Below, one piece after another: positions 1 through 64,000 of a stretch of 64,000 nucleotides of DNA. Origin of the DNA: Gammaproteobacteria bacterium (lineage in GTDB: Bacteria > Pseudomonadota > Gammaproteobacteria > QZLD01). Made by a program: the position numbers and the translations under genes. Position 1 is the stretch's first letter; each line of letters starts with the position of its first letter. Under the pieces are notes generated by a model that worked only from the letters and a program-made list of their open reading frames with translations, had not been told where the DNA came from and searched no databases. The DNA lies in NCBI GenBank assembly GCA_033852135.1, contig JAWSVB010000022.1, positions 101,936 through 165,935 of the forward strand, given 5' to 3'.

Positions 1-2496
1 AAAATATTAGAGCCACAAAAAATTGGAGAGAATGGGTATTTTTTTATATTTAAAAGTGATGGGTATTTGTTGCTACACCCAGTGCTTGCAGGACAAAATG
101 GGAGTAAATTAATAAATCCTGTATCAGGTAACAGTATGTTAATTGATATGAAAAATGCAGCAATGTCTAATGAAAGACTATTGAAATATATATGGGATAG
201 GCCAGATGATAAGGGCAACTATCGTTATAAGAAAAAAGCTTTCCTAGCGTATTACCAGCCACTTGATTGGTATGTGGTGACCTCAGTTTACAATGATGAT
301 ATCGATTTATTAACATCAACTTTAGTTACAAGCGCTAAGGTAATTTTCTTTATTTCAATTTTAGTATCATTAATTCTTTCGCTACTTTTAATTAGAAGCA
401 TTACTAAACCCCTTAACGATTTAGTAGGAGCAATATCTGGTACTGACAATACAGGGGTTCCTACCGTTGAAATCCCAGAGGGAAACCTGGAAGAGATTAA
501 AGTTTTAAGTCGCACTATGAACTTAATGATATCAAGGATTAAAGAATATCAAATTAACTTTATAGATAGTGAATTAAAATTTAAGAGTTTGGTTGAATCT
601 GTAACAGATTTAATTTGGGAACTAGATAAAGATGGTAACTATGTATATATAAGCCCAAGAATTTATGATTTATTAGGCTATACACCTGAAGAAGTAATTG
701 GGAATAGCCCTATGATGTTTATGGATTCAGAAGAAACCCAAGCTATTTCTCCATTTTTAGAACAGATATTTGCAGATGGAAAAGGGTTTCAGAATTTAGA
801 AAGCAAATGTTTTCATAAGGATGGGACGCCGCGTACTATTGAAGTATCAGCTGCCCCATTTTTTAATGATAAAGGTGAATTACAGGGTTTAAGGGGGGTT
901 ACCCGCGATATAACAGAAAAAATAAAAGTTGCCAGAGAGCTACATGAAAGTGAGGAAAAGTTTAAGTTGCTTGCAGATCAAATGTTGCTCGGAATTCTAA
1001 TTGTTAAAGATGGGCTGTATAAATATTATAACGATGCGGTACTGGAGATATTTGGTACAACTAAACAACAAATGGACTCATTAGGCCCTTATGATCTTCA
1101 AACCTTAATTCACCCTGATGATAGGGCGTTTGTAATGGACCAGTTAAAGAAAAAGGAAAGAGGGCATAAAGACATAGTAATTAATTACGATTGGCGCCTT
1201 ATGTCTAGTAATGGCAAGACTAAATGGGTTGAGTCCTGGTCTAAAACTATAGATTTTGATGGAGAGACAGCTGATTTTGTACTTTTGTACGATATAACCG
1301 AGAGAAAAGACGCAGAGAATGAAGTTACACATTTAAGAAACTATCTCTCCAATGTGATTAACTCAATGCCATCGATATTAGTTGGAGTTGATGTTGAGGG
1401 TAAGATTACTCAGTGGAATAAAACAGCGGTAGACCGGACTAATTTGTGTGCTGAAAAAGTTATGGGTAAACATTTAAGCCAAGTATTGCCTAACTTAAAA
1501 CCAGTGTTTAAAAAGATAGAGCAGAGTATTAAAGCAAATAAATCAGTGCAGACAAAAATATCATATCAAACCAAAGAAAGTAACAGTGTGGTACAAGAGG
1601 TAACAGTATACCCGCTAGAAGCGGATGGAGTTGAAGGAGCCGTAATTCGTATTGACGATATTTCAGAAAAAGTACGTATGCAGGAGATGATGATACAAAG
1701 TGAAAAGATGCTCTCTATTGCCGGGCTTGCTGCAGGAATGGCTCATGAGATAAATAATCCTTTGGCAGGAATGATGCAAACTGCCAGTGTTATGTCTAAC
1801 CGCCTTATAAAAAAAGTAGATATGCCAGCAAATAATGATGCTGCAGAGCACGCAGGAACTACGGTTGATGCAATAAAGCAGTTTATGGATGAGCGTGATA
1901 TCCCTCGTATGATTAACGCAATAAACGAGTCGGGAAAAAGGGCTGCGATTATTGTTAATAATATGCTTAATTTTGCTCGCAAGGATGATGGTGGAGTAAT
2001 AGCTTCGCAAATAAATGAAATAATCCGTGTTTCGATTGAGCTGGCCGAAACAGATTACAACATGAAAAAACGTTATGATTTTAAGAAGGTATCTATAGAT
2101 ACTGAGTTCGGCCAAAATCTTCCTGATCTTTACTGTGACCAAGCTCAAATCCAGCAAGTGATTTTTAATCTTTTGCGTAATAGCGCTCAAGCAATGCAAG
2201 AAGCACAAATAGAATCACCACAAGTGCGCATTCGAACTAGCTTTAATAGTGACAACAACAAAGTGTTGATTGAACTATTTGATAATGGTCCAGGTATGGC
2301 AGAGGAGGTTCGTAAAAGAGTATTCGAACCTTTCTTTACCACTAAACCTACAGGTATCGGAACAGGGCTAGGTCTAAGCGTATCGTATTACATCATCGTC
2401 GAAGAGCATGGAGGGGAGATGTATTTAGACTCCGCACCAGGTGCTGGGACTAAATTCACAATAGCTTTACCGCTTGATAGAGGGGAAAGTTCATGA
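1..2496 (+). CDS. Sensor histidine kinase, 5'-truncated at window edge (Cache-like periplasmic end, TM, HAMP, 3x PAS, HisKA, HATPase)
   Basis: Frame 1 is open from nt 1 with no stop before the listed ORF at 67 ('KILEPQKIGENGYFFIFKSDGYLLLHP' is Cache-like), so the gene starts upstream of the window. TM segment 'VIFFISILVSLILSLLLI'; H-box 'SEKMLSIAGLAAGMAHEINNPLAGM'; G1/G2 ATPase motifs 'DNGPGM...GIGTGLGLS'. Confidence 0.85.
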   Translation, partial: KILEPQKIGENGYFFIFKSDGYLLLHPVLAGQNGSKLINPVSGNSMLIDMKNAAMSNERLLKYIWDRPDDKGNYRYKKKAFLAYYQPLDWYVVTSVYNDDIDLLTSTLVTSAKVIFFISILVSLILSLLLIRSITKPLNDLVGAISGTDNTGVPTVEIPEGNLEEIKVLSRTMNLMISRIKEYQINFIDSELKFKSLVESVTDLIWELDKDGNYVYISPRIYDLLGYTPEEVIGNSPMMFMDSEETQAISPFLEQIFADGKGFQNLESKCFHKDGTPRTIEVSAAPFFNDKGELQGLRGVTRDITEKIKVARELHESEEKFKLLADQMLLGILIVKDGLYKYYNDAVLEIFGTTKQQMDSLGPYDLQTLIHPDDRAFVMDQLKKKERGHKDIVINYDWRLMSSNGKTKWVESWSKTIDFDGETADFVLLYDITERKDAENEVTHLRNYLSNVINSMPSILVGVDVEGKITQWNKTAVDRTNLCAEKVMGKHLSQVLPNLKPVFKKIEQSIKANKSVQTKISYQTKESNSVVQEVTVYPLEADGVEGAVIRIDDISEKVRMQEMMIQSEKMLSIAGLAAGMAHEINNPLAGMMQTASVMSNRLIKKVDMPANNDAAEHAGTTVDAIKQFMDERDIPRMINAINESGKRAAIIVNNMLNFARKDDGGVIASQINEIIRVSIELAETDYNMKKRYDFKKVSIDTEFGQNLPDLYCDQAQIQQVIFNLLRNSAQAMQEAQIESPQVRIRTSFNSDNNKVLIELFDNGPGMAEEVRKRVFEPFFTTKPTGIGTGLGLSVSYYIIVEEHGGEMYLDSAPGAGTKFTIALPLDRGESS

Positions 2497-2511
2497 TGGG
2501 GCAGGCGCAGT

Positions 2512-2883
2512 ATGAATAATTCAATTTTAATTGTTGATGATGAACTTTTTATTCGGCAAAGTCTGAATGATTTTTTTAAAGATAGTCAATGGATTACATT
2601 CATAGCAAGCAGTGGAGAGGAAGCTTTAGAAATTCTTGAGCAGGAGAGCCCTTCTGCAGCAATTGTAGATATAAGAATGATGGGAATGAATGGTGATGAA
2701 TTTATTCGGCAAGCAAGAGATGTAAAACCGGAAATGTGTTTTGTGATATGTACAGGGTCACCTGAATATAAACCATCGTATGACCTTCTTCAGCTATCAC
2801 AAGTGTCAGAACAAATATATAGAAAACCGATTGATGATATGGAAAATCTGGAAAACCATATATCAAGTTTAATTAGTAATTAA
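2512..2883 (+). CDS. Single-domain response regulator (CheY-like receiver only)
   Basis: 'ILIVDDE' acidic pair, phospho-acceptor Asp in 'AIVDIRMMGMNG', 'CTGS' and 'YRKP' Lys. No output domain. Starts 16 nt after the HK1 stop. Confidence 0.85.
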   Translation: MNNSILIVDDELFIRQSLNDFFKDSQWITFIASSGEEALEILEQESPSAAIVDIRMMGMNGDEFIRQARDVKPEMCFVICTGSPEYKPSYDLLQLSQVSEQIYRKPIDDMENLENHISSLISN

Positions 2884-2910
2884 CATGAACAGTTATTAAG
2901 CCTTTTTATA

Positions 2911-2980
2911 GGTTAGATAGGTTAGATAGGTTAGATAGGTTGGATGGGTTAGATAGGTTGGATGGGTTAGATAGGTTAGA
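2911..2980. repeat. Tandem 9-bp repeat, about 7.8 copies (GGTTAGATA / GGTTGGATG variants)
   Basis: Direct reading gives GGTTAGATA x3, GGTTGGATG, GGTTAGATA, GGTTGGATG, GGTTAGATA, then a partial GGTTAGA. Lies between the receiver stop (2883) and the HK2 start (3003). Confidence 0.95.
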
Positions 2981-3002
2981 AGTTAAGTAGGTAAATTAAA
3001 AC

Positions 3003-5375
3003 ATGATTTTAAGGCGTAAAGTAAATATAAGGAACTCAGTAGCAACCAGGTTGTTAAAGGTTGTGTTCTGTTTTTATATTGCATTTGCTCTTTTAGTCAC
3101 TCTTTCCCACATGTTTATTGAATATAGCTATCAGAAAGGAGATGTAAATAAATCGTTAGTTGAATTCCAGCCAACTATCGAATCAACTCTTGCAATGAAT
3201 TTATGGCATATGGATGACCAATCACTTAAATCAACAATAGATAGCATCATTAAAATCCCTTTAATAGTTGGTATTAAGATAAAAGATGAATCAAAAAATA
3301 TAATTGCAGTTGATGGAGTAGTTTCTGAAGCTGATTTTTCTGGAAAGATTGAACAAGATATTGATTTTCTAGGGTTAAAGAGCAATATAAATGACTTACA
3401 AACTAATTCATATAATCTTGAAGTTTTCCAACATACATTTCCAATTTACTATAGATATAAAGGGCAACAAAGACTATTAGGTGAAGTAACACTCTTTTCT
3501 AACTCATCGGTTATTTTTGATAGAGTAAAAGTTCAGTTCTTACTTTTGGTAATAAATTCAGTACTTAAATCGTTAGCTCTGTGGGTGTTTTTCCTACTTA
3601 TATCAAACTATATATTGCGTCGCCCATTAGAATCAATTGCGGAGGCGGCTGAAAATATCAGTGTGGAAAACCTTAGTGATTTTAAAATTAAAATAAAGTC
3701 TGCAGGAAACGATGAATTAAGCGTTATAGAAAATTCATTTAATGAAATGATAAAAAAACTCTCAGATTCTATAAATAAACAGAAGGGGGCAGAACAAAAT
3801 TTAAGAGAAAATGAGATTAAATTTAGAACGCTTGTAGAGAATGTTCCCGGAGTAACTTATCGTTGTATTAATGATGAACCTTGGACAATGATATACCTAA
3901 GTGATGAGATAGAAAACTTATCAGGCTACCAACGTTCAGATTTTATAAATAATAATAAACGTACATTTGCATCAATAATTCATATTGAGGACACCACCTT
4001 CATTTCAAAAGCAGCAGAAAAAGCTATTAAGAATAGAACAACTTATTCATTTGAATATCGCATAGTTCGTGCAAATGGTGAAATTCGCTGGGTATATGAA
4101 AAGGGACAGCCAATATTTGATGAGAACGGTGAATTACAGTTTTTTGATGGTGTTATTATCGATATTACCGAAAGAAAACAAGCTGAAAGTGAGATAAGAA
4201 AACTACGAAAGTACCTTACAAACATTATTGACTCAATGCCTTCATCCTTAGTTGGTGTAGATGAAAGTCTAAAAATAACACAATGGAATAAAACCATTGA
4301 AGATACGACAGGGATTGCCGCAGTAGATGCATATGGAAAATCAATAGAAGATATTTTACCGCAAATGCAATCTGAGTTAGGGAAAATATCATGTAGCCTG
4401 CATACCCGAACAGTACAACGTAATCAGATAAAAAGAGGGGTAGATGAGACCGGCATATGTTATGAAGACGTCACCATTTATCCCTTAATTGCAAACGGGG
4501 TTAAGGGTGCAGTTATTCGCATAGATGACATTACCGAAAAAGTAAGGATGGAAGAGATACTGATTCAGAGTGAAAAAATGCTTTCAGTTGGAGGTTTAGC
4601 CGCAGGGATGGCTCATGAGATAAACAATCCATTAGCAGGCATGGTGCAAACAGTAAATGTGATGTCAAACAGGTTGATTGAAAAATCAGATATGCCAGCC
4701 AATATAGAAGCAGCTAAAGAAGCTGGAACAACCATAGAAGCAATCAATAAATTTATGCATATTCGTGATATTCCGCGGATGATTGCTACTATAAATGAAT
4801 CTGGCAAAAGAGCATCAGCCATAGTTAACAATATGCTCAGTTTTGCTCGCAAAGGGAGCAGTGAAAAAGCAACAGTGAACTACATAGAGTTAGTTGATAA
4901 TACGATTGATTTGGCAGTGACAGATTACAACCTTAAGAGTAACTATGACTTTAAACAAGTTGACGTTATTAGAGAATATAAAGATAAAACTGTATTTATT
5001 GAATGTGAACCATCACAGATTCAGCAAGTTATATTAAATCTAATTCGAAATGCTGCTCAAGCAATGCAGGATGCCAAAATACCATCTCCAAAATTGACCG
5101 TTCGTATCAGCCACGATAAAGACACAGCAATGGTTAAAACTGAGATAGAAGATAATGGACCAGGTATAGATAAAGAGACATTAAAACGGATCTTTGAACC
5201 TTTTTATACGACAAAACCAGTAGGTGTGGGAACAGGACTAGGGTTGAGCGTTTCATATTTCATCATAGCTGATAATCATAATGGAGAGATGCATGTTGAG
5301 TCTGTATCAGGCCAAGGTACGAGATTTACAATAAGTTTGCCTGTTAACAGCATAAAACAACAAATAGGTGTATAA
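3003..5375 (+). CDS. Sensor histidine kinase (2 TM periplasmic sensor, HAMP, PAS x2, HisKA, HATPase); paralog of HK1
   Basis: TM 'VVFCFYIAFALLVTLSHMFI' and 'LALWVFFLLISNYIL'. HAMP-like 'RRPLESIAEAAENIS'. H-box 'SEKMLSVGGLAAGMAHEINNPLAGMVQT'. 'DNGPGI...GVGTGLGLS'. Confidence 0.88.
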   Translation: MILRRKVNIRNSVATRLLKVVFCFYIAFALLVTLSHMFIEYSYQKGDVNKSLVEFQPTIESTLAMNLWHMDDQSLKSTIDSIIKIPLIVGIKIKDESKNIIAVDGVVSEADFSGKIEQDIDFLGLKSNINDLQTNSYNLEVFQHTFPIYYRYKGQQRLLGEVTLFSNSSVIFDRVKVQFLLLVINSVLKSLALWVFFLLISNYILRRPLESIAEAAENISVENLSDFKIKIKSAGNDELSVIENSFNEMIKKLSDSINKQKGAEQNLRENEIKFRTLVENVPGVTYRCINDEPWTMIYLSDEIENLSGYQRSDFINNNKRTFASIIHIEDTTFISKAAEKAIKNRTTYSFEYRIVRANGEIRWVYEKGQPIFDENGELQFFDGVIIDITERKQAESEIRKLRKYLTNIIDSMPSSLVGVDESLKITQWNKTIEDTTGIAAVDAYGKSIEDILPQMQSELGKISCSLHTRTVQRNQIKRGVDETGICYEDVTIYPLIANGVKGAVIRIDDITEKVRMEEILIQSEKMLSVGGLAAGMAHEINNPLAGMVQTVNVMSNRLIEKSDMPANIEAAKEAGTTIEAINKFMHIRDIPRMIATINESGKRASAIVNNMLSFARKGSSEKATVNYIELVDNTIDLAVTDYNLKSNYDFKQVDVIREYKDKTVFIECEPSQIQQVILNLIRNAAQAMQDAKIPSPKLTVRISHDKDTAMVKTEIEDNGPGIDKETLKRIFEPFYTTKPVGVGTGLGLSVSYFIIADNHNGEMHVESVSGQGTRFTISLPVNSIKQQIGV

Positions 5376-5408
5376 CATAAATAATGAGCATATATCTTTA
5401 AATATTCT

Positions 5409-5426
5409 ACAGTTATAACTGTAGGC
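5409..5426. promoter_or_regulatory. Perfect 18-bp palindrome CTACAGTTATAACTGTAG (candidate operator, or weak terminator without a T-run)
   Basis: Seen directly, 34 nt after the HK2 stop and about 135 nt upstream of the MEDS-like gene. Confidence 0.5.
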
Positions 5427-5563
5427 CTATTTGAGTTTTTAGTGTTGATGAATGGACAGGCACTAATGAAAGATTAACCGTTTAACTGTTGGTTAGTCGC
5501 TAGAGATACTGTGTATTTAATAGCAGCTGGTATGTGAACAGTTGCTATGTGGGAGGAGAGATT

Positions 5564-6184
5564 ATGAATGATAATCATCAAAAAATCTCACTGGGTTTTG
5601 TGAAAGAAAAAGTAGATGTAGGAACTCATCTATGTCTTGTATTTACCGATAAAAAGGAAAGAGTTGATTCTTTGTTAAAATTTATTTTAGCAGGGATGGC
5701 AGATAATGAGCGCACAGCATGTTTTTCTGAAGTTATAACTGAAGCAGAGATAACAGAGTTTTTTAAACTAAATAATATCTCCTACGATGAACGTAAATCC
5801 AAGCAAGCAATAACCTTTGGTCGTACTAGTGATGTCTATTTTCAAGACAATACTTTTGACCCAGAAAGAATGCTTGGAATCTTAGAACAATTCTATACAG
5901 ATGCGATAGAAATGGGGTTTAGCGCCTCAAGAGTAATTGGAGAGATGTCTCCGAAGATACAAGATGTCACTGGCGGTGAGAGATTGCTGGAATACGAATC
6001 AAGAGTTACTAAATTACTTGAAAAGAGCCCGATAACAGCTGTTTGCCAATATGATGCAAATCAATTTGATGGAGCGACGATTATGGATGTATTGAAAGTG
6101 CACCCAAAGATGATTGTTAATGGCGTAGTTGTTGAAAATCCATTTTTTATAAAACCCGATGAATTTCTTGAAAATATCAAGTAA
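5564..6184 (+). CDS. Small cytoplasmic sensory-domain protein, possibly MEDS family (DcmR-like)
   Basis: ATG at 5564 follows a strong RBS GGGAGGAGAG (the listed ORF starts at 5534 with no RBS). About 206 aa, no TM. The motifs 'HLCLVF' and 'AVCQYD' recall MEDS domains as I remember them. The protein sits directly upstream of the soluble kinase HK3. The family assignment is from memory and not verified. Confidence 0.4.
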   Translation: MNDNHQKISLGFVKEKVDVGTHLCLVFTDKKERVDSLLKFILAGMADNERTACFSEVITEAEITEFFKLNNISYDERKSKQAITFGRTSDVYFQDNTFDPERMLGILEQFYTDAIEMGFSASRVIGEMSPKIQDVTGGERLLEYESRVTKLLEKSPITAVCQYDANQFDGATIMDVLKVHPKMIVNGVVVENPFFIKPDEFLENIK

Positions 6185-6200
6185 AAGGCATAGTTAGCAT

Positions 6201-7898
6201 ATGAGCTTTGAGGATGGTCTTTCAGCTAAAGTAATTGGGCAGATTGCAATGATGCAAGGTGTTGTAGCACAGCTGCCAGATGAGGTTTCTGTACTTGGTT
6301 TTGTTGCTAAAGGGTTATCCGATATTCCAGGTGTGAAAAAGGTAGATTATGTCTTATTCAATGATGAAGAAACATCAGTATTAGAATATGAAACAGAAGA
6401 ACTAAGGCACATATTTCCAATTGAATATAAGCAATCAAAATACTCATCATTAATATTTCACCTATCTGATAGATCTAAATTTGACCTGTATGCCCCTTAT
6501 ATCGGTAATTTTACCAATGTACTAGCAGTACTGTTTGAGGAGAGGCGTCAGCGCAAATCTAATGAGGCATTGTTAGAAAATCTTGAAGAGTTGGTGGATG
6601 AAAGAACAAAAGAGTTAAAACAAGAGATTGCTGAACGTAAAAATGCAGAGGCTGAGTTAGAGAGAACAAAAGACTACATATCAAATGTAATCGACTCTAT
6701 GCCATCTGCTCTAATATCAGTAAATGAAAACCTTGAAGTAACGCAATGGAATTTAAAAGCGGAGGAGATTACAGGGGTGCCAGCCCCAGATGCTTTTGGG
6801 ATGAAGCTGGATGATGTTTTTCCGCGCATGGGAAAAGAGCTGGAATTAATATCAAACAGTATACAAAACAAAGAGATAAAATTTGAGCAGAAAACAGCAT
6901 ACGAAGCAGAATCAGGTGTAGGTTATGAAGATATAACAATTTACCCTTTAGTAGCGATTGGGATTCAAGGTGCTGTTTTACGTATAGATGATGTCACCAG
7001 TAAAGTGCGTATGGAAGAGATGCTGGTACAAAGTGAGAAGATGCTCTCAATCGGAGGGCTTGCCGCAGGAATGGCGCATGAAATTAACAATCCATTAGCT
7101 GGGATGATGCAAACAGCAAATGTAATGCAAAATCGTTTAGTCGATAATGTTGATATTCCAGCAAATAGAAGAGCGGCAGAGGAGATTGGTGTGGATCTTG
7201 AAGCGATTGTTGGCTTTATGTCGGCTAGAGGAATTCCGCGCATGATACACGCGATAAAAGAGTCTGGTGTAAGGGTAGCTTCAATAGTCAATAATATGCT
7301 GCATTTTGCACAACAATCAGATGATGAAATTAATACAAGTAAAATTGCAGATATAATCGAGAACACTATTGGTTTAGTTTCTACAGATTACAATCTAAAG
7401 AAACAGTACGATTTTAAAAAAATTAATATTATTCGGGAGTTTCAAGAAGATCTACCTGAAATTGAGTGCCACTCATCCAAAATTCAACAGGCCATGTTGA
7501 ATCTATTTAGCAATAGTGCACATGCACTGCAACAAGCTAAAATTGAAAATCCAAAAATAATAATAAGATTAGCGATAGATGAGAAGCAAGATGATAAAGA
7601 TGCAATGGTACGGGTTGAGATTGAAGATAATGGCCCAGGTATTTCCAGTAAGTTAATAGGTAGATTATTCGAACCATTTTATACAACAAAACCTACAGGT
7701 GAGGGAAAAGGGTTAGGTTTAAGTGTTGCATATTTCATAATTACTGAAACTCATAAAGGAAAGATGTGGGTAGAGTCTAATGAGGGGGTAGGCACTAAAT
7801 TCATAATATGTTTGCCAGTAAAGCAAAATGGTAGCGATATAAGTATCGATAGAAATGTAGATAAAAATTCTATAAATTCAATGGATAACAAAGGTTAA
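6201..7898 (+). CDS. Soluble (no TM) histidine kinase: N-terminal domain, coiled coil, PAS, HisKA, HATPase; paralog of HK1/2/4
   Basis: Coiled coil 'LEELVDERTKELKQEIAERKNAEAELERTKDY'. H-box 'SEKMLSIGGLAAGMAHEINNPLAGMMQT'. 'DNGPGIS...GEGKGLGLS'. Confidence 0.88.
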   Translation: MSFEDGLSAKVIGQIAMMQGVVAQLPDEVSVLGFVAKGLSDIPGVKKVDYVLFNDEETSVLEYETEELRHIFPIEYKQSKYSSLIFHLSDRSKFDLYAPYIGNFTNVLAVLFEERRQRKSNEALLENLEELVDERTKELKQEIAERKNAEAELERTKDYISNVIDSMPSALISVNENLEVTQWNLKAEEITGVPAPDAFGMKLDDVFPRMGKELELISNSIQNKEIKFEQKTAYEAESGVGYEDITIYPLVAIGIQGAVLRIDDVTSKVRMEEMLVQSEKMLSIGGLAAGMAHEINNPLAGMMQTANVMQNRLVDNVDIPANRRAAEEIGVDLEAIVGFMSARGIPRMIHAIKESGVRVASIVNNMLHFAQQSDDEINTSKIADIIENTIGLVSTDYNLKKQYDFKKINIIREFQEDLPEIECHSSKIQQAMLNLFSNSAHALQQAKIENPKIIIRLAIDEKQDDKDAMVRVEIEDNGPGISSKLIGRLFEPFYTTKPTGEGKGLGLSVAYFIITETHKGKMWVESNEGVGTKFIICLPVKQNGSDISIDRNVDKNSINSMDNKG

Positions 7899-7903
7899 GT
7901 TAT

Positions 7904-9058
7904 ATGATTAAACTATTTAAAATAATAGCTGTTTTATCATTGTTAGCATTAATCGTAATACTGAATATGCAATCTGCATCTACTGTAAAGATTGGATTAG
8001 TTGCAGATTTAAGTAGTAGAAAAGCCAACCTTGGTGATTCTGTAAGAAATGGGCTGATTCTCGCGATAAATGAGATAAATCAACAAGGCGGTATAAATGG
8101 TCACAAGGTTGAATTATTAGTTCGAGATGGTAAATCTAACGAAGCTATTACCCAGCAACAAGCAACTAATTTAGTTGATAACTGTGTAAATCTAATAGTT
8201 GGACCTGTGCACAGTGCAATGGCAAATTCAGTAATAGAAGCGACTAAAGAAGCAGGTATATTGGTTATAAGTCCAACAGTTTCAACTGATAACCTCTCCG
8301 AAATTGATGATAACTTTTTCCGCATAAATACCAAATCATCCATTCAAGGTAATGACCTTGCAAGAGCATCAAAACTTAGGGGCGATAAGAAAGTATTATT
8401 GGTAGTGGACCAAGATAATAGTGAGTATACCGGGTCAGTAGCTCATGGTTTTAGAGAGAGAGCAAAACTACTGGATTTAGAAGTCATCGGTGAAATAGCT
8501 TTTACTAAGGAGCACGATACTACTAAATTGGTAGATAAAATCATCCAATACAAGGCTGATGCATTAGTCTTTATAACTAATGGCAAAGATGCAGCAAAAA
8601 TTATCCAGCTATATAACAAAGTTAGCAAACTACCAAACTTATATGGTGATATGTGGGCGAAGTGGAGCAATGTTAAAGAGTTTGGAGGTAAAGCTGTAAA
8701 TGGGATGGTTTTAGTTGGCATTAATAAGAATAAACAGAGCCAAGATAAAGAGGTGCAATTTGCCTCATCCTATAAACAGCTTTTTGGTTCAGAGTATACG
8801 ATACCAGCGGTTTATGCGTATGAGGCTGTACAATTATATGCTTTAGGTGCACAAAATGCCTCTAGCTTGGATAGCGATAAAATTAAACAATATATTTTGA
8901 AAATAGAGCAAATAGATGGAGTGGTGGATAACTATAAACTTGATATGTATGGTGATGCAATTCGAGAGTTTTCATATTTCCAAATTAAAGATAATAGATA
9001 TGAAAAGATAAATTTACCCAAAGAGTTACCTATAAAAATAGATAGTGTTAAAGAGTAG
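7904..9058 (+). CDS. Periplasmic binding protein, LivK/Leu-Ile-Val-binding family (Peripla_BP_6-like), signal peptide
   Basis: Signal peptide 'MIKLFKIIAVLSLLALIVILN'. 'VKIGLVADLSSRK...GINGHKVELLVRDGKSN' is typical of type I PBPs. No ABC permease or ATPase genes nearby. Confidence 0.75.
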   Translation: MIKLFKIIAVLSLLALIVILNMQSASTVKIGLVADLSSRKANLGDSVRNGLILAINEINQQGGINGHKVELLVRDGKSNEAITQQQATNLVDNCVNLIVGPVHSAMANSVIEATKEAGILVISPTVSTDNLSEIDDNFFRINTKSSIQGNDLARASKLRGDKKVLLVVDQDNSEYTGSVAHGFRERAKLLDLEVIGEIAFTKEHDTTKLVDKIIQYKADALVFITNGKDAAKIIQLYNKVSKLPNLYGDMWAKWSNVKEFGGKAVNGMVLVGINKNKQSQDKEVQFASSYKQLFGSEYTIPAVYAYEAVQLYALGAQNASSLDSDKIKQYILKIEQIDGVVDNYKLDMYGDAIREFSYFQIKDNRYEKINLPKELPIKIDSVKE

Positions 9059-10222
9059 ATGGTTAAAAATATGAATAATTATAAAACAGGAACAAAAAGA
9101 TTAATCAGAGCTGGAGCAATAATTGTTTTGCTAGCATTGGTTACTTGGCTATTACTATCCCTACTAATTTTAAAAGAGCCGGTAAAAATAGGTTTTTTAG
9201 CAGATTTAAGTACCAGAAAATCGCAGCTAGGTGTTGTGGCAAGAAACGGTGTGATTATGGCCGTAGATGAATTAAATGACAGAGGTGGAATAAACGGTAG
9301 AAAAGTTGAGCTTATTATTAGAGATATAAAATCAAGTAAAGATGAGGCAAAGCTTCAAACGTTAAAATTAATTGAAGATGGGGTAGATGTGATAATCGGA
9401 GGGTTTGTTAGCTCAATGGCCGCTCCTGTTCTTGAAGCTACAAAGAATAGTAATATCTTGCTAATAAGTCCTACAGTTGCAGCTGATAGTTTGTCAGGAA
9501 TTGATGATAATTTTATTCGGATTACCCCACAAGCATCAAAACATGGTAGTTCGCTTGCTGAGGCAGCTGGGTATATGGGAATTAAAAAAGTTACTTTGAT
9601 TCGCGATATCAAAAATGAAGAGTACTCAGGGGCTGTAGTTGATGGGTTTAAGAAAAAATGTGAAGAACAATCTATTCAAGTTATTGGTGATCTAGAGTTT
9701 GAAACCAAGCAAGACTTCCCTCAACTTGTTGAGCAATTGTCTAAGCTGCAGTCAGATGCTTTGGTATTTATCACCAGTGGAATCGATGCCGGTGCGATTA
9801 TTCAGCAATATGCTAGAAATAATAATGTTCCACATCTATTTGGCAGCATGTGGACAAAAGTTACAAAAGTAAATGAGTATGGTGGAAAAGCAGTAAATGG
9901 AATGTTTCTGGTAGATGTTTTTGCGAATAAAAATCCAGAAGTTAAAGAAGTAGAGTTTAATAAATCTTTCAAAGAGCGTTTTGGAATGGGATCAAATATG
10001 CCATCAAGGTATACATATGAATCTGTAAAGCTATTTGCTCAAGCTGCTGAGAAAGCAAATAGTGTAAAAACTGAAAAAGTAAAAACTGAAATTATTAATA
10101 TGAACCCTGTTGAGGGGATAACAGATAACTATCAGATTGATAAATATGGTGATGTTATTCGTGAACTATCCCTTTATCAGATTAAAAATCACCAGTACGA
10201 GTTGACTAATAAAACGAACTAA
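9059..10222 (+). CDS. Second LivK-type periplasmic binding protein (tandem paralog), N-terminal membrane anchor or signal
   Basis: 'VKIGFLADLSTRKSQLGVVARNGVIMAVDELNDRGGINGRKVELIIRDIKSS' is parallel to the upstream PBP. Hydrophobic N-terminus 'AIIVLLALVTWLLLSLLIL'. Confidence 0.75.
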   Translation: MVKNMNNYKTGTKRLIRAGAIIVLLALVTWLLLSLLILKEPVKIGFLADLSTRKSQLGVVARNGVIMAVDELNDRGGINGRKVELIIRDIKSSKDEAKLQTLKLIEDGVDVIIGGFVSSMAAPVLEATKNSNILLISPTVAADSLSGIDDNFIRITPQASKHGSSLAEAAGYMGIKKVTLIRDIKNEEYSGAVVDGFKKKCEEQSIQVIGDLEFETKQDFPQLVEQLSKLQSDALVFITSGIDAGAIIQQYARNNNVPHLFGSMWTKVTKVNEYGGKAVNGMFLVDVFANKNPEVKEVEFNKSFKERFGMGSNMPSRYTYESVKLFAQAAEKANSVKTEKVKTEIINMNPVEGITDNYQIDKYGDVIRELSLYQIKNHQYELTNKTN

Positions 10223-10342
10223 TACAAATAGCTAATTAATAAAAAGTGCAATAAATAGGATATATGTAAATGCAGAAAAAAATCAGTAAAGAAATGAACC
10301 AACAATACAAAAAGGTTGCGTTTAAATAGCAGGTTTTATGTA

Positions 10343-12601
10343 ATGGTTAATTTCTTTCATAACATAAGCATTCAAAGGTTTTTCAAGATTTATCTCTTGA
10401 TTGCTGTGTTATTACCGTTATTGGTTCTTGGCTTGGTAGGATTGACAATATCATCAAGCTTATTAAGGCATGAGATATTAAACGCAGATCATAGGCAGGT
10501 ACACCTTGCTGAATATGCTATCGAGCAGCACCTCCAAAGACCACTTGAGGATCTTCAGGTTATATCAAGCCTAATTCATAATATTTCAAAATCACAGCCA
10601 TCAAGAATCCAGAGAATTATCGAAAAAACTCAAGATGCGCATAGATATTTTGCAGCTATTCAAGTTGTTGATATTGATGGTCGAGTAATTGCTATATCCC
10701 CATTAAATAAAGATTTGATGGGTATTGATGTATCAGGACACAGATACTTCAATAAAATTAAAAGTTTAAATACTCCGTATTGGGGGGCATCATTTATATC
10801 GGAGCAGTTAGAGTTACCACTCGCATCACTAAGTATAAAAACAGATTATGGCTTTATTATCACAGGTTTTCTCAGATTAGATGATATTAGTGAAATCGGT
10901 AAAGGTAGGAGACAAGAAGAAACTAGTAATAATGATATTGATTCACGATTGTTGTTTATCACAGACCAGAATGGGGTATTTATTGCACACCCAGACAAAC
11001 AAAAAGTTATGATTCGTGAATATGACCAACAATATGCAAAAAGTATTAAGCAGTGGAATAGTGATATTTTAGTTAGTGAGGCTGAATATAATGAGCGTGA
11101 ATTCTTAGTAAATACGGTTATTATGCCAGAGACAAAATGGAAAATATCACTATATACTCCACTTGAAAATATCACTTCTCCAATTATAAAAACGGCAGTT
11201 ATATTACTGCTTTTAACTCTAGCAGTTACCGTATTAGCAATTATTGGCGGAGCAAAACTCAGTAGTAAAATATCTGGCTCTTTCAGTGAGTTGCTTAAGT
11301 CAGTAGATGCTATCGGCAAAGGGAAGTATGAAGTACCAATATCTCAAAGTAATTATAGAGAGTTTAACCAGCTTGCTGATTCATTTGAACAGATGGCACA
11401 AGAGGTAAAAGCAAGGGAGAAAGACCTCAAGGAAGCAGAGAGCTATATCTCCAATATTATTAATTCCATGCCATCAATATTGGTAAGTGTGAACAGAGAT
11501 CTAATAATTACGCAGTGGAACATGACTGCAAAAGATAAAACAGGGGTTGAGGCAGAAGATGCAAAAGGGAAAAATCTAGTGGAGCTTTTGCCTAATTTGC
11601 AGTCAGAAATCAGTAAAATAGAGAGCAGCATAGAAAGTCGGCAAGTTAAATATAGCAGGAAAAAGCCACTTTATTCTGAGAGCAATGTAAGCTACGAGGA
11701 TATAACAATTTTTCCACTAATAGCTAACGGAGTACAAGGAGCTGTTATTCGTGTTGATGATGTTACGGATAAAGTTCGTCTTGAAGAGATGCTGGTACAA
11801 AATGAGAAAATGTTATCCATTGGTGGGTTGGCAGCTGGTATGGCGCATGAAATCAATAATCCGCTAGCAGGGATGATGCAAACAGCAGATGTTATTCAGA
11901 ATCGTTTAGTAAATAAAATTGATTTGCCAGCAAATAAAAAAGCAGCAGAAGAAGCAGGTATTACTATTGAAGGGGTTTCTAAATTTATACATGCCAGAGA
12001 TATTCCTCGTATGATTGAAACAATAAAAGAGTCTGGTAAACGTGCGGCTACTATCGTTAATAATATGCTCACATTTGCACGTAAGGCAGACCACAGTAAA
12101 TCAAAGGTAAATGTAGAGCGTTTATTAGAAGACACATTAGATCTAGCAATAACCGATTACAATTTAGAAAAAGAGCATGATTTTAAACAGATAAAAATCA
12201 TAAAAGAGTTTGAATCTAGCTTGCCATTATTGCTATGTGAAGAAACTAAAATTCAGCAGGTGATTTTAAATTTACTGCTCAACAGTGCCCAAGCAATATT
12301 TGGCAGCAGTATAAAAGCACCTGTAATTCATATCCGTACAAGTCTGTCTAAAGATAGCAAAATTATTAATATCGAGATTGAAGATAATGGCCCGGGGATG
12401 GATAACGAAACAAGTAAAAGAATATTTGAACCGTTTTTTACAACAAAAGATGTTGGTCAAGGGACAGGTTTAGGTTTAAGTGTTTCATATTTTATTGTTA
12501 CAGAGAATCATGGTGGTGAGATGAGTGTTACATCAAAGACAGGGGAAGGCACTAAGTTTTTAATATCCCTGCCAGTAGAAGGAAACAAAAATGAATACTA
12601 G
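10343..12601 (+). CDS. Sensor histidine kinase with ~250-aa Cache-like periplasmic domain, TM, HAMP, PAS, HisKA, HATPase (paralog HK4)
   Basis: ATG at 10343 (the listed ORF uses an in-frame TTG at 10316). TM1 'IYLLIAVLLPLLVLGLVGLTI', TM2 'AVILLLLTLAVTVLAIIGG'. H-box 'NEKMLSIGGLAAGMAHEINNPLAGMMQT'. 'DNGPGM...GQGTGLGLS'. Confidence 0.85.
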   Translation: MVNFFHNISIQRFFKIYLLIAVLLPLLVLGLVGLTISSSLLRHEILNADHRQVHLAEYAIEQHLQRPLEDLQVISSLIHNISKSQPSRIQRIIEKTQDAHRYFAAIQVVDIDGRVIAISPLNKDLMGIDVSGHRYFNKIKSLNTPYWGASFISEQLELPLASLSIKTDYGFIITGFLRLDDISEIGKGRRQEETSNNDIDSRLLFITDQNGVFIAHPDKQKVMIREYDQQYAKSIKQWNSDILVSEAEYNEREFLVNTVIMPETKWKISLYTPLENITSPIIKTAVILLLLTLAVTVLAIIGGAKLSSKISGSFSELLKSVDAIGKGKYEVPISQSNYREFNQLADSFEQMAQEVKAREKDLKEAESYISNIINSMPSILVSVNRDLIITQWNMTAKDKTGVEAEDAKGKNLVELLPNLQSEISKIESSIESRQVKYSRKKPLYSESNVSYEDITIFPLIANGVQGAVIRVDDVTDKVRLEEMLVQNEKMLSIGGLAAGMAHEINNPLAGMMQTADVIQNRLVNKIDLPANKKAAEEAGITIEGVSKFIHARDIPRMIETIKESGKRAATIVNNMLTFARKADHSKSKVNVERLLEDTLDLAITDYNLEKEHDFKQIKIIKEFESSLPLLLCEETKIQQVILNLLLNSAQAIFGSSIKAPVIHIRTSLSKDSKIINIEIEDNGPGMDNETSKRIFEPFFTTKDVGQGTGLGLSVSYFIVTENHGGEMSVTSKTGEGTKFLISLPVEGNKNEY

Positions 12602-12968
12602 TAATAAAAGCGTTTTGATTTTAGATGATGAACCGTTTGTAAGGGATAGTCTTGTAGATTATTTTGAAGATTGCCTTTGGACCGTATTTTGTTCTGGGCA
12701 GGAGGATGAGGCGCTAGATATTATAAAAAACTATAAAATAGATTGTGCCATAGTGGATATTCGAATGGCAGGTATTGGTGGGGACCAATTTATTCGTGAA
12801 GCGAATAAACTGCCCAATAAAATTGGATTTGTAGTTTGTACCGGTTCTCCTGAGTATGAAATTCCAGCTGATTTAGCCGCATTAGAAAATGTTTCAAATA
12901 CTATTTTTAGTAAACCTGTGACAGAGCTAAATAAATTAGAGCAAGAATTACTGAAGTTAGCAGGATAA
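12591..12968 (+). CDS. Single-domain response regulator (receiver only), translationally coupled to HK4
   Basis: ATG overlaps the HK4 stop (ATGAATACTAG). 'VLILDDEP', 'AIVDIRMAGIGG', 'CTGS', 'FSKP'. Paralog of the receiver at 2512. Confidence 0.85.
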   Translation: MNTSNKSVLILDDEPFVRDSLVDYFEDCLWTVFCSGQEDEALDIIKNYKIDCAIVDIRMAGIGGDQFIREANKLPNKIGFVVCTGSPEYEIPADLAALENVSNTIFSKPVTELNKLEQELLKLAG

Positions 12969-13044
12969 ATGTCAGTTTTTCTAATAAACTTAAATATATA
13001 TGATTATTACTATTCATAAAAAGTATATCGAGTAACGGTGGGTC

Positions 13045-14352
13045 ATGAGTGATACTCAAATTACAGTGCTAGCAATTGATGATGATGAATACATCAGGCA
13101 AAGTTATATCGATTGTTTGGAAGACTATGAATACAAAGTATTTATAGCTGAAAATGGCAGAGTTGGTTTAGAGCTTTTTGAACAGCACATTGATGAAATT
13201 GATATCGTAATTGTTGACCTAAGAATGCCAGAGGTTGATGGCTTTCAAGTAGTTGCACATGTGAAAAAAAGTAAGCCAGAGCTACCAATAATTGTAGTTT
13301 CCGGTAATGGAGTAATAAGTGATGCAGTTGAGGCTCTTCATCAAGGAGCGTGGGATTACTTGCTAAAACCGATAGAAGATTTTTCTGTATTGATTCACTC
13401 TGTAAATAGCTGCTTGGATAAGGCGCGTCTTATTAATGAGAATGCAGAGTATCAACTCCATCTGGAAAGTATGGTTGCAGATAGAACTAATGAATTATTT
13501 GAAGCAAATATTGAGCTGAAAAGGCATAAAAGTCACCTGCAAGAGCTGGTTGAAGAGAGAACATCAAAATTAAATGAATCATTAGAAAATCTAAATAATA
13601 CAAAAGATTATTTAATCCAATCTGAAAAAATGGCAGCCCTAGGTGGTTTGGTTGCTGGTGTTGCGCATGAGATTAATACTCCAGTTGGGATTGGTGTAAC
13701 GGCTGCCTCACACCTCGAAGGTGAGACCAGAAAGTTTACTAAAGCCTATGAAAACGGCGAACTAACCAGAAAGGCGTTAGATAGCTATGTGAAAATAGTA
13801 AATGAAAGTTGTGGAATGATTCTGTCCAATATGAATCGTGCTGCAGACTTAATCCATAGCTTCAAGCAAGTTGCAGTTGACCAATCTAGCCAAGAAAATC
13901 GTGAGTTTAATGTTAAAAAGTATTTGCATGAGATCTTTGCAAGCCTGAATCCAAAGTTTAAGAATACCAGTTTAACTATCAATGTAGAGTGCGCAGATGA
14001 CCTGACCATTAACTCCTACCCTGGGACTATGTCTCAGATTATCACCAACCTTGCCTTAAACTCCCTTATCCATGGCTTTGAAGATAAAGAAAATGGAACT
14101 ATAGATTTAAAAGTTGTGAAAGAAAATGGAAATATTAAGATAAATTATTCAGATACCGGCCACGGAATATCAGAAGAAAATTTAACTAAAATATTCGACC
14201 CATTTTTCACAACTAAGAGGGGTTATGGGGGGAGTGGACTTGGCTTACATATAGTTTTCAATTTGGTCACCCAAACCCTTGGTGGAAGTATTGAATGCAA
14301 TTCGAAAGAGGGTGAAGGGGCTGAGTTCATTATTGAATTTCCATACTCTTAG
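13045..14352 (+). CDS. Hybrid response regulator-histidine kinase (N-terminal receiver, coiled coil, HisKA of a different subfamily, HATPase)
   Basis: Receiver 'VLAIDDDEYIRQ...IVIVDLRMPEVDG...VVSGNG...LLKP'. H-box 'SEKMAALGGLVAGVAHEINTPVGIG'. 'DTGHGI...GGSGLGLHIV'. Confidence 0.85.
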   Translation: MSDTQITVLAIDDDEYIRQSYIDCLEDYEYKVFIAENGRVGLELFEQHIDEIDIVIVDLRMPEVDGFQVVAHVKKSKPELPIIVVSGNGVISDAVEALHQGAWDYLLKPIEDFSVLIHSVNSCLDKARLINENAEYQLHLESMVADRTNELFEANIELKRHKSHLQELVEERTSKLNESLENLNNTKDYLIQSEKMAALGGLVAGVAHEINTPVGIGVTAASHLEGETRKFTKAYENGELTRKALDSYVKIVNESCGMILSNMNRAADLIHSFKQVAVDQSSQENREFNVKKYLHEIFASLNPKFKNTSLTINVECADDLTINSYPGTMSQIITNLALNSLIHGFEDKENGTIDLKVVKENGNIKINYSDTGHGISEENLTKIFDPFFTTKRGYGGSGLGLHIVFNLVTQTLGGSIECNSKEGEGAEFIIEFPYS

Positions 14353-14442
14353 TACCCGCCAGAACATATAAAAAAATCAACCTTGTATTCTCGATTTAAA
14401 TAGCTAATTTTAAGGTTAAAACTACTAAGTAGAGTAAATATT

Positions 14443-15165
14443 GTGTGGAGTCAGACAAATTTAGGTAGATACATAATAGATCTTGAATCCGAAAAGATTA
14501 ATCAAATTATTAATCGAGTTCCTGGTGTTAACATACTACAGCTGGGTACATTAAGAGGGACAAAGTGGCTAAATCTAAATCGTAAATTTCAAAGCTATAT
14601 TCTAGATACCCCCGCTCGATGTGGCTCAGATTGTAATGTCTTTGGGGAGTTAGAATCATTACCTTTCTCTTCTGAAAGCATGGATGTGGTTATTCTCAGG
14701 CACACACTTGAAGCAACAACAAACCCGCAAACTGTTCTGCATGAGGCAGAACGAATACTATCTCCAGATGGTTATTTAGTTATTTTAGGTTTTAACCCTT
14801 ATAGTTTTTTTGGGGCGCTACGCTTTGCAGAAAAGTATACAGAAACCGGGGAGTGGGAAGGGGAATCACTCTCAATAGGACGGATTAAAGATTGGTTTGC
14901 AGTTCTAGGTTTGGATGTAACAGAAGAGGAAAAGGTAAAACTTAGCCATAGAGTGATAAAGGAAGAATATGGGAAAAAATTTGAATTTCTAGGAGAGCTG
15001 GCAGATTACAGCCTGCATATTCAATCAGGAGTTTATATCCTGATGGCAAGAAAGAGGATAATCCCCTTATCCCGTGTAAAAAATGGCTGGCGTGAAAAAG
15101 GTAATAGGGTAAGTTCACCAATTCAGGCAAGCCCAAAAGTAAACCGAAAACTATTTAAGGAATAA
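14443..15165 (+). CDS. Class I SAM-dependent methyltransferase (conserved neighbour of rnhA in many gammaproteobacteria)
   Basis: GTG start. 'DTPARCGSD...MDVVILRHTLEATTNPQTVLHEAERILSPDGYLVILGFNP' is a Methyltransf_11-like core. Position immediately upstream of rnhA. Confidence 0.65.
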   Translation: MWSQTNLGRYIIDLESEKINQIINRVPGVNILQLGTLRGTKWLNLNRKFQSYILDTPARCGSDCNVFGELESLPFSSESMDVVILRHTLEATTNPQTVLHEAERILSPDGYLVILGFNPYSFFGALRFAEKYTETGEWEGESLSIGRIKDWFAVLGLDVTEEEKVKLSHRVIKEEYGKKFEFLGELADYSLHIQSGVYILMARKRIIPLSRVKNGWREKGNRVSSPIQASPKVNRKLFKE

Positions 15166-15387
15166 TTTTTCTTAACCCTTAGCTCGCCAATAGAACTTAA
15201 AAATTTAAGCTTTTAAATAGGAGTTATCTTTCTGTATAAGGGTTGTATAGCGATGTTTTTAGGTGCTTTGCAATATTACCTATAGTCAGTATGGATCGTG
15301 TTTAATCACAGATAACATTGCTTGCATGATGGAATTCATTACAATGACTATGCTTGAAAATTTAGTTTTCTGTGGAATGGTAAATAA

Positions 15388-15831
15388 ATGACAAATACTG
15401 TAGAAATTTTCGCTGATGGTGCATGTAGAGGTAACCCAGGTCCTGGTGGCTGGGGTGCATTATTACGTTTTAATGATAATGAAAAAGAGCTCTATGGAGC
15501 AGAAGCAGATACAACCAATAACCGTATGGAATTAACTGCTGTAATCAAGTCGCTAGAGTCCTTAACGAGGCCTTGTGAGATAGTTGTTACCTTAGATTCA
15601 AAATATGTTCTGGATGGAATACAAAGCTGGATAGAGAACTGGAAGAAGCGTGGTTGGAAAACAGCGGCAAAGAAACCAGTAAAAAATGAAGATCTATGGA
15701 GGCAGCTTGATGCTCTAAAACAGGAGCATAAAATCACCTGGAACTGGGTAAAAGGTCATAGTGGACATGATGAAAATGAGAGGGCTGACCAACTAGCTAA
15801 TAAAGGGATAGACGAGATGCTAGGCTCGTAA
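15388..15831 (+). CDS. rnhA: Ribonuclease HI
   Basis: '[22 protein letters not shown]...[17 protein letters not shown]...[14 protein letters not shown]' are canonical RNase H motifs. Confidence 0.95.
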
Positions 15832-15915
15832 ATAGTATTGCATCCAAATTTCGACAAGTTAACAAGCAGCAGTTAGAATATTCGTAATAAATTAAAATAG
15901 GCAAACTCAGTAACC

Positions 15916-16629
15916 ATGAGACAAATCGTACTAGATACAGAAACTACCGGGCTTGAGCCATCTGAAGGGCATAGAATCATTGAGATTGGTTGTGTCGAAA
16001 TGTTGAGTCGCCGCGTTACTGGTAATAACTTTCACGTTTATATAAATCCACAGCGTGAAGTTGAGCAAGAGGCGATAGAGGTTCATGGAATAACAAATGA
16101 GTTTCTGAACGATAAGCCATTATTTGCCGATATTGCTGATGAGTTTATCGAGTTTATAGATGGTGCTCAGTTAATTATCCATAATGCACCATTTGATGTT
16201 GGTTTTATCAACCACGAGTTCAACCTATTAAATTCTGGTAAAGGTGTAGTTGAAGATTATTCAACCGTACTCGATACACTAGCAATGGCTAGAAAAAAAT
16301 TCCCAGGGCAAAAAAATAACCTAGACGCCCTATGTCGTCGCTACGAGATAGATAATTCAAGGCGGACACTTCATGGAGCGTTACTTGATTCGGAGATTCT
16401 AGCCGACGTATATTTGATAATGACTGGCGGCCAAGTGAGTTTGTCGCTAGCATCTGATGGCTCTGATGAGAACGAAGATGGTGAACATGTTGAAAATTAC
16501 ACCCCAATAAACCGCGAAGGGCGCAGTTTTGCAAAAGTTAGCGCAACAGCATCAGAGTTAGAACTGCATGAAACAAACTTAGATTTAATTGCTAAAAAAT
16601 GTAATGGAACGCCAGTCTGGAGAAGGTAG
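15916..16629 (+). CDS. dnaQ: DNA polymerase III epsilon subunit (3'-5' proofreading exonuclease)
   Basis: Exo I 'IVLDTETTGL', Exo II 'LIIHNAPFDVGFIN', Exo III 'HGALLDSEILADVYL'. Confidence 0.95.
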   Translation: MRQIVLDTETTGLEPSEGHRIIEIGCVEMLSRRVTGNNFHVYINPQREVEQEAIEVHGITNEFLNDKPLFADIADEFIEFIDGAQLIIHNAPFDVGFINHEFNLLNSGKGVVEDYSTVLDTLAMARKKFPGQKNNLDALCRRYEIDNSRRTLHGALLDSEILADVYLIMTGGQVSLSLASDGSDENEDGEHVENYTPINREGRSFAKVSATASELELHETNLDLIAKKCNGTPVWRR

Positions 16630-16799
16630 TTTATACCGCTGTTTTGCATAAAATTGCATGTTTTTCAGCTATATAACTTCAAAATATCTCTGCATAAAAC
16701 TACTATTAAAAAATTACAATACTCAAAAATTTAGTTTCGCATAATAAGTGCAATTTTCCTGGACTATACTTTTAATATAGTAATGGATGGAATGGTCTT

Positions 16800-17135
16800 A
16801 TGTGGCGGAAAATTAATCAAGTATATAAAAGGCTTAGTGAGCTTTTTGCTGAGCAAATGGATACATATTGGTCAAGTCTTTCGCTTGCAACAAATCTTCT
16901 TATCATATTGAATATAAGTTTATTTTTTGTAACAGAACTGGTGACAACGCAAGGCTATTATTATACTTTTTACTCATTATTTTGCTTGTTATTTGTTCAG
17001 CTTGGTTTGATACTTCCACTTGGAATGTTAAACCGGCTTTGGTATTACTCTATCTTTTGTTTTGCAGAACTTATTGCTATATATTTTTTAGTAAGCAGTG
17101 TATGGTTTTGGGTTGAAACCAATAAAGTTGTCTAA
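16800..17135 (+). CDS. Hypothetical small membrane protein (doubtful)
   Basis: ORF only. Hydrophobic stretches, AT-rich region, no recognisable motif. Confidence 0.2.
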   Translation: MWRKINQVYKRLSELFAEQMDTYWSSLSLATNLLIILNISLFFVTELVTTQGYYYTFYSLFCLLFVQLGLILPLGMLNRLWYYSIFCFAELIAIYFLVSSVWFWVETNKVV

Positions 17136-17296
17136 TTAAGTATTATTTACTATTTAAGTTTCGGTTAAGTATGGGTTTGGTTTGGCTTTAAAACGTGAAT
17201 AATATAATAAGCAAAAAATTTTAAAAGCGCGCACGGCAAGTTTATCCGAAATAGTTCAGTCGGATTGAGAAAGGCAATAAATATTCAGATGAAGTC

Positions 17297-17327
17297 AAAA
17301 GGGGAAACCATAACTGCTTTTCCCCTA
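17297..17327 (-). terminator. Rho-independent terminator of the csp gene
   Basis: The minus strand reads GGGGAAA-loop-TTTCCCC followed by TTTT, about 35 nt downstream of the csp stop. Confidence 0.8.
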
Positions 17328-17359
17328 AGTACTAGACTCGAATTATGGTGATGGTTCAG

Positions 17360-17584
17360 CTATGCCGGTGCAGGCGCTGATGCTGCTACATCTTCTGCTA
17401 ATAGACCTTTTGGGCCATTTGTTATGCAAAACTCAACAGGCTGTCCATCTTTTAAAGACTTATGACCTTCGCCTCTTATAGCTTTATAGTGCACAAAAAT
17501 ATCATCGTGCCCCTCTTTAACAATAAACCCATATCCCTTGGCGTTGTCGAACCATTTAACTGTTCCAAATACACGATCAGACAT
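17360..17584 (-). CDS. Cold-shock protein, CspA family
   Basis: '[15 protein letters not shown]...DIFVHYKAI' carries the RNP1/RNP2 motifs of the cold-shock domain. Confidence 0.93.
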
Positions 17585-18027
17585 AATAACTCCCTAGCTC
17601 TTAAACAATATAAAAACATAGTAAAATTTCTAGGTAGGAATTGATTAAGCAAACTGCCTAATGTAGACAATTTAAAAATAACAACAAAAAACATTCACAA
17701 AATGTGATGCTGTTTTTTCAGTTTGTTAACAAATCCCTTTTGCCCATTAATCCTTTACTATAAAAACTAGCATACATTGTTATGTCGCTAACAACAAATA
17801 TATATTAGTAAATAATATTTAATGAAAATATTATGTTTAAAGTAAAAAGTATCGTAACTGATTGATTTGTATTGCTCTAAGCTGTTTTATCTCTTTGTTA
17901 ATCTATTGAAGATTAAGTGTATTTTTGTGTTATATCTGAGTGCATAAAATGCAGCATATAACTACAAAAAGTGTTATACGCTGCTGATTTCTATAATGTT
18001 AATTTATTACAGTTTTATATGAATGCT

Positions 18028-19302
18028 TTAGTCACACTCAGCAATTGCTTGCTCTATATCTGCAATAATATCATCTATGTGTTCTATACCTACTGATATC
18101 CGAACTAGATCGTTACTAACTCCTGCTGATTTAAGCTCATCATCATTTAGTTGCCTGTGAGTTGTGGAGGCAGGGTGGCAAGCAAGTGATTTAGCATCAC
18201 CAATATTTACCAACCTTGTTATCAGTTTTAGAGCATCGATAAATTTAGCGCCGTTCTCAACTGCTCCTTTCAGACCAAAGCTTAAAATCCCGCTGGCTTT
18301 ACCATTTGTTATTTTCCCAACCAAACTGTTATCTGGGTGAGATTCTAACCCTGCATAGCTAACCCATGAAACTTTTGGATGATTTTTAAGGTATTCAGCT
18401 ACCTTTTGCGCATTATCACAATGCCTTTCCATCCTAAGTGGTAGAGTTTCAATCCCTTGCAATATAAGAAAAGCATTAAAAGGTGATAACGCTGCACCAG
18501 TATTTCTCAGTGGAACAGTTCTGCAACGTCCTATAAATGCAGCAGGGCCAAACTGTTTTGTGTAAACAACATCATGGTAGGAAGGGTCAGGGTTATTTAG
18601 TGTAGGAAAACGCTCTTTATGTTCTGCCCAAGGGAACTTACCAGAGTCGACAACAACTCCACCAATTGTCGTACCGTGTCCACCCATGTATTTAGTAAGT
18701 GAGTGGATGACGATATCTGCACCTAGTTCAATAGGTCTGCATAGGTATGGGCTGGCAACAGTGTTATCTACGATTACAGGTACACCTTTTGCACGTGCAG
18801 CTTTTGCTAACGCAGCGATATCAGTGATGTTTCCAGCAGGGTTTCCGATCGATTCACAGAAGATAGCTTTGGTTTTATCATCAATTTTACTTATCATCGC
18901 CTCAACATCATTATAAGGGGCGAATCTAACCTCAATACCCTGTTTAGGTAGTGTATGAGCGAATAAGTTATAAGTTCCACCATATAACTTACTTGAGCTG
19001 ATAATATTATCTCCAGCTTCAGCAATTGTTTCTATTGCATAAGTGATTGCAGCCATGCCTGATGCAACAGCTAAACCACCGATGCCACCTTCCATATCCG
19101 CAACCCTTTCTTCCAATACTGCATTGGTTGGATTCATAATCCTGGTATAGATATTCCCAGCTACATCTAAATTAAATAGATCTGCACCATGTTGAGTGTT
19201 ATCGAATGCATAGGATGCTGTTTGGTATATCGGTACAGCAACAGCTTTAGTTGTTTCTTCTACTGAATATCCCGAGTGGATAGATTTAGTTTCGATTTTC
19301 AT
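18028..19302 (-). CDS. metY: O-acetylhomoserine/O-acetylserine sulfhydrylase (PLP-dependent Cys/Met metabolism enzyme)
   Basis: 'TKSIHSGY...AVPIYQTASYAF...HSLTKYMGGHGT' (PLP-Lys region); 424 aa. Confidence 0.88.
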   Translation of the reverse strand: MKIETKSIHSGYSVEETTKAVAVPIYQTASYAFDNTQHGADLFNLDVAGNIYTRIMNPTNAVLEERVADMEGGIGGLAVASGMAAITYAIETIAEAGDNIISSSKLYGGTYNLFAHTLPKQGIEVRFAPYNDVEAMISKIDDKTKAIFCESIGNPAGNITDIAALAKAARAKGVPVIVDNTVASPYLCRPIELGADIVIHSLTKYMGGHGTTIGGVVVDSGKFPWAEHKERFPTLNNPDPSYHDVVYTKQFGPAAFIGRCRTVPLRNTGAALSPFNAFLILQGIETLPLRMERHCDNAQKVAEYLKNHPKVSWVSYAGLESHPDNSLVGKITNGKASGILSFGLKGAVENGAKFIDALKLITRLVNIGDAKSLACHPASTTHRQLNDDELKSAGVSNDLVRISVGIEHIDDIIADIEQAIAECD

Positions 19303-19557
19303 ATGGATTTATCCTAAGTTTTTCACCGAATTTTGAAACTGCGATGCAAGGCCGGTGTCAATCAAGTGGGTAGTTTGTTGTTGTAGTTGATGTTAACAGA
19401 TTTTTTTTGGGATTAAAGGTTTATAACTTTATATACAAATAGCCCAATCAAAAGTTATGATGTCAACGGATTATTGTCTAATATCGTTATATAGAATTAC
19501 CTAACTTAAGTTCTTCTCAGAGCATTGATATATCTTATATACAGGGCTACAAATACC

Positions 19558-20814
19558 ATGAAACCTGATTTGCAAAAGAAACTAATTCTTCCTCTAATTG
19601 TACTAGTAATAAGCTCAATTATTATTGTAATACTTGTAATACTGCGCCCAGATCCTCCGAAAAAACATAAAAAGACAACTGAATATGGTGTCTTAGTGAT
19701 TGATGCTGTAAAAGGCGATTTTCAGCCCTATATACCCCTTTATGGCTTTGTTGAATCGCCTATGAACGCGCAGATTACCGCAGCAATATCCTCCGATGTT
19801 GAAAAAGTGATTGTTAGTGAGGGTGATTTTGTTGAGAAGGGACAGTTATTAATTCAGTTAGACCAGATAGATTATCAACTAAATCTGCATGATCGTGAGG
19901 CAGATTTAACTGATATTATCGCGCAAATTAAGACCGAGCAGCTGCAGTATGAGAATAATAAAGAAGCGATATTACATGAAAAGAGTCTGCTAGAACTTGC
20001 TAAAGGGGAGCTTAAAAGAGCAACAAAATTATATAAAAAGAAGCTTGGTTCTGAAAGCTCACTTGAGCAGGCAAAAAGCTCTGTAGAAAAACAGGAGCTT
20101 TCTTACAATTCTCGCAAGCTAGCTTTGGATCTGTATGACCTTAGGTTACAGCAGTTGCAGGCTAAAAAAATTCGGGGAGAGGCAGCGGTAGAGAGGGCAA
20201 AGCGTGATCTTGCCAGGGCATCAATTTTAGCTCCATTCTCAGGTAGGGTTGCTTCAGTTTATGTGGCTAATGGTGACAGAGTAAGCCCTGGTGCAAAAAT
20301 TATCTCAGTATATTCATTAGAGCAACTTGAGGTAAGAGCAGATATAAACTCAGTTGATATAACAACTATTAGAACTGAGTTAGCTCAAGGTAACTTGTTA
20401 AGTGCTTCTGGAACTATTGAAGGGGAAAGCATCAAATTGCAACTTGACCGTCTTTCTGGAAAAACTGAAAAGGGAAGAACTGGCGTAGCTGGATTATTTA
20501 AGATTACTGATGGTGGTGACAGGTTAACACTGGGAAGATTTATTGAGTTTGGCTTAGAGCTTCCACAGGTATCAGATCTATTCTCAATACCTTTACAGGC
20601 AATTTATGGAAAACAGCGTATCTATATAGCTAAAGATGGAGTAATGCAGCTGATAAATATAGATAAAGTTGGCCAGCATAAGCTACCAAGCGGTGAGGTC
20701 AGAGCATTGGTTAAATCTGAGCAGCTAAGCCAAGGTGATAAGATAATTGTTACCCAAATTCCAAATGCGATCCAAGGATTGCGCATTAAGATTATTAGTT
20801 CTTCTGAGCAGTAA
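19558..20814 (+). CDS. RND efflux periplasmic adaptor (membrane fusion protein, HlyD family)
   Basis: ATG at 19558 (the listed ORF starts at an upstream TTG). N-terminal TM, long coiled-coil region, beta-barrel and lipoyl-like segments. Directly upstream of an RND permease. Confidence 0.8.
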   Translation: MKPDLQKKLILPLIVLVISSIIIVILVILRPDPPKKHKKTTEYGVLVIDAVKGDFQPYIPLYGFVESPMNAQITAAISSDVEKVIVSEGDFVEKGQLLIQLDQIDYQLNLHDREADLTDIIAQIKTEQLQYENNKEAILHEKSLLELAKGELKRATKLYKKKLGSESSLEQAKSSVEKQELSYNSRKLALDLYDLRLQQLQAKKIRGEAAVERAKRDLARASILAPFSGRVASVYVANGDRVSPGAKIISVYSLEQLEVRADINSVDITTIRTELAQGNLLSASGTIEGESIKLQLDRLSGKTEKGRTGVAGLFKITDGGDRLTLGRFIEFGLELPQVSDLFSIPLQAIYGKQRIYIAKDGVMQLINIDKVGQHKLPSGEVRALVKSEQLSQGDKIIVTQIPNAIQGLRIKIISSSEQ

Positions 20815-20832
20815 CGGATTAGGTGACACAAC

Positions 20833-23800
20833 ATGGAAACAAATAAAAACAATTTAATAACGATGTTCGTACAACATCGTGTTGCTCCAAATCTGTTGAT
20901 GATTATTTTGATTCTTGCTGGAGCATGGGGTTTAAATAAACTTCGTACCCAGTTTTTTCCATCTTTTGAGACTGGATATATTGTTGTTTCAGTAATTTGG
21001 ACTGGAGCAAGCTCCGAAGATATCGAAGAGGGTATTACAGTTCCGTTAGAGCAGGAGCTAAGAACAGTTGATGACCTATATGAGATAAAGTCATCTTCTT
21101 CTGATGGAGCTTCAGTTATATCGCTTCAGTTTGAAGAAGGGATAGATATGGCAATGGCGCTGGATAATGTGAAGGATGCCGTTGATACGGTTACAACTCT
21201 TCCAGAATCAGCTGAAACTCCCCGGGTAAAACGGGCTATCCATTATGATTTGATCTCTAAACTAATGATAACTGGCGATGTAGATATTGATGAGTTACGC
21301 CATTGGGCACGAGATATAGAAACTGATTTACTCTCGCGCGGAATAGCTAAGATAGAGATCTCAGGTATGCCGGAAGAGGAGATATCAATTGAGGTTCCCA
21401 ACTCAAAGTTAAAAGAGCTGAATATGACATTGGCTCAGGTATCGCAAAGAATTTCAGATCAAAGTAAAGACGTACCAGTTGGAAAAATTGGTGGTGACCA
21501 GGTTTCAAAGCAGATTCGTGGCCTTTCTCAAAAAAGGAAAGAGACTGAATTTGCGCAAATACCATTAGTTGCAAACCCATCGGGTGAATTTGTTTTACTA
21601 GGAGATGTTGCACAGGTAGAGCGGAAAAATAAGCGCAAAGAGATAACAACTTTTTATAAAGGTAATCCAGCAATATCGCTACGCCTTCTTAGATCGGATA
21701 AATCTGATTCCCTTGAAGGGGCAAGAATTCTTCAAGATTGGCTGCAAGAGTATCAAGTAAAACTACCAGATGGTGTTGAGCTGATTGTATATCAAAAGCA
21801 ATGGGAACTGATTGAAGATAGGATATCAATCTTATTAGAGAACGGTATTCAAGGGATTATCTTAATCATTATAGTGCTATTTCTATTCTTAAACGGAAGA
21901 GTAGCTTTCTGGGTGATGATGGGAGTTCCTGTATCGTTTTTAGCTGCACTAGCCATATTGTATTTTTTTGGCGGAACTATAAATATGCTCAGTTTGTTTG
22001 GGCTTATTATGTCGCTGGGGATCATAGTCGATGATGCAATTGTTGTGGGGGAGGATGCTCAAACTCACTATGACCGAGGTGAGAGCGGTTTAACTGCTGC
22101 TAATGGTGGCGCACTTAGGATGCTTGCGCCGGTTGTTGCATCATCAATGACCACAATGGCAGCCTTCTTTCCTTTAATGATGATTAGCGGAATTATGGGA
22201 AAAATCTTATTTGATATTCCTATGGTCGTTATCTGTGTGATATTGGCTTCTTTGGTTGAATGTTTCTTGGTTCTACCGGGTCATTTAAAGCACTCATTTG
22301 ATGGTTTGCATCATGCAAGGCAAAGTCGTATCAGAGATTATCTAGATAACAAATTTAATCACTTTAAAGATAATATTTTTAAACCATTAGTTACTAATGC
22401 AGTTGCTTATCGCTGGACAACAATATTTGCAGCTATAGCTTTGTTAGTAGTTGTAATGTCTTATTGGATATTAGGTTATATGTCGTTTTCTTTTTTCCCA
22501 TCACCAGAAGGAAAGAGGTTGTATGCAGACGTTTCTTTTGTTGCGGGTACTCCAAAAAACACCGTGATAAATTTTGCTAGCGATGTTGAAAAAGCATTGT
22601 ATAAAACAGATAAGGATCTTGGTGGTGGGTTAGTTACCACTGCAGTTTTATCTCTTGGAAGAACCTCATCATCTAATGATGGCAATTATTCTATAGGTGA
22701 TGAAAGCTTTTGGCTTGAGGTGGAGTTGCTTGAGTCAGATAAAAGAGAGGTCAATAATGCGCAGTTTTTACGTGAATGGCAGAGTAATGTTGTAAAAGTT
22801 TCTGGTATAGAAAAATTTGCATTGTATGCACCAAGAAGAGGTCCTCCGGGGAAAGATCTAGATGCAAAGATTACAGGGCAACCGCTTAATATATTAAAAG
22901 CAGCAGCTGAAGAGATAGCCGAAAACATGCAATCATACCCCGGTGTGAGTGGAGTTGCTGATAACCTCCCTTATGGAAATGAGCAGATAATCTTTCGTAT
23001 AAATGCCCAGGGGCAGGTCTTAGGACTTACTTCGCAAGAGATAGGAAGACAGCTTCGAGGTGCTTTTGATGGCTATCTAGTTCAAACATTCCAAGATGGT
23101 ATAGAAAAGGTTGAAGTGAGAGTAAGTCTTCCTGAAATTGAAAGAGATAGGCTGGCTACTTTATCTGAGTTTGCCATTGTGCTGCCTGATGGTAATACCG
23201 CATCATTAGCAACTGTGGTTGATCTAGATAATGATAGAGGTTATGAAAAAATCCAGCATAGTGCTGGTGAGAGAGCAGTGCATGTGACTGCTGATGTAGA
23301 TTCTGCACTTAATAATAGTAATAAGTTAATCGATGCTATGAAATTGGACGTTGTTCCAGCAATTGCAGAAAAGTATGGAGTAACTATCGCTTTTGAGGGC
23401 AAAGCTCGTGAACAGAATGAAGCTTTGGCTGATATGCAAATTGCATTGGTTTTATCACTGATTGTGATTTATATCATTCTAGCCTGGGTATTTGGCTCGT
23501 ATGGATGGCCGCTTGTTGTTATGTGCGCAATCCCATTTGGTCTTATTGGAGCTGTTTCTGGGCATATCTTTATGGGAATTGATATGACTATCCTTTCCTT
23601 GTTTGGCATGTTTGGCCTTACAGGTATTGTGGTTAATGACTCTATTATCCTCGTAGTCTTTTATAAAGAGCTGCGGCAGAAAGGAGTGCCCATTGATAGA
23701 GCTATAGTTGAAGCTGCTTGTCAGCGTCTAAGAGCAGTTATATTGACATCATTAACCACTATTGGTGGCTTGATATTCTTGGTGTTTGAAACATCTCTAC

Positions 23801-24000
23801 AAGCTCAGTTTTTGATTCCAATGGCTGTATCAATGGCATTTGGGTTAGCTTCAGCAACATTCTTGGTTCTTTTGGTTATCCCAGCGATGTTATCAGTGCA
23901 AGAATCAGCCAATATTCTAAGTAGAAAGATCATAGGGGCAGGTGTTGATGGAATAAAAACTGGGGTTAAGGCTTGGTTGCCAAAACCTGATGACAAATAA
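20833..24000 (+). CDS. RND family efflux permease (AcrB/HAE1-like, 12 TM)
   Basis: 1055 aa, two large periplasmic loops, 'GLIMSLGIIVDDAIVVGE' is the conserved TM4 motif. No outer-membrane factor gene adjacent. Confidence 0.88.
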   Translation: METNKNNLITMFVQHRVAPNLLMIILILAGAWGLNKLRTQFFPSFETGYIVVSVIWTGASSEDIEEGITVPLEQELRTVDDLYEIKSSSSDGASVISLQFEEGIDMAMALDNVKDAVDTVTTLPESAETPRVKRAIHYDLISKLMITGDVDIDELRHWARDIETDLLSRGIAKIEISGMPEEEISIEVPNSKLKELNMTLAQVSQRISDQSKDVPVGKIGGDQVSKQIRGLSQKRKETEFAQIPLVANPSGEFVLLGDVAQVERKNKRKEITTFYKGNPAISLRLLRSDKSDSLEGARILQDWLQEYQVKLPDGVELIVYQKQWELIEDRISILLENGIQGIILIIIVLFLFLNGRVAFWVMMGVPVSFLAALAILYFFGGTINMLSLFGLIMSLGIIVDDAIVVGEDAQTHYDRGESGLTAANGGALRMLAPVVASSMTTMAAFFPLMMISGIMGKILFDIPMVVICVILASLVECFLVLPGHLKHSFDGLHHARQSRIRDYLDNKFNHFKDNIFKPLVTNAVAYRWTTIFAAIALLVVVMSYWILGYMSFSFFPSPEGKRLYADVSFVAGTPKNTVINFASDVEKALYKTDKDLGGGLVTTAVLSLGRTSSSNDGNYSIGDESFWLEVELLESDKREVNNAQFLREWQSNVVKVSGIEKFALYAPRRGPPGKDLDAKITGQPLNILKAAAEEIAENMQSYPGVSGVADNLPYGNEQIIFRINAQGQVLGLTSQEIGRQLRGAFDGYLVQTFQDGIEKVEVRVSLPEIERDRLATLSEFAIVLPDGNTASLATVVDLDNDRGYEKIQHSAGERAVHVTADVDSALNNSNKLIDAMKLDVVPAIAEKYGVTIAFEGKAREQNEALADMQIALVLSLIVIYIILAWVFGSYGWPLVVMCAIPFGLIGAVSGHIFMGIDMTILSLFGMFGLTGIVVNDSIILVVFYKELRQKGVPIDRAIVEAACQRLRAVILTSLTTIGGLIFLVFETSLQAQFLIPMAVSMAFGLASATFLVLLVIPAMLSVQESANILSRKIIGAGVDGIKTGVKAWLPKPDDK

Positions 24001-24047
24001 AAGAAGTAATATTTAGTTGTATTTATTAATTTTGGTTTTATTAAATA

Positions 24048-24082
24048 TTAAGGGCGCAATATGTAATATGTTGCGCCCTTAA
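24048..24082. terminator. Bidirectional intrinsic terminator between converging RND and HD-GYP genes
   Basis: AGGGCGCAA-loop-TTGCGCCCT hairpin flanked by A/T runs. Confidence 0.75.
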
Positions 24083-24111
24083 TTATCAGAATGGATTTTA
24101 CCTATTACAAA

Positions 24112-25278
24112 CTAAGCTTTTGCAACCTGTTCACGCTTATTTTTGTTCAGCATGACGGCATTAAAATGCTCTACCCATTTATCAGAAAACTGAGTGCCTG
24201 AACATGCATTTATCTCAGATATACCTCTGATATATGTACGCTTGTGATCTCGGTCAGATCTATTATTTGTCATGGAGTAAAAAGCATCAACAATAGCCAT
24301 TATCTTGGCTCCATCAGAGATGCTAGCGCTTTTTAGTCCCTCTGGATAACCTTTCCCATCTGGTCTTTCATGGTGTTGTTGCACTATGGTGCCAGTATCA
24401 TTCCAATTTATTAACCTTTTAGTGATAGATGCACCCTGCGATGTATGGCGGTTGATTAGATTAACTTCATCTTTGCTTAGTTTGCCCTTTTTAAACATTA
24501 CATGGTTGGGTATAAATGCCATGCCGATATCATGCAAGCAAACAGCAGCTGTTAGTTTACTTGGGTCTAGTGGATTTCCGGCAGATTCATTTATGCTAAG
24601 TGCAAGCTCGATTAACTGCTGCGTTCTACCTTCCCAAGCGGGATTCTTTTTATCAATTTTGGCTGCAAGCATCCGGAAAAATTTTAAATCATCCCGCATC
24701 CCTTGGGTTAACGAAACATCATTTGCTTCAATAGATTCTTGGTTTTTATTCCTCTTAGGTTTGATATCTTTTTCAGGTTCTGGTGCAGTAGTTGTTTCAG
24801 CTGGTACAGGGTTAAATCTACCAGTGATAAGGGTGATAAGTTTTTCAGCTTCATCAGTATATTCAGCATCTTTTGCTTTTGAAATCTTAGTTAATAGAGT
24901 TTGAATCTCTTCACGTTGAAATTCAGCAATAGACTTGTGATTAATTACTGCATAGATAACCTCTTTTAAACGATCAAGAGAGATTAGTACTACATCGCAT
25001 AAAGTATCATTGAATTGGATTTTTTTGGTTTTGATCGAGTAAATTACATCTTCAATTGCTTGGCTTAAAGATACAATTGGGTCAAGTTCACATACAGTAG
25101 CATTGGATTTGACTGAATGAATAGCTCGGAAACAGTCATCAATAAGAAACTGGTCATCAGGTTGACTAATTAGAGTTGATAAGTTTGTTTCGATAGTTGC
25201 ATAACTTTCAGAAAAGTTATCAAGCAGGTCCTGAATTAATTCTTCTTCAACATTGTGGATATAGATTTCTTCAGACAT
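24112..25278 (-). CDS. HPt-like domain fused to HD-GYP c-di-GMP phosphodiesterase
   Basis: C-terminus: 'HDIGMAFIP...HHERPDGKGYPEGL' (HD and GYP motifs). N-terminus: 'CFRAIHSVKSNATVCELDPIVSLSQAIEDV' resembles the CheA-P1/HPt consensus 'FRAAHSIKGGAGTFG'. Pro/Thr/Glu-rich linker between them. Confidence 0.7.
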   Translation of the reverse strand: MSEEIYIHNVEEELIQDLLDNFSESYATIETNLSTLISQPDDQFLIDDCFRAIHSVKSNATVCELDPIVSLSQAIEDVIYSIKTKKIQFNDTLCDVVLISLDRLKEVIYAVINHKSIAEFQREEIQTLLTKISKAKDAEYTDEAEKLITLITGRFNPVPAETTTAPEPEKDIKPKRNKNQESIEANDVSLTQGMRDDLKFFRMLAAKIDKKNPAWEGRTQQLIELALSINESAGNPLDPSKLTAAVCLHDIGMAFIPNHVMFKKGKLSKDEVNLINRHTSQGASITKRLINWNDTGTIVQQHHERPDGKGYPEGLKSASISDGAKIMAIVDAFYSMTNNRSDRDHKRTYIRGISEINACSGTQFSDKWVEHFNAVMLNKNKREQVAKA

Positions 25279-25427
25279 TTTAATTCACACTAAATTAACA
25301 ACACACATTAATGAATATAGCTAATTTTTGAAGTAAATCTGTATAGAGGTTCAAAAATGGATAGGATAATAGTTCGAATGTTTCACAATAATAACAAAAG
25401 ATGAAAAATTACCCCTAGAGGTAGGAA

Positions 25428-26294
25428 CTATGGAGATATCTTCTCTTTAGATATTATCCCTTCAAGCCACTGTATTGCTTCATTAACAGTTTGAACCCTG
25501 GTACGAGGGTCAGGTCTGAGCATTTGGGCAATTAGTTGTGATAGTTGAGACCCTACAAGCGGGGATATGAACTGGTCCGGGAGAGAGCAAACATTTTTTG
25601 CATTGAGGATTTGTTCAGCAGTTGAAGAGCCGGTATTCCACTTTTTTCCTGTAACAAGCTCATAAAAAATAACTCCAACTTGAAATATATCGCTTTGTTC
25701 CAGCCATTGTTCTCCTTGGGCTTGCTCAGGACTCAGATACTCAGTAGAACATTGGGCTGTAGTATGCATTACTTTATGTTTTTTAAAGAAAGCAGAAGCA
25801 AAATCCACAAGGTAAACATGTCCTTTTTTACCGAGAATAATATTTTCTGGAGTGATATTGCCATGAATTACAGGCTCTTTGCATAGGTGGAGGTATTTGA
25901 GTGCTCCGAGTATTTGCGATACAACGCCAACTGCAAAGCGAGGGTTCTTATAAATCTGTGCTGGCTTTTCAGCGCACAGCGCTTTTAGCGACATACCTTT
26001 AACGTAATTATATGCAATATAATGGATGTCATTGACTTTGCCGTGCTCAGTATATTTAGGAAACTGTTTGCCTTTGAGAAGGTTTAAGATTTTTCCTTCA
26101 AGTTGGAATTGCTTAATTGCTTTTTCATTTGTAGAAAGTTTTGAATCTAAAAATTTAATATAAAGTGGTGCCTTATCCTTTTTTTCAGCCACGCCAATAG
26201 CGGCTCTATAAAAAGAATCTTTTTTAAGTGGTCTGAGAAAATAGTTTCCTGTACGAAAAGGAAACGGAGTTGCACTACCTTGTTGTGTGTTCAT
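25428..26294 (-). CDS. Protein-kinase-like protein (Ser/Thr kinase fold) with substituted catalytic loop; probable pseudokinase
   Basis: Kinase landmarks are present: 'YIKFLD' (VAIK Lys), 'EGKIL' (alpha-C Glu), 'YLSPE' (APE). The HRD catalytic loop reads 'HGNITPEN' (no Asp) and DFG reads 'DFA'. Confidence 0.6.
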   Translation of the reverse strand: MNTQQGSATPFPFRTGNYFLRPLKKDSFYRAAIGVAEKKDKAPLYIKFLDSKLSTNEKAIKQFQLEGKILNLLKGKQFPKYTEHGKVNDIHYIAYNYVKGMSLKALCAEKPAQIYKNPRFAVGVVSQILGALKYLHLCKEPVIHGNITPENIILGKKGHVYLVDFASAFFKKHKVMHTTAQCSTEYLSPEQAQGEQWLEQSDIFQVGVIFYELVTGKKWNTGSSTAEQILNAKNVCSLPDQFISPLVGSQLSQLIAQMLRPDPRTRVQTVNEAIQWLEGIISKEKISP

Positions 26295-26681
26295 AACTGC
26301 TACCGCTCATCTATTCCTTGTTATAGTTATTTAGATGTCTGCCATCATTTTTTTATAATTAATCTGGCAACTTGGGTAATCTTTTTTGATTTACCTATGC
26401 AGCCAATAATGTATATAACATCATATTTTTACTGACTCGGCAAGATAATTGTTTCTACTCTACTATTTTGATTTGTAAGAATATTATTCTATATAACTAA
26501 TTGAATATTGATTTCAAAAAAACTGTTATCTGCGTCACAAAAATTGATTTTATAGTGTGGGTGGTTTCAAGAGTAATAATGACCTGAAAAAGAACGGTAA
26601 CAGAGCTTATATAGAGTGTACGCCACCTGGAATATTCCCTATAATGCACAAATTGAAATGTAAACAGATGAGCTGAGAATT

Positions 26682-27527
26682 ATGAACAAGATGAAAAACG
26701 TCCTTCCTAATGATATTAAACAGATTGTAGATGTAGCTTTAAAAGAGGATGTTGGCGCTGGAGATTTAACTGCTAGCCTAGTGCCACAAACATCAGCAAA
26801 AGCTGCTGTTATTTGTCGTGAATCAGCTGTTATTTCTGGTCAGGAATGGTTTGATGAGGTTTTTCGCCAGCTAAGTTCAGATATTGATATCAATTGGCAT
26901 GTGGCTGATGGAGATGCTGTTAAGCCGGGAACTCTATTATGTGAATTATCAGGGGACGCTCAAGTTCTTCTGACAGGTGAAAGAACAGCTCTCAATTTTC
27001 TGCAATCTCTTTCTGGTGTGGCTACAATTACAGCTCATTATGTTTCACTATTAAAAGGTACTAAAACCAATATCTTAGATACAAGAAAAACAATCCCAGG
27101 TTTGAGAACAGCTCAGAAATATGCAGTTAAATGCGGTGGTGGTATGAACCACCGTATGGGATTATTTGATGCTATTTTAATCAAAGAGAATCACATCATG
27201 GCTGCAGGTACAATTGAAAATGCTGTTGCCAATGCACGCAAATTATATCCAGAGACCCCAATAGAGGTTGAAGTTGAGAGCCTTGATGAGCTAAAACAGG
27301 TTTTAAATACTGAAGCTAATTCAGTTTTATTGGATAATTTTTCCAGAGGAGATCTACGTACAGCGGTATCTTGGTGTGAGGGAAAGCTTAAAACAGAAGC
27401 ATCTGGTGGAATTGAAGAGGACACTATTCGGGAAATAGCTGAATGTGGAGTAGATTTTATTTCGGTAGGGGCTTTGACAAAGAATGTACGGGCGTTAGAC
27501 CTATCGATGCGCTTTGAAATTAGTTAA
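26682..27527 (+). CDS. nadC: Nicotinate-nucleotide pyrophosphorylase (quinolinate phosphoribosyltransferase)
   Basis: 'LKEDVGAGDLTA', 'LTGERTALNFLQ', 'ILDTRKTIPGLR', 'MLDNF', 'EASGGI' are canonical NadC motifs. Confidence 0.92.
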   Translation: MNKMKNVLPNDIKQIVDVALKEDVGAGDLTASLVPQTSAKAAVICRESAVISGQEWFDEVFRQLSSDIDINWHVADGDAVKPGTLLCELSGDAQVLLTGERTALNFLQSLSGVATITAHYVSLLKGTKTNILDTRKTIPGLRTAQKYAVKCGGGMNHRMGLFDAILIKENHIMAAGTIENAVANARKLYPETPIEVEVESLDELKQVLNTEANSVLLDNFSRGDLRTAVSWCEGKLKTEASGGIEEDTIREIAECGVDFISVGALTKNVRALDLSMRFEIS

Positions 27528-27707
27528 ATCAACAGGCCTAAATGCCTAATTGTCATGTTATTAGGATTTTTTAAGAGAATAAACATGGGGCACCCATTTA
27601 AAATGCATAATAACTGAACTAGTATTAGTTTATATAAATAGATTTTGTATATCCTGTATATACAGCAAATTTTTTAATTATTAGTTTAATTCGGTGTTAA
27701 TTAGGTA

Positions 27708-28703
27708 ATGGTTGTAAGATCAAGGCGTAGGAAGCAAAAGAAAGATGTAGAGCAGGGAAGTAATCCACTTCAGGAACTTATCGATCTTAAAGATGAGTAC
27801 TCATCGATAAAGGATGATTTTCTTGAGGAGGAGAGTGGCTCATATTCTGAAAAAATTCTTGATATATCTAAACGTTTGCAGCAGATGTGCGATGCGGATA
27901 CCGATTTGCTTTTGGCCTATTTTCAGTTAAACCGTGAAGATGACTATGATGTGATTCAACCTTTATATTCTGGTGTCATTTGTGAAGTTATTAGCGCCAA
28001 AAAAGTTAAAGATCCAGATGAAAGGTTAATGATTATAGCTGCTGCATTAACTCATGATATTGGAATGCACACCCTAAAAGATATAATTCAAAATCGAGCA
28101 GTACCACTCACTCCAGATCAGCTGGCCGACCTTAAGCTACATCCAATTAGATCTATAAAATATCTACGCAAGTCAGGTGTTAAAAGTGATATATGGATAA
28201 AGTCTGTACAGCAACATCACGAAAGGCTAGATGGTTCAGGTTATCCACATGGCATAAGCAATGACGATATATCGCTTGGAGCTAAAATCATCGCAATATC
28301 AGATGTCTTTATAGCAATGACTAAACCTCATGCTAATAGAGAAGGGGCGATTGCAAAACATGCTCTTACCGAGTTATTTACCAGTCGTGGGGATAAAGTT
28401 GATAATGAATTAACTCAGCTGTTTATTCGTGAGATGGGGTTTTTTCCACCAGGATCGATAGTAAAACTGATTAATGGTGATATTGCTCTGGTAACCCATA
28501 GAGGGCAAACAGCAACTCAACCAATTGTTCAAAGTATCATTGGACCTCGTGGGGCTCCATTTGAAAAGCCAATTCCGCGTAAAACATCGCATGAGGCTTT
28601 TGCTATAAAAGATCTGGAAGCTGGTGATGAATATCGCAAAATGGCCTTTAAATTGGCTGTTCAGCTTTGGAAGAGTGACAAGATTCATTTTTTAAGTAGT
28701 TAG
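27708..28703 (+). CDS. HD-GYP domain c-di-GMP phosphodiesterase with unassigned ~100-aa N-terminal domain
   Basis: 'HDIGMHTL...HHERLDGSGYPHG...ISDVFIAMT'. Confidence 0.82.
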   Translation: MVVRSRRRKQKKDVEQGSNPLQELIDLKDEYSSIKDDFLEEESGSYSEKILDISKRLQQMCDADTDLLLAYFQLNREDDYDVIQPLYSGVICEVISAKKVKDPDERLMIIAAALTHDIGMHTLKDIIQNRAVPLTPDQLADLKLHPIRSIKYLRKSGVKSDIWIKSVQQHHERLDGSGYPHGISNDDISLGAKIIAISDVFIAMTKPHANREGAIAKHALTELFTSRGDKVDNELTQLFIREMGFFPPGSIVKLINGDIALVTHRGQTATQPIVQSIIGPRGAPFEKPIPRKTSHEAFAIKDLEAGDEYRKMAFKLAVQLWKSDKIHFLSS

Positions 28704-28902
28704 TTCTAAAATTATTATTTGATGTAATTCCCCTCTATCTTATTGTGACTATTATCGTTACTATGGCTAACTATGAAAACATACTGTTTTCTTGGAAGAT
28801 TTTGCATATGTAAGTGCATTTTTTATGGGTAAAAATTGTAATTTTTAGATCGTTTTTATATAAAAACAGCGTAATTTATTGAAGTATAAGGGGTATATTA
28901 TT

Positions 28903-29475
28903 ATGAAAAGACTTATTGTTTTGATGTTTTCTGTGGTTTTGTCCCAGTCAGTTTTGGCTGATGAGGTATCTGATGCTATTTCAGCGGCTTTAGATAGTTA
29001 TAAAGCAGGGGATACTTCGGCAGCTATAACAAGCCTTGATTTTGCAAGTTTAAAATTACGTAATTTAAAAAGTGAATCAATTGCAAAGCTAATGCCTGAA
29101 GCTTTAGAAGGTTGGACTGTAATTGAAACAAATAAAGAATCTCATGCTGCTTCAGCTTATGGTGGAATGGTGCTTGCTGGTAAGAGTTATGAGAAGACAG
29201 GAAGTGATTTAAGTATTGTTGTAATGACTGATAGCCCTTTAGTGCAATCTACCGCAATGATGTTTGCTAATCCAATGATGGTCAAGCTTAGTGGAGATAA
29301 AATACTTGATATTAATGGCCAGAAAGCAATTCTTCACTTAATTGATGGAGTTGGGAGCATTCATATTTTGCTTGATAGTAGAATACTTGTCACAGTTGAT
29401 GGGAACAATGTTAAGCAAGAAGAGCTAGAAAAGTATGCTTCAGGTATAAATTTTGAAGAGTTGATTAAGTTGTAA
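28903..29475 (+). CDS. Secreted/periplasmic hypothetical protein
   Basis: ATG at 28903 after RBS AAGGGG. Signal peptide 'MKRLIVLMFSVVLSQSVLA'. No motif recognised. Confidence 0.5.
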   Translation: MKRLIVLMFSVVLSQSVLADEVSDAISAALDSYKAGDTSAAITSLDFASLKLRNLKSESIAKLMPEALEGWTVIETNKESHAASAYGGMVLAGKSYEKTGSDLSIVVMTDSPLVQSTAMMFANPMMVKLSGDKILDINGQKAILHLIDGVGSIHILLDSRILVTVDGNNVKQEELEKYASGINFEELIKL

Positions 29476-29502
29476 TAATAGAATGTTTTAAGCTTGAATA
29501 TT

Positions 29503-29537
29503 AAAAAGCCTACCTAATAAAATTAGGTAGGCTTTTT
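29503..29537. terminator. Bidirectional intrinsic terminator
   Basis: AAAAAGCCTACCTAAT-loop-ATTAGGTAGGCTTTTT, between converging genes. Confidence 0.85.
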
Positions 29538-29564
29538 GCTTTTTAGGCAAGTCCTAAGTAAAAA

Positions 29565-29927
29565 TTAAAACTGGTCAGTACTCAAAAGAACTAAAGTGCA
29601 TGCCTCTTCATATGCAATACCGTTGTCTTTTAAAGCTACTTCGAGTTTTTGATTTTCTGTCCCTGGATTAAAAATTACTCTGCCAGGATTTAGGGCAATA
29701 ATCTCTTCGATCATCGCGGAAGATATATTCGCATTTACATACATGGTGAGTGTATCGACAGATTCTTTAACGGAGCTAAGATCGGGCTTGACAGGCGTAC
29801 CGTTGATCTCTTTTAACTTAGGGCTTATCAAAACCACTTCGTGCCCATGTTCTTGCAGCATTAGCTGCGCACGGTGTGCATACCTATCAGGTTTATCGCT
29901 TGCTCCAAGAATCGCTACTGTTTCCAT
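29565..29927 (-). CDS. CoA-binding domain protein (YccU-like)
   Basis: 'VAILGASDKPDRYAHRA...GHEVVLISPK' is the Rossmann-like CoA_binding_2 signature; 120 aa. Confidence 0.7.
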   Translation of the reverse strand: METVAILGASDKPDRYAHRAQLMLQEHGHEVVLISPKLKEINGTPVKPDLSSVKESVDTLTMYVNANISSAMIEEIIALNPGRVIFNPGTENQKLEVALKDNGIAYEEACTLVLLSTDQF

Positions 29928-29938
29928 AATTTATTACT

Positions 29939-30208
29939 CTACTTTTTCTTTCTAAGAGGGTGGGTGGCGACAAAATGTTTTAATATTTTGCGTAGTTTAT
30001 CTGCATGTTCTGTATCACCTGATTCTTCAGCATCTTTAATATCATCCAAAATGATCTTTTTTATTTTAGGTATACCATTGTCGCAGTTGACTAGGTATTC
30101 ACCCATCTCCATCGCTGCTATTTCAGGAATGTGTTCATGTTCTGCGATTGCCCTAATTTCATCTTCAGTTAGGTCACAAATGCCTAAACAATCTTCATAA
30201 GTTAACAT
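29939..30208 (-). CDS. Hypothetical small acidic protein
   Basis: ORF only, 89 aa. Tightly spaced (11 nt) with the CoA-binding gene on the same strand. Confidence 0.35.
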   Translation of the reverse strand: MLTYEDCLGICDLTEDEIRAIAEHEHIPEIAAMEMGEYLVNCDNGIPKIKKIILDDIKDAEESGDTEHADKLRKILKHFVATHPLRKKK

Positions 30209-30316
30209 ATGGGGATCCCCTTTTAATGATGATACTACTATTATAAAAAATAGGTCATAAGAGCTTGGTAAGCAATGTTTAGAAGAAGATTTTTATAAAG
30301 AATTTGCCTATAAAGG

Positions 30317-31240
30317 TTATTTTATTTTACGGTATTTTGAGTTTAAATACTCTAAAGAGCGACTAGCCATATCATCGCCGCCATCTATCCAGTGAATTTC
30401 ATTGCCATGTTTTTCTAAACGGCGAAAAAAAGTTTCTTGTTTTTTAGCAAATCTTTTTATTGCTGAGTTAAGTTTTTGAAACATATCATTTCGCGTTATT
30501 TGTTTTTGTAGGTATTGTGCTACAAATCTATATTCCAGTCCGTAGAAATCGAGAGTTTCATAACTTACCCCAGTGTCTATTAATCCTTTAACCTCATCAA
30601 TCATACCCATAGCAATTCGAGCTTTTAAACGCTCAGTTATTCTTGCATGCAGTTGATGGCGTTCCCACTTAATCCCTAATATTATTGGGCGTAATTCAGG
30701 AAAATCTGGTTCTTCTGGAGAATTTTTTTCTGCTAAAGCTATCTCAATTGCTCTAATTGTTCTGTTTCTATCGGTAAGATCGGTTGTGTTATGGGTATTG
30801 GGTATCAATTCTAGAAGGTATTTTTGTAATTTGGCTTCATCGTACTCAGCTAACTTATCTCGTAGCTGTTTGTTTTCTGAAGCATAAGCAAAATGATATT
30901 TTTCAATAACTGCTTGTATATATAACCCAGTACCGCCTGCTAAGATGGGAGTTTTATTGCGCGAAGAGATGTCGCTAAAACAGTCAAAAAATCTTTTTTG
31001 ATATTCGTATACATTAAATTCGTATCCTGGGTCTAAAATATCGATTAAGTGATAATTTATATCACCATACTCATCAAGATCTTTTCCGGTTCCAATATCC
31101 ATCCCTCTATAGACCTGCCTGGAGTCGGCAGAAATAATTTCCCCATCTAAATTATTTGCAATATCAACTGCTAATTTAGTTTTTCCGGTAGCTGTAGCTC
31201 CGAGGATAACTATTAAATTGGGATTGTTGCTTTGTTGCAT
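30317..31240 (-). CDS. miaA: tRNA dimethylallyltransferase
   Basis: P-loop 'GATATGKTKLAVDIA' and 'ISADSRQVYRGMDIGTGK', matching E. coli MiaA 'GPTASGKT...ISVDSALIYKGMDIGTAK'. Confidence 0.9.
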   Translation of the reverse strand: MQQSNNPNLIVILGATATGKTKLAVDIANNLDGEIISADSRQVYRGMDIGTGKDLDEYGDINYHLIDILDPGYEFNVYEYQKRFFDCFSDISSRNKTPILAGGTGLYIQAVIEKYHFAYASENKQLRDKLAEYDEAKLQKYLLELIPNTHNTTDLTDRNRTIRAIEIALAEKNSPEEPDFPELRPIILGIKWERHQLHARITERLKARIAMGMIDEVKGLIDTGVSYETLDFYGLEYRFVAQYLQKQITRNDMFQKLNSAIKRFAKKQETFFRRLEKHGNEIHWIDGGDDMASRSLEYLNSKYRKIK

Positions 31241-31459
31241 ATCGGTCCAGGTTGAAGGCAGTAATAGGCGCCAATCATCTCATTTTTAGGAATTAAATCC
31301 AATTAAGCCCTATAAATAGTTCTTAATAACTAAAAAAACAGGACTCAGGTAACATTACAGCAAAAGATTTACAGTAATTAATGGTAACTAAACTATTATT
31401 TTAGTAATTAGTATAAATGTAATTTATCTATTGATGGTTGGTAGTTGTCGGAATGTTTA

Positions 31460-33292
31460 ATGAAAGTAGATAGAGAGTTATTAAAACTTAATATTCTCAT
31501 AATAGATGATCAGCAAATAAATCATGATTGTATCAATGAAATATTGATTGCTTCAGGGTTTGAGCAGATTATCAATGTAACAGATTCCAGAAAGGCGATA
31601 GGGGTCTATCGCACCTTATCACCTGATTTAATCATTATTGATTTGAAAATGCCATTTCAAGATGGAACCTCTCTTTATCAAGATATGATTGATGTATCTG
31701 GTGGACATAAGCCAAATGTATTGGCTCTTGCACATAGAGATGATAGTGACTTAGTAAAAGAGGCTCTTGAAGCTGGTATATCCGATATTATTTACAAACC
31801 TCTAGTTGAAATAGAAATTATTCCTAGAGTAATAAATCAATTAAAAATTTGTAGCTTATATAAAGAAGTAATAGATTTTAAAAAAATTAAACATCAATAT
31901 GGCAATAAAAACATAGATAATCTTCAGCTTGAAACAGAGAAACGCCAGGCTGTTGAAGATAAGCTATTGCATATGGCTATGCATGATCCACGTACCAATT
32001 TTCCCAATAGAATGATGCTTCAACATAGGGTTGGAGAGCTGGTAGAGTTGGAAAAAATAAAACAATTTTATGTAATAGTGGTTTATCTAAAGCATTATGA
32101 TGATATAAACCATGCTCTTGGTTACCATAATGGCGATAAAATCCTTATGCAGGTTGCAGTAAGATTAGGCGATTTAGCTAAGCTCGTTGATGGTGCTATC
32201 CAAATTGACTCACATGGTGGGAGTGAAGATTACCTTTCAGTTCTTGAAGGTGTAAATTTTGCTTTTTTAGTTGATGCTTCAAAAATCAGCGTTGATATTA
32301 ATGATATAGCTTTGTCAGTCTTATCTGATATGCAAAGGCCATTCGATTTTCATGGCATGTCTTTGGATATTGGAGCATATATTGGGATTTCTTCTTACCC
32401 TGAACACGGGAAAAACTCCAATATCCTGATGCAACATGCGCATATAGCTATGGAGATGGCACATAATAATGTTGAGCACTATGCCATTTATTCACCTGGT
32501 GAAGATCCATACAGTGCAAGGCGTTTGATGTTAATGGTTGAGTTACGTGCAGCCATTGAAAATAATAATCTAAAACTTTTTTATCAACCACAAATGTCAC
32601 TTCTAAATGAAGAAGTTGTAGGTGTGGAAGCCTTAATTCGCTGGATTCATCCTAAACTGGGGTTCATACCGCCTGATGAGTTTATCCCAATTGCGGAGCA
32701 AACAGGGATCATAAAGCAATTAACTCGCTGGGTTATAAGGGAAGCAATTAAAAAATGCTATTACTTTTTTGCAAAGGATGAGCCTTTGCGAATGAGTATT
32801 AATATCTCACCTAAAAATATTCAAGAGCCAGATTTAGCAGATTTTATAATTGAGTCACTAGCAGATTATAGTTTGCCTAATGATCTACTAATGCTCGAAT
32901 TAACCGAGAATATTAATTTTGCTAGTAATGGGATTGCTAAAAATAATTTAGATTCGCTGCACTCTAAAAATATTAAATTTTCAGTAGATGATTTTGGTAC
33001 GGGGTATTCTTCACTTTCATACCTAAAGCAACTTCCATTGGCTGAGCTGAAAATTGATAGATCTTTTGTTATGGAGTTAATGGATAATCCTGATGACATT
33101 ATGATTGTACATACAACTATTGAGATGGGGCATAACCTGGGGCTAGAGATTGTAGCAGAGGGTGTGGAAGATGAGCGCTCATGGAATATGCTGCGTGATT
33201 TGGGATGCGATGTAGTGCAAGGGTACTATCTAGGTAGACCAATGCCAGAGGATGATCTGGATAAGTGGTTGGCTAATGGTGGAGTCTTGTAG
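31460..33292 (+). CDS. Response regulator receiver, degenerate GGDEF, and EAL c-di-GMP phosphodiesterase
   Basis: ATG at 31460 (the listed ORF starts at a TTG at 31445). Receiver 'ILIIDDQQ...IIIDLKMPFQDG'. GGDEF-like region 'HDPRTNFPNRMML...' with the signature replaced by 'HGGSEDY'. EAL motifs are intact: 'EALIRW', 'DDFGTGYSSLSYL', 'KIDRSFV'. Confidence 0.82.
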   Translation: MKVDRELLKLNILIIDDQQINHDCINEILIASGFEQIINVTDSRKAIGVYRTLSPDLIIIDLKMPFQDGTSLYQDMIDVSGGHKPNVLALAHRDDSDLVKEALEAGISDIIYKPLVEIEIIPRVINQLKICSLYKEVIDFKKIKHQYGNKNIDNLQLETEKRQAVEDKLLHMAMHDPRTNFPNRMMLQHRVGELVELEKIKQFYVIVVYLKHYDDINHALGYHNGDKILMQVAVRLGDLAKLVDGAIQIDSHGGSEDYLSVLEGVNFAFLVDASKISVDINDIALSVLSDMQRPFDFHGMSLDIGAYIGISSYPEHGKNSNILMQHAHIAMEMAHNNVEHYAIYSPGEDPYSARRLMLMVELRAAIENNNLKLFYQPQMSLLNEEVVGVEALIRWIHPKLGFIPPDEFIPIAEQTGIIKQLTRWVIREAIKKCYYFFAKDEPLRMSINISPKNIQEPDLADFIIESLADYSLPNDLLMLELTENINFASNGIAKNNLDSLHSKNIKFSVDDFGTGYSSLSYLKQLPLAELKIDRSFVMELMDNPDDIMIVHTTIEMGHNLGLEIVAEGVEDERSWNMLRDLGCDVVQGYYLGRPMPEDDLDKWLANGGVL

Positions 33293-33325
33293 GTATTTAT
33301 TTATTGTAGAATAAATATTTAAATT

Positions 33326-33352
33326 AAAAAAAGCCCCAAAAAGGGGCTTTTT
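33326..33352. terminator. Bidirectional intrinsic terminator
   Basis: AAAAAAAGCCCC-AAAAA-GGGGCTTTTT. Confidence 0.85.
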
Positions 33353-33372
33353 AGCATCAATCACAATTGTAA

Positions 33373-34947
33373 TTATTCAGTTGCTTCTTTAACCATCTCT
33401 TCGGTTTCAGCAGCTACTTCTTTAACCGCTTCAACAGTATCTTCAGCAGCTTCTTGCACTTGCTCAGATATTTCTGCTTCTGCAGTTTCAATTTTCTCTG
33501 CCGTAGTTTCAGCTGTAGGTTGATCTGTTTCTACAGCCTTAACAGGGGCTGTTTCTTTTGCTTCAGTAGCCATTGTGGTTTGGGCTTGCTCAACAGGAGC
33601 GTGAATCGCAGTTGCCTCTTCAGCGTGCGCTTCACCCATAGGGATGCTAGGAATAACTTGGAAGCAGATCATCGCAACAATCGTTGGAAGGGCTGCACCA
33701 GCAAGAATTCCAAGAGGGCTGATGCCATCTTCGCCGAATGACTTTTTCAAAATACCAAAACCAGCAGGGTTTGGAGCGTTCGCAATAACTGTTAAACCGC
33801 CACCAGCAACAGCACCAGCAACCAAGCCATATTTTTGACCATCAGTAAGATCAACTAGTGAACCTAAGTAGGTTAAGGCTGCATTGTCAGTGATAGCTGT
33901 TAGACCCGTAGCACCTAAGAATAGAGTGAAATCCCCAAGCTTTGTCAGTACTTCTTGTAGCCACCATTGTTGCATTGTGCCTAAAGTAACCAGACCAGCA
34001 AGGAAGAAACCAACAAGTAGTGATTCTTTTAACTTTAGTTCGTCTTGATACTCTTTGGTAACAGCAACAAAACCAAGGAAAAACATGAATAGACCCATGA
34101 AGAACACCATGTGATGTGCAGTGTATACAACAAGAGCAAGGAATATAAGATGGATCATAGTTATCCACCAAGTTGGAGTCATTGTGTTTTCATGACCCTG
34201 CTTATCTTCTAGTTTGCCAATAAGTTCATTTTTAAAGGCAAATGCTACAGCGAATGTACAAATAACAACAGAGACAGCAGCTTTAAAACCAAAGTTGGTT
34301 ATCATGTGCATGATGCCCCAATGCCATTTACCCGCAACCATTAATACTGGTGGTGCCGCAAAGTGGGTCAGGGTTCCGCCAATCGAAATATTTACAAACA
34401 ATAGACCAATTGTTGCGTACATGAATTTTTTCGACATCTTATTGCTGTAGAAGTATTCAAGCAAAATAAGAGCAGTAACAGTCATAGCCGCAGGCTCAGT
34501 AATAAAAGAACCAAGTAGAGGACCAAGGATAAGAGCTGAGATATAAAATGCCATTCTACCCGGGAATGGTAAAACCTTAGCAGCAGTTTTAATCATCTTT
34601 TCAGCAAGCAGAATGACAGGCCTAGTACCAGCCATACACATAATTACAAATACAAACATAGGTTCGGTGTAATTTTGACTATTAAGATAGTGGATCGCTC
34701 CACCAACTACATTATGTGCATCATCATAAACAACGAAGCCGTTGGTAAATGAATAAAAGATAAGGAATACAGCGGCCCACATTCCAAATACAGCTTCAAC
34801 TTCACCTAAGAAGTGAAATAGATTTTCACCAATAGATCCGTGAGGGTATTTGTGGGATATCTCTTCAAATTTTTTCACCATAAAGGTGTGTATAACAGCA
34901 CAGGCAAAAAGGACTGTACCAATTATTTGAATGGTTGTTGGATTCAT
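33373..34947 (-). CDS. Polytopic inner-membrane transporter-like protein with acidic low-complexity C-terminal tail
   Basis: At least 10 hydrophobic helices. The C-terminal ~90 aa is Ala/Glu/Thr/Val-rich ('TAETTAEKIETAEAEISEQVQEAAEDTVEAVKEVAAETEEMVKEATE'). Family not recognised (a Na+/H+ antiporter-like fold is only a guess). Confidence 0.55.
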   Translation of the reverse strand: MNPTTIQIIGTVLFACAVIHTFMVKKFEEISHKYPHGSIGENLFHFLGEVEAVFGMWAAVFLIFYSFTNGFVVYDDAHNVVGGAIHYLNSQNYTEPMFVFVIMCMAGTRPVILLAEKMIKTAAKVLPFPGRMAFYISALILGPLLGSFITEPAAMTVTALILLEYFYSNKMSKKFMYATIGLLFVNISIGGTLTHFAAPPVLMVAGKWHWGIMHMITNFGFKAAVSVVICTFAVAFAFKNELIGKLEDKQGHENTMTPTWWITMIHLIFLALVVYTAHHMVFFMGLFMFFLGFVAVTKEYQDELKLKESLLVGFFLAGLVTLGTMQQWWLQEVLTKLGDFTLFLGATGLTAITDNAALTYLGSLVDLTDGQKYGLVAGAVAGGGLTVIANAPNPAGFGILKKSFGEDGISPLGILAGAALPTIVAMICFQVIPSIPMGEAHAEEATAIHAPVEQAQTTMATEAKETAPVKAVETDQPTAETTAEKIETAEAEISEQVQEAAEDTVEAVKEVAAETEEMVKEATE

Positions 34948-35298
34948 ATTTTCCTACCTAACTTAAATTTAAAAAAAGCATGCGTACTAGGCCGTGTGTA
35001 TCTTAGCAATACTAGTTCAATTTTTATATCAGTTATATGCAAAAGAGAAAAAAACAGCTAAGAAACTGTAATTTTATTACGGTAAGTAAAAATCTATAAC
35101 AAAAAAAATAGCCAGCGATGGGGATCACTGGCTAAAGCTACGTATATCAGGAGGAAATACTTAATGTTTATAATAACTGTCTAGTACATAATTGCTGTGA
35201 GCAAAGTGACAGGTCATATGTGAATTTGTCCACAGTAGCATGGTAAAGTTCAAATTTATTTAAAAATACTGAAGTAATGAAACAATTAATAACTGTAC

Positions 35299-35844
35299 TT
35301 ATAGTTCTAGAGACATCATTAAGTCATCCTCTTTCGAACCATCAAGATTAAGGATTCTATTTTTTAGTTGCCCCTCGATTTGGAATCCAAGCTTTTGGTA
35401 GAGTTTTGTTGCTTTTGAATTGCTAGCGCGCACCATAAGTTCTATACGAGTTACTTTTGGTTTTTCTGCTTTTATTTGTTTAATGAACTGTTTAAAGATT
35501 TTATAGCCAAGGCCCTGAGCTTGGTAATCTGGGGATACAACAACTGTTAAGCCAGCTATAACATGTGAAAAACAATATATGTTGGCTGTGTAGCCGTGTA
35601 TCTCAGCGATTACTTCATTTGAAGATGTATCTCGGGCAATTAGGCAAACCCCATGGTTTATAGCTGAGTTGATGTTGTCGCGAATATAATCAAGGTCTAT
35701 CTCACTATCAAGGCGTGCAAGCGAACCTGGTTGTGCAGCTACTTTCTTATATAGAGTGAAAATATCATTTATATCTTCTATTTTGCCTGGGTAAATCATT
35801 AGGTAGTCAACTGTTGTTAGTGTTTTATTGAGTGGGGCAATCAA
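35299..35844 (-). CDS. GNAT family N-acetyltransferase
   Basis: 'QGLGYKIFKQF...' and 'ATKLYQKLGF' are acetyl-CoA binding motifs A and B. Confidence 0.75.
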   Translation of the reverse strand: MIAPLNKTLTTVDYLMIYPGKIEDINDIFTLYKKVAAQPGSLARLDSEIDLDYIRDNINSAINHGVCLIARDTSSNEVIAEIHGYTANIYCFSHVIAGLTVVVSPDYQAQGLGYKIFKQFIKQIKAEKPKVTRIELMVRASNSKATKLYQKLGFQIEGQLKNRILNLDGSKEDDLMMSLEL

Positions 35845-35959
35845 TCATATGGTGTATAATAATTCTACTTTATCATGGAATATATGATGGCCCATATCAT
35901 AATCAAGCGGGTTAACAGATAAATATTAGATGAAAAAATATTAGATGGAACTTAACTAG

Positions 35960-38900
35960 ATGCCACTCAAACTATATCAAAGCGATAAGTTAGAAATTTT
36001 GTTAGAACATCTTGCAGATTCTATGCAATCTGATCGCTGTGGTGATCCATTAGCTCCTGAAACAGTTATAGTTCAAAATAATGGCATGGCGCAATGGGTT
36101 GCACAAAACTTAGCTGAAAAAATTGGCATTGTAGCAAACGTTAATTTCATTCTTCCAACAGGTTTTACTTGGGATTTAATTCGTAAGTTTATTGATGCTC
36201 CGCAAAGGGCTGATTTAGAAAAAGATGAATTGGTATGGAGGATATTTGCAGCACTTTATGGGCATGAGGTAGTAGCTCCAGAGATTGAAAATTATATTGC
36301 AGAGCCAAATGGTGAGATAAAGTGTTTTCAATTAGCTAATCAGTTAGCTGATATCTATGACCAATACCAAATGTTTCGCCAGGATTGGATTTTAGATTGG
36401 GATGATACTGGATGTACTGATGAACATTGGCAAGTTAAACTTTGGCAGCACCTTTCTGACTTTGGTTTAAAGCAGCATCGATCGAAGTTATTAAAGCAGT
36501 TTTTTGATCTATCTAGCACTAATTACCTCGATATAGAAAAGCTCCCTAAAAAAATAGCTATATTTGGTATAGATACGATGCCACCAGCTTATCTGTCGAT
36601 ATTCTCACTATTATCTGCTTACATAGATATCTCTATATATACATTTAATCCATGTGCTGAATATTGGGGGGATATCGCTTCTGAAAAGTATCAAGCAAAT
36701 TTGCGTTTAACAAATAAAGACCCTCAAACTACAGAATATATGGATTCAGGTAACTTGCTGCTGTCTTCAATGGGAAAGGTGGGAAGAGACTATCATGAGA
36801 TTATTCTAGAGTTAGATTCACATATTCAAGACTATGAAGAGTTCCAATGCTTTAGCTCGATTAACACCCCCACAAATTTATTAGGATCTGTGCAACAGGA
36901 TATATTACTCCTGCGTAATGGTAACAGTAATTCTGCGGTAGAAAATGACAATACGATTCAGCTCCATAATTGCCATACGCGATTGCGTGAAGTTGAAGTA
37001 TTGTATGACCAGCTTCTAGATGTTTTTAATCAGGAGTCGACTATAGAGCCGCAAGAAATTGTGGTGATGGCTCCAGATATCAATAAATATGCACCATTTA
37101 TTGAAGCAGTTTTTGGTCGGAACGGGTTAAAAAAGCAAGAATCATTCGATGAGCAATATTCAAAATACATACCTTGGTCAATTGCGGATAGAACCTCAGT
37201 AAGTGAAACACCTGTATTGCAGGCATTTATGCAGATTATTGGCTTGTATAGTAGCAGGGTAACAGCAGCTGATATTATCCGACTTATAAAAGTGGAAGCT
37301 ATAGCCAATAAGTTTGATCTCAGTGAATTGGATATCCAAAATATCCAGCAGTGGATTGAAGAAAGTGGAATACGCTGGGGATTAGATGCGCACTTTCGTA
37401 AAAGATTTGATTTGCCAGAGGTGGAGATCAATAGCTGGAAATTTGGTCTTGAACGGATGTTATTGGGGTATTCAGTAGCATCTGAAGAGGTTTTATTTGA
37501 TGATAAGTTACCGTATTTAGAGATAGAGGGGAGCAATGCAGAATCGGCAGGTAAGTTAACCCACTTTATCTATAAAATATCTGATTTAATTGAGGTGTTT
37601 TCTCAAAAACATAGCGCAATAGAGTGGCAAGATATAATTAATAGTTTGCTGGAAACTTTTTTTACCCCTGAAGATGATGATGAATCAATCTTGCAAAACA
37701 TACGTAACTGTATCGGTGATTTCGTTGATATAGCTGAAGAGCAGGAGTTTTATCAGGGCAGGGTATTAAGCGTAGCCATTATTAATGAGTACCTTACCAA
37801 TGCATTGATGAACCAGATGGATAGTGGACGCTTTTTAGCTGGCAAAGTTACATTTTGTACATTACAGCCAATGCGTGCGATACCTTTTAAAGTGGTTTGT
37901 TTGCTTGGTATGAATGATGATGAGTTTCCGCGCCAGCAGAAAAAATCCTCGCTAGATTTAATTACCCAAAATGCAGCAAAATTAGGCGATAGAAATAGGC
38001 GTGATGATGACAGGTACCTGTTTTTGCAGGCCATACTATCTGCACGCCAATATCTATACATCAGTTACATTGGCCGCAGTGTGATTGATAACTCTAAAAC
38101 TTTACCATCTGCACTTGTGAGCGAACTATATGATTATCTAGAGCGATTTTATGCAATCATGCCGCAGCAGATAACAACACAGCATCCATTGCAGCCATTT
38201 GATAAGAAATATTTCTCAGATAACGGGGAGCTATTTAGTTATGCAGAGGAATGGCTTCCTGCTTCTAGCGCTATCAAAAGCTTAACTGCTGAAAATCCTT
38301 TTTTTACTTCAATGCTGGAGGAACCAGATAGCACATTAAAGGTTCTCACCATAAGTGATTTAGTAAGCTTTTTTGCGAAACCAGCCCGCTATTTACTGCG
38401 CCAAAGAATGGGGGTTAACTTTGATCTTCAAATAGATGAAGTTGAAGAGGATGAACCGTTTTATCTGACCAGTCTTGATGATTATAAGATTAAAGAAAAA
38501 TTACTTGATTGCTGCCTTTTTGAGCATGATGAAACAAATTTTTATAAGAAGTTGTGTTTGTCAGGAACCATCCCTCATGGACACATAGGTGAGAAATCCT
38601 ACAACAATATTGCTGCAGAGGTTGATACATTGGCGGCAAAGGTTAAGCCCTACCTTGAGGGTGATATAGAAAACTATAGTGGAACCATCAATATAAGCGA
38701 TTTTGAGGTTTCTGCTTCTATAACCAATATAACTGCTGATGGAATGCTTTTATATCGGGTAGGTAAATTAAGACCAATAGACAGAGTAGAGCTAAGAGTT
38801 AAGCATCTTTTTTTACAGGTAGCCTTTGGTTTTAGTCTGCCAGCTATTTTTATTGCTCAAGACCAGACTTTAATAATTCAACCAGTAGATGATCCAGGTG

Positions 38901-39193
38901 CAGAGTTATCTGCAATATTTAAACAATATTGGCAGGGGTTGTATTCACCACTGCACTTTTTCCCTTATACATCATTTGAATTCGCCTCTACTTTGTATAA
39001 ATCGGAAGATCAAGATTACGCACTTACCAAGGCTGAGGCTAAATGGTATGGCGGATTTAATAGCCAATTTGCAGATGCAAGTGACCAATACAATTCAGTT
39101 CTCTACCGCGGTGTATTGCCACTTGATCAAGAGTTTGCTGAAGTTGCACAGGTGATGTTCACCCCTGAATTATTTGGATATGTTGATGAATAA
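35960..39193 (+). CDS. recC: Exodeoxyribonuclease V gamma subunit
   Basis: 1077 aa. The N-terminus 'LKLYQSDKLEILLEHL' is parallel to E. coli RecC 'LRVYHSNRLDVL'. Overlaps recB by ~14 nt. Confidence 0.9.
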   Translation: MPLKLYQSDKLEILLEHLADSMQSDRCGDPLAPETVIVQNNGMAQWVAQNLAEKIGIVANVNFILPTGFTWDLIRKFIDAPQRADLEKDELVWRIFAALYGHEVVAPEIENYIAEPNGEIKCFQLANQLADIYDQYQMFRQDWILDWDDTGCTDEHWQVKLWQHLSDFGLKQHRSKLLKQFFDLSSTNYLDIEKLPKKIAIFGIDTMPPAYLSIFSLLSAYIDISIYTFNPCAEYWGDIASEKYQANLRLTNKDPQTTEYMDSGNLLLSSMGKVGRDYHEIILELDSHIQDYEEFQCFSSINTPTNLLGSVQQDILLLRNGNSNSAVENDNTIQLHNCHTRLREVEVLYDQLLDVFNQESTIEPQEIVVMAPDINKYAPFIEAVFGRNGLKKQESFDEQYSKYIPWSIADRTSVSETPVLQAFMQIIGLYSSRVTAADIIRLIKVEAIANKFDLSELDIQNIQQWIEESGIRWGLDAHFRKRFDLPEVEINSWKFGLERMLLGYSVASEEVLFDDKLPYLEIEGSNAESAGKLTHFIYKISDLIEVFSQKHSAIEWQDIINSLLETFFTPEDDDESILQNIRNCIGDFVDIAEEQEFYQGRVLSVAIINEYLTNALMNQMDSGRFLAGKVTFCTLQPMRAIPFKVVCLLGMNDDEFPRQQKKSSLDLITQNAAKLGDRNRRDDDRYLFLQAILSARQYLYISYIGRSVIDNSKTLPSALVSELYDYLERFYAIMPQQITTQHPLQPFDKKYFSDNGELFSYAEEWLPASSAIKSLTAENPFFTSMLEEPDSTLKVLTISDLVSFFAKPARYLLRQRMGVNFDLQIDEVEEDEPFYLTSLDDYKIKEKLLDCCLFEHDETNFYKKLCLSGTIPHGHIGEKSYNNIAAEVDTLAAKVKPYLEGDIENYSGTINISDFEVSASITNITADGMLLYRVGKLRPIDRVELRVKHLFLQVAFGFSLPAIFIAQDQTLIIQPVDDPGAELSAIFKQYWQGLYSPLHFFPYTSFEFASTLYKSEDQDYALTKAEAKWYGGFNSQFADASDQYNSVLYRGVLPLDQEFAEVAQVMFTPELFGYVDE

Positions 39194-42100
39194 GCTTGAT
39201 CTACTCACATTTCCTCTAGAGGGGCGTAACCTTATCGAGGCTAGTGCTGGTACTGGTAAAACATACACTATCGCAGCTCTTTATTTGCGTGTTTTGATTG
39301 AGCAACGTTGTCATCCGCAGCAGATATTGGTTGTTACTTTTACTAAGGCCGCAACCCATGAACTACGTGAGAGAATTCGTGAGCTAATAAAGCAGGCGCT
39401 TAAATATTTGCAACAGTTAGAATTAAAAGAACTAAAAGCAAATGAGCAAGAAACAGAAGATATTGTAAAGCAGATATTGGCAAAATACCCTCAAGATACT
39501 TTAATCGAGATAAGGCAGCATCTGCAGGATAGTATTATTGCAATGGATGAATCTGCGATATTCACTATTCATGGTTTTGTGCAGCGGATGTTAGCAGAAA
39601 ACGCTTTTGAGAGTGGAAACCTGTTTGATATGCAGTTGATTGAGGATGATAGTAAGTTTCTTCAAGGAGCATGTAATGATTATTGGCGTAAGCTACAAAC
39701 ATCGCTTGATAATGCTGATCTTGATCTTTTAACTCAAAATTGGGGTACACCAGAGCAGCTTAAGTACGAGGTTGCATCTATATTACGACGTAGTGACCTT
39801 GCCATTATCCCTGAGAGAGTTACATATGCAGCGGTTAAGCGGGAATTTAAAGAGTTATATATTCATGGCCAAAGGCTGTGGAATGATGCTGCAGAAGCTA
39901 TTTCAGGAAAAATAGCCGAATCATTAAATAGCGGACATTGTAAAAAGAACTATAAACCTGAACTATTTCAGCTTGCAACTGAAGAGTTAGACATCTTTTT
40001 TAATTCAAAAGAGTGTAGTTTGGATATTCCAAACAATATTAACTATTACTCTCAATCCCATATAGCCAAAAATATTCTAAAAAAATATGTAGATCAAACT
40101 CCAGAGCATCCATTTTATTCAATCTGTGAACAGCTGTTGGAGCAGTCTTGTTTGCTGAAGAGTAATTTCAAGATCAAAATGCTATTAGATGCCGTGGATT
40201 GTTGTCGCACCATATTTTCACAATTAAAACAGGATAATAAAGTTATATCTTACGATGATATTTTGCATGACATGCAGGATATGCTGCAAGGAAAGTCTGG
40301 AGTTCAAATTGCAACAGCTATACGTGATAAATATCCTATTGCAATGATCGATGAATTTCAGGATACAGACCCTGTGCAGTACCAAGTATTCAGCAAGATC
40401 TACCCTGAAAATTCAAATATGCTAATGATTGGTGATCCGAAGCAAGCTATCTATAGTTTTAGAGGGGCTGATATTTTCACCTATCTTGAAGCGAAACAAA
40501 GCACTGTATCTACAAATCAGTATACGCTTGATACCAATTGGCGTTCAGCTTCACTGCTGGTTAATGCAGTAAACACATTGTTTGAAAATACTGCAGATCC
40601 ATTTATCTTTTCTGGTATAGATTTTAATCCGGTTAAGGCATCTAAAAATGCTGATAAGACACCATTAAAATTTAGTGGCAAGAAGAAACCACCTCTGACT
40701 ATTTGGCACATAAATATTACAGAGGAAAATTTGGGTAAATCCCCTAAAGGATTTATCAAAAAAGAGTTAGCAAAATTAGATGTAGCGCATAGCACAGCAA
40801 ACGAGATAGCTAATTTATTGCAGCCGCATAATAAGGTGAAAATTGGTGATGAGGCTATTCAGCCAGCTGATATCACGGTATTAATTCGTGATAGGTTTCA
40901 AGCAGAGCTTATCATTAATGCGCTAGCCAAAAATGGCTTATCTTGCGCCTATCAAGGACGAGACAGCGTTTTTGCTACAGAGCAGGCTTATGAGATGAAT
41001 ATAATCCTGCATGCTCTTGCAAATCCAAATGATGATTCTCTCTTGGTTGCAGCACTCACCACTAACATTATTGGTAAAACATCAGATCAGATAGTTAAAC
41101 TGCAGAATGATTCAAATAGTTGGGAGAATCTATCTAAGCAGGTTATTGAGTTCAACCACATGTGGCAGTCTGGTCATTTTATCCAAATGATTTATCAGTT
41201 CATGCACACCATGCAAATTCCTGCTGGGTGTTTACAAAAAAGTGATGGGGAAAGGTTATTGACCAACCTTTTGCATTTGATAGAGCTTTTACAGCATGCA
41301 ACTAAAACTACCCATGGAGTTAATGGCCTTATTAACTGGTATCAGGAGCAGCTACTAGATACATCCTCATCTGAGGAACAGCTTTTACGACTAGAAAGTG
41401 ATAGCAACCTGATAAATATTACTACTATTCATCGTAGTAAAGGTTTGCAATACCCAATTGTTTTTGCCCCTTTCCTTTGGGAAACGCGTAGCCAAGCAAA
41501 TTGTGATATTGTTTTCCATAAGGATAATAAGATCATTCGTGATATCGGATCAAATGACTTAGAAAATAATAAAACTATAGCAAGACGGGAAGAGCTAGCA
41601 GAGAATATCCGCTTGCTATACGTTGCACTAACAAGAGCCGTGCATAAGTGCTACATAAGTTGGGGGAAAATAGCTGGTGCTGATAACTCAGCTATTGGAT
41701 ATCTTTTAAAAAGTGGTATTGAACTAAAAGAGCAGCAAGATATTGATATTAAGGAAAACTTAATAAATCTGTCTTTAAAGGGTGATAAGTCAATTGAGGT
41801 TGCTCAACTTCCAATAGAATCAATTTTCGCACAACAAAATATTGAGTTAGAACCAAATCTTATTTGCAGAAAGATGGTGCGCTCTATAGATACGACTTAT
41901 TCAGTTTCGAGTTTTACATCATTAGCTGCCACAGTACTGCACTTGCACGATAATCATATCAAGGTTCCAGTGGATGAAAATAAAAGTTTGGAGTCAGTAT
42001 TTGGATTCCCCAAAGGGGCAAAAGCTGGATTGTTCTTTCACTACCTATTTGAAAATATAGATTTTAAGCAGCCAGATTCTGAAACAACTGATTTATTGAT

Positions 42101-42686
42101 TAAAAAAGCGTTACGCAAATATGGATTTGATCAAAAATGGCTCCAAGTAGTTAAAGAAAGCCTGTTGAATGTAATTGTGTGTGACCTTGATGGTAATGGA
42201 TTAAGCCTAGCTGCAATCGATGATCAAGATAGAGTTAATGAGATGGAGTTTCTTTTAAAGCACGACAGAGTATCCTCCATCAATCTAAACACATTACTAA
42301 ATAAGTTTGAAAAATATAATCGCCGTGAACGTCCACTATCGTTTACTAAAATAAATGGACTTATTAAAGGTTTCGTTGATTTAACGTTTAGGCATAATAA
42401 TAAGTACTATATTGTAGATTATAAGACTAACCACTTAGGAAGTGACCTCTCTGCATATAACAATGATGAGCTGCAGCAAGAGATAAGAAAGCATGACTAT
42501 GATCTGCAATACTTAATTTACACGGCTGCTTTGCATAGGTATCTACAAACTATTGATCCAGATTACTCATACGAAAATAATTTTGGCGGGGTTTACTATT
42601 TATTCATTCGCGGCATTAGTATCGCTAAGAGTGGAGGGGTGTATTTTGATAAACCTCCGCAAGATCTAATCGATGAATTATTCTAA
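39180..42686 (+). CDS. recB: Exodeoxyribonuclease V beta subunit (helicase-nuclease)
   Basis: 'LIEASAGTGKTYTIAALYLRVL' (helicase motif I, same as E. coli 'LIEASAGTGKT'). C-terminal PD-(D/E)xK nuclease 'GFVDLTFRHNNKYYIVDYKTN'. First ATG at 39180 (the listed ORF starts at a TTG at 39174). Confidence 0.92.
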   Translation: MLMNKLDLLTFPLEGRNLIEASAGTGKTYTIAALYLRVLIEQRCHPQQILVVTFTKAATHELRERIRELIKQALKYLQQLELKELKANEQETEDIVKQILAKYPQDTLIEIRQHLQDSIIAMDESAIFTIHGFVQRMLAENAFESGNLFDMQLIEDDSKFLQGACNDYWRKLQTSLDNADLDLLTQNWGTPEQLKYEVASILRRSDLAIIPERVTYAAVKREFKELYIHGQRLWNDAAEAISGKIAESLNSGHCKKNYKPELFQLATEELDIFFNSKECSLDIPNNINYYSQSHIAKNILKKYVDQTPEHPFYSICEQLLEQSCLLKSNFKIKMLLDAVDCCRTIFSQLKQDNKVISYDDILHDMQDMLQGKSGVQIATAIRDKYPIAMIDEFQDTDPVQYQVFSKIYPENSNMLMIGDPKQAIYSFRGADIFTYLEAKQSTVSTNQYTLDTNWRSASLLVNAVNTLFENTADPFIFSGIDFNPVKASKNADKTPLKFSGKKKPPLTIWHINITEENLGKSPKGFIKKELAKLDVAHSTANEIANLLQPHNKVKIGDEAIQPADITVLIRDRFQAELIINALAKNGLSCAYQGRDSVFATEQAYEMNIILHALANPNDDSLLVAALTTNIIGKTSDQIVKLQNDSNSWENLSKQVIEFNHMWQSGHFIQMIYQFMHTMQIPAGCLQKSDGERLLTNLLHLIELLQHATKTTHGVNGLINWYQEQLLDTSSSEEQLLRLESDSNLINITTIHRSKGLQYPIVFAPFLWETRSQANCDIVFHKDNKIIRDIGSNDLENNKTIARREELAENIRLLYVALTRAVHKCYISWGKIAGADNSAIGYLLKSGIELKEQQDIDIKENLINLSLKGDKSIEVAQLPIESIFAQQNIELEPNLICRKMVRSIDTTYSVSSFTSLAATVLHLHDNHIKVPVDENKSLESVFGFPKGAKAGLFFHYLFENIDFKQPDSETTDLLIKKALRKYGFDQKWLQVVKESLLNVIVCDLDGNGLSLAAIDDQDRVNEMEFLLKHDRVSSINLNTLLNKFEKYNRRERPLSFTKINGLIKGFVDLTFRHNNKYYIVDYKTNHLGSDLSAYNNDELQQEIRKHDYDLQYLIYTAALHRYLQTIDPDYSYENNFGGVYYLFIRGISIAKSGGVYFDKPPQDLIDELF

Positions 42687-42974
42687 TATTAGGCAGTTAA
42701 AGTAATAATTTTAGAAGTAAGTCTTGGTTCGCAAAATAATTGAGTACCTCTTAGCTATTTTGTCAAAAAAAATTCTAAGTGGGAAAAAATAAACTATAAT
42801 TTAAATTACATACTAAGCCGATTGTAGTCAAATGCGGTGATTACTGGCTCTAGTATTAATCATGCGGTAGTTATGCGCCATTAAATAGGTCTGTTTGTGT
42901 AAAGACAAGGTTTTGCTGTGTAAAAAATAATTACACAGCATGTATTCTAGTTTTTATGGTTGGGGTAAGGCTAG

Positions 42975-45900
42975 GTGGATAGAAAAGCAAATACTATTAA
43001 GGGTGATATATCCAGATTATTTCTGTTTATATCTGCAGTAATATCGGTCTCCATCATCTCTATTACTTATTACAGCATAAGTATGTCTGTTGAAGAGCAT
43101 GTTATCAATGACTTGCAAACCATGTCTAAAGCCAAGGCAGATTTAATTGAGTCTGAATTAAAGCACGGGGTTGATATAGCAGCTCACATTACATCAGGTA
43201 TCCAGTTACGTAAGCATATGCTGGATCTGCAAAAAAATTGGGAAGACCAAGAGCATATAAAATCAGTTGCAAAAGAGTTGGAAAAAGAGATTCATGCGAG
43301 TACACAACCATCTGTAGATATAGCATGGATCGATATTTATGATACCAACTCAATGCTTATTTCAGAGATAAGCCGTCAAGAAAAAGAAAGGGAAGGGCAT
43401 ACATACACTCCAAAAGATTTTTTTGGAATAAAAGAGCCAAAGGTTGGAATGTATTATTTAAGTGATGGGGAGGTGTTTCATAATATATTCGTACCAATTT
43501 TTCATCCTAAAAGAGATTTTCAGATAGTTGGGTATGCTGTATTTGCAATGTATTGCTCTTGTTTGTCCAGTGGGTTTGATAGTTTTTTGAATATTGGTTT
43601 ATCTGGTGAATTTATTGTTGCAAAAAAAGATGGCTTAAGTGCAACTATTTTATCAACTTTAAAAGGTAAGGATACCGAACCTCTTAGCTTGAAAATTCCT
43701 TTAGACTCACCTGAAGCAAATCTTTTACGCCCTGCATTTTTGGGTAATGCTGGTGATTTGATTGATATAGATTATAGGGGTAAAAAAGTCATTGCCGCCT
43801 ATAGATATATTTCTGCATACGATATAGGTGTAGTCGCTAAGATAGATAGTGATGAGGTGTTAAGCCCATTAAATCAGTTGTTTGTAAAAATAACTGTAAT
43901 TGTCCTAATAGCTATTTTTATAGCTTATTACTTTATAGCCAGGAAGTTAGATAAATCATTATTATCAGTTCATGAGCTAGAACATGGGGCTAGAAGATTT
44001 GCCAATGGTGATTTGAATTATCGAATACCAATACTAGGAAATACAGAACTGAGCAGACTAACTCGTGTTTTTAATAATATGGCAGAAAAGCTTGCTCAAG
44101 TAACATCCTCTAGAGAAGAGTTAAATGAGCAAGTCAATAAGCAGCTAAAAATAGAACAACAGCTAAATGCAGAAAGAGCAAAGCTTGAGGCGATATTTGA
44201 ATCCACAGATGATTGTATTATGGTTTGGGATAAAGATTATGTTCATATTTATGTAAATCAAGCAGCATCTGAAGTTATTGGTTTAACTAAAAGAAATATT
44301 CTTGGCAAAACAATTGCTGAAGTGTATAGCTCACGTCCAGAGTTTGCTAAACACTGGGTAGACAGAATAGATAAAGTATTTACTGATGGTGAAATACTAA
44401 AAGTAAATGATAAGTTTGAAGTTAAAGGGGAGATGATTTTTAGTGAATCAGTAATATCCCCTATTGTTAATGATAAAGATGAAATTTTTGCTGTAGGGGT
44501 TGTTTATAGAGATGTAACAAATAGAAAGTACGCCGAAGACTCTGCATATTCATCATGGCAAATGCTGCAACAGATTCTTAATAGTGTACCAGTGCGTGTT
44601 TTTTGGAAAGATACTAAAGGTGTTTTTTTAGGTTCAAATATGAACTTTGCTAAAGATGCAGGCCTTGATAGCCCAGAAGATATTATGGGCAAAACTGATA
44701 AAGATATGGTTTGGTCCGATTTTGCAGATTCATACCGTGCTGATGATCAATCTATAATTGAAACAGGAAAAAGCTTATTAGATTTTGAAGAAAAATTTGT
44801 TGGTACCGGCGGTAAACCGCAGGTTGTAAAAACTAGTAAGGTGCCGTTATTAAGAAGCGATGGATCAATCTATGGGATTTTAGGGTGCTATGAAGATGTT
44901 ACAGAAAGACATGAATTTGTAGAAAAACTTAAAAATGCCCAGCGTGAGGCAGAGATAGCCAATAAGGCAAAAAGTGACTTTTTAGCGTCAATGAGCCATG
45001 AGGTAAGGACCCCTATCAACGCTATAATCGGAATGGCAGATGTTCTGCTTAGTAGTAAGATAACTTCAGAGCACAAAGAGTATGTAAGGATTTTAAAGGC
45101 TGCAGGTGAAAACCTATCTCACCTGGTAGGTAATATTTTAGATTTTACTAAGCTAGAAGCCGGTAAGTTAGAACAGAATAACTGTGAATTCTCACTTGGT
45201 GATGTATTAAGTGATACTGTGAATTTAGTTATTCTCAAAACGCATGAAAAGAATTTATATTTAAACCTGCATGTTGATGATGAAGTTCAGCTTCAGCTAT
45301 ATGGAGATTCGGGAAAATTAAGACAAATTTTACTCAACCTATTAAATAATGCGGCTAAGTTTACTTATGGCGGTGGAATCGATCTAAGGGTTTCTGAGTG
45401 GCGCGATGCCACTCCTGGTAAATATACTCTACTGTTTGAGGTTAAGGATACAGGCAGGGGTATACCAAAGGATAGACTAGAAAGTATTTTTGACAGGTTT
45501 GTACAGGTTAAAGAGTTTGAAGGGCAGGTTGGAACAGGTCTTGGGCTCTCTATATGTAAAGAGCTAACGCAGATGCTTGATGGTGATATTTGGGTAGAAA
45601 GTGATGTAGATGAAGGGAGTAAATTTAGTTTCACAGCAACCTTTAAGCCTTTAGATGCTATGAAAAATGGAAAATACCATTCATCCAGTAAGCTTTCACT
45701 TAGAGGGACTAAAGCTCAGGTTGTATGTGATAACAAAGGGCTGACTGAGCAGATGCAACATACTCTTAAAGAGTGGAAGATAAGCAGTAATGGCTTTACA
45801 GAGTTTAGTGAAACTGTATTTGCAGAGGAAAGTGATTTTATTATTCTCATGCCGGGTGAAGCTATGGCTGCAGCGATAGTTGATAAATATAAGAAAATAG

Positions 45901-46508
45901 CAAAAAAGAAAGATAATCTAATTGATAAAATTATTGGAAAAACGATTTTGATTCATCAAAATCTAAACGACGATATTATGGGGAAATTAGCAGGTTTTGG
46001 CGTTAACTATAAGTTGACACAACCAGTAGTTAGAAAAGAGCTCTATGGTTGTTTAAACACCATTTATAACTTAAATGGGAATGCAAAGGCAGTTGTGAAA
46101 AAAGAGGCAAAATTTTCTTGGTATGATCCAGCTAAGATAAATATATTAATAGCTGAAGATGACCCAATAACCAAAAAGGTGATGCGTCTAGCATTTCAAA
46201 ACTTAGGGTATCGTTTAGATATAGCAAATAACGGTGTAGAAGTATTAGAGCAATTAAAAAAAGATACATACGATATTATATTTATGGATACTAATATGCC
46301 TGATCTAGATGGAAATGAAACTACGAAAAAAATACGGGAACTAGAAAAAAGTAGTGATACCAGAATCCCAATTGTGGCAGTTACTGCTCGTGTATTTGAT
46401 GATGACCGTAAAGAGGCATTCGACTCCGGAATAGATTGGTTCTTACCCAAGCCAGTGATTGTAGAGCAGATGGTCGAGGCAATTAATAAGCTAGTTAAGC
46501 TTGGCTGA
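42975..46508 (+). CDS. Hybrid sensor histidine kinase (TM, Cache-like periplasmic domain, TM, HAMP, 2x PAS, HisKA, HATPase, pseudo-receiver, C-terminal receiver)
   Basis: GTG start. H-box 'SMSHEVRTPINAIIGMADVL'. 'NNAAKF...DTGRGI...GTGLGLSI'. C-terminal receiver 'ILIAEDDPITKKV...IIFMDTNMPDLDG...AVTA...LPKP'. Confidence 0.85.
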   Translation: MDRKANTIKGDISRLFLFISAVISVSIISITYYSISMSVEEHVINDLQTMSKAKADLIESELKHGVDIAAHITSGIQLRKHMLDLQKNWEDQEHIKSVAKELEKEIHASTQPSVDIAWIDIYDTNSMLISEISRQEKEREGHTYTPKDFFGIKEPKVGMYYLSDGEVFHNIFVPIFHPKRDFQIVGYAVFAMYCSCLSSGFDSFLNIGLSGEFIVAKKDGLSATILSTLKGKDTEPLSLKIPLDSPEANLLRPAFLGNAGDLIDIDYRGKKVIAAYRYISAYDIGVVAKIDSDEVLSPLNQLFVKITVIVLIAIFIAYYFIARKLDKSLLSVHELEHGARRFANGDLNYRIPILGNTELSRLTRVFNNMAEKLAQVTSSREELNEQVNKQLKIEQQLNAERAKLEAIFESTDDCIMVWDKDYVHIYVNQAASEVIGLTKRNILGKTIAEVYSSRPEFAKHWVDRIDKVFTDGEILKVNDKFEVKGEMIFSESVISPIVNDKDEIFAVGVVYRDVTNRKYAEDSAYSSWQMLQQILNSVPVRVFWKDTKGVFLGSNMNFAKDAGLDSPEDIMGKTDKDMVWSDFADSYRADDQSIIETGKSLLDFEEKFVGTGGKPQVVKTSKVPLLRSDGSIYGILGCYEDVTERHEFVEKLKNAQREAEIANKAKSDFLASMSHEVRTPINAIIGMADVLLSSKITSEHKEYVRILKAAGENLSHLVGNILDFTKLEAGKLEQNNCEFSLGDVLSDTVNLVILKTHEKNLYLNLHVDDEVQLQLYGDSGKLRQILLNLLNNAAKFTYGGGIDLRVSEWRDATPGKYTLLFEVKDTGRGIPKDRLESIFDRFVQVKEFEGQVGTGLGLSICKELTQMLDGDIWVESDVDEGSKFSFTATFKPLDAMKNGKYHSSSKLSLRGTKAQVVCDNKGLTEQMQHTLKEWKISSNGFTEFSETVFAEESDFIILMPGEAMAAAIVDKYKKIAKKKDNLIDKIIGKTILIHQNLNDDIMGKLAGFGVNYKLTQPVVRKELYGCLNTIYNLNGNAKAVVKKEAKFSWYDPAKINILIAEDDPITKKVMRLAFQNLGYRLDIANNGVEVLEQLKKDTYDIIFMDTNMPDLDGNETTKKIRELEKSSDTRIPIVAVTARVFDDDRKEAFDSGIDWFLPKPVIVEQMVEAINKLVKLG

Positions 46509-46585
46509 TATTAGCTAAGTCTAGGTGCTTGGTAATTAGGTGCTAGTTATTGGGTGCGAATGTAAACAGCTGAACATTAAATAGA

Positions 46586-48253
46586 TTAAAACTCGGTCCT
46601 GTTTCTTCCATTTTCTTTAGCGTCATATAACTTAGCATCAGCCTTTGAAATACAGGCTCGAGAGTTACAAGTAGAGTCGCAGAGAGAGCACCCTAGGCTT
46701 ATAGTTATATTCACCTCTTTCTCAAAAATAATAACTGGAGTACTTTCAATTTTAGCTCTGACTCTTTCTGCAAATTGGACTGCACCATCAATTTCGCAGT
46801 CAGGTAATATAATAATGAATTCTTCACCACCATATCTGCATACAACATCAGCACCTCTAGCTAAATCGCTTATGATATTAGCAACTTGCTTTAGAGCGAT
46901 GTTTCCAGCTTCATGACCATATGAATCGTTAAAACTCTTAAAGTGATCTATATCTGCCATAACCAAGCAGATAGATTCAAACTGTCGATTTCTGCGATTA
47001 TTTTTTTGGAGCATATTTCCAAGAACAGATTGGAAGTGTCCAAAATTATATAATCCAGTTAAGTAATCATGTGTTGCAATTTGTTGCAGCTTGACCACCT
47101 TCTTGCTTAATTTGCTATTAAGGTCTTCAATCTGTTCTTTTTGAGATTCAATCTCTTCGTACATTCTGGTGTTTTCAAGAGCTATCCCAAGGTAAGAAGC
47201 CACTGCTTCAAGCATCTCTTTATCGCTATAATTGAGGTGTGCTGATTTTTTTATCGAACCAAGCCAAACCACACCAATAGCTTGCTCTTTCTGTCTGAGG
47301 GGGATGAATATAGTACTTTTTATCCCTTTGATTTGATTTAAAGCATTTTTATCATGCTCAGCCATTGGTAAAGACTTAACTTTTGAAATATCAGGGATAT
47401 AAATAAGAGAGTCATTTTCAAAGCAGGATGACATTGCACCATTATTTGATGAAAGGCTACAAAGATTATTTTCAGCCCATATCTTTAGTTGTGCTATTTG
47501 ATGTTCATAGTCAGGAGTGATAGTGCTCCAATGAGTAGGAATTAAGAACCCTTTTTCATTGGTGAAAATACCTCCAAAATGAAAACCATAATGGGAGATA
47601 AGTTCTGATAAAACAGTATCGAATAGCTCTTGGCAGCAATTAATTCCACCAAGTCGATTAATAAGGGTAATTACTTGTTGGTGCTTTTCACCAGATTCAT
47701 CTAAGGCATCTTTTAGTCGAATAAAAGATTCATATTTATAGCATGAGTATAAATATGGAGTGATCGTTGTGATGCTTTCTTTGATCTTGTTTATTTCAGC
47801 GGAGGTAAAGTTACTTTCATGAGATATTGCCTGGAATGTGCCGACAACCTCATTGTTGAAGATAATTGGTATTGCAACCATTTGTTTTATAGACCAAGCA
47901 TCAAATATTGTTTTTACATGCGGATCATATTTTCCGATATCTTCTTTGTTTAATTTGATTGAAGATCTTTTATGGATGGCATCAATGTCAGGTGTATTTC
48001 TGTTTATATCAATATGGTAGCCCATTATTGATCTTTCTAATGCTGATAGATCGCCTTTAAGGCTTAAAGACTCAACATTAAGATATTCTTTCTCATAATT
48101 AAGGAAATAAAAAACGCAACTCTCGCATGCAGTCTGCTCGATTATAATTCTTTTTGCTAATTCAAGAGATCGTTCAAGGTTTACTTCTCCCGCAAAGGTT
48201 TCATATAGATATTTCTTTGTAACTTTTATTGTCAAAATATCACCTAGAATCAT
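46586..48253 (-). CDS. GAF-domain diguanylate cyclase (tandem GAF + GGDEF with intact GGEEF site)
   Basis: 'ATHDYLTGLYNFGHFQ...MADIDHFKSFNDSYGHEAGNIAL...RYGGEEFIIILPD'. Confidence 0.85.
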   Translation of the reverse strand: MILGDILTIKVTKKYLYETFAGEVNLERSLELAKRIIIEQTACESCVFYFLNYEKEYLNVESLSLKGDLSALERSIMGYHIDINRNTPDIDAIHKRSSIKLNKEDIGKYDPHVKTIFDAWSIKQMVAIPIIFNNEVVGTFQAISHESNFTSAEINKIKESITTITPYLYSCYKYESFIRLKDALDESGEKHQQVITLINRLGGINCCQELFDTVLSELISHYGFHFGGIFTNEKGFLIPTHWSTITPDYEHQIAQLKIWAENNLCSLSSNNGAMSSCFENDSLIYIPDISKVKSLPMAEHDKNALNQIKGIKSTIFIPLRQKEQAIGVVWLGSIKKSAHLNYSDKEMLEAVASYLGIALENTRMYEEIESQKEQIEDLNSKLSKKVVKLQQIATHDYLTGLYNFGHFQSVLGNMLQKNNRRNRQFESICLVMADIDHFKSFNDSYGHEAGNIALKQVANIISDLARGADVVCRYGGEEFIIILPDCEIDGAVQFAERVRAKIESTPVIIFEKEVNITISLGCSLCDSTCNSRACISKADAKLYDAKENGRNRTEF

Positions 48254-48467
48254 AATAATTATTAACTAATATAATGCCATTTTTAATCTAATAATCAAAT
48301 AATAAGATCACAAAACTCTATGAAATTATCTAACTATCATTTGCCTAACGATAATGAACTAGTTTCATTAATTATTTGTACCCATAAGTAGAGATTGGTA
48401 GTACAGTTGTTTTTTTATATTAACTATGAAATATTCACTCAGAATATATTGTCTTTAAGGAGTTAAA

Positions 48468-49868
48468 ATGGCCCACCTGGAAATATCAAAAATTTGGCAA
48501 GGGGAAATCAAATTAGGTGATAAAATCTCAATTAAAGGTTGGGTTAGGACTAGGCGTGATTCAAAGGCTGGTTTGTCATTTTTAGCTATCCACGATGGCT
48601 CCTGTTTTGACACAGTTCAAGTTGTTGCCTTAAATACTTTATCCAACTATGAAAACGATATAAAACGCTTAACTGCTGGGTGCTCAGTTGCAATAGATGG
48701 TGTTATCAAAGAGTCAGAGGGAAGTGGGCAGCAATACGAGATTGAGGCAGAAAAAATTGAGGTTATTGGTTGGGTGGAAAACCCAGATACATACCCTGTT
48801 TCTGCAAAACGTCATACACTTGAATACCTCAGGGAATATGCGCACCTAAGACCACGAACTAACATAATCGGTGCAGTTACAAGAGTTAGACATTGCCTAT
48901 CACAGGCGATACATAGCTTTTTCCATGAGAATGGGTTCTATTGGGTGCATACGCCTATAGTTACAGCAAGTGACTGTGAAGGTGCTGGGGAGATGTTTCA
49001 GGTCAGTACTTTAGATATAAATAATCCAGCAAGAACTGATTCCGGAGAAATTGACTATAGCAAAGATTTTTTTGGTAAAGAGGCATATCTAACAGTATCA
49101 GGTCAGTTAAACGTTGAGACGTATTGTTGTGCAATGTCAAAGGTGTATACATTTGGCCCAACATTTAGAGCTGAAAACTCAAATACAAGCAGGCATCTAT
49201 CTGAGTTTTGGATGATAGAACCAGAAGTTGCCTTTGCAGATCTTGATGATGTCGCTAAATTAGCTGAGCAAATGCTTAAGTATATTGCAGAAAGAGTATT
49301 AAAAGAGCGCAGAGATGATATGGAGTTTTTTGCGCAAAGGGTTGATAAAGAAGCTATTTCAAGGCTTGAAAAGTTGCTTAATTCTGACTTTGTTGAAATT
49401 GACTACAGCGAAGCAATAGATATTTTAGAAAAGTCAGAACAAGATTTTGAGTACGAGGTAAAGTGGGGAATTGATCTTCAGTCAGAGCATGAAAGGTATC
49501 TATGTGAGCAACACTTTGATGCTCCAGTGATAGTGAAAAACTATCCAAGGGATATAAAAGCATTTTACATGCGCCAAAATGATGATGGTAAAACCGTAGC
49601 AGCAATGGATGTCATAGCTCCTGGAATAGGCGAAATAATAGGTGGAAGCCAGCGAGAAGAGCGTTTAGATAAATTCGATGCCAGGCTTGATGAGATGGGG
49701 CTGAGTAAAGATGATTATTGGTGGTACCGAGATCTTAGGCGTTATGGAACTGTTCCGCATGCTGGGTTTGGGTTAGGGTTTGAGCGTTTGATCTCTTATG
49801 TTACTGGGGTGAAGAATGTGCGTGATGTTATTCCGTTTCCTAGAACTCCAGGCCACGCCAACTTCTAA
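48468..49868 (+). CDS. asnS: Asparagine--tRNA ligase
   Basis: N-terminal OB fold; class II motifs '[19 protein letters not shown]' and '[15 protein letters not shown]'; 466 aa. Confidence 0.93.
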
Positions 49869-50039
49869 ATTCTTGTTTATTTTCCCAATATCTGTGTTGC
49901 AACTCTGCCTTAGGTTGGTCATTTACTAGAAGTAAACTCCCACCCTAAGTGCTCGTTGCGCCTTGATCTTGAAAAAATATCCTGCGAATTAAAGTTCTTT
50001 ATTATTGTTTTTTACTTCACCATTTAATGGTGTTTCCTA

Positions 50040-50420
50040 ATCCACGATTCCGGTTGGTTTACACAGCCATTATCCTTCCTACGTAGAATAACGTCATATA
50101 TGGACTTGATCCGGGATCCAGCAAACGAACGTTTGCCGCGCAAAGCGCGAATCGCACATGAATTTCAAAAAACTAATTTCCCCCGGACAGCAGTGAGTTA
50201 AAGCAGGGACATGGATAACGCATGTGCCAAAGATACTAAAGAAAAGTATCTCGCCTATTGGTGCGAGAACCAAGTAAACAAAAAAATGTTTCTCGTTCCC
50301 ACGGTCTCCGTGGGAATGCATATTTCGTCTAGTGATAACCATGGTGGCAAGCCTATCTGTTTTCCCGATCTAATAACTAAAACATTTTCCACACGTGTGG
50401 AAAATTCATTCCTGATCGTA
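50040..50420. other. GC-rich, hairpin-dense non-coding island of unknown nature (possible structured ncRNA or degraded foreign element)
   Basis: No convincing ORF. At least five perfect or near-perfect stem-loops: CGCGCAAAGCGCG, GATACT-aaagaaa-AGTATC, CTCGC-ctattggtg-GCGAG, TTCCCACGG-tct-CCGTGGGAA, TTTTCCACACGTGTGGAAAA. Local GC is visibly higher than the flanks. Confidence 0.4.
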
Positions 50421-50643
50421 CCTGTGTAGTCTTAAAACAAACCAAACGGCATTTTAAAATGTGACAATATACCCATATTTGTCATGCGCTGTTTGGTAAA
50501 AGTGACAAAAAAAGTAACTCATTGTGATAACTGGTAATTGTTGACAGACAAAAGGGGGTAAAAGTCGTAAATTGGTTGGCACATATATTGATGACATATT
50601 TATTTATATAGTAAAAATCTCCGGAATAAAATTGGGGGCAGTT

Positions 50644-51099
50644 ATGAGTATGGATATGCAATACAGTACAAGTGTTAACTGTAAGAAAGAGAAAAAACTT
50701 GAAGCTGATTTTCAGCTTGCTTGCTGCTATCAATATGGGATAGACGGTGATGTATCCTTAAGTAAAGCCTTCTCACGTTATATGAAATGTGCCATGAGTG
50801 GTTACGCTCCAGCACAGAATGCCCTTGGTTTTTTATACCTTTCTGGAGAAGGGGTTGTAAAGGATGAGAAGCTTGCATTTAAATGGTTTCGATCAGCTGC
50901 AGATCAGAACTATCCTGCTGCGCTATTGAATATCAGTTATATGTATATCGATGGGGTTGGAACTGATATAGATATTCAGAAAGGACTAAACTGCATTTAT
51001 GCTGCAGCAAAAGGCGGGTGTGATGATGCCCGTATGACGCTTGAAAATAAAATTGCAGAGTGCATGAATATCGATATTGAAGCTATTTTTCATGGTTGA
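50644..51099 (+). CDS. Sel1-like repeat (TPR-family) protein
   Basis: ATG at 50644 after GGGGGCAGTT. Repeats 'AQNALGFLYLSGEGVVKDEKLAFKWFRSAADQNYPAALLNISYMY' are the Sel1 consensus. Confidence 0.7.
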   Translation: MSMDMQYSTSVNCKKEKKLEADFQLACCYQYGIDGDVSLSKAFSRYMKCAMSGYAPAQNALGFLYLSGEGVVKDEKLAFKWFRSAADQNYPAALLNISYMYIDGVGTDIDIQKGLNCIYAAAKGGCDDARMTLENKIAECMNIDIEAIFHG

Positions 51100-51117
51100 A
51101 ATATTGTGCGGTAAGTT

Positions 51118-51717
51118 TTAGCTTTCAGCGCTTGTGCCAAAGCAAATGGTCTCGTATCTCTCAACGTAAATATTATCTGACCAATAATTATGTGGCAGAC
51201 CTGCTTTCAACAATAGGTTTTGTAGGAACTCCTCTTTTTCTGGCAGTGACTCCCAGACAGATGGTAGAAATGTCCCACGCTTGAATCCTTCAGAAAGAAT
51301 TAGTCCATCAACTCCTGGCCTTATTTGTTCCAATAAATTTGCTCTATCTTTAAATATTATTGGCTCTGGTGGAGTAAGAATCGATATATCTATTTCAAGT
51401 TGGTTTAGCTCTTCTGCCTTTAGTTGTGGGAACCGTGGGTCGTTAAAAGCTGATGAGTAGGCGTTTTCTGCGATATCTATTACAAGTGGATGGTGGGCAA
51501 TAAGGGAACCGATACACCCTCTTAGTTGCTTATTTTTATGTAGAGTTACAAAAGTTGCTAATTGTTCTGTTAGTTTATCGTTATAACTATCTAAATTAAC
51601 CTGAAATGGTTTTCCAAGTTCTAACCCATTTTCTATAGATTGTTTTGCAAGATTAAGTAGCCTGCTTTTTTCATCATCAGTGTAATTATTCAAAGGTATA
51701 TGCTCCATATCCAACAA
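51118..51717 (-). CDS. AMMECR1 domain protein (AmmeMemoRadiSam system protein A)
   Basis: 'LRGCIGSL' is the hallmark AMMECR1 motif; 199 aa. Overlaps the upstream MEMO1-like gene by ~30 nt. Confidence 0.85.
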   Translation of the reverse strand: MLDMEHIPLNNYTDDEKSRLLNLAKQSIENGLELGKPFQVNLDSYNDKLTEQLATFVTLHKNKQLRGCIGSLIAHHPLVIDIAENAYSSAFNDPRFPQLKAEELNQLEIDISILTPPEPIIFKDRANLLEQIRPGVDGLILSEGFKRGTFLPSVWESLPEKEEFLQNLLLKAGLPHNYWSDNIYVERYETICFGTSAES

Positions 51718-52474
51718 CGCTATCTTTAGTTCCTGATGTATCGCCCGAGTTGTTTATTTGAATTTTTTTTGCAGTCCAATTTCGCTGCCTTGCTACTTCT
51801 AATAACACATTTATTGCATGGCATCCGCAGGCTTCTTTTCCGGCTATAGCTGATTTGTTTAAAGATAATATTTTTTCACTGGTGCAATTGTCTATTTCAA
51901 CTGCTTCATCATAACTGTGAAAATGGCTTAGATCAGAACTTACGATTGTTATCGTATTTTTATCATCAATTATTCTGGATAGTGCGTTTGCAGCACTAAC
52001 ATAGTCGGTATCACTTATTAGGATAGGAATTATTGAGAACTCTTTATTGGTGATACTTTGTAAAAATGGCAATTGGGTTTCTAGGCTATGTTCGTGTAGA
52101 TGAGCTGCATCATTAAAGTTGAAATCTGGTATGGAGCATAATTGATTTATTGTTTGCTTATCTAATGGGATATTTCCTAGGGGGGTATTAAAAAAATCTG
52201 CATGACTTAATGCCATACCGTTAAATCCAACCCTGTGCGTTGGGCCGAGTAATAAAACTCTAGAAAATGGAATGTCATTAAGTATTGAGTATACAGAGGC
52301 TGCAACTTCCCCTGAATAAATGTAGCCAGCGTGTGGTGCGATGATGGCTTTAGGGTGGGGTGGATTAGTATCTTTGTTGGTTCTTTGTAGTAGCTTTTTA
52401 ATGAGTAACTCAAGTTCTAATTTTGAGCTTGGATAAAAGCTACCAGATACTGCAGGAACTCTAATTATTGGCAT
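51686..52474 (-). CDS. MEMO1 family protein (AmmeMemoRadiSam system protein B)
   Basis: 'IIAPHAGYIYSGEVAASVYS' and 'LLLGPTH' are MEMO1/extradiol-dioxygenase-class-III-like motifs; 262 aa. Confidence 0.82.
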   Translation of the reverse strand: MPIIRVPAVSGSFYPSSKLELELLIKKLLQRTNKDTNPPHPKAIIAPHAGYIYSGEVAASVYSILNDIPFSRVLLLGPTHRVGFNGMALSHADFFNTPLGNIPLDKQTINQLCSIPDFNFNDAAHLHEHSLETQLPFLQSITNKEFSIIPILISDTDYVSAANALSRIIDDKNTITIVSSDLSHFHSYDEAVEIDNCTSEKILSLNKSAIAGKEACGCHAINVLLEVARQRNWTAKKIQINNSGDTSGTKDSVVGYGAYTFE

Positions 52475-52637
52475 AATATATATGTCCTAGCTGAATTTTT
52501 CGTATTTAAGAAGTATAGTTTTATTATTGAGGTATTCAAATAATGCCCTCAGTATGGACAACTGGTGAGATAAAAAATAAATTCGCACTATTCTTATATG
52601 AATGGATTCATAGTTTTATGTGTCAGGAGGATTGTTT

Positions 52638-53693
52638 GTGCAGACTAAATATTGGCATAAAAGGGATGATGGTAAAGTTTGTTGTGATCTTTGTCCGCGA
52701 TATTGTGTATTAAAAACTGGTCAACGTGGGTTTTGCTTTATACGGGAGAATATAAACTCGGAAATGGTTTTAACCTCTTATGGTAAATCAACAGGGTTCT
52801 GTATCGATCCAGTAGAGAAAAAACCACTGAATCATTTTTTCCCAGGAACTCCAGTTTTATCCTTTGGGACAGCCGGTTGTAATTTGGGTTGTAAGTTTTG
52901 TCAAAATTGGGATATCAGTAAATCGCATGAAGAATTGATTCTTTCAGCTAAAGCATCTCCTGAGGAGATTGCTCACGTTGCAAAAGGGTATAAGTGTAAG
53001 AGTGTAGCTTTTACTTATAATGATCCGGTGATATTTCATGAGTATGCTGTAGATACTGCAATAGCTTGTAGGGAGAATGGAGTAAAGGCAATAGCCGTTA
53101 CCGCAGGGTATATTAACCCTGAACCACGTAAAGATTTTTTTGCTGCTATGGATGCTGCAAATATCGATCTTAAGGGGTTTACAGATGAATTTTATAAAAA
53201 CTATACAAACGCTCACTTAGCAAATGTGCTCGATACTTTGCAATATGTAAAACATGAAACCAATACTTGGTTAGAAATTACTAACTTATTGATACCCGAT
53301 GCCAATGATTCTTCAGCTGAAATAGAGCAAATGACAAAATGGATATATGAAAATTTGGGGGGGGATGTGCCGCTTCATTTTTCTGCATTTCACCCTGCAT
53401 TTCAAATGATGGACGGCCAGCGTACTCCACCATCCACCTTGTTTAAAGCAAGGGATATTGCGTTAAAGAATGGGATTAAATATGTATATACAGGCAATAT
53501 AGCTGATACAGCTAGTACCAGTACATATTGTGATAATTGTGGCGAGTTGTTAATAGAAAGAGAGTCTTATGAGATAAGTAAATGGTCTATGATGTCTGGG
53601 GCAAGATGTTCAAAATGTAATAATGAAATTCCAGGGTATTTTGAAGATAGACCAGGAAAGTGGGGGAATAAAAGCGCGCCGATTAAGTTTTGA
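52638..53693 (+). CDS. AmmeMemoRadiSam system radical SAM enzyme (PFL-activase-like)
   Basis: GTG at 52638 sits 7 nt after a perfect AGGAGG (the listed ORF starts at an upstream GTG at 52620). CxxxCxxC 'CNLGCKFC'. N-terminal Cys cluster 'CCDLCPRYC' and C-terminal 'CDNCG...CSKC'. Confidence 0.85.
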   Translation: MQTKYWHKRDDGKVCCDLCPRYCVLKTGQRGFCFIRENINSEMVLTSYGKSTGFCIDPVEKKPLNHFFPGTPVLSFGTAGCNLGCKFCQNWDISKSHEELILSAKASPEEIAHVAKGYKCKSVAFTYNDPVIFHEYAVDTAIACRENGVKAIAVTAGYINPEPRKDFFAAMDAANIDLKGFTDEFYKNYTNAHLANVLDTLQYVKHETNTWLEITNLLIPDANDSSAEIEQMTKWIYENLGGDVPLHFSAFHPAFQMMDGQRTPPSTLFKARDIALKNGIKYVYTGNIADTASTSTYCDNCGELLIERESYEISKWSMMSGARCSKCNNEIPGYFEDRPGKWGNKSAPIKF

Positions 53694-53794
53694 ATTTCAA
53701 GGTGATAAATATTGATTAATATTTAAGCCGTTAGCACTGAAAATTATTTAAACTAATAATTATCGGAGTGTGAACGGCTTAAATGATATTTCGC

Positions 53795-54013
53795 TTAAAC
53801 TGACTCTACAGATTCAACTTCAGGTACCATCTCTTTTACAACTCTTTCAACACCGTTTTTAAGTGTTACGTTAGCCATAGGGCAGCATGAACAAGCGCCT
53901 TGAAGTCTAACTTTTACAATATTGCCATCAATTTCAACCAGCTCAACATCACCGCCGTCTGCTTGTAGGCTTGGTCTAATTTTCTCTAAAGCTTCTTCAA
54001 CTCTTTCTTTCAT
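53795..54013 (-). CDS. NifU C-terminal-domain (Nfu-type) Fe-S cluster carrier protein
   Basis: 72 aa; 'ADGGDVELVEIDGNIVKVRLQGACSCCPMA' carries the Nfu CxxC motif. Confidence 0.8.
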   Translation of the reverse strand: MKERVEEALEKIRPSLQADGGDVELVEIDGNIVKVRLQGACSCCPMANVTLKNGVERVVKEMVPEVESVESV

Positions 54014-54150
54014 CGATAATTACCTAATAGTTGACTAATATAGTGAGGATTATATTTTAAAAAATCATAAAATGCTATTTATTGCTTAAAAATGCAATAT
54101 TCTCTATTCTTCAAAGCCACTAAATATTCAAAGCATATTAAGAGGTATCT

Positions 54151-55332
54151 ATGGTTACTATCGGCACACCACTTTCAAAGACAGCTACTAAAGTAATGAT
54201 GCTTGGTTCGGGAGAGCTAGGTAAAGAGGTAGTCATTGAGCTACAGCGTTTAGGTGTTGAGGTGATTGCAGTCGATAGATATGAAAATGCACCAGCTATG
54301 CAGGTTGCTCATAAATCATATGTGGTCTCTATGCTTGATGGTGGGGCAATACGCGAGATTATTGAGAAAGAGCAGCCAGCTTTTATTGTCCCAGAGATTG
54401 AGGCAATAGCGACTGATACCCTGGTAGAGCTTGAAAACGAGGGATTTAATGTTATTCCAACTGCGCGAGCAGCACAGCTTACAATGAATCGTGAGGGGAT
54501 TAGGAGGTTAGCTGCAGAAGAACTTGGTTTAACCACGTCCCCATATAAATTTGCTGTAAGTAAAGAAGAGTATGTAAACGCTGTAGATGAAGTTGGAATA
54601 CCTTGTGTGGTAAAACCAATAATGAGTTCCTCGGGTAAAGGGCAGTCGGTTATTAAAACAGCTGCTGATATTGATAAATCGTGGGAATATGCTCAAGAGG
54701 GGGGGAGAGCAGGAAAAGGGAAGGTTATCGTTGAAGGGTTTGTTGACTTTGACTATGAGATTACCTTATTAACAGTAAGACATGCTTCCGGTATCTCATT
54801 TTGCGATCCTATTGGGCATGTGCAGGAATCCGGGGATTATCAACAATCATGGCAGCCTCAGCCTATGAGTGATAAAGCTTTAACTGCAGCAAAAGATATG
54901 GCTGCTAAAGTAACTGATAGTTTAGGTGGAAGAGGAATATTTGGAGTTGAGTTTTTTGTTAAAGATGACGATGTGTTTTTTAGTGAGATATCTCCTCGTC
55001 CACATGACACAGGTATGGTTACTCTAATCTCGCAAAACTTATCTGAATTTGCATTACATGCTAGAGCAATACTGGGACTACCTATTCCTACAATAAAAGT
55101 GCACTCTCCATCCGCATCAAGTGTGATACTGGTTGAAGGTAATAGTACCAGCCCTGAATTTTCTAATTTGCAAGAAGCTATTTCTGAACCAGATACAGAT
55201 TTTAGACTGTTTGGTAAGCCAGAAATCCCAGGAAAGAGACGGATGGGAGTGGTGTTAGCAAGTGATAGCAGTATTGCAAAAGCACTAGAAAAAGCTAAAC
55301 GAGGTTCATCTAAAGTGGTTGTTAAACTGTAA
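54151..55332 (+). CDS. purT: Formate-dependent phosphoribosylglycinamide formyltransferase (GAR transformylase 2)
   Basis: ATP-grasp with the PurT N-terminus '[32 protein letters not shown]'; 393 aa. Confidence 0.9.
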
Positions 55333-55549
55333 TCAAGGTTTTACTATTTTCTTATCTCTAGATAAATTGGTGTATTGAGGGTATTCTTCTGATACGGTGA
55401 TTTATGTGGTTTATATTAGCACTATCTGTTATTGTGTTTTGCAACTTCATCAATGGTCGATGATATCTGTCTTTATTCATGATTTCTGAGTAAATCCTGC
55501 TATTCTTTAGATAGATTTATGGGTAATTAAATTGTGGTAATATTTTTTT

Positions 55550-56191
55550 ATGATTAAAGTTCTATTGGTAGATGATCATCAGCTGGTCAGATCAGGGATT
55601 AATAGAATTCTTCAAGATGCTGAAGGTATTAGCGTAATTGGAGAAGCTAGTAGTGGCGAAGAAGCAATTACTATTACCAGGGAGATTGGCCCTGATGTAG
55701 TGTTGATGGATGTTAGTATGCCAGGTATAGGTGGTATTGAAGCAACCAGAAAATTACTACGAGTTAATGAGAAAATAAAAATTATTGCATTGACCGTTTA
55801 TGCAGGTGAACCATACCCAACTAGTCTTTTAGAAGCAGGAGCATCAGGTTACTTGACCAAAGGGTGTGACGTTTCTGAAATTGTTAATGCAATTAATACC
55901 GTGATGCGTGGAGAGCGCTACCTTGGTAAAGATGTTGCGCAGCAAATGGCTCTTTCCGCACTTCCTGGTGGTAAAAAGAATCCTTTTGATAAGCTGTCTC
56001 AGCGTGAAGTACAAGTTATGCTGATGATAACTCAAGGAAAGAAGCTGCAGGATATCTCTGATAAGCTGTGCTTAAGTCCAAAAACAGTTAGCACCTATCG
56101 TTACAGGATTTATGAAAAGCTTGATGTAGATAATGATGTTGAGCTTACCCATTTGGCTATTCGTCATGGAATGGTCGATAACATTCAGTAA
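55550..56191 (+). CDS. uvrY: GacA/UvrY-type response regulator (receiver + LuxR HTH)
   Basis: 'IKVLLVDDHQLVRSG...VVLMDVSMPG'. C-terminal HTH 'LSQREVQVMLMITQGKKLQDISDKLCLSPKTVSTYRYRIYEKL'. Position immediately upstream of uvrC. Confidence 0.9.
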   Translation: MIKVLLVDDHQLVRSGINRILQDAEGISVIGEASSGEEAITITREIGPDVVLMDVSMPGIGGIEATRKLLRVNEKIKIIALTVYAGEPYPTSLLEAGASGYLTKGCDVSEIVNAINTVMRGERYLGKDVAQQMALSALPGGKKNPFDKLSQREVQVMLMITQGKKLQDISDKLCLSPKTVSTYRYRIYEKLDVDNDVELTHLAIRHGMVDNIQ

Positions 56192-56450
56192 CCAGCCATT
56201 TTTTCTATCCCAATAATGTTTTCTATGGCTTGCCTCTTTGGTGGTTAGGCAGTGTTTTGCCTATAGTATTGGTATCTTAATGCTTCTTTGTTTAGGTTGT
56301 GCGTTAGAAATTAATGCTTTATTAGCCTGCAAAAATTTTTAATCTATTTGAAAAGAATAATGGCTGTTCCTAAAAATTTGGAATGCAGCGTTTTGTCCGC
56401 TATTTTTTCGGAGTATAGTATTAAAATTATTGAAATAAGGTAGTAGATAA

Positions 56451-58262
56451 TTGTTCGATTCTAAAGAGTTTCTTAATCGCGTAACCGAGCTTCCTGGCGT
56501 ATACCGTATGCTTGATGCAAAAGGTAAGGTTATCTATGTAGGTAAGGCAAAAAACCTTAAGAAACGTCTTTCAAGCTATTTTTCTAATGCAAATATCCCG
56601 ATAAAAACTAGATCTCTGGTAGCTAATCTTGCCGATATTAAAGTTATTACAACTAATACCGAGAATGAAGCTTTAATTCTTGAGAACAGACTCATTAAAG
56701 AGCTTAGGCCGCGTTATAATATCTTGCTTCGAGATGACAAAAGTTATCCTTATATCCATTTAACTGCACATGAATTTCCACGTTTAGTTTATCACCGGGG
56801 TGGTAAAAAAGGCGGGGGGCAATTCTTTGGTCCTTTTTCTAGTCCAAAGGCAGTTTCAGAAACATTGAGACATCTGCAAAGGATTTTTAAAAACAGGCAG
56901 TGTTCAGACTCATATTTTGCTAACCGTTCCCGCCCATGTTTACAGTTTCAAATTAATCGCTGCAGCGCTCCTTGCGTTGGAAATATCGATAAAGAGAAGT
57001 ATCAAGTAAATATTGATAATGCAGTTTTATTTCTACAGGGAAAGAATAATGAGTTAATTGATAAGCTGGTTGTTGAGATGGAGCAGGCTTCAAAAAACCT
57101 AGATTTCGAGGCTGCAGCTCATGCTAGAGATACAATATCCTTGCTGCGCCACGTTTTAGAAAAACAGGTTGTTGAGGGGGAGAAAGGTGATTTAGATGTT
57201 ATTGCTCTTGAGCGTACTCCAGAGCTGTCTGTAGTTGAGGTGTTTTTTATCAGAGCTGGTCAAAATCAAGGTAATAGATCATTTACCCCAAAGGTACCAC
57301 CAGAAACTGATGATGCAGAGTTGATGGCATCATTTATTTCGCAGTTTTATCTAGAAAAAGATGTTCCTGCTGAGATTGTTGTCTCCCATATACCAGAAGA
57401 CAAAGGATTGCTTGAGTCTGTTCTTTCAGAAACGCGAGGGAAAGATGTTTCAATTGTTACTAATGTGAGGGGGCAGAGAAGGGAGTGGTTGGATTTCACT
57501 GTTAAGAATGCAAGAAATGCCTTAGATAGCCATATAAATAGTAAAGCAAATATGGAAGCAAGGTACCAGTCACTGGTTGAAGAGCTTGGGTTAGATAGAT
57601 CCCCTAGCAGGATAGAGTGTTTTGATATAAGTCATTCACTGGGAGAAGATACTGTAGCGTCTTGTGTTGTTTTTGATTCAAGTGGCCCTTTGAATAGTGC
57701 TTATCGAAAATTTAATATCGAGGGTATAACTGCTGGTGATGATTACGCTGCGATGGAGCAGGCTATACGTAGAAGATATTCAAGAGTAGTAAAAGAGAAT
57801 GGAGTGTTACCTGATATTTTACTTATTGATGGTGGAAAAGGGCAGTTAGGTAGGGCTATTGAGGTTATTGATGAACTGAATATTAAAGATGTTCTAATTG
57901 TTGGAATAGCGAAAGGCGAGGGGCGTAGGCCAGGATTGGAGAAAATTATTATTCCCAGTAAAAACAGAGAATTTATGCTACCATCCTCTACGCTGGCTTT
58001 ACATTTATTGCAGCATGTTAGGGATGAGGCGCATAGATTTGCACTAGCAGGTCATAGAAATCGAATCGGTAAGAAGAAGTCTCGCTCAGTTCTAGAGGAT
58101 ATTCCTGGCTTAGGCCCTAAAAGGCGCCAAATGTTGTTAAAACAGTTTGGTGGAATACAAGGGCTTTCTAAGGCTGGAGTGGCAGATATTCAAAAAATTA
58201 AAGGTGTTAGTAAGGCGATGGCTCAGGAAATATATGTAATGTTTCATAGTGAGGTTAAGTGA
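56451..58262 (+). CDS. uvrC: Excinuclease ABC subunit C
   Basis: GIY-YIG 'PGVYRMLDAKGKVIYVGKAKNLKKRLSSYF' (near-identical to E. coli). C-terminal HhH. TTG start at 56451. Confidence 0.93.
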   Translation: MFDSKEFLNRVTELPGVYRMLDAKGKVIYVGKAKNLKKRLSSYFSNANIPIKTRSLVANLADIKVITTNTENEALILENRLIKELRPRYNILLRDDKSYPYIHLTAHEFPRLVYHRGGKKGGGQFFGPFSSPKAVSETLRHLQRIFKNRQCSDSYFANRSRPCLQFQINRCSAPCVGNIDKEKYQVNIDNAVLFLQGKNNELIDKLVVEMEQASKNLDFEAAAHARDTISLLRHVLEKQVVEGEKGDLDVIALERTPELSVVEVFFIRAGQNQGNRSFTPKVPPETDDAELMASFISQFYLEKDVPAEIVVSHIPEDKGLLESVLSETRGKDVSIVTNVRGQRREWLDFTVKNARNALDSHINSKANMEARYQSLVEELGLDRSPSRIECFDISHSLGEDTVASCVVFDSSGPLNSAYRKFNIEGITAGDDYAAMEQAIRRRYSRVVKENGVLPDILLIDGGKGQLGRAIEVIDELNIKDVLIVGIAKGEGRRPGLEKIIIPSKNREFMLPSSTLALHLLQHVRDEAHRFALAGHRNRIGKKKSRSVLEDIPGLGPKRRQMLLKQFGGIQGLSKAGVADIQKIKGVSKAMAQEIYVMFHSEVK

Positions 58263-58861
58263 TGCAGTGGAATATACCAAATACACTGACAGTTATTAGG
58301 ATAGTATTAATACCGTTTCTGATGGTGAGTTTTTTTGCTCTTCCACATCCCTGGTCTAATTGGGTCAGCTTTGGGATTTTTTGGTTTGCTTCGGTTACGG
58401 ATTGGTTTGATGGGTATTTAGCGCGTAAATTGAATCAGACATCTCCATTTGGAGCATTTCTTGATCCAGTTGCTGATAAGTTAATGGTTGCTGTAGCATT
58501 GATCTGTGTAGTGATTCAGTCACCTAGTGTATATTTTGCTATTCCAGCAGCGATTATTATCGGTAGAGAGATCACCATATCAGCTTTAAGAGAGTGGATG
58601 GCTGGTTTGGGAATGAGCAATAAGGTTGCAGTTTCTATCCTGGGTAAAATTAAAACCTCTGTGCAGATGCTTTCAATAATGTTTCTTCTTTTTAACTACC
58701 AGCTATTTTCTCTTACTCAGGAACAGGTCTATATAGTAGGTACTGTACTATTATATATCGCAGCAGTGTTAACTATTGTATCAATGCTCTCATATTTGAG
58801 AGCAGCTTTTGCAATCGATTTTACAAAAACTGAAACTGATGGCGATATATCAGGTAAATGA
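58262..58861 (+). CDS. pgsA: CDP-diacylglycerol--glycerol-3-phosphate 3-phosphatidyltransferase
   Basis: 'MQWNIPNTLTVIRIVLIPF' is parallel to E. coli 'MQFNIPTLLTLFRVILIPF'. CDP-alcohol motif 'DWFDGYLAR...GAFLDPVADK'. ATG overlaps the uvrC stop. Confidence 0.92.
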   Translation: MQWNIPNTLTVIRIVLIPFLMVSFFALPHPWSNWVSFGIFWFASVTDWFDGYLARKLNQTSPFGAFLDPVADKLMVAVALICVVIQSPSVYFAIPAAIIIGREITISALREWMAGLGMSNKVAVSILGKIKTSVQMLSIMFLLFNYQLFSLTQEQVYIVGTVLLYIAAVLTIVSMLSYLRAAFAIDFTKTETDGDISGK

Positions 58862-58996
58862 AAGATTCTGAGTAAACAAACAGTTGTAAAACTTTTGTAA
58901 CAATAGGGTTGCTTCAAAGGAAAAAATTATAAAATAATGGTGTTGAAAAGCTTGACACAAAGGCGATTCTGACTAAAATACACCACATGAATTGAC

Positions 58997-59072
<76 letters not shown>

Positions 59073-59153
59073 ATATTCAAAGGCCCTGGTAAATCCAGGG
59101 TTTTTTAGTATAGAAGTTTATTTAAGGTTTATACTGAAACTGCACCAACTCAA

Positions 59154-59227
59154 GGCTAGGTAGCAAAGTGGTTATGCAGCGGCCTGCAAAGCCGTAGACG
59201 CCGGTTCGATTCCGGCTCTAGCCTCCA
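59154..59227 (+). tRNA. tRNA-Cys (anticodon GCA)
   Basis: GGCTAGGTAGCAAAGTGG...CCTGCAAAG...GGTTCGATTCCGGCTCTAGCCTCCA. Confidence 0.9.
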
Positions 59228-59232
59228 AATTC

Positions 59233-59320
59233 GGGGATGTGGTGGAATTGGTAGACACGAGAGACTTAAAATCTCTTGGCTATTGCGGCCGTGCCGGTTC
59301 GATTCCGGCCATCCCCACCA
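59233..59320 (+). tRNA. tRNA-Leu (anticodon TAA), class II with long variable arm
   Basis: GGGGATGTGGTGGAATTGGTAGACAC...CTTAAAAT...GGTTCGATTCCGGCCATCCCCACCA. Confidence 0.9.
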
Positions 59321-59348
59321 TTAGTAAAGCTTTTCTCTACAGAGAAAA

Positions 59349-59388
59349 GACATAAAAAAACCAGCTGATTTGCTGGTTTTTTTATGTC
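59349..59388. terminator. Strong bidirectional intrinsic terminator (17-bp perfect inverted repeat)
   Basis: GACATAAAAAAACCAGC-tgattt-GCTGGTTTTTTTATGTC, between the tRNA operon end and the converging ligase gene. Confidence 0.9.
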
Positions 59389-59473
59389 TGAATTTTATGG
59401 GTAAGCTGCGTGAGTTTTCCAGTCTCGTGGGTTTTCCATAGATGGTTGTTAGAGAAAAAAGGTACTTACCGAT

Positions 59474-61033
59474 TTAAGATTTTTTATGCTCTTTTATTAC
59501 CGCATTGCGGTCTAGTTTATTTGCACCTGTCTTGGGAATCTCTTCTACAAAGAAAATATCTCGAGGTAGTTTGAATTTAGCTAGATGCTTAGAGCAGAAT
59601 TGTAGTAATTCATCTTTATTGGTGTTGGAGCCTTTCTTTATTACGACATTGGCGATAGGTACTTGTCCCCATTTAGTATCATCTATACCGATGCAAACGG
59701 CCTCATCAACCTCTTTATGTTTTAAAAGGGCATCTTCAATCTCTTCTGGTGAGATATTTTCTCCACCACTGATAAACATGTTATCTGAGCGACCGATTAT
59801 TGAAACAAAGCCATCATCTGAAGCTATTGCTAAATCACCAGAAATAATCCACCCATCCTTTGTAGTGATGGTTGAAGTTCTCTCGTCATCATTTAGGTAG
59901 CCATCAAAATTATGTAAGCTACGCAGGTATAGAATTCCAGCTTTTCCAGGCGGTACTTCTTCGCCAGTTTCAGACATGATTTTATAATCACAGTGAAACA
60001 TTGGCAGGCCGATAGTATCTGATTTATCCTTTACAAGGTCCATGCGATCTTCAGCTGGGATAAATATGAAATTTGATGGTCCAGCTTCAGTGAGGCCATA
60101 AGATTGGGCTGTTTGAATACCCTTATCCCAAAATGGCTGCATAATTTCAGGTTGGCATTTTGATCCACCGGTAAATACAATATCAACTGATTCAAATGAG
60201 CATGAATCGAAATCTGGATGATTGCTCAACATAAGAGCCATTGGTGTTGCAAGGGGAAGAATTTTTACCTTCTCTTGGTTAATTAGTTCGATAACCTCTT
60301 TGGGGTCAAAGCTTCTAATTAAAATTGCATAACCACCAAAGTGAATATGAGGGACAAAGATGTTCCAGCCACCAATATGAAAGAATGGAAGTGTAATAAT
60401 TTCAGATGTTGAACAAATTCTGCTTGATGAACTTGCAGCAAGTTCAACAGAGTTCCATATCACTTGCTGGTGAGAAACTTTGCATATTTTAGGGGTAGAG
60501 GTTGTGCCGCCAGTGTGAATAAGTAAAAAGGTATCACTTATTTTTAATGGGGTGTTGGCTTCATTGTCTGAATGTATTAAAACCTTGGTATAGAATTCAT
60601 TGGTGCTGTCATCAGTCAGTTTTATTACTGTAGTAACTGATTTAGGAATGTTTAAGGAGTTAAAAAGATCTTGGAAAAAGTCTTCAAAGAATATAGCTTT
60701 AGGCTGTATTCTATCAATCAGATCATTAATTTCGGTTGCTGCTAAGCGGTAGCTAATTGGTGATAAAACTGCGCCAGTTTTACCAGCAGCAAAGAAAAGA
60801 TCTACAATTTCAATACGATTTCGTGAAATAACACAAACTTTATCCCCTTTATTTATATTGTTTTCAAGGAGAAAGTTGCTTGTCTTATTTGCTCTTGAGT
60901 TTAGCTCTTTAAAAGTGAATTTTTGATTGCAGCCTTTATCAAAGATACCAATAGTATCTGGTGAAATAGAGGCTCTTTTACCTATCCAGTTGCCGACCCA
61001 TTGCATTTCCATCTGCTCAGAACTGCAGAACAT
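59474..61033 (-). CDS. AMP-dependent synthetase/ligase (acyl-CoA synthetase-like adenylate-forming enzyme)
   Basis: AMP-binding motif 'LIHTGGTTSTPK', 'YGLTEAGP', 'GDLAIASDDGFVSIIGRSDNMFISGGENI'; 519 aa. Alternative in-frame starts lie 21-27 nt downstream. Confidence 0.8.
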   Translation of the reverse strand: MFCSSEQMEMQWVGNWIGKRASISPDTIGIFDKGCNQKFTFKELNSRANKTSNFLLENNINKGDKVCVISRNRIEIVDLFFAAGKTGAVLSPISYRLAATEINDLIDRIQPKAIFFEDFFQDLFNSLNIPKSVTTVIKLTDDSTNEFYTKVLIHSDNEANTPLKISDTFLLIHTGGTTSTPKICKVSHQQVIWNSVELAASSSSRICSTSEIITLPFFHIGGWNIFVPHIHFGGYAILIRSFDPKEVIELINQEKVKILPLATPMALMLSNHPDFDSCSFESVDIVFTGGSKCQPEIMQPFWDKGIQTAQSYGLTEAGPSNFIFIPAEDRMDLVKDKSDTIGLPMFHCDYKIMSETGEEVPPGKAGILYLRSLHNFDGYLNDDERTSTITTKDGWIISGDLAIASDDGFVSIIGRSDNMFISGGENISPEEIEDALLKHKEVDEAVCIGIDDTKWGQVPIANVVIKKGSNTNKDELLQFCSKHLAKFKLPRDIFFVEEIPKTGANKLDRNAVIKEHKKS

Positions 61034-61220
61034 ATTAAATATTTCCCGTAAACCATTCCTAGCTTAAGGTTATTGCATAAAATGCCTATAAGCAAGGCTA
61101 TGGGCTTATAAATTTGCTGAAATTTACTAATCACCATTTAGCATGAAAAATATAGCTGGATTATTGAGGGTATTGGCTAAATAGCTTTGGATTAGAACTA
61201 AGGATATTTGTTACTTAATT

Positions 61221-61250
61221 AAAAAACCCCCTCCTTAATAAGGAGGGGGT
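61221..61250 (-). terminator. Minus-strand intrinsic terminator in the leader of the ligase gene (attenuator, or 3' end of an sRNA)
   Basis: The minus strand reads CCCCCTCCTTATTAAGGAGGGGG followed by TTTTTT. A second GC hairpin (GGCGACG...CGTCGCC, 61259-61287) lies immediately upstream on the same strand. Confidence 0.6.
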
Positions 61251-61711
61251 AAAGTAAGGGGCGACGTAGCTAGGATTGTCGTCGCCACTTGGAGGAGCTG
61301 GTAAATTCATTATTGCAGTTACGCCAAATGCTGCAAAGCAACATACTAGTCGCATCAACCTTCTCAGTCAAGTTGTTTTTGGGTATGAAAATTTATTAAA
61401 TCGTAAGAGTCGCTAAGCGGTTGTGACTATACGCTATAAATTATGAGTAAAAGGGTAAAGCCCATAAGTATAGGTCGTTCATTAAATTGTCCATAGGCAC
61501 ATTATACATTTAAAATTAGTTTGATCAAAATATTAATAGAAATTAATAGTGTAGGTGCAGGTTGAGATACAGCTTAGTAGGACGGAATAAATTAGCTATG
61601 AATTATTAGCCGGAGTATAAAATCGAATTAATTACGATTGAAATATCTGCATAAAGATATATGATCACAATTAGTGTTAGTTTACCCACCTTTTTATACC
61701 TGTCGGGAGAT

Positions 61712-62044
61712 ATGATGAAGTTTATTTTTCTGGTTATTGCTTCAATAGTTTTAATTGTGCTTGGGATGAGTTTTTACATGCTTAATAATGAAGCTGTTAA
61801 TGTTGATTTATATTTTTGGAAACCAGAGGAGCCCACACAGTTGGCGTTAGTTATGTTAATAACACTTGCTGTTGGTGTCTTAATTGGTTTTTTTGCTTCA
61901 TTGAGTATGGTCTTTACAAATAAGAGCGAAATTAGAAGATTGAAAAAAATTCAAAAATCTAATGAAGAAGAACTAACTAATTTAAGAAATATGCCATTAA
62001 AAGATAGTGGTATTAGTTCAGATGTAATAGAAGCGGGCAGCTGA
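61712..62044 (+). CDS. lapA: Lipopolysaccharide assembly protein A (YciS/DUF1049)
   Basis: Two TM helices 'FIFLVIASIVLIVLGMSFYML' and 'LALVMLITLAVGVLIGFFA'. Directly precedes lapB and pyrF as in E. coli. The listed ORF is extended upstream to 61661. Confidence 0.8.
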   Translation: MMKFIFLVIASIVLIVLGMSFYMLNNEAVNVDLYFWKPEEPTQLALVMLITLAVGVLIGFFASLSMVFTNKSEIRRLKKIQKSNEEELTNLRNMPLKDSGISSDVIEAGS

Positions 62045-62055
62045 GTGAATATCTA

Positions 62056-63210
62056 ATGGGGATTGCCGAATTAATACTAGCTCCACTATTGCCGCTTGCG
62101 GCATTAACTGGCTGGTATTGCGCATCGAAATTTTATAAAAATAAAGGAAAAAGTGGCGGTGTCGGTAAATCTGCAAATAATTATTTTCGTGGTTTAAATT
62201 ATTTATTACAGGATCAGCCTGATAAGGCAATTGAAGTACTGGTTAAGCTGGTTGAGGTTGATAGCGATACTGTTGAAACACATTTAGCGTTGGGGAGTTT
62301 GTTTCGTCAGAGGGGGGAGGTTGATAGAGCTATTCGAATCCATCAAAATATTATTGCTCGCCCAACTCTATCTAAAGAGCAGAATTCAAATGCAGTTTTT
62401 GAGCTGGCAACTGATTTCTTAAGGGCTGGTTTTTTTGATAGAGCGGAGCAACTGTACTTGCAGTTGGTTGGGGATAAATCTTTCAATAAGCAAGCGCTTA
62501 ATCAACTTATATATATTTATCAGCAAGGTAAAGAGTGGGAAAAAGCTGTAGATTATAGTATTAAGCTCTTAAAATCTGGTGAGCAAAATATAGCTTTAAA
62601 TCTATCTAATTATTTATGCGAGCAAGCAGATGAGTTTGAGAAAAATGGTGAGTTACGTTTGGCTCGCAGTGCATTGCTAAAATCACTTGAATATGATTCA
62701 AAGTCGATTCGAGCTGAAGTGAGATTGGCCTCTATTGCATTTGGATTAGGAAAAGTTAAAGAGGGTATTAAAAGATTAGATGTTGCACTTACTAAGGACC
62801 GGGAATTTATCCCTCTTTATATTCAAGTAATCGAAAAATTTAGTTTTAGTCAGATTTCTAATGAAATAGCGCAAGGATTTGTGGATAGGTGTCTTGATAT
62901 AGATCCAACTAATTCATCTGCTGCAATTAAAAAAGCTAATTTATTGGCTTTATCAGGGTGTTACGTTGAAGCAAAAGACTTTTTGACAGATTTTGTTGAA
63001 CAGGCCCCGTCCATTAGCGTAATACTTGAGTTGCTAAGATGTGATGATTCTAATGGGGCAGAAGTGGATATTGTGTCTCTTCTTGATAGAAGTGTTTCTA
63101 GTGAGAGCAGTTTTTCTTGTGTTAAGTGTGGTTACCAAACTTCTCATATAGAGTGGAAATGTCCAAGTTGTCAAAATTGGAGTTGTATTAAACCGAGCAA
63201 TAATATTTAA
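62056..63210 (+). CDS. lapB: Lipopolysaccharide assembly protein B (YciM; TPR repeats + C-terminal rubredoxin-like zinc site)
   Basis: 'VETHLALGSLFRQRGEVDRAIRIHQNI' is near-identical to E. coli 'VEAHLTLGNLFRSRGEVDRAIRIHQTL'. C-terminus 'CVKCGYQ...WKCPSCQNW'. Confidence 0.92.
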   Translation: MGIAELILAPLLPLAALTGWYCASKFYKNKGKSGGVGKSANNYFRGLNYLLQDQPDKAIEVLVKLVEVDSDTVETHLALGSLFRQRGEVDRAIRIHQNIIARPTLSKEQNSNAVFELATDFLRAGFFDRAEQLYLQLVGDKSFNKQALNQLIYIYQQGKEWEKAVDYSIKLLKSGEQNIALNLSNYLCEQADEFEKNGELRLARSALLKSLEYDSKSIRAEVRLASIAFGLGKVKEGIKRLDVALTKDREFIPLYIQVIEKFSFSQISNEIAQGFVDRCLDIDPTNSSAAIKKANLLALSGCYVEAKDFLTDFVEQAPSISVILELLRCDDSNGAEVDIVSLLDRSVSSESSFSCVKCGYQTSHIEWKCPSCQNWSCIKPSNNI

Positions 63211-63252
63211 TTCCGCTCTGGTAGATATTGAGTTTAATGAAGAGAGATAAGT

Positions 63253-63960
63253 ATGAGTACAGATATTGAAAAATGTGTAATTGTTGCCTTGGATTACCCA
63301 AATCCATCTTTAGCTCTTGAGTTTGTTGAAAGGCTATCTCCTTCATTGTGTCGCCTTAAAATTGGTAAAGAGTTATTTACATTGGCTGGCCCTCAGTTTG
63401 TCCGTCAAATAGTAGATAAAGGTTTTGATGTTTTTTTAGATCTAAAATTTCACGATATACCGAATACTGTTGCTGCTGCATGTAAGGCAGCAGCAGATTT
63501 AGGTGTATGGATGATGAATGTTCATGCTAGTGGTGGATCTAAGATGATGGATGCTGCGCGTCTGGCTATTAACAGCTCTGGTACAGATACAAAGTTAATT
63601 GCAGTTACTGTTCTTACAAGCATGGGAGATGAGGATCTTCTTGGGATAGGGGTGACTGATGGAGCTCAAACTCAAGTTTTAAGGCTGGCTCAGCTATCTT
63701 CAGATTCAGGAATGGATGGCGTAGTGTGTTCAGCTCAGGAAGCTACCATCATAAAAGAAAGCGTTGGCTCTAGCTTTCTAACCGTTACACCAGGGATTCG
63801 TTTGGCCGGTGGAGATGCAGGAGACCAAAAAAGAATTATGACTCCAGTTGCTGCTATACAAAATGGTGCTGATTATCTGGTTATTGGTAGATCAATAACC
63901 AAGTCTGAAGACCCAAATGAAACTCTTAGAAACATAATTGGTGAAATTGATTCTATCTAG
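63253..63960 (+). CDS. pyrF: Orotidine 5'-phosphate decarboxylase
   Basis: 'IVALDYP', 'LKIGKELF', '[13 protein letters not shown]', and 'VIGRSIT' is the C-terminal phosphate-binding loop. Confidence 0.92.
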
Positions 63961-64000
63961 ATAACTTTGTAATTAAGTATCTTTAATTAAGTAAATCTAT

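Follow-up and report, generated by a model that had tools for sequence, protein, structure and literature searches.

A gammaproteobacterial island of paralogous PAS kinases assembled from two-component cassettes that are present in many other bacteria

Introduction

At one end of a 64,000-nucleotide stretch of DNA (the window) from a low-GC gammaproteobacterial lineage, sensor kinases, small receivers, binding proteins and a MEDS-like protein are encoded side by side. This raises the question whether these genes form one multi-input signalling network, what such a network would act upon, and whether the first-pass annotation was right in regarding it as a system not described before.

Results

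Positions 1–14352 of the window hold ten genes, all on the forward strand; the first-pass annotation had the strand and the order right and counted nine, although its own list named ten ORFs, and Pfam annotation upheld the domain content that it had given for each. HK1 (1–2496) is 5'-truncated at the window edge: its reading frame is already open at the first base, so the gene extends beyond it, and the full-length protein in a sister strain (L001) has 1089 aa. HK1 combines a periplasmic sCache_2/dCache_2 domain, one transmembrane (TM) segment, three PAS domains, a HisKA domain with a DHp-loop insert of ~25 aa and a HATPase_c domain (Pfam), and is followed after 15 bp by REC1 (2512–2883), a single-domain receiver of 123 aa (Pfam). 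HK2 (3003–5375), which has no adjacent receiver gene, carries between two TM segments a ~130-aa periplasmic domain that weakly matches CHASE5, and behind them HAMP, two PAS and kinase domains (Pfam, hydropathy). The MEDS ORF (5534–6184; PF14417, 130 bits, E 7e-38) probably starts at 5564, 30 nt inside the mechanical ORF start, to give a protein of 206 aa, and its stop lies 16 bp before HK3 (6201–7898), which contains a PAS domain and the DHp-CA module typical of the island (Pfam). Two Peripla_BP_6 proteins, the LivJ-like PBP1 (7904–9058; 5 bp behind HK3) and PBP2 (9059–10222), follow with zero gap between them (Pfam). HK4 (10316–12601; start codon uncertain by a few codons) has two TM segments, dCache_1, HAMP, PAS and the island-type DHp-CA (Pfam, hydropathy), and its stop is overlapped by 11 nt by REC2 (12591–12968), a single-domain receiver of 125 aa (Pfam). 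The last gene encodes a REC-HK hybrid of 435 aa (13045–14352; Pfam, NCBIfam, sequence). A promoter and terminator scan of the island returned nothing above chance.

The four kinases share a PAS-DHp-CA core of the NtrB/AtoS-like type with 51–58% identity over about 400 aa (BLASTP), as expected of the paralogues that they had been taken for, whereas the REC-HK hybrid is only 27–30% identical to them. The motif that had led to the core being called near-identical is indeed there, and the DHp helices are 83% and 74% identical, but the description does not fit the PAS (47%) and CA (50%) segments (core alignment). Since the 83% identity of DHp helix-1 lies only modestly above the kinase-family median of 70%, a background that the search patterns had raised, it does not establish a shared specificity. 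Apart from the orthologues in a close relative (L008) and one metagenome kinase (L088), the nearest relatives of each core are the other island kinases, and the HK3 core, too, clusters with its island paralogues. These relationships support the earlier view of HK1–HK4 as a lineage-specific expansion of one core with different sensor ends.

The phospho-acceptor constellation is intact in all receivers, REC1 retaining the canonical DD, D53, T and K residues (alignment). REC1 and REC2 are 45% identical (BLASTP), and REC1 weakly matches the DVU0259/DivK-like family (NCBIfam). The hybrid consists of an RssB-like receiver, a coiled linker, a DHp domain with the H-box 'AGVAHEINTPVG' and a CA domain with intact N, G1, F and G2 boxes. 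Of 80 metagenome loci with kinases of this family, 20 have a single receiver of the REC1 and REC2 subfamily downstream of the kinase, and the receiver-effectors near the kinases in the 80 loci end in a kinase, SpoIIE/PP2C, HD-GYP or sigma-54 activator output. A kinase, then an optional single receiver, then a REC-kinase hybrid is found on at least seven unrelated contigs, and genes homologous to the island hybrid close the same cassette in L108, L110, L120, L122 and L123. Of the 62 kinases of the family whose downstream sequence is long enough, only about 28 adjoin a receiver gene, and in 16 of 62 loci the kinase leads directly to a receiver-effector, without a single receiver. In one contig (L109), three tandem Cache-PAS kinases of the HK1–HK4 family precede two REC-HD-GYP genes, and kinases of the family precede REC-HD-GYP in L104 as well. 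Pfam annotation detected no Hpt or Spo0B-like phosphotransferase encoded in the island, so that any receiver-to-receiver relay would run without its usual middle component. Together, the kinase expansion, the single-receiver subfamily and the recurring REC-kinase cassette make it reasonable to read the island as a candidate multi-input array that feeds small receivers and a second-tier REC-kinase.

An output-bearing gene probably lies just beyond the window. In L001 (94–99% nucleotide identity to the window) and L008 (81–84%), from which its position was read, a REC-DUF3369-HD-GYP gene precedes HK1 by ~130 bp in the same orientation, syntenic with the island in both. The supposed absence of an output domain thus holds only inside the window and is an edge artefact, because this gene sits upstream of HK1 in both genomes. 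The HD and GYP motifs are both intact, and the product is predicted to be a cyclic-di-GMP phosphodiesterase; its receiver belongs to another subfamily than those of the receiver-effectors that commonly follow these kinases, and its adjacency to HK1 was observed only in close relatives. The neighbourhood search found the complete island only in the same species (L001, with partial copies in L002 and L003) and in L008, while its individual cassettes recur elsewhere.

HK3, earlier described as cytoplasmic, has no TM segment (hydropathy), but it is not a bare kinase: its first ~140 aa (6201–6620), which have no Pfam match, form a conserved GAF-like domain that ends in a long signalling helix. A stand-alone MEDS gene followed by a transducer with such a domain was found in 79 of 80 genome loci from at least 13 phyla, always on the same strand and with a median spacing of 6 nt; the transducers end in kinase, kinase-REC, PAS-GGDEF-EAL or HD-GYP outputs, and no third conserved gene accompanied the pair in these loci. 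One natural fusion (P0266) joins MEDS, GAF-like domain, PAS, kinase and REC in a single protein. In the island, the GAF-like domain of HK3 is the conserved partner of MEDS. Modelling predicts a KaiC/RecA-like fold without P-loop for MEDS, in which H22, C24, C161 and H180 are invariant (20-sequence alignment) and C53 is present in at least 90% of the sequences; in the predicted secondary structure, on which this placement is based, the conserved His, Cys and Glu residues lie on beta-strands that enter the former nucleotide site.

PBP1 begins with a signal-peptide-like segment and PBP2 with a hydrophobic anchor (hydropathy); the two are 47% identical (BLASTP). The dCache_1 match of HK4 scores 41.9 bits, under the cut-off of 45 (E 1e-10; Pfam). 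The N-terminus of HK4 is homologous to those of kinases encoded next to binding proteins in two unrelated loci (L116 and L073), where the PBP gene precedes the HK4-type dCache kinase with 4-bp overlaps. Because a homologous PBP abuts such a kinase in both, PBP1 and PBP2 are not the orphans that they had been taken for.

Discussion

We lean, with moderate confidence, towards reading the locus as a lineage-specific array in which one core was duplicated four times, fitted with portable inputs and placed ahead of a recurring receiver-effector cassette. Each copy of the core would have gained its own input module: the periplasmic sCache/dCache and three PAS domains in HK1; the small periplasmic domain flanked by two TM segments in HK2; in HK3, a cytoplasmic two-protein sensor in which the GAF-like N-terminal domain would read MEDS, an inactivated KaiC/RecA-like fold; and, in HK4, a dCache domain that may be helped by the two secreted LivJ-like binding proteins. 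HK1 would pair with REC1 and HK4 with REC2, and the hybrid, in the usual effector position of the cassette, would act as a second-tier kinase. The predicted phosphodiesterase REC-DUF3369-HD-GYP, whose gene precedes HK1 in L001 and L008, is a second candidate effector.

Akin to the island, the Bacillus KinA-E to Spo0F, Caulobacter MrrA and Pseudomonas GacS networks combine kinases of differing input with small receivers, and multikinase networks with a single-domain receiver hub are known (PMC5964349, PMC5812489). The likeness of varied-input kinases beside small stand-alone receivers makes many-to-one integration plausible; however, the kinase genes of these hubs are dispersed whereas those of the island are tandem paralogues, the island is without the Hpt or Spo0B-like phosphotransferase, and it ends in a REC-kinase hybrid, unlike the hub networks.

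It is possible, if doubtful, that the island instead consists of insulated pathways (HK1-REC1, HK4-REC2-REC-HK with the PBPs, and MEDS-HK3) that tandem duplication brought together and that integrate nothing, HK2 and HK3 signalling to regulators elsewhere, such as the REC-GGDEF-EAL protein at 31445–33292. The specificity of paralogous two-component kinases normally diverges once they have been duplicated, and the duplications are old, with 51–58% identity and all four copies already present in L008. Gaps of 76–188 bp between the sub-units fit separate transcription units, DHp identity is not far over the family background, and the window encodes further regulators with output domains. Against this stand the membership of REC1 and REC2 in one subfamily, the DHp helices being the best-kept part of HK1–HK4, the lack of an adjacent receiver for HK2 and also for HK3, and the recurrence of tandem arrays before shared receiver-effectors, as in L109.

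Returning to the array, its small receivers need not be relay intermediates. CheY-type receivers can be phosphate sinks and DivK is an allosteric modulator, and the MrrA hub (PMC5964349) offers a further precedent. That REC1 and REC2 play such roles, tuning the neighbouring kinases and the hybrid, while the sensor kinases phosphorylate the hybrid or the HD-GYP regulator directly would agree with the loci that skip the single receiver, with the missing phosphotransferase and with the weak DivK-like match of REC1; yet sequence cannot tell a sink from an intermediate, and the DHp domain of the hybrid could, by analogy, serve as phosphotransferase, so that we judge this unlikely. Spo0B and ChpT act in that manner.

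For the MEDS/HK3 pair, the closest characterised system is EtnR2/EtnR1 of Mycolicibacterium chubuense NBB4. There, the gene for EtnR1, a protein with GAF and HTH domains, begins 10 bp after that for the stand-alone MEDS protein EtnR2, and the epoxide response needs both proteins (bioRxiv 10.1101/2024.02.19.581074). In both systems a stand-alone MEDS protein of ~200 aa lies ~10–16 bp before a same-strand transducer with a GAF-type domain, and EtnR2 can be aligned from end to end with the family of the island MEDS (hhalign 99.8%, 27% identity) and retains H22, C24, C53, GEM, YES, C161 and the H180-P motif. The output of EtnR1 is a CdaR/PucR HTH domain, whereas HK3 has a histidine kinase output and the transducers of other loci have GGDEF-EAL or HD-GYP; the GAF-like domain stands at the extreme N-terminus in HK3, unlike in EtnR1, no sequence homology was found between this domain and EtnR1, and no alkene or epoxide catabolic genes lie near the island MEDS.

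Akin to this pair, in KaiC-SasA a histidine kinase reads a KaiC-fold protein through its N-terminal domain, and KaiC controls the kinase by protein-protein contact. The island MEDS, a type of protein labelled 'iKaiC' elsewhere (PMC5847659), differs in having a single domain and no Walker A motif, the reader domain is GAF-like rather than KaiB/thioredoxin-like, and KaiA and KaiB are absent. A constitutive scaffold, an Sda/KipI-like anti-kinase or an oligomeric KaiC-like platform, with HK3 set by the abundance or modification of MEDS and not by a ligand, would suit a predicted fold typical of oligomeric platforms, the KaiC precedent and a subfamily for which no ligand is known, but is very unlikely given the strictly conserved residues on strands that enter the former nucleotide site (as placed by predicted secondary structure), which EtnR2, a mediator of the epoxide response, has in common and which suggest that a site for binding or reaction has been conserved.

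LuxP-LuxQ, TorT-TorS and ChvE-VirA are sensor kinases assisted by binding proteins, and there, too, the binding-protein genes adjoin a kinase with a periplasmic Cache or tandem-PAS-like domain; the island proteins differ in being of the LivJ-like Peripla_BP_6 class, in being duplicated and in being translationally coupled to the preceding HK3. RpfC-RpfG and other pathways lead from a kinase to a REC-HD-GYP protein; likewise, the REC-DUF3369-HD-GYP gene that flanks the island has intact HD and GYP motifs, and kinases of the island family precede REC-HD-GYP genes in L104 and L109, but the flanking gene lies outside the window, and its product has an extra DUF3369 and a receiver subfamily unusual for this kinase family. 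LvrA/LvrB of Leptospira comprises a sensor hybrid kinase and a REC-kinase that has no sensor domain; the island hybrid is likewise a sensor-less REC-HisKA-HATPase encoded downstream of a PAS kinase, although in the island a single receiver gene intervenes. We rejected the hybrid as an LvrB orthologue, the weak hybrid_RR_LvrB match (88 bits) being far under the 500-bit cut-off (NCBIfam).

With every cassette of a common type, the novelty of the locus had been overstated, because multikinase networks, single-receiver hubs, PBP-assisted kinases and a MEDS-plus-partner pair are all known. The island is a lineage-specific two-component cluster built from cassettes present in many other bacteria; its little-studied part is the small MEDS protein ahead of a transducer with an unannotated GAF-like start, and, if the HD-GYP protein is an effector, the array would be coupled to cyclic-di-GMP breakdown.

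Results

Gene content and conservation of the island

Window 1-14352 contains ten consecutive plus-strand ORFs, and their Pfam domains match the list drawn up in the first-pass annotation, whose observation was largely right, apart from one probable edge artefact and two mislabels, and whose interpretation found support in part. The island opens with the sensor kinase HK1 (1-2496; sCache_2/dCache_2, one transmembrane (TM) segment, three PAS, HisKA and HATPase_c), which is 5'-truncated by the window edge, since frame 1 is open from base 1; the full-length protein has 1089 aa in the sister-strain contig L001. A single-domain receiver, REC1 (2512-2883), and a second kinase, HK2 (3003-5375), follow, the latter carrying a small periplasmic domain (weakly CHASE5) between two TM segments and then HAMP, two PAS and kinase domains. 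Next comes the gene for a small MEDS protein, the start of which lies most likely at 5564 because the identical database protein P0001 has 206 aa, and then HK3 (6201-7898), a PAS kinase devoid of TM segments. Two Peripla_BP_6 binding proteins, PBP1 (7904-9058) and PBP2 (9059-10222), precede HK4 (10316-12601; dCache_1 between two TM segments, then HAMP, PAS and kinase), and the island ends with a second single-domain receiver, REC2 (12591-12968), and a receiver-kinase hybrid, REC-HK (13045-14352; REC-HisKA-HATPase). For none of these proteins did any NCBIfam model reach its cut-off. A promoter and terminator scan revealed nothing above shuffled expectation, and no intergenic sites that would define operons, while an Rfam scan yielded three tRNAs only, with no riboswitch near the island.

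Identity to the window is 100% for two short Logan contigs, 94-99% for the MAG contig L001 (GCA_041156845.1) and 81-84% for L008, a close relative represented by a Gammaproteobacteria MAG. The whole gene order of the island is kept in both L001 and L008, and the complete island was seen only in the same species and this one close relative. Identity to L001 is only 94.0% over the HK1-REC1 segment (1-2935) and 98.8% over 2953-16145, with a 45-bp difference in the REC1-HK2 spacer, which points to recombination or more rapid divergence on the HK1 side of the island. A class I SAM methyltransferase gene (14443-15165, +) starts 90 bp past REC-HK, and its position is conserved in L001 and L008; elsewhere the gene has no linkage to the cassette, and the only other match, in L127, is non-adjacent. 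This gene probably lies outside the signalling unit. The window as a whole (1-64000) has a GC content of ~36%, positive GC skew in almost every 2-kb bin with the cumulative skew rising throughout, and large genes mostly on the plus strand, the pattern expected of a leading-strand segment without an internal origin or terminus.

Paralogous kinase cores, receivers and the hybrid

BLASTP confirmed the proposed paralogy of the island kinases, with 51-58% identity among HK1-HK4 across about 400 C-terminal residues. All four are HisKA-type histidine kinases, with Pfam HisKA and HATPase_c matches, an invariant H-box (AGMAHEINNPLAGM) and a common insert of ~25 residues in the DHp loop. The shared motif that had been described as near-identical is present, but only the DHp helices come close to that description (83% and 74%), as opposed to 47% in the PAS and 50% in the CA domain. 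Conservation of the DHp domain was rejected as proof of shared specificity, because the 83% identity of helix 1 among HK1-HK4 is only moderately above a family background that is itself already about 70% (median). The best NCBIfam match of HK1-HK4 is AtoS (194-252 bits versus a cut-off of 646), and NR(II) scores 92-105 bits (cut-off 240); judged by these profiles, the four kinases are relatives, not orthologues, of the AtoS/NtrB families.

REC1 and REC2 share 45% identity and PBP1 and PBP2 47% (BLASTP). REC-HK is only 27-30% identical to HK1-HK4, and its HisKA match is weak (E 0.007, 16.8 bits versus a cut-off of 26.9 bits); its H-box (AGVAHEINTPVG) is intact and the ATP-binding boxes DTGHG, FDPFFTTK and GGSGLGL are present. 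REC1, REC2 and the receiver of the hybrid all match Pfam Response_reg and retain the residues of a receiver, i.e. D9, D10, D53, T/S before G82, and K105 (alignment A5).

A recurrent kinase-receiver-effector cassette

We scanned metagenomes with an alignment of the four kinase cores, which returned more than 555 relatives among the matches listed, and kept 80 loci for neighbourhood analysis. Across these loci a cassette recurs in which a kinase of this family is followed, often after a single receiver of ~125-145 aa, by a receiver-effector. A receiver gene adjoins the kinase in about 28 of the 62 loci with sufficient downstream sequence; the cassette is thus common, not universal. The single receivers of 20 loci group with REC1 and REC2 in a recognisable subfamily (27-44% identity; common motifs DDE...ED.G, D.R.PG.DG, TGS and KP). 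The effector is a REC-HK, as in the window, in five loci (L108, L110, L120, L122, L123), where it is again the last gene of the cassette, a SpoIIE/PP2C phosphatase in six (L118, L133, L134, L137, L148, L165), an HD-GYP protein in two (L104, L109) and a sigma-54 activator in two (L132, L160). In the metagenome contig L109 (5825-16143), three tandem Cache-PAS kinases of the family precede two REC-HD-GYP genes, an independent case of kinases arrayed in front of cyclic-di-GMP phosphodiesterases.

The earlier statement that the island has no enzymatic output anywhere is, judged from the two relatives L001 and L008, probably an artefact of the window edge, because both carry, upstream of HK1, a gene for a REC-DUF3369-HD-GYP protein (524 aa, HD and GYP motifs intact). 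It lies on the same strand, about 130 bp upstream of full-length HK1, at a position outside the window. The receiver of this protein belongs to a different subfamily from the usual receiver-effectors of the HK1-HK4 kinase family.

The binding proteins belong with HK4

PBP1 and PBP2 have hydrophobic N-termini and had been called orphans. In two unrelated loci (metagenome contig L116 and L073, an Anaeromyxobacter MAG), the gene of a PBP1/PBP2 homologue runs 4 bp into that of a kinase whose periplasmic N-terminus (dCache) is homologous to that of HK4, so that PBP1 and PBP2 belong with HK4 and are not orphans. Such conserved pairing of binding protein and kinase across taxa is that of binding protein-dependent sensor kinases of the LuxPQ/TorTS type, and gene pairing predicts a LuxP/LuxQ-like arrangement for PBP1/PBP2 and HK4.

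A MEDS protein paired with a GAF-like domain in many phyla

The MEDS protein matches PF14417 with 130.3 bits (cut-off 29.8) over the entire model (positions 1-161 of 161), and proteins of this kind (~205 aa) retain 55-65% identity across very distant bacteria of many phyla. Of 80 genome loci, drawn from at least 13 phyla, 79 have a same-strand partner gene directly behind the MEDS gene, at a median gap of 6 nt, and the N-terminal ~140 residues of its product are homologous to residues 1-140 of HK3; at the one exception (L042), only about 300 bp of sequence are left past the MEDS gene. The phyla include Desulfobacterota, three proteobacterial classes, Planctomycetota, Verrucomicrobiota, Chloroflexota, Spirochaetota, Bacteroidota, Fibrobacterota, Acidobacteriota, Myxococcota, Omnitrophota and Latescibacterota, and the pair is found in the cultured species Thiospirochaeta perfilievii and Marinilabilia rubra. 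The remainder of the partner varies, being a PAS-kinase, a kinase-receiver hybrid, PAS-GGDEF-EAL or HD-GYP, and the neighbourhoods contain no third conserved gene. HK3 shares the island-type H-box (AHEINNPL), and the AHDFNN type prevails among partner kinases elsewhere; from these motifs, grafting of the MEDS/GAF-like input pair onto the local kinase core appears likely.

Variations on the pair were also seen. One Propionivibrio sp. MAG carries two MEDS-partner pairs, the partner being a kinase with two receivers in L062 and PAS-GGDEF-EAL in L068 (Pfam). In the complete genome of T. perfilievii (CP035807.1; L005 10630-12212), the partner is called as two ORFs of 160 and 371 aa, and the near-identical JGI contig L004 (10630-12213) has a single partner gene of 527 aa; the split is possibly a frameshift or sequencing error, in a cultured species otherwise well suited as an experimental host. 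On plasmid p1 of Caballeronia sp. Lep1P3 (L171, 3959-6253), a more distant MEDS protein (30% identity) has a 443-aa hybrid kinase/response regulator encoded 310 bp behind it, and the adjacency of MEDS and kinase therefore extends beyond the MEDS subfamily of the window.

AlphaFold models of the MEDS protein and of the GAF-like domain were confident. That of the MEDS protein has a RecA-like core, in which strand 22-27 (HLCLVF) leads through TDKKE into a helix, and a Walker A P-loop (GxxxxGK[ST]) is absent anywhere in the protein, in agreement with the label 'iKaiC' given to MEDS (PMC5847659). A search of PDB sequences with a MEDS profile gave no meaningful match, and fold comparison alone was informative. 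The N-terminal domain of HK3 is modelled with a GAF fold; Pfam GAF models do not match it, and no Pfam family was found in HK3 residues 1-140 or in the same region of 17 homologues. A word-indexed search with this GAF-like domain returned no protein when it was used alone and two with a 76-sequence profile, which looks like a limit of the method. An exhaustive HMMER search gave 482 clusters at 50% identity; of the 150 matches listed, nearly all carry the domain at their N-terminus. The sole exception among these, the 830-aa protein P0266, combines MEDS (23-183), the GAF-like domain (215-340), PAS, kinase and receiver in one chain, a Rosetta-stone fusion that supports a direct functional link between MEDS and the GAF-like domain, with a gene-calling or frameshift artefact as a possible alternative.

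The closest characterised system is that of Mycolicibacterium chubuense NBB4, in which a stand-alone MEDS protein, EtnR2, is followed 10 bp on by EtnR1, a protein that joins a GAF domain to a CdaR/PucR HTH domain, and the ethylene oxide response needs both (bioRxiv 10.1101/2024.02.19.581074). EtnR2 matches the window MEDS protein at 26.8% identity by tblastn (E 9e-23) and, over its full length, the window MEDS family by hhalign (99.8%, 188 aligned columns), and it keeps H22, C24, C53, C161 and H180 of that family. The two systems agree in gene order and close spacing, and the partner of the window MEDS protein is GAF-like by fold. However, the profile of the window GAF-like domain has no sequence homology to EtnR1 (hhalign probability 0.3%), and the outputs of MEDS partners are kinase, kinase-REC, GGDEF-EAL or HD-GYP instead of DNA-binding domains of the CdaR/PucR type. 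By analogy, the MEDS/HK3 pair putatively works like EtnR2/EtnR1 and is not its orthologue.

Discussion

Taken as a whole, the island brings together cassettes of known types in a lineage-specific way and is an ordinary, if large, two-component array. What the analysis shows is its gene content, the recurrence of its cassettes and the folds. We infer all phosphotransfer, and any convergence of signals, within it: four kinases with different sensing, arisen by local duplication, would signal to receivers of a single subfamily, the REC-HK hybrid would be the conserved terminal effector, and the flanking REC-DUF3369-HD-GYP protein, an RpfG-like candidate phosphodiesterase, would be a second candidate output. 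The main alternative is that the pathways are insulated and merely co-located, with no integration among them. A second alternative holds that REC1 and REC2 are sinks or modulators instead of intermediates, and is favoured by the finding that neither an Hpt nor a Spo0B-like protein is encoded in the island; as Pfam detects no Hpt domain in 1-14352, the array does not qualify as a multi-step phosphorelay of the Spo0F type. Described systems of two other kinds were rejected, a chemosensory (Che) pathway since CheA, CheW and methyl-accepting chemoreceptors are absent from the annotated domains of the island and its flanks, and a quorum-sensing operon since there are no LuxU or autoinducer synthase genes.

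Beyond the island, too, the window is rich in cyclic-di-GMP and two-component genes. The nearest Hpt domain to the island, and the only one found nearby, is fused to HD-GYP (HD_5) in a gene at 24112-25278 (-), a fusion that could provide a direct link between phosphorelays and cyclic-di-GMP hydrolysis; a Ser/Thr protein kinase (Pkinase) gene adjoins it (25428-26294, -). A stand-alone HD-GYP protein (27708-28703, +), a REC-GGDEF-EAL protein (31445-33292, +), a HAMP-PAS-PAS hybrid kinase (42975-46508, +) and a GAF-GGDEF protein (46586-48253, -) are possible off-island targets of orphan kinases or of REC-HK.

MEDS proteins have been predicted to be sensors of simple hydrocarbon derivatives since 2005, and in the papers searched the EtnR2/EtnR1 study is the only direct test of such a function, and none provides a mechanism. 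The pair of MEDS and GAF-like domain is a widespread, uncharacterised variant of this known kind of two-protein sensor. In a bolder reading, to which we give slightly less than even odds, the two proteins together would form a widespread, portable cytoplasmic sensor, seen in at least 13 bacterial phyla. An inactivated MEDS protein of KaiC/RecA fold, its former nucleotide site lined by the His and Cys residues shared with EtnR2, would detect a small electrophile, a redox change or a metabolite and relay the signal, through direct contact, to a reduced GAF domain and thence to the fused output (kinase, GGDEF-EAL or HD-GYP); in the island, the pair would have been joined to the local kinase core as one input out of four. 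The contact between MEDS and the GAF-like domain is one that we infer.

For the study of duplicated kinases, the island is of use in following divergence versus continued cross-wiring. Its least ordinary part, and a more useful result than the whole array, is the MEDS/GAF-like pair, which is worth pursuing further. Because 55-65% identity across phyla, a constant partner domain outside Pfam, one natural fusion and cultured hosts come together here, the pair offers a clean system for finding out what MEDS binds, and for studying the control of a kinase or a cyclic-di-GMP enzyme by an inactivated KaiC-like fold.

Follow-up and report, generated by a model that had tools for sequence, protein, structure and literature searches.

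A strain-variable 9-bp tandem array in the spacer upstream of a sensor histidine kinase gene of an uncultured marine gammaproteobacterium

In the 64,000-nucleotide stretch of DNA analysed here (the window, 64 kb), a 9-bp tandem array at 2908..2980 (+) lies between the gene for a stand-alone receiver and that for a histidine kinase, HK2. The array is a bacterial VNTR locus by every property that we tested: a short unit is repeated head to tail beyond chance, conspecific strains with conserved flanks differ in copy number in register, and these differences are, judged at contig level, true alleles rather than assembly errors. The locus itself is previously undescribed, while its kind is already known. 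We infer slippage as its mechanism, co-transcription of the spacer, and a neutral or mild effect; the most probable reading, to which we give a probability of roughly 0.65, is a slipped-strand VNTR in a probably transcribed spacer that is neutral or at most mildly tunes HK2 translation.

The window comes from an uncultured marine gammaproteobacterium, not from a host-restricted pathogen, the type of organism in which contingency loci are typical, and its GC content is low, about 36%. The names of related MAGs lead back to work on biofilms of biodegradable plastic in the deep sea, with PHBH samples from a bathyal hydrocarbon seep off Hatsushima at a depth of 855 m (PMC10817984). The runs with the Logan matches of the window (SRR26541473/4) also contain a related species from the same MAG set.

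Near the start of the window, HK1 (67..2496, +), with Cache/PAS/HisKA/HATPase_c architecture and a 5' end truncated by the window edge, is followed after 15 bp on the same strand by the CheY-like receiver gene upstream of the array (2512..2883, +), in which Response_reg is the only Pfam domain. Downstream of the array lies HK2 (3003..5375, +), a membrane sensor histidine kinase with a CHASE5-like domain, HAMP, two PAS domains, HisKA and HATPase_c. The domains thus confirm both neighbors named in an earlier reading of the array made from the letters alone (the sequence-only reading). The start codon of HK2 is also confirmed, because orthologue conservation starts exactly at its ATG. The gap between the two genes (2884-3002) measures 119 bp, one less than the 120 bp first stated, and the array does not fill "essentially the whole" of it, as had been claimed, but occupies 70-73 of the 119 bp (~60%), with 24-27 bp of unique sequence left of it and 22 bp right of it. 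The unique left part (2884..2907, +) is identical in the three array-bearing strains and holds weak promoter-like hexamers. The right part (2981..3002, +) is the native pre-start sequence AGTTAAGTAGGTAAATTAAAAC, which alignments identify as homologous to GAAGTTAGGTAGGCAAA of array-less relatives. The putative Shine-Dalgarno sequence of HK2, TAGGT at 2988-2992, is located inside AGTTAAGTAGGTAAATTAAAAC, 10 nt before the ATG, and 22 nt separate the right end of the array from this ATG. In a survey of pre-start motifs, TAGGT/AGGT is frequent in this genome, whose Shine-Dalgarno sequences are short and weak.

The composition given by the sequence-only reading for 2911-2980 is exactly what the letters say. 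Three copies of GGTTAGATA (2911-2937) are followed by GGTTGGATG (2938-2946), GGTTAGATA (2947-2955), GGTTGGATG (2956-2964), GGTTAGATA (2965-2973) and a partial GGTTAGA (2974-2980). With A for GGTTAGATA, B for GGTTGGATG and a for the partial unit, the window allele is AAABABAa, which comprises 7 full units and the partial one. The three perfect A units at 2911..2937 (+) form the strain-variable left portion, where 3, 2 or 0 A units stand ahead of the first B. The BABA block at 2938..2973 (+) is a perfect 18-bp (BA) duplication, and the terminal BAa block at 2956..2980 (+), common to all three array-bearing genomes, is the stable right end. Every B unit creates a GGAUG motif together with an AUG-GGU-UAG mini-ORF (ATG at 2944 and 2962), and the array contributes six additional TAGGT Shine-Dalgarno-like motifs. 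Moreover, 2903..3001 (+) is a C-free stretch of 99 nt, the longest in the window, whose RNA would consist of G, A and U only.

TRF places the array at 2908-2980 with a period of 9, 8.1 copies, 87% matches, 0 indels and a score of 118, compared with a score of 41 for the runner-up tandem array in the window. When the window was shuffled 60 times with dinucleotides preserved, the best TRF score had a mean of 47 and a highest value of 67. The array is therefore far beyond chance. It is the sole strong tandem repeat within the 64 kb, which agrees with its description as atypical for the chromosomal backbone, and the exact 9-mer is found elsewhere in the window as one isolated copy.

The sequence-only reading had proposed a comparison of copy number among related genomes, and this comparison showed that copy number does vary: three genomes with 96-98% identity over the flanking 3-11 kb each carry a different array allele. 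In GCA_041156845.1 (L003/L152), the gap is 74 bp and the array is BAa (2 units plus the partial one); this gap is 45 bp, or five units, shorter than that of the window, in register. In GCA_041156805.1, contig L153 ends ...ATA A A B GGTT and contig L151 begins B A a AGTTAAG..., which gives an allele AAB...BAa with at least 4 units plus the partial one in an assembly broken within the array. Across the three genomes, the BAa right block is constant and the variation lies on the left side. Additionally, although their flanking genes diverge by 2-4%, the strains have 100% identity in the spacer outside the repeat. The break of GCA_041156805.1 exactly at the array could reflect heterogeneity within the sample, and hence a high mutation rate, although this sign is weak and ambiguous.

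Mis-assembly of short reads could in principle mimic differences in copy number, and it is true that every source is a metagenome assembly and that two assemblies break at the array. However, three Logan contigs (L001, L002 and L004), assembled from two runs, have 100% identity to the window and independently reproduce both ends of its array. These contigs stop inside the array exactly where the 31-mer GGTTAGATAGGTTGGATGGGTTAGATAGGTT occurs twice, which is the behavior expected for assembly at k = 31. Furthermore, the short allele has a junction, TTTTTATAGGTTGGATG, that does not occur in the long (window) allele and would thus be missing from reads of it; the short allele therefore cannot stem from k-mer collapse of the repeat. 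The left ends of the three alleles also differ consistently and in register. An artefactual origin of the copy-number differences is thus hardly credible.

Over the 11.4 kb compared between the window and L003, there is just one other indel, and it is also a change in tandem-repeat copy: HK4, the fourth kinase gene, has an 18-bp in-frame duplication in L003 of a segment that is single-copy in the window (10913-10930). As read from this alignment, indels in the lineage evidently arise mainly by slippage at short direct repeats.

In the sister lineages compared, the array is absent. The gene order of the window is retained in GCA_041156785.1 (L154; 84-88% nucleotide identity to the window), in the MAG 'Gammaproteobacteria bacterium BHT14_PHBH_gam1' (L005; 78-80%) and in L007 (75-80%), with array-less gaps of 46, 48 and 48 bp before HK2, respectively. 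In the more distant L009 and L012, which are without the receiver gene and whose HK2 has about 57% amino acid identity, HK2 follows HK1 after 34 and 30 bp, respectively, again with no array. Because relatives at 75-88% identity are without it, the array arose by recent expansion in this one species and does not represent a conserved regulatory element. The spacer lengths lead to simple arithmetic, in which 119-47 = 72 = 8x9 and 74-47 = 27 = 3x9; as both differences are multiples of nine, the array explains all growth of the spacer with no other insertion. At the insertion point, the ancestral TTTTTAGAAGTTAGGTAGG (in the longer context TTTTTAGAAGTTAGGTAGGCAAA...) aligns with TTTTTATAGGTTAGATAGG of the window, and the native 9-mer AGTTAGGTA matches the repeat unit at 7/9 positions. 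From these alignments, the native 9-mer adjoining the ribosome-binding site of HK2 appears to be the seed of the unit. Since the array-less ancestral state is kept in sister species, the locus offers a clean case of a repeat born beside a ribosome-binding site.

We searched the spacer for other kinds of elements. The gap scan detected no terminator-like hairpin after the receiver gene. Rfam gave no match at the array, its matches in the window being three distant tRNAs only, and the spacer folds of the 8-, 3- and 0-unit alleles resemble those of shuffled controls (z +0.4 to +0.8); a structured RNA or riboswitch was rejected on these two results. A start-codon hairpin is predicted to be the same in the 8-unit and 3-unit alleles. 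For the array by itself, the predicted fold is no more than a weak G-U/A-U hairpin (-9.3 kcal/mol, z -2.45); folding of the minus strand yields 0 kcal/mol. A G-quadruplex formed through the TBA-like GGTTGGATGGG was also rejected: the G-quadruplex option of ViennaRNA leaves the MFE unchanged, and there are no G3 motifs. MIRUs, a family of larger intergenic repeats compared below, carry short ORFs that overlap the neighboring stop and start codons. In contrast, frames 0 and 1 of the array are closed by a TAG in each A unit, and frame 2 (LDRLDR...), which is that of HK2, stops at 2988; the most that could be encoded is a 16-codon TTG ORF. A coding array or an N-terminal extension of HK2 was rejected on these grounds.

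Regarding dispersal, neither the window nor ~106 kb of related loci contained a further strong array. A scan with GGTTRGATRGGTTRGATRGG returned at least 120 metagenome loci and 17 viral loci among the matches listed. These are unrelated arrays, namely, GATA/GATTA satellites of eukaryote-like type and repeats carried by large viral contigs, and the BLAST similarity of the scanned contigs to the window is confined to the repeat itself. With one stray 9-mer in the window and outside arrays that share just the repeat, a dispersed repeat family or mobile element was discarded.

The sequence-only reading took the array for the promoter region of HK2 and suggested that its copy number changes promoter spacing. 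Such a switch would place the array between or within the -35 and -10 elements, and it is suggested by the intergenic position directly upstream of HK2 and by the promoter activity of the MIRU-filled senX3-regX3 spacer (PMC4213456). However, no sigma-70-like promoter reached the scan threshold anywhere in the receiver-HK2 gap. The best lenient pair, TTAACA (2880-2885)-18-TTTTAT (2904-2909), scores 9/12 but lacks the invariant A2. The whole pair precedes the array and does not differ between the 8-unit and 3-unit alleles. Because this weak promoter-like pair is upstream of the array, copy number cannot alter the -35/-10 spacing. A single lenient pair draws on the array sequence, TAGATA-18-TAAATT (8/12), and its transcripts would begin at or within the start codon. 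A promoter in the gap was rejected accordingly, its candidates being below threshold and either upstream of the array or starting inside the start codon. Moreover, a 9-bp step, or the observed 45-bp difference, would abolish the spacing of the hexamers rather than tune it, and the relatives manage with HK2 spacers of 30-48 bp after a same-strand gene. A promoter-spacing switch is thus highly improbable, and neither suggestion held. The same reading alternatively regarded the array as an iterated site for a response regulator of the cluster. More broadly, the units could be bound by a DNA-binding regulator, or by CsrA/RsmA at the two GGAUG motifs 18 nt apart. The core of the CsrA consensus is GGA, often in ...GGAUG..., and two sites that are about 10-60 nt apart can be bridged by one CsrA dimer. 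The array does present a regular series of identical sites, and GGA in the spacer is confined to the B units (2942, 2960), the first of them in the loop of the weak array hairpin. However, the array and every GGA are missing from the orthologous spacers at 75-88% identity, and the array is absent upstream of HK2 in all of L154, L005, L007, L009 and L012. The short allele has a single B unit, no GGA overlaps the ribosome-binding site, and the 64-kb window contains no CsrA-like ORF. The receiver proteins found in the cluster are stand-alone REC proteins (2512-2883, 12591-12968), a REC-HATPase_c protein (13045-14352) and an upstream REC-DUF3369-HD-GYP protein. None of them is a response regulator with a DNA-binding output, and a regulator could be encoded elsewhere. 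The direct repeats of OmpR/PhoB-type regulators are spaced 10-11 bp apart, and LytTR sites are about 21 bp apart; the 9-bp period of the array (0 indels) is off the 10.5-bp helical repeat and places successive sites on different faces of the helix. The exact unit is also not enriched elsewhere in the window. Collectively, these observations make an iterated protein-binding site very unlikely, and the proposed role for a regulator of the cluster was not borne out.

A contingency locus is defined by high-frequency localised hypermutation together with phenotypic switching (PMC11868660, Table 1), and the array might be an RNA-level locus of this type, that is, a hypermutable rheostat whose copy number tunes HK2 relative to HK1 and the receiver. 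By analogy with the AGAT repeats of Moraxella catarrhalis uspA2, the effect would arise from the length of the 5' UTR or intercistronic segment and from the number of TAGGT decoy or standby sites. The presence of three alleles among three conspecific genomes is consistent with this reading, as are the MAG contigs of GCA_041156805.1 that end exactly at the array, which are compatible with mixed alleles in the sample. The six added TAGGT motifs are of the same sequence as the putative Shine-Dalgarno sequence of HK2 and of the common type in this genome, and the strains show no difference in the unique parts of the spacer. A precedent exists in the 5' UTR of uspA2, where, in the passage of PMC4679880 that cites Attia and Hansen 2006, AGAT repeats vary from 6 to 23 copies by strain and expression depends on their number. 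However, the strains are 2-4% apart, and hypermutation is not required for a few slippage events over such a time. The interruption of the array by A/B variants lowers slippage, and the predicted folding at the start codon is the same across alleles. Furthermore, the gene encodes a sensor kinase, outside the surface and restriction-modification classes typical of contingency loci, the deep-sea bacterium is free-living or biofilm-dwelling, and there is no second such locus within the 64 kb. We therefore consider a contingency-type rheostat unlikely. A more elaborate form, in which slippage alters the number of both TAGGT and GGAUG motifs, sets the amount of HK2 against that of co-transcribed HK1 and receiver, and generates heritable cell-to-cell diversity in signalling, is a long shot; under it, contingency-type variation would reach from the surface antigens of pathogens to the sensory networks of environmental bacteria. 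If copy number did tune the synthesis of HK2, this would be a rare instance of repeat-mediated, heritable tuning of kinase stoichiometry in a signalling operon outside host-adapted pathogens.

For the slipped-strand VNTR in a transcribed spacer, we propose the following course. A 9-bp segment of the native sequence just upstream of the HK2 ribosome-binding site would have been amplified by replication slippage or unequal recombination. Subsequent in-register gains and losses of 9 or 18 bp at a time would have given rise to at least three alleles within one species, and the perfect BABA block may record an 18-bp duplication step. The B variant probably arose once and was then copied, because its two defining substitutions always travel together. 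The spacer would most likely be transcribed: if not within the intercistronic RNA of a multi-kinase operon, then at least in the 5' UTR of HK2. The same-strand spacers of 30-48 bp in the array-less relatives look operon-type, and whatever drives HK2, the array is probably downstream of the driver and transcribed. The expansion leaves the native ribosome-binding site and start-codon context intact, and the array is C-free and G-rich, with essentially no stable structure predicted in the RNA. Rho prefers and loads on C-rich, G-poor RNA, and for this reason the C-free, G-rich insert should add little polarity. The small added polarity and the intact ribosome-binding site might together explain why the expansion is tolerated. 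The consequence for HK2 would be none, or a modest graded change in translation through the longer spacer and the six extra TAGGT motifs; a mild graded effect on the recruitment of 30S subunits to HK2 is conceivable.

Two observations count against strict neutrality. All three genomes of the species (3/3) keep at least 2 full units plus the partial one, which may reflect selection, recent ancestry or the sample size (n = 3). Additionally, the 100% identity of the unique spacer parts hints at some constraint.

We compared the array with known repeat systems. It shares with the bacterial VNTR loci used in MLVA typing the head-to-tail short units, the in-register differences between strains, the conserved unique flanks, the unit variants and the presumed slipped-strand origin, with no substantive difference. 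The closest specific precedent is the MIRU array of senX3-regX3 in the Mycobacterium tuberculosis complex, where tandem repeats limited to M. leprae and the M. tuberculosis complex lie between same-strand two-component genes, with three 77-bp units in H37Rv versus two 77-bp units and one 53-bp unit in CDC1551 (PMC4213456). Both arrays occupy a spacer between same-strand signalling genes, belong to a narrow lineage and have a strain-dependent copy structure; in the present case, the genes are on the same strand, no terminator separates them, and the spacers of relatives are 30-48 bp. In contrast, MIRU units are 53-77 bp long (about 40-100 bp generally) and form a dispersed, multi-locus family, whereas the unit here is 9 bp and is found at a single locus in the sequence available. 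Promoter activity has been demonstrated for the MIRU spacer (PMC4213456), whereas none is detectable by consensus in the array spacer. This precedent also indicates that consensus scans alone may miss a promoter.

With respect to function, the closest analogue of a rheostat is the uspA2 AGAT repeat as summarized in PMC4679880. Like the present array, it is a heteropolymeric, purine-rich repeat containing AGAT that lies before a start codon and differs in copy number by strain, and the effect described there is on expression level and not on promoter spacing, which is the mechanism that a rheostat would use here. In contrast, the uspA2 repeat has a unit of 4 bp instead of 9 bp, and the present array is missing in sister species and precedes a sensor kinase gene. 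SSR contingency loci in the sense of Moxon resemble the array in that a gene-adjacent tandem repeat is length-polymorphic between strains. However, their tracts are typically mono- to heptanucleotide, whereas the array has a longer, interrupted 9-bp unit. Unlike such loci, the array lies neither in an ORF nor between promoter hexamers, being non-coding and neither flanked nor spanned by a -35/-10 pair, and both the gene class and the lifestyle are atypical. Finally, TAACTGA heptamer direct repeats occur in marine Beggiatoaceae, Cyanobacteria and Bacteroidetes, with 2-6 copies per set and 169 sets in one genome; they mostly lie within a few nucleotides of a start codon, and post-transcriptional (translation-level) roles have been proposed for them (PMC4679880). 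They are similar to the array in being short intergenic tandem repeats upstream of start codons in low-GC marine gammaproteobacteria. In contrast, they are genome-wide with a fixed heptamer, while the array is at one locus and ends 22 nt before the ATG, and TAACTGA dimers are absent from the window even with 2 mismatches allowed.

As found, the locus is a further intergenic VNTR, from an uncultured gammaproteobacterium with relatives among deep-sea bioplastic-biofilm MAGs, which in itself matters little. The array could act as a strain marker for that population.

The spacer between the stand-alone receiver gene and the histidine kinase gene HK2, which holds the 9-bp tandem array (window positions 2908-2980), contains on its plus strand a stretch of 99 nt entirely lacking C (2903-3001), which reaches past the array at both ends and is the longest such run in the window, the runner-up measuring 60 nt. 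Within the array, every unit of variant B yields the motif GGAUG, at 2942-2946 and 2960-2964, 18 nt apart, and the first of these sits within the loop of a weak array hairpin. This motif may resemble the binding core of CsrA/RsmA. No GGA occurs in the spacer of any relative that lacks the array. Every B unit additionally yields a mini-ORF of three codons, AUG-GGU-UAG, with the ATG at 2944 and 2962.

In the same-species assembly GCA_041156805.1, two large MAG contigs of 428 kb and 75 kb terminate inside the array, one with its contig end (L153, 6397-6430) and the other with its contig start (L151, 1-27). Mixed copy-number alleles in the sample could have caused these ends, as could an ordinary repeat-induced break.

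A second tandem-repeat polymorphism lies elsewhere in the signalling cluster. The 18-bp sequence CAAGAAGAAACTAGTAAT occurs once in the window (10913-10930, inside the ORF at 10316-12601) and is perfectly duplicated in both sister strains (L003, 13911-13946; L151, 7958-7993), where it adds 6 aa in frame within a dCache/PAS histidine kinase. Across the 11.4 kb compared between strains, this copy change is the sole indel besides the array. In the sister species represented by L005, the ORF of the HK1 orthologue carries a tandem repeat of CACAGCTTAGCCCTT (2852-2913; 15-bp x 3.1, or 30-bp x 2.1), which is missing from HK1 of the window.

The 9-mer of the array also occurs in unrelated DNA. Among the matches listed, GGTTAGATA forms perfect arrays of at least 13 copies in metagenome contigs (L030, 5577-5699; L124, 1708-1829; L063; L035; L133), often inside GATAGATTA-type satellites and in many cases from sample Ga0126342. 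Furthermore, several large viral contigs (L014 = L137; L141; L148) share an identical 122-bp array of the 9-bp units GGGTTAGAT/GGGTCTGAA. Neither the metagenome nor the viral contigs have homology to the window beyond the repeat itself.

Judging from whole loci of the distant array-less relatives L009 and L012 compared with window positions 1-12600, the signalling cluster is modular. Both lack the stand-alone receiver gene, and HK2 directly follows HK1 at a spacing of 34 and 30 bp, respectively. The MEDS-HK3-2xPBP block is gone from L009, and L012 retains just one PBP of it. The flanks are kept in both, comprising Lactamase_B, REC-HD-GYP, dCache kinase, REC, REC-HATPase, methyltransferase and RNase H.

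Elsewhere in the window, an unrelated gene on the minus strand (33373-34947) is preceded by AAGTTAGGTAGGAAAAT-ATG, a near-match to the ancestral sequence before the HK2 start, GAAGTTAGGTAGGCAAAAAAT-ATG in the array-less sister lineage L154. Because of this near-match, GTTAGGTAGG seems to recur in this genome as a ribosome-binding context. A cluster of three tRNA genes lies on the plus strand at 58997-59317 (Rfam, 62-70 bits).

Follow-up and report, generated by a model that had tools for sequence, protein, structure and literature searches.

The four sensor kinases at the start of the window (the whole 64,000-nucleotide stretch of DNA that we analysed), here called HK1 to HK4, are ancient paralogs and not recent copies of one another. 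We favour, with some reservation, the reading that they form a multi-sensor array converging on common receivers. An initial annotation of this DNA had proposed that one PAS-DHp-CA cassette was recently pasted behind four different sensor modules. The cassette itself is confirmed, as a homologous C-terminal core of about 400 amino acids lies behind four different sensor modules in four plus-strand open reading frames. The recent date is refuted by saturated synonymous sites, by the existence of separate orthologs for each paralog and by the recurrence of the array in relatives. Recent shuffling would have offered a snapshot of the birth of a pathway; that reading is wrong, and what remains is a well-conserved array in which four sensors are accompanied by two stand-alone receivers and a single second kinase (Table 1). 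Its kinases belong to a very common, uncharacterised family in which the residues for partner recognition are not diversifying. The span originally annotated, 3900..12100, left out HK1 and cut HK4.

Table 1. Genes of the kinase array, with landmarks of the kinase cores (nucleotide positions in the window).
Feature	Extent	Strand	Core start	Phospho-accepting His codon	DHp	Hairpin insert	Description
HK1	1..2496	+	1297	1744	1678..1986 (H-22..H+80)	~1807..1899 (two-helix)	N-terminus cut by window edge; Cache tail, TM segment, HAMP, 2 PAS, then PAS-DHp-CA core
REC_A	2512..2883	+					stand-alone receiver, 123 aa; Pfam Response_reg; 'CTGSPEY' small-REC family (alignments)
HK2	3003..5375	+	4167	4614	4548..4856	~4677..4769	CHASE5-like periplasmic region, HAMP, PAS, then core
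MEDS-domain protein	5534..6184	+					Pfam MEDS, E 7e-38
HK3	6201..7898	+	6630	7077	7011..7319	~7140..7232	soluble; 143-aa N-terminal region, then core
Periplasmic binding protein 1	7904..9058	+					Peripla_BP_6, LivK/urea-type; Pfam E 1e-47
Periplasmic binding protein 2	9059..10222	+					Peripla_BP_6; Pfam E 1e-50; directly 5' of HK4
HK4	10316..12601	+	11399	11846	11780..12088	~11909..12001	dCache_1 + HAMP, then core
REC_B	12591..12968	+					stand-alone receiver, 125 aa; REC_A's family
HK5	13045..14352	+					receiver-fronted histidine kinase: REC, coiled coil, H-box AHEINTP, CA (Pfam)

All four kinases are of the HisKA type (class I): each contains AHEINNPL and matches Pfam HisKA (E 1e-9 to 4e-8) and HATPase_c (E 1e-23 to 6e-26), each has the NLxxN, DNGPG, FEPF(F/Y)TTK and G(T/K)GLGLS motifs, and their H, N, G1, F and G2 boxes are intact. 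They also share the H-E-x-x-N motif, which is typical of bifunctional kinase/phosphatases. Several peptides had been quoted as identical among the cores. One of these, GLAAGMAHEINNPLAGM, is indeed the same in all four, but the others are correct for most copies only: HK2 has SMPSSLVGVD, and HK3 has VTQWN, RGIPRMI, ESGVRV and IVNNMLHFAQ. Similarly, the claim of near-identical DHp helices applies to helix 1, which is nearly identical from H-16 to H+20 and fully so from H-7 to H+9, but not to the hairpin insert and helix 2, which are variable; from H-22 to H+80, the DHp domains are 69-75% identical to that of HK1. The statement that the N-termini share nothing was too strong. The overall sensor architectures do differ, but the N-termini of HK1 and HK2 have PAS homology (26% identity, E 5e-13), HAMP domains are common to HK2 and HK4, and Cache-type domains to HK1 and HK4.

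For the truncated HK1, a full-length ortholog is available in L001, which together with L023 and L129 is one of three related gammaproteobacterial assemblies used for comparison; it spans 3071..6388 (1105 aa) and carries dCache_2/sCache_2, HAMP and PAS according to Pfam. A REC-DUF3369-HD-GYP regulator is located just 5' of HK1 in relatives, at a place that here would lie beyond the window's left edge. The true start of HK4 is probably the ATG at 10343, because alignments with its orthologs start only at residue 10 of the open reading frame as listed. REC_A begins 16 nt past the HK1 stop, and the start of REC_B overlaps the HK4 stop by 11 nt, so that a stand-alone receiver directly follows HK1 and HK4; HK2 and HK3 have no such adjacent gene. 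The 143-aa N-terminal region of HK3 has no match in Pfam. The MEDS gene ends 16 nt 5' of HK3 and this gene pair is kept in L001, L129 and the further locus L130; the MEDS protein is likely the input partner of this soluble kinase. The two periplasmic binding proteins are paralogs (45-47% identity), and the same order of two such proteins followed by a family kinase is also present in a Desulfobacula locus (L035). A scan of 1..15500 for promoters and terminators gave counts no higher than the shuffled expectation, with no terminator-like sites in the plus-strand intergenic gaps.

If one cassette had been copied behind four sensors not long ago, this would explain the long identical peptides, and it would fit with four copies lying within 12.6 kb on one strand with differing N-termini. 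However, there is next to no chance that this explanation is correct. Between cores, identity is 51-57% at the amino-acid level and 58-62% in DNA, pS values of 0.68-0.77 indicate saturated synonymous sites, and shared exact DNA words are at most 11-20 nt long. The high DNA identity and low dS that would accompany recent segmental duplication or gene conversion were not found between the cores, nor were any tracts above 90% DNA identity. It is important to emphasize that identical H-box peptides should not be read as a sign of recency: a 17-mer at the H-box is identical in protein, but carries 9-12 synonymous differences in its 51 nt. In addition, the paralogs have separate histories in related bacteria. 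Each of HK1, HK2 and HK4 groups with its own orthologs in L001 and L023 (neighbor-joining tree, bootstrap 93-100%), and orthology extends along the whole of their sensor regions, which are 36-52% identical to those of L023. The complete array is found again in unchanged order in L001 and L129; L023 has a reduced array, HK1-HK2-HK4-REC-HK5. Thus, orthologs of the paralogs, each with its own sensor, exist in all three assemblies, and no close relatives without the paralogs were seen.

One outcome that the annotation had named as refuting it, an identity below what is typical of a family, is in effect what we observe. The 51-57% among the paralogs is ordinary family-level conservation, since Desulfobacterales and Spirochaetes have members with 50-58% identity across 95% or more of the core, and the quoted peptides are invariant among family members of other phyla. 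The neighbor-joining tree does place the four paralog groups together, with a bootstrap of 20% only, and a lineage-specific expansion is not established by this grouping; the four may have been duplicated in place or assembled.

Judging from these comparisons, HK1 to HK4 are members of a large, widespread, so far unnamed and uncharacterised subfamily of HisKA-type sensor kinases, and the quoted peptides are to be read as signatures of this large family. The core matches more than 7600 90%-identity clusters at E<=1e-20; the best 120 of these, from Desulfobacterales, Spirochaetes and Gammaproteobacteria, have 49-58% identity over at least 95% of the core, and their N-terminal domain types include HAMP, dCache, sCache, PocR, CHASE, GAF and REC. 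A profile of the 103-residue DHp plus insert, defined by HK1-HK4 and including the D-x-P-A-N...R-x-I-P-R-M insert, is matched end to end by 938 50%-identity clusters at E<=1e-30 (3339 at E<=1e-10), with the DHp located anywhere from residue 41 to residue 1636 of the protein. Family clusters come from Desulfobacterota, Gammaproteobacteria, Spirochaetes and Chloroflexi, and members in other phyla are as similar to the HK1-HK4 cores as these are to one another, although the family statistics are drawn from top-scoring matches and are therefore biased to conserved members. In HK1-HK4, as in the subfamily, a conserved PAS domain (SMPS...TQWN...DD(I/V)T) is directly N-terminal to the DHp. A further family trait is a two-helix insert of roughly 24 residues in the DHp hairpin. 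In an AF2 model of the HK3 core (m38be23006f0b), the insert is predicted as two short helices that separate DHp alpha-1 from alpha-2 (core residues 177-186 and 190-200; pLDDT >90). Foldseek searches of the PDB return generic PAS-kinase structures (YF1, WalK, ThkA, ZraS and HK853), and the PDB sequence alignments with ThkA (3a0r) and 5idj both break at the insert. No NCBIfam model scores above its own cutoff for these kinases, so a curated name is absent. Purifying selection keeps the transmitter, consisting of PAS, DHp with insert, and CA, at 50-60% identity across phyla, and many different sensor modules have been joined to this constant module over long evolutionary time.

Given these alignments, we considered the residues expected to contact a receiver. 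The rewiring positions of HK853 (A268, A271, T275, V294 and D297, from the title of PDB 4jas) correspond to H+8, +11, +15, +58 and +61, at which HK1-HK4 have G, Q, V, A/T and E; all four also have A at H+7 and T at H+12. In total, H+7, 8, 11, 12, 15, 55, 61 and 62 are identical among the four kinases, and H+58 is the only canonical exception. The outcome named as fatal to cross-talk, i.e., that specificity residues would all differ and so insulate the paralogs, is thus the reverse of what the alignment gives at every canonical position except H+58. Cross-phosphorylation between paralogs, which the annotation had predicted, gains support from these residues, but not for the reason offered: the docking residues are the same in HK1-HK4 because the docking surface is frozen family-wide (its canonical helix-1 positions are 83-100% invariant in the family), not because the copies are recent. 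For the same reason, these positions cannot alone tell which receiver a kinase uses. Specificity might be located elsewhere, for which the hairpin insert (H+21..H+51), itself variable, and positions H+57, 58, 60, 64 and 68 of helix 2 are candidates. Two of these positions, H+58 and H+60, are largely fixed per ortholog group. At H+58, HK1 and HK3 have A while HK2 and HK4 have T; at H+60, HK1 and HK2 have N while HK3 and HK4 have K. Together they give each paralog a unique combination, as expected of insulated paralogs.

On the receiver side, the specificity positions of RR468 (V13, L14, I17 and N21, taken from the 4jav title) read F-I-S-F in REC_A and F-V-S-Y in REC_B, and the alpha-1 docking helix is similar in REC_A, REC_B and the HK5 receiver. 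Among 37 kinase-receiver neighbour pairs there is some clade-level association between H+58 and the first of these receiver positions (e.g., R with A), which is to be read qualitatively, as the pairs are too few and confounded by phylogeny. We rejected the idea that HK5 itself has the family's docking surface. Its helix 1 has V, G, V, T and S at H+7, 8, 11, 12 and 15, so its partner should be a different one.

Gene linkage connects the family to small receivers. In 10 genome loci, a small REC gene comes right after that of a family kinase, its start codon overlapping the kinase stop, and in a receiver-anchored metagenome scan the small REC was found after a kinase in 53 of 71 loci, and a REC-fronted protein (REC-HK or REC-HD-GYP) after the small REC in 32 of 70. 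About two-thirds of sampled family kinases have no downstream receiver gene, and roughly 20% have a stand-alone receiver there. The present locus has four kinases for two small receivers and one REC-HK; the corresponding numbers in L023 are three, one and one. A word-indexed search with REC_B retrieved 18 proteins, a method too insensitive for a 125-aa protein and unusable for a kinase-to-receiver ratio. Full-length HK5 orthologs are encoded directly 3' of family kinases in L001, L023 and six Oceanospirillaceae/Pseudomonadales loci, and HK5 is a candidate second-tier kinase. Pfam detects no Hpt or Spo0B-type phosphotransferase in the scanned genes of 1..16600 or in the examined genes of L001, L023 and L129, where the REC-HK is present instead. 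That REC_A and REC_B persist as two separate genes, with 44% identity, is a hint that their roles are not redundant, and so speaks against convergence. Also against it, the receivers of HK2 and HK3 could be encoded at other genomic loci.

Under the convergence that we favour, the four kinases, arranged head to tail, would be supplied by input helpers (the MEDS protein before HK3 and the two binding proteins before HK4), and the array contains the family's usual partners in the form of the two stand-alone receivers and receiver-fronted HK5. Each kinase would read a different signal. Most likely, HK1-HK4 would then phosphorylate or dephosphorylate a common pool consisting of REC_A, REC_B and the HK5 receiver, in a many-to-one or many-to-few fashion; we propose a common pool because the docking residues are the same in HK1-HK4 and the alpha-1 docking helix is similar among the receivers. 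The summed signal might be relayed by HK5, possibly via an HD-GYP c-di-GMP phosphodiesterase. In this scheme, we infer both which protein phosphorylates which and the final output. If convergence is correct, the locus would be a clean system in which several signals are summed at the level of phosphotransfer, with MEDS supplying a cytoplasmic cue, and with periplasmic ligands sensed by binding proteins and by Cache and CHASE-like domains, and it would also allow one to ask what the DHp hairpin insert adds to specificity.

It is possible, though we find it doubtful, that the locus instead holds insulated parallel pathways, in which HK1 works with REC_A, HK4 with REC_B and HK5, and HK2 and HK3 with receivers elsewhere. 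The conserved surface would then reflect structural or catalytic constraint, and specificity would come from the insert, from helix 2 (H+58, H+60), from co-localisation or from translational coupling. The residues kept paralog-specific across orthologs at H+58, H+60, H+13 and H+66 are consistent with such insulation, as are the variable insert, the retention of REC_A and REC_B as separate orthogroups, and the overlapping HK-REC gene pairs, which suggest 1:1 coupling. H+58 is moreover the HK853 specificity position V294, and it is the one that shows the clade-level association with a receiver residue. However, A and T at H+58 both adjoin receivers with F at the matching position, REC_A and REC_B hardly differ at the four canonical positions, only one small receiver accompanies the three consecutive kinases of L023, and HK2 and HK3 lack a receiver of their own inside the array.

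The kinases might also regulate one another directly by forming mixed DHp dimers, as RetS and GacS do, and not only meet at a receiver. Kinase-kinase regulation is known in multikinase networks (PMC8498467), and the near-identity of helix 1 from H-16 to H+20 would permit it. Heterodimers are nevertheless improbable here: HK3 is soluble, whereas the other three kinases are membrane proteins whose TM, HAMP and PAS stalks differ; H-19, H-9 and H-8, which lie in the N-terminal half of helix 1, are among the few positions that are fully paralog-specific; and the hairpin is variable. Work on EnvZ/RstB reportedly found that homodimer specificity is set by residues close to the hairpin.

A more general proposal, which we regard as speculative and rather unlikely, is that the receiver-docking face of this very large family is frozen, staying the same across phyla and among paralogs within one cell, whereas in classical paralogs (EnvZ and PhoQ, for example) it diverges and insulates each of them. 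All members within a cell would then be wired to one small set of stand-alone receivers and of second kinases or HD-GYP enzymes gated by a receiver, in the manner of a plug-in sensor bus, with the hairpin insert, and not the docking face, setting dimer or partner preference. New sensors could then be gained simply by fusion to the constant PAS-DHp-CA module, and the four-kinase array would be a compact, genetically tractable example.

Known systems resemble parts of this arrangement. The best similarity in NCBIfam is to AtoS/NtrB-type PAS kinases (PRK11360; labelled 'NtrC family sensor kinase' by JGI), which have an HE(I/V)xNPL-type H-box. However, the kinases score 194-209 bits against the AtoS equivalog (NF008468), below its cutoff of 646 bits, they have no sigma-54 activator partner here, and their DHp insert is specific to their own family. 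The best PDB sequence match to the core is ThkA of Thermotoga maritima (3a0r; E 3e-29, ~25% identity), in which a PAS domain directly precedes DHp-CA and the kinase gene is followed by that of a stand-alone receiver, TrrA, itself a weak match to the small receivers (E 4e-5). Unlike the present kinases, ThkA lacks the hairpin insert, with the phmmer alignment breaking there, and ThkA/TrrA is a single kinase and not an array, for which a receiver-fronted second kinase is not known. A precedent for the position proposed for HK5 is found in Rhodospirillum centenum, where CheA3 phosphorylates the receiver of a second kinase, CheS3, in the cascade CheA3 -> CheS3 -> CheY3 (PMC3868531). That circuit likewise has a receiver-fronted histidine kinase below an upstream kinase, and a single-domain receiver, but its upstream kinase is CheA-type and chemoreceptor-fed, and its homology with the present proteins is limited to generic domains.

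The annotation regarded cross-talk between paralogs as unusual, but many-to-one wiring is a known design and not an anomaly, e.g., KinA-E -> Spo0F in B. subtilis and LuxN/LuxQ/CqsS -> LuxU in Vibrio (reviewed in PMC12471899). As in those arrays, there are more kinases than receivers, and the kinases differ in their sensors but apparently not in their docking surface; we propose that a stand-alone receiver acts as the collector. The present array differs in that no Hpt/Spo0B-type protein was found and a receiver-fronted kinase or HD-GYP regulator is downstream, and in that the kinases are clustered in one locus. Among proteins of solved structure, Spo0F is one of the closest relatives of REC_B.

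A co-oriented array of genes, called from open reading frames and Pfam matches, occupies the first 14.4 kb of the window on the + strand. It comprises four sensor kinases (HK1–HK4), two stand-alone receivers (REC_A and REC_B), a receiver-fronted kinase (HK5) and accessory genes. The span given initially (3900–12100) leaves out HK1 and cuts HK4 short. The start of HK4 is probably the ATG at 10343, and the listed TTG (window 10316..10343) too early, because ortholog alignments begin at residue 10. The start of the MEDS gene is likewise uncertain (GTG at 5534 versus an ATG ~30 nt downstream). A six-frame motif scan of the 64 kb found no additional copy of the kinase cassette.

Genes of the kinase array and those that follow it, in window coordinates
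Feature	Position	Strand	Remarks
HK1	1..2496	+	crosses left window edge; ortholog in relative L001 has 1105 aa
REC_A, stand-alone receiver	2512..2883	+	123 aa
HK2	3003..5375	+	CHASE5-like region, HAMP, PAS
MEDS-domain protein	5534..6184	+	
HK3	6201..7898	+	soluble; 143-aa N-terminal region without Pfam match
Peripla_BP_6 binding protein, first	7904..9058	+	
Peripla_BP_6 binding protein, second	9059..10222	+	
HK4	10316..12601	+	dCache_1, HAMP
REC_B, stand-alone receiver	12591..12968	+	125 aa; overlaps HK4 stop codon
HK5, receiver-fronted kinase	13045..14352	+	
Methyltransferase gene			after HK5; Pfam
Putative rnhA	15388..15831		after HK5; named from translation alone
Putative dnaQ	15916..16629		after HK5; named from translation alone

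A shared PAS-DHp-CA core behind different sensors is real: ~400 C-terminal residues can be aligned across HK1–HK4, starting at nt 1297, 4167, 6630 and 11399, respectively. Among the peptides quoted initially, GLAAGMAHEINNPLAGM is identical in all four kinases, and the others occur in most copies, HK2 and HK3 deviating slightly. It had also been stated that the N-termini share nothing. Their architectures do differ, but the N-terminal regions of HK1 and HK2 have PAS homology (26% identity, E 5e-13), HAMP domains are common to HK2 and HK4, and Cache-type domains to HK1 and HK4; the L001 ortholog of HK1 has dCache_2/sCache_2, HAMP and PAS domains.

The shuffling that produced this arrangement had been described as recent, which is incorrect. 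The cores are 51–57% identical in protein and 58–62% in DNA. Synonymous differences between them (a proportion of 0.68–0.77) are at saturation, and their longest exact common DNA word is 11–20 nt. Even the identical 17-mer has 9–12 differing positions in its 51 coding nucleotides, all silent, so the identity of this peptide is held by selection rather than by youth or gene conversion. The whole array is also present gene for gene in L001, an uncultured gammaproteobacterium and the nearest relative among the species-representative genomes (HK3 86% identical), and in a third relative, L129. A more distant relative, L023, has HK1-HK2-HK4-REC-HK5 and lacks REC_A, the MEDS gene, the binding proteins and HK3. 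A neighbour-joining tree built from 167 cores puts HK1, HK2 and HK4 each beside its own orthologs from L001 and L023 (bootstrap 93–100%) and gives the HK3 group 100%; the four paralog lines form one group with only 20%. Between these genomes, the sensor regions are orthologous along their whole length (36–52% identity to L023), and each sensor-core fusion is therefore older than the split of these lineages. HK1–HK4 are thus securely established as old paralogs of a conserved family, kept in a stable array. In Desulfobacula (L035 7007..11272), two Peripla_BP_6 genes lie directly upstream of a family kinase, so the order of two binding proteins and then a kinase at window 7904..12601 recurs in another phylum.

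A profile of the four cores, in a search limited to 8000 candidates, matched more than 7600 clusters (90% identity) with E<=1e-20. The best 120 matches, from Desulfobacterales, Spirochaetes, Gammaproteobacteria and others, are 49–58% identical over >=95% of the core, which is the same level as among the paralogs. The N-terminal domains of these 120 include HAMP, dCache, sCache, PocR, CHASE, GAF and REC. At E<=1e-30, an exhaustive HMMER search with the 103-residue DHp region alone gave 938 50%-identity clusters, rising to 3339 at E<=1e-10. All 150 matches listed span essentially the full region, and their DHp begins at positions from residue 41 to residue 1636. Domains have thus indeed been shuffled, but long ago and throughout the family. 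None of the NCBIfam models reaches its cutoff (the best, AtoS, scores ~200 bits against 646). Among solved structures, PDB searches by sequence and by fold put ThkA of Thermotoga closest; it is likewise a PAS-DHp-CA kinase and was crystallised together with its stand-alone receiver, TrrA.

The DHp hairpin is 24 residues longer than that of HK853 (query residue 205 aligns with chain position 60, F291). The HK3 core as modelled by AlphaFold2 (mean pLDDT 82) has two short helices (177–186 and 190–200, pLDDT above 90) between alpha-1 (123–172) and alpha-2 (202–228). With residues numbered from the phospho-accepting His, the counterparts of H+55 and H+62 in HK853 are 291 and 298, which we take to be coevolving positions. 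The HK853 rewiring positions named in the title of PDB 4jas (A268, A271, T275, V294, D297) are H+8, +11, +15, +34 and +37 in HK853. In HK1–HK4 they become H+8, +11, +15, +58 and +61. H+7, +8, +11 and +12 are also the reported specificity positions of EnvZ and PhoQ (Skerker 2008; Capra 2010; Podgornaia and Laub 2015).

When these canonical positions were mapped, HK1–HK4 proved to be the same at all of them except H+58. Given with their frequency in 146 family members outside the HK1–HK4 clade, the shared residues are A at H+7 (87%), G at H+8 (97%), Q at H+11 (100%), T at H+12 (83%), V at H+15 (95%), M at H+55 (88%), E at H+61 (55%) and S at H+62 (81%); H+58 is variable in the family. In 37 kinases from receiver-anchored loci, too, there is little or no variation at H+7, 8, 11, 12, 15, 55 and 62. 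The supposedly unusual lack of insulation is a trait of this whole, widespread family and agrees with a network design already known. Variation lies mostly at H+14, H+17, the insert (H+21..H+51) and helix-2 positions 57, 58, 60, 64 and 68. Comparison of orthologs shows H-19, H-9, H-8, H+66, H+78 and H+79 to be fixed within each paralog and different between paralogs, and H+13, H+58 and H+60 to be nearly paralog-specific.

Small receivers of the array's type are recognised by FV(I/V)C(T/S)GSPEY together with the alpha-1 helix x(V/I)RxS(F/L)xD(Y/F)FED. One lies directly 3' of a family kinase in 10 genome loci (Gammaproteobacteria, Desulfobacula, Anaerolineales), the stop codon of the kinase usually overlapping the receiver's start codon. 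In a receiver-anchored metagenome search, a histidine kinase precedes 53 of the 71 small receivers with upstream sequence (40 of these kinases having strong family scores), and a protein beginning with a receiver follows 32 of the 70 with downstream sequence. The latter are REC-HisKA-CA kinases, REC-GAF-PAS-kinases and REC-PAS-GAF-HD-GYP enzymes, which have the alpha-1 pattern R-x-S-(F/L/Y)-x-D-x-x-E-D in common with the small receivers. A downstream receiver gene is absent for about two-thirds of sampled family kinases. At the RR468 specificity positions taken from the 4jav title (V13, L14, I17, N21), REC_A has F-I-S-F and REC_B F-V-S-Y. The frozen docking face, hairpin insert and conserved receiver and receiver-kinase partners are the noteworthy features at family level, and no description of them was found in NCBIfam, PDB searches or literature, the last not queried for the family directly.

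We give about even odds to the proposal that HK1–HK4 are a multi-input array converging on a shared receiver pool, because the four kinases carry identical docking residues, the receivers have nearly identical docking helices, two of the kinases have no receiver of their own, the genes are tightly linked, and L023 has three kinases to one small receiver and one REC-HK. HK5, and possibly also an HD-GYP enzyme, would form the next tier. All four kinases have the H-E-x-x-N motif, which in HisKA kinases is linked with phosphatase activity, so unstimulated members could drain the pool, as happens in the Lux system. Many-to-one designs are established (PMC12471899), as is phosphorylation by one kinase of another kinase's receiver (PMC3868531).

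The main rival, which we regard as possible but clearly less probable, is that the pathways are insulated, with specificity residing in the variable insert and helix-2 positions. The array retains two distinct small receivers, and the H+58/H+60 pattern is paralog-specific: H+58 is A/T/A/T in HK1–HK4 (codons at window 1918, 4788, 7251, 12020) and H+60 is N/N/K/K (1924, 4794, 7257, 12026), giving each paralog a unique pair that is largely kept in orthologs. Four distinct pairs would arise by chance alone with a probability of ~0.09. Direct regulation through heterodimers between paralogs, predicted initially from the similarity of the DHp helices, seems to us improbable. HK5 should itself address a receiver other than that of HK1–HK4, since its helix 1 (AHEINTPVGIGVTAASHL; H-box at window 13666) is unlike theirs at the canonical specificity positions.

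Full-length HK5 orthologs (41–44% identity) directly follow family kinases in six Oceanospirillaceae/Pseudomonadales loci, namely L028 (8189..14472), L025, L018, L021, L030 and L032. In L028, the only one of the six loci that was scanned, a 531-aa REC-TPR protein comes after the HK5 ortholog, which suggests a three-tier module without a small receiver in these lineages. L025 and L018 have ORFs of similar size at the same place.

All three relatives have a REC-DUF3369-HD-GYP regulator directly 5' of HK1 (L001 1372..2946, L023 1498..3117, L129 1..1077), at a site corresponding to just left of window position 1, so the array probably begins outside the window. The alpha-1 helix of its receiver, DDDEIIHAVTKMVLAD, does not match the small-receiver pattern. 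HD-GYP proteins recur in other family neighbourhoods. The window also encodes a REC-GGDEF-EAL protein (31445..33292), whose receiver gave no match to the small-receiver profile. Taken with the HD-GYP regulator, this protein is an indication of c-di-GMP signalling in the region. A 388-aa ORF on the - strand (24112..25278; ortholog in L023 at 19177..20337) has weak HD-GYP-like similarity, at 34% over ~100 aa to the L001 HD-GYP domain. Within 35960..46508, recC (35960..39193) and recB (39174..42686) are followed, in the slot expected for recD, by a 1177-aa hybrid histidine kinase (42975..46508) with HAMP, two PAS, HisKA, CA and REC domains.

Follow-up and report, generated by a model that had tools for sequence, protein, structure and literature searches.

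The 64,000-nucleotide stretch of DNA that we analysed (the window) contains a stand-alone MEDS gene followed on the same strand by a gene for a soluble histidine kinase, HK3. The MEDS gene is an ATG-initiated open reading frame at 5564-6184 (+) that encodes 206 amino acids. The Shine-Dalgarno sequence read ahead of it, GGGAGGAG (5551-5558, +), is kept in an 86%-identical ortholog locus (L001), and the choice of start codon is backed by the N-termini of homologs. Between the end of the MEDS stop codon at 6184 and the HK3 ATG at 6201 is the 16-nt gap expected from the original prediction. That prediction had also described a cytoplasmic protein of about 206 residues bearing the motifs HLCLVF and AVCQYD. 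This holds: a search for hydrophobic segments found none, indicating a soluble protein, and the two motifs lie at residues 22-27 and 159-164. The proposed assignment to the MEDS family is confirmed by the Pfam profile PF14417, which aligns from end to end (model positions 1-161 of 161, protein residues 21-181; E-value 6.4e-38, 130.5 bits against a cut-off of 29.8) and is the sole Pfam domain in the protein.

Homology searching returned 795 matches to the MEDS protein; each of the 120 listed is 199-222 amino acids long and has MEDS as its only Pfam domain. The earlier statement that MEDS is normally fused to kinases thus finds no support: stand-alone forms are abundant, and one of them, the regulator EtnR2, is known from previous work (PMC11197473). 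Members of the subfamily are 55-65% identical among Planctomycetota, Desulfobacterales, Anaerolineae, Spirochaetes, Kiritimatiellia-type bacteria and Gammaproteobacteria, and such identity over ecologically diverse phyla points to a general cue. Residues H22, C24, E127, E143-Y144-E145, C161-Q162-Y163 and H180 are invariant family-wide and mostly common to EtnR2 as well; this set of polar, Cys and His residues suggests a conserved ligand or cofactor site.

A MEDS profile compared with the sequences of solved structures returned only noise (E-values of 0.37 or worse), so the fold had to be compared instead. The AlphaFold2 model of the MEDS protein has a pLDDT of 93.9, and its top 50 Foldseek matches are all FlaH, KaiC or KaiC-like proteins, with Sso2452 and PH0186 among them (probability 1.0, query TM-score 0.53-0.65). 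The Walker A P-loop (GxxxxGK[ST]) that would follow strand 1 is absent: HLCLVF is succeeded by TDKKER, and the consensus of 40 homologs at this place reads F(T/S)xEEER, without GK[ST]. Both the KaiC-like fold and the missing Walker A motif agree with the classification of MEDS as an "iKaiC" (PMC5847659). MEDS thus models as a KaiC/FlaH/RecA-like domain that lacks the P-loop and is catalytically dead, and neither ATPase activity nor autophosphorylation is expected of the protein.

HK3 (6201-7898, +) is 565 amino acids long. Pfam places a PAS domain at residues 160-268 (6678-7004, +) and a transmitter made up of HisKA (residues 286-371, E-value 3.7e-08) and HATPase_c (residues 425-541, E-value 9.2e-23) at 7056-7823 (+), with the H-box MAHEINNPL evident in the translation; transmembrane segments were sought in HK3 and none was found. 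Ahead of the PAS domain lie an uncatalogued N-terminal domain (residues 1-118; 6201-6554, +), hereafter the N-domain, and a long signalling helix that joins it to PAS in the AlphaFold2 model (residues 98-159; 6492-6677, +). The motif LE..V.ERT.EL..EI.ERK is conserved in this helix in HK3 and in the partner proteins of other MEDS proteins, all of which have the N-domain in common.

No Pfam family matched the N-domain up to an E-value of 10 for ten sequences, unrelated noise aside. A phmmer search retrieved 309 cluster representatives in which it almost always occupies residues ~1-120, and nearly all of the 150 matches listed have it at their very N-terminus. The outputs that follow it vary and include kinases, hybrid kinases, one member with GGDEF and one with HTH. 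In the AlphaFold2 model (pLDDT 93), the N-domain of HK3 has three strands only and a 60-residue exit helix. Its best Foldseek matches are GAF domains, namely those of KdpD (4y2f/4qpr), Nlh1 (4g3k), PA5279 (3e98) and CodY; the top matches reach TM-scores of 0.52-0.54 with weak E-values of 0.05-0.2, a likeness at the level of fold only. We model the N-domain as a truncated GAF-like fold that runs into the long signalling helix, and propose it as a candidate docking or receiver domain for MEDS. With this domain and PAS, HK3 has inputs of its own, contrary to the earlier claim that MEDS supplies the input it is missing.

The similarity of HK3 to three other kinases of the cluster, HK1, HK2 and HK4, begins at about residue 137-142, and over HK3 residues ~137-545 the PAS-kinase cores are 51-55% identical. 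HK1, HK2 and HK4 each have transmembrane segments plus Cache or CHASE5 sensors. HK3 is therefore the only soluble kinase among the four close paralogs, as predicted, although not in the cluster at large: a REC-kinase hybrid at 13045-14352, 27% identical to HK3, is also without a transmembrane segment. HK3 probably feeds a cytoplasmic signal into a phosphorelay common to HK1, HK2 and HK4, with response regulators presumably shared among them. Downstream of HK3, at gaps of 5 and 0 nt, are two tandem genes for Peripla_BP_6 binding proteins with N-terminal membrane anchors (7904-10222, +; Pfam). In this lineage they probably share the HK3 transcript. L001 and L008 have them too, but in the other phyla for which downstream genes were examined they do not follow the pair, and they lie outside the conserved MEDS-kinase unit.

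The pairing itself recurs widely. All 28 loci examined, from many phyla, have a same-strand MEDS gene immediately ahead of the signalling gene; 17 of these loci were found through MEDS and 11 independently through the kinase N-terminus. Near-duplicates occur among them (L008-10, L011/12, L013/14 and L020/22/28), and both searches were seeded with proteins of this window, which biases the sample towards close relatives. The loci found through MEDS include a Gammaproteobacteria MAG, Planctomycetota, Pontiellaceae, Polyangiaceae, Methylotenera, Ignavibacteria, Nodosilinea, Thiospirochaeta, Ca. Sedimenticola and an Anaerolineae-type contig. In these, the same-strand gene after MEDS encodes an N-domain-bearing soluble PAS-kinase, with the exception of L005, where it encodes a GAF-PAS-GGDEF-EAL protein. 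The reverse search, a metagenome scan with five close N-domain sequences, found loci by the N-domain alone, and MEDS was directly upstream in 11 of 11. At all loci the downstream signalling protein begins with the same ~120-residue N-domain, the junctions span -10 to +17 nt in the 11 loci measured, and the genes flanking the pair differ from locus to locus.

With the gene order preserved in 28 of 28 loci, from both search directions and over many phyla, the MEDS protein and HK3 very probably work as partners. The split MEDS and kinase pair of the original prediction has strong comparative backing in this linkage, the tight junctions and the unlike flanks; physical docking is what we infer beyond them. 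A single MEDS-N-domain fusion was found, P0243, and was considered as a Rosetta-stone fusion, but its junction is missing the usual C-terminal helix of MEDS and resembles a frameshift artefact, and it was downgraded. The MEDS-linked kinase of Paraburkholderia, a distant case, had no match to the N-domain HMM; the docking surface is therefore not universal.

We think it probable, with moderate confidence, that 5564-7898 is a conserved two-gene signalling cassette in which MEDS regulates HK3 through the N-domain. The MEDS protein and the kinase would be made together from one transcript and be translationally coupled. MEDS would be a distinct input or regulatory subunit and would bind the kinase N-domain, a domain that in every locus sampled occurs exclusively right after a MEDS gene of this kind. 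A cue sensed by MEDS, probably general and cytoplasmic, could then shift the long signalling helix and, via PAS, alter the balance of autokinase and phosphatase activities in the DHp-CA core. The PAS-kinase transmitter to which the cassette is joined in this genome is that of the membrane-sensor paralogs HK1, HK2 and HK4.

The direction of the signal may be otherwise. Tight linkage fits MEDS equally well as an inhibitor, a scaffold or a target, and sensing could fall to the PAS or GAF-like domain of HK3 while MEDS serves as a negative regulator, a scaffold or the object of the kinase. Such roles are exemplified by the anti-kinases Sda, KipI and FixT and by the arrangement of KaiC and SasA. KaiC-family proteins are hubs and scaffolds, with KaiC the partner of the kinase SasA, and the KaiC-like fold of MEDS is in keeping with this, as is the PAS domain that HK3 carries of its own. 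The RsbA family, whose members combine MEDS with an RsbW-type anti-sigma kinase in one protein and whose model NF041045 matches our protein weakly, leans the same way. Conservation does too: MEDS is more conserved than the partner domain (identities of 60 vs 42%, 54 vs 31-36% and 40 vs 26-28%), which is expected of a protein under several interaction constraints. However, the invariant polar, Cys and His set suggests a ligand or cofactor site beyond a protein interface, and in the one tested system EtnR2 is needed for activation, not inhibition. We judge it unlikely that MEDS has one of these roles.

A bolder extension of the regulatory cassette, speculative and rather doubtful, is that MEDS and the N-domain form an undescribed, very widespread KaiC-derived input cassette of bacteria, in which a dead KaiC-like subunit, docked on the N-domain of a kinase or GGDEF-EAL protein, signals some intracellular condition that is universal. 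Redox, electrophile or metal status are candidates for the cue, which the invariant H22, C24, C161 and H180 would read. If true, bacteria would have in it an equivalent of KaiC-SasA and of the KaiC signalling hubs proposed for archaea.

Control of the cassette at the DNA level was also considered. The intergenic region upstream of MEDS is 188 nt long and holds the perfect 18-bp palindrome (9+9) CTACAGTTATAACTGTAG, which the original prediction rightly noted as perfect but placed at 5409-5426; it lies at 5407-5424, and the prediction that it is a dyad operator for the MEDS-HK3 sub-operon fares less well. Its position resembles that of a terminator, 32 nt past the HK2 stop codon and 139 nt before the MEDS ATG. 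In RNA, it is part of an extended hairpin with a T-rich tail, TTTGAGTTTTT (5397-5435, +; -11.8 kcal/mol, z -2.2). A terminator scan passed over this hairpin because its A+T-rich stem has fewer than 3 G-C pairs, and we regard it as a candidate for a weak terminator, or for a 3' stabiliser, of the HK1-REC-HK2 operon that precedes it. Palindromes of this kind are statistically ordinary: at this base composition, chance predicts 0.5 perfect ones with arms of at least 9 in a 64-kb window, and one or more turned up in 40% of first-order Markov simulations. A longer perfect palindrome is found elsewhere in the window, at 50384-50405.

Beyond the perfect dyad in the intergenic region, the operator idea draws on an imperfect related site, CTGAAGTTATAACTGAAG (5727-5744), 320 nt downstream of the palindrome within the MEDS open reading frame, which matches at 15 of 18 positions (3 mismatches) where 0.03 such sites are expected. 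This second site was judged a chance occurrence: it falls in the non-conserved codons SEVITEA, which read SENITEN in the 86% ortholog, where the site is not kept. The dyad itself fails in L001 as well, where a 2-nt deletion and substitutions break it and the flanks are conserved; there the conserved left arm pairs with upstream sequence, ATAACTATA-N7-TATAGTTAT, in an inverted half-site arrangement, forming a different hairpin with 9-bp arms that is likewise 32 nt from the HK2 stop (z -3.3). L001 thus keeps flanks and a hairpin and loses the dyad geometry, none of nine other loci has a comparable inverted repeat upstream of MEDS, and Pfam finds no DNA-binding regulator encoded in the cluster. 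Scans for other control elements gave no sigma-70 promoter in 5200-6400, no convincing sigma-54 -24/-12 element in the MEDS leader by eye, and nothing near Rfam thresholds in 5300-5650, and thus no known riboswitch or leader RNA. An operator at 5407-5424 is quite improbable. The palindrome is more likely part of a hairpin ending the HK1-REC-HK2 operon, or a product of chance, and plays no part in the MEDS-HK3 mechanism.

As to the cue, the original prediction saw in MEDS a sensor of small hydrocarbons or C1 compounds that would give HK3 its otherwise missing input. No catabolic genes to match were found: methylotrophy, dehalogenase, monooxygenase and CoM genes are absent from the Pfam-scanned parts of the window (1-27.5 kb and 31.4-51.1 kb) and from the gene lists of the related loci, in which unrelated housekeeping or signalling genes flank the pair. 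HK3, with its PAS domain and N-domain, is not without input. The idea draws on the name of the MEDS family and the prediction that came with it, both as cited in PMC11507031, which also cites DcmR as governing dichloromethane dehalogenase expression, a point counted in its favour. EtnR2 and EtnR1, which answer epoxyethane and of which both genes are needed, fit it too, although the MEDS protein is only 27% identical to EtnR2. In the literature we searched, no MEDS domain was found with demonstrated ligand binding or mechanism, and an identity of 55-65% over diverse phyla agrees more with a universal cue than with a niche substrate. We consider hydrocarbon or C1 sensing by this protein highly improbable. 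Highly improbable as well is an adjacency due to mere co-expression or co-inheritance of independent signalling proteins that make no contact: among the many signalling genes crowded into this cluster a kinase neighbour is unsurprising, but the linkage holds in all 28 loci over many phyla, in unrelated contexts and from both search directions, it is specific to one N-terminal domain and not to kinases (a GGDEF-EAL output is included), and the junctions overlap or are near zero.

The pair offers a clean test system for a domain that has been a predicted sensor for 20 years: the two-gene cassette is highly conserved, its proteins are soluble, and the candidate docking domain is unnamed in domain databases. 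Should MEDS bind the N-domain and gate the kinase, this would explain hundreds of MEDS proteins together with the neighbouring kinases annotated as "PAS domain S-box", and many bacterial phyla would join archaea and cyanobacteria in having KaiC-derived signalling. In the present genome, the arrangement suggests a network into which three of the four paralogous kinases feed through periplasmic Cache and CHASE sensors and the fourth from the cytoplasm.

Stand-alone MEDS proteins, and a regulator made of MEDS plus a partner, are already known in kind. The closest studied precedent for the MEDS-HK3 pair is EtnR2 with EtnR1 from Mycolicibacterium chubuense NBB4, an epoxyethane-responsive regulator pair for which both genes are required (PMC11197473). 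EtnR2 is likewise a stand-alone MEDS protein of ~200 amino acids, which aligns with ours over the full length (27% identity, E-value 5e-32), including the C-terminal extension HPK..G.V.ENP.Y..EYL, and its gene lies 10 nt upstream of that of EtnR1 on the same strand. The partners differ: EtnR1 is a PucR/CdaR-type activator (GGDEF_2 and HTH_30), whereas the partner here is a PAS-HisKA-HATPase kinase. EtnR1 is reported to contain a GAF domain (PMC11197473); compared by hhalign with the HK3 N-domain, it has no detectable similarity (probability 0.35%). The EtnR pair is moreover embedded in an alkene-catabolic cluster, and nothing comparable was found in the context examined here.

In methanogens (for example Methanosarcina acetivorans MA2082 and MA3962) and haloarchaea, MEDS is also coupled to a soluble GHKL kinase, but in one polypeptide, whereas here MEDS is separate and the kinase has a GAF-like N-domain in its place; the literature searched shows no function for the MEDS domain of these fusions. 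DcmR of Methylobacterium DM4 has a MEDS domain as well and differs in having an HTH; HTH families gave no match to our protein, which thus does not qualify as a one-component regulator of the DcmR type. The RsbA anti-sigma factors of actinobacteria have MEDS in common with it and carry a C-terminal RsbW-like kinase domain that is absent here, and the RsbA model NF041045 scores 42.5 bits against a cut-off of 210 (residues 22-199, model positions 3-166 of 303). KaiC CI and CII, FlaH/ArlH, Sso2452 and PH0186 have the same RecA-like fold; MEDS differs from these in its missing Walker A motif, its ~10-14% identity and its single domain. In KaiC-SasA, a KaiC-like protein is partnered with a histidine kinase through the N-terminal domain of the kinase; that domain of SasA is KaiB/thioredoxin-like, whereas the N-domain of HK3 is modelled as GAF-like.

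A stand-alone MEDS protein is encoded by the ORF at 5564-6184 (206 aa; ATG at 5564), with GGGAGGAG at 5551-5558 upstream of the ATG. A longer reading from GTG-5534 has no support, because all homologs begin with M-x5-6-(V/I)SLGF. The domain assignment of the original prediction was confirmed by a match to the whole Pfam MEDS model (E 6.4e-38), and the motifs it cited, HLCLVF and AVCQYD, are present at aa 22-27 and 159-164. No hydrophobic segment was found in the protein, and the NCBIfam match to the RsbA anti-sigma family was sub-threshold only. The gene for the soluble histidine kinase HK3 starts at 6201, and the MEDS stop codon ends at 6184, giving the 16-nt spacing that had been predicted.

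A homology search with MEDS returned 795 matches, the best 120 of which are all MEDS-only proteins (199-222 aa) from many phyla, with 55-88% identity to the query, the window's own entry excepted. At every locus found via MEDS, the gene that follows on the same strand codes for a soluble protein of signalling, mostly PAS-HisKA-HATPase, with REC or lacking it, and in one case GAF-PAS-GGDEF-EAL. All of these partners start with the same ~120-aa domain (the N-domain, aa 1-118 of HK3), followed by a conserved helix motif, LE..V.ERT.EL..EI.ERK. We then reversed the search, using the N-domain alone against a metagenome collection and scanning the recovered loci with the MEDS HMM: MEDS lay directly upstream on the same strand in 11 of 11. 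Taking both directions together, MEDS and its partner are linked in 28/28 loci, a set that includes several near-duplicates and derives from searches both seeded with the window's own proteins. The distance from MEDS stop to partner start is -10 to +17 nt (11 loci). The flanking genes are unrelated from locus to locus, and in most loci the pair is isolated, with a long intergenic region upstream and a convergent gene or gap downstream. From L001, the closest ortholog locus, to L006, identity to the window declines together in MEDS (86/60/58/54/40/38%) and in the N-domain (about 87/42/45/33/27/20%), MEDS being judged always the more conserved, with L001 values that are close. In Thiospirochaeta perfilievii (CP035807; L012, 6630-8212) the MEDS-linked kinase is spread over two ORFs, one of 160 aa for the N-domain and one of 371 aa for the PAS-kinase part, which is a frameshift, pseudogene or sequencing error; a metagenome contig (L011) with an identical MEDS protein among the same neighbouring genes has the kinase intact at 527 aa.

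The AlphaFold2 model of MEDS, built from a 40-sequence alignment, has a mean pLDDT of 93.9. The top 50 Foldseek matches to it in the PDB are all KaiC-family proteins (FlaH, KaiC CI/CII, Sso2452, PH0186; probability 1.0, TM 0.53-0.65, identity 8-15%); searching the PDB by sequence alone gave no match. TDKKER (subfamily consensus F(T/S)xEEER) occupies the expected Walker A site after strand 1. The KaiC-like fold and the lack of a Walker A loop agree with Galperin et al. 2018 (PMC5847659), where MEDS is listed under “iKaiC”, for an ATPase domain of KaiC type that has been inactivated, and MEDS is predicted to be a dead, P-loop-less KaiC-like domain. Residues invariant in the subfamily include H22, C24, E49, R123, G126-E127-M128, E143-Y144-E145, C161-Q162-Y163, H180-P181 and N192-P193. 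Judging by secondary-structure position, GEM, EYE and CQY would lie at the C-terminal ends of strands or at helix starts, and this strand-end face probably corresponds to the nucleotide-binding face of active relatives.

The N-domain has no match in Pfam, even at E 10. Among 1.84 billion cluster representatives, searched exhaustively with phmmer, 309 proteins carry it at E ≤1e-3 (135 at ≤1e-10). In nearly every case it occupies residues ~1-120, in proteins of 500-1500 aa or in short N-terminal fragments, and the outputs vary. Its AF2 model (pLDDT 93.1) shows two helices, three strands and a short helix, then an unbroken helix at 98-159. The closest structures are GAF domains of KdpD, Nlh1, PA5279 and CodY; because these matches are weak (E 0.05-0.2; top TM 0.52-0.54), we call the modelled domain truncated GAF-like, with a putative signalling helix, rather than a GAF family member. 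One cluster representative, P0243 (830 aa), carries MEDS, N-domain, PAS, kinase and REC in a single chain. We gave it little weight as a true Rosetta stone fusion because its junction, NPFFVPSRPCLPKDGGLTACAEARALGQI, is missing the usual PEEYL helix of the MEDS C-terminus and looks frameshift-made.

Over its first 14 kb the window is an array of genes on one strand. It runs from HK1 (a Cache-PAS-PAS kinase starting beyond the ORF call; 1089 aa in the source contig) through a REC-only protein (2512-2883), HK2 (CHASE5-HAMP-PAS-PAS) and an intergenic region of 188 nt (5376-5563) to MEDS and HK3. Two tandem LivJ/UrtA-like Peripla_BP_6 proteins with N-terminal membrane anchors follow (7904-10222; gaps of 5 and 0 nt), then HK4 (dCache-HAMP-PAS), a second REC-only protein (12591-12968) and, at the end, a soluble REC-kinase hybrid. 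The Peripla_BP_6 pair has no adjacent ABC transporter genes and so may serve signalling, not transport. Over residues ~137-545, HK3 shares 51-55% identity with the PAS-kinase regions of HK1, HK2 and HK4. HK1-HK4 (67-12601) are true paralogs with a common PAS-HisKA-HATPase transmitter and differing N-terminal input modules: Cache, CHASE5-HAMP, the MEDS-linked N-domain and dCache-HAMP, respectively. HK3 had been described as the only soluble kinase, and it is the only one of the four paralogs with a cytoplasmic module, but the REC-kinase hybrid (27% identical) is soluble too. The nearest relative in the species collection, the Gammaproteobacteria MAG of L001, has the same gene order, and contig JBFPEJ010000161.1 (NCBI assembly GCA_041156845.1) has an identical MEDS and the same flanking genes. 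The window has a G+C content of 36.6%. Signal transduction genes are unusually dense in it, with more at 24112-26294 (-), 31445-33292 (+) and 42975-48253 (an Hpt-HD domain protein, a Ser/Thr protein kinase, REC-GGDEF-EAL, a HAMP-PAS-PAS hybrid kinase and a GAF-GGDEF protein); a Gly(GCC)-Cys(GCA)-Leu(TAA) tRNA cluster lies at 58997-59320 on the + strand.

The intergenic region upstream of MEDS contains the perfect 18-bp dyad of the original prediction, CTACAGTTATAACTGTAG, at 5407-5424, two bases to the left of the position first assigned and 32 nt beyond the HK2 stop. The RNA would fold into an extended hairpin (-11.8 kcal/mol, z -2.2) followed by TTTGAGTTTTT. In syntenic L001 the flanks are well conserved, but substitutions and a deletion of 2 nt disrupt the dyad; there, the conserved element, TATAGTTAT, has ATAACTATA, which lies upstream, as its pairing arm, the loop being 7 nt and the hairpin also 32 nt past the HK2 stop (z -3.3). 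A hairpin fixed in place while its arms change fits selection on structure and does not fit a dyad operator, and we see close to an even chance that it acts at the 3' end of the upstream operon as a terminator or stabiliser. The stem is A+T-rich and a terminator consensus scan gives no call, so chance occurrence stays a serious, quite possible option; a window is expected to hold 0.5 such perfect palindromes, and at least one turned up in 40% of simulations. That the dyad is an operator of a MEDS sub-operon is improbable, since it is broken in L001 despite the conserved flanks. A related site inside the MEDS ORF, CTGAAGTTATAACTGAAG (5727-5744), matches 15/18 bases (0.03 expected by chance) and was judged coincidental, its codons being non-conserved. 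The leader upstream of MEDS matched no known RNA family, and no sigma-70 consensus was found around it. The longest palindrome in the window, ATTTTCCACACGTGTGGAAAAT (22 bp, perfect, 50384-50405), is intergenic; it is flanked by the gene for a class II tRNA synthetase of Asn/Asp/Lys type (48468-49868) and by a Sel1-repeat gene (50572-51099).

In the best-supported reading, MEDS and HK3 make up a conserved cassette of input and transmitter. The proposal of a split MEDS and kinase pair is borne out in its gene linkage; contact and signal direction are conditional parts of the following model. MEDS, produced stoichiometrically with the kinase, would most likely bind its N-terminal GAF-like domain, and the signal would pass along the long helix to PAS and the kinase core. 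Here the cassette is grafted onto the transmitter that three periplasmic-sensor paralogs also have, which suggests that HK3 and the rest of this local family may converge on the two REC-only proteins. Genomic context gives no support to a hydrocarbon or C1 cue; a general cytoplasmic cue, which conserved acidic and His/Cys residues of MEDS may detect, is more plausible.

Our literature search found no description of a MEDS-plus-N-domain-kinase cassette. Comparable arrangements are seen for more remote stand-alone MEDS genes. In Paraburkholderia acidisoli p1 (L030, 3456-5742), a stand-alone MEDS (~30% identity) directly precedes a soluble hybrid kinase whose unannotated N-terminus (~165 aa) does not match the N-domain HMM, and the arrangement may therefore be broader than the window's MEDS subfamily. 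A distant stand-alone MEDS gene follows an HTH protein gene in Streptomyces angustmyceticus p1, and a haloarchaeon has MEDS fused within a 760-aa protein. Among systems already studied, the nearest is the EtnR2/EtnR1 pair of Mycolicibacterium chubuense NBB4, a stand-alone MEDS and a GAF-containing PucR-type activator, both of which are required to respond to epoxyethane (PMC11197473). EtnR2 can be aligned with the window MEDS from end to end (27% identity, E 5e-32) and keeps most of the subfamily's invariant positions, and etnR2 lies 10 nt upstream of etnR1 in the plasmid record, the same order as MEDS and HK3, whereas EtnR1 has no similarity to the HK3 N-domain. Given this pair and the distant stand-alone cases, the view that MEDS is normally fused to kinases goes too far: a stand-alone MEDS whose partner is encoded by a gene of its own is an already established pattern.
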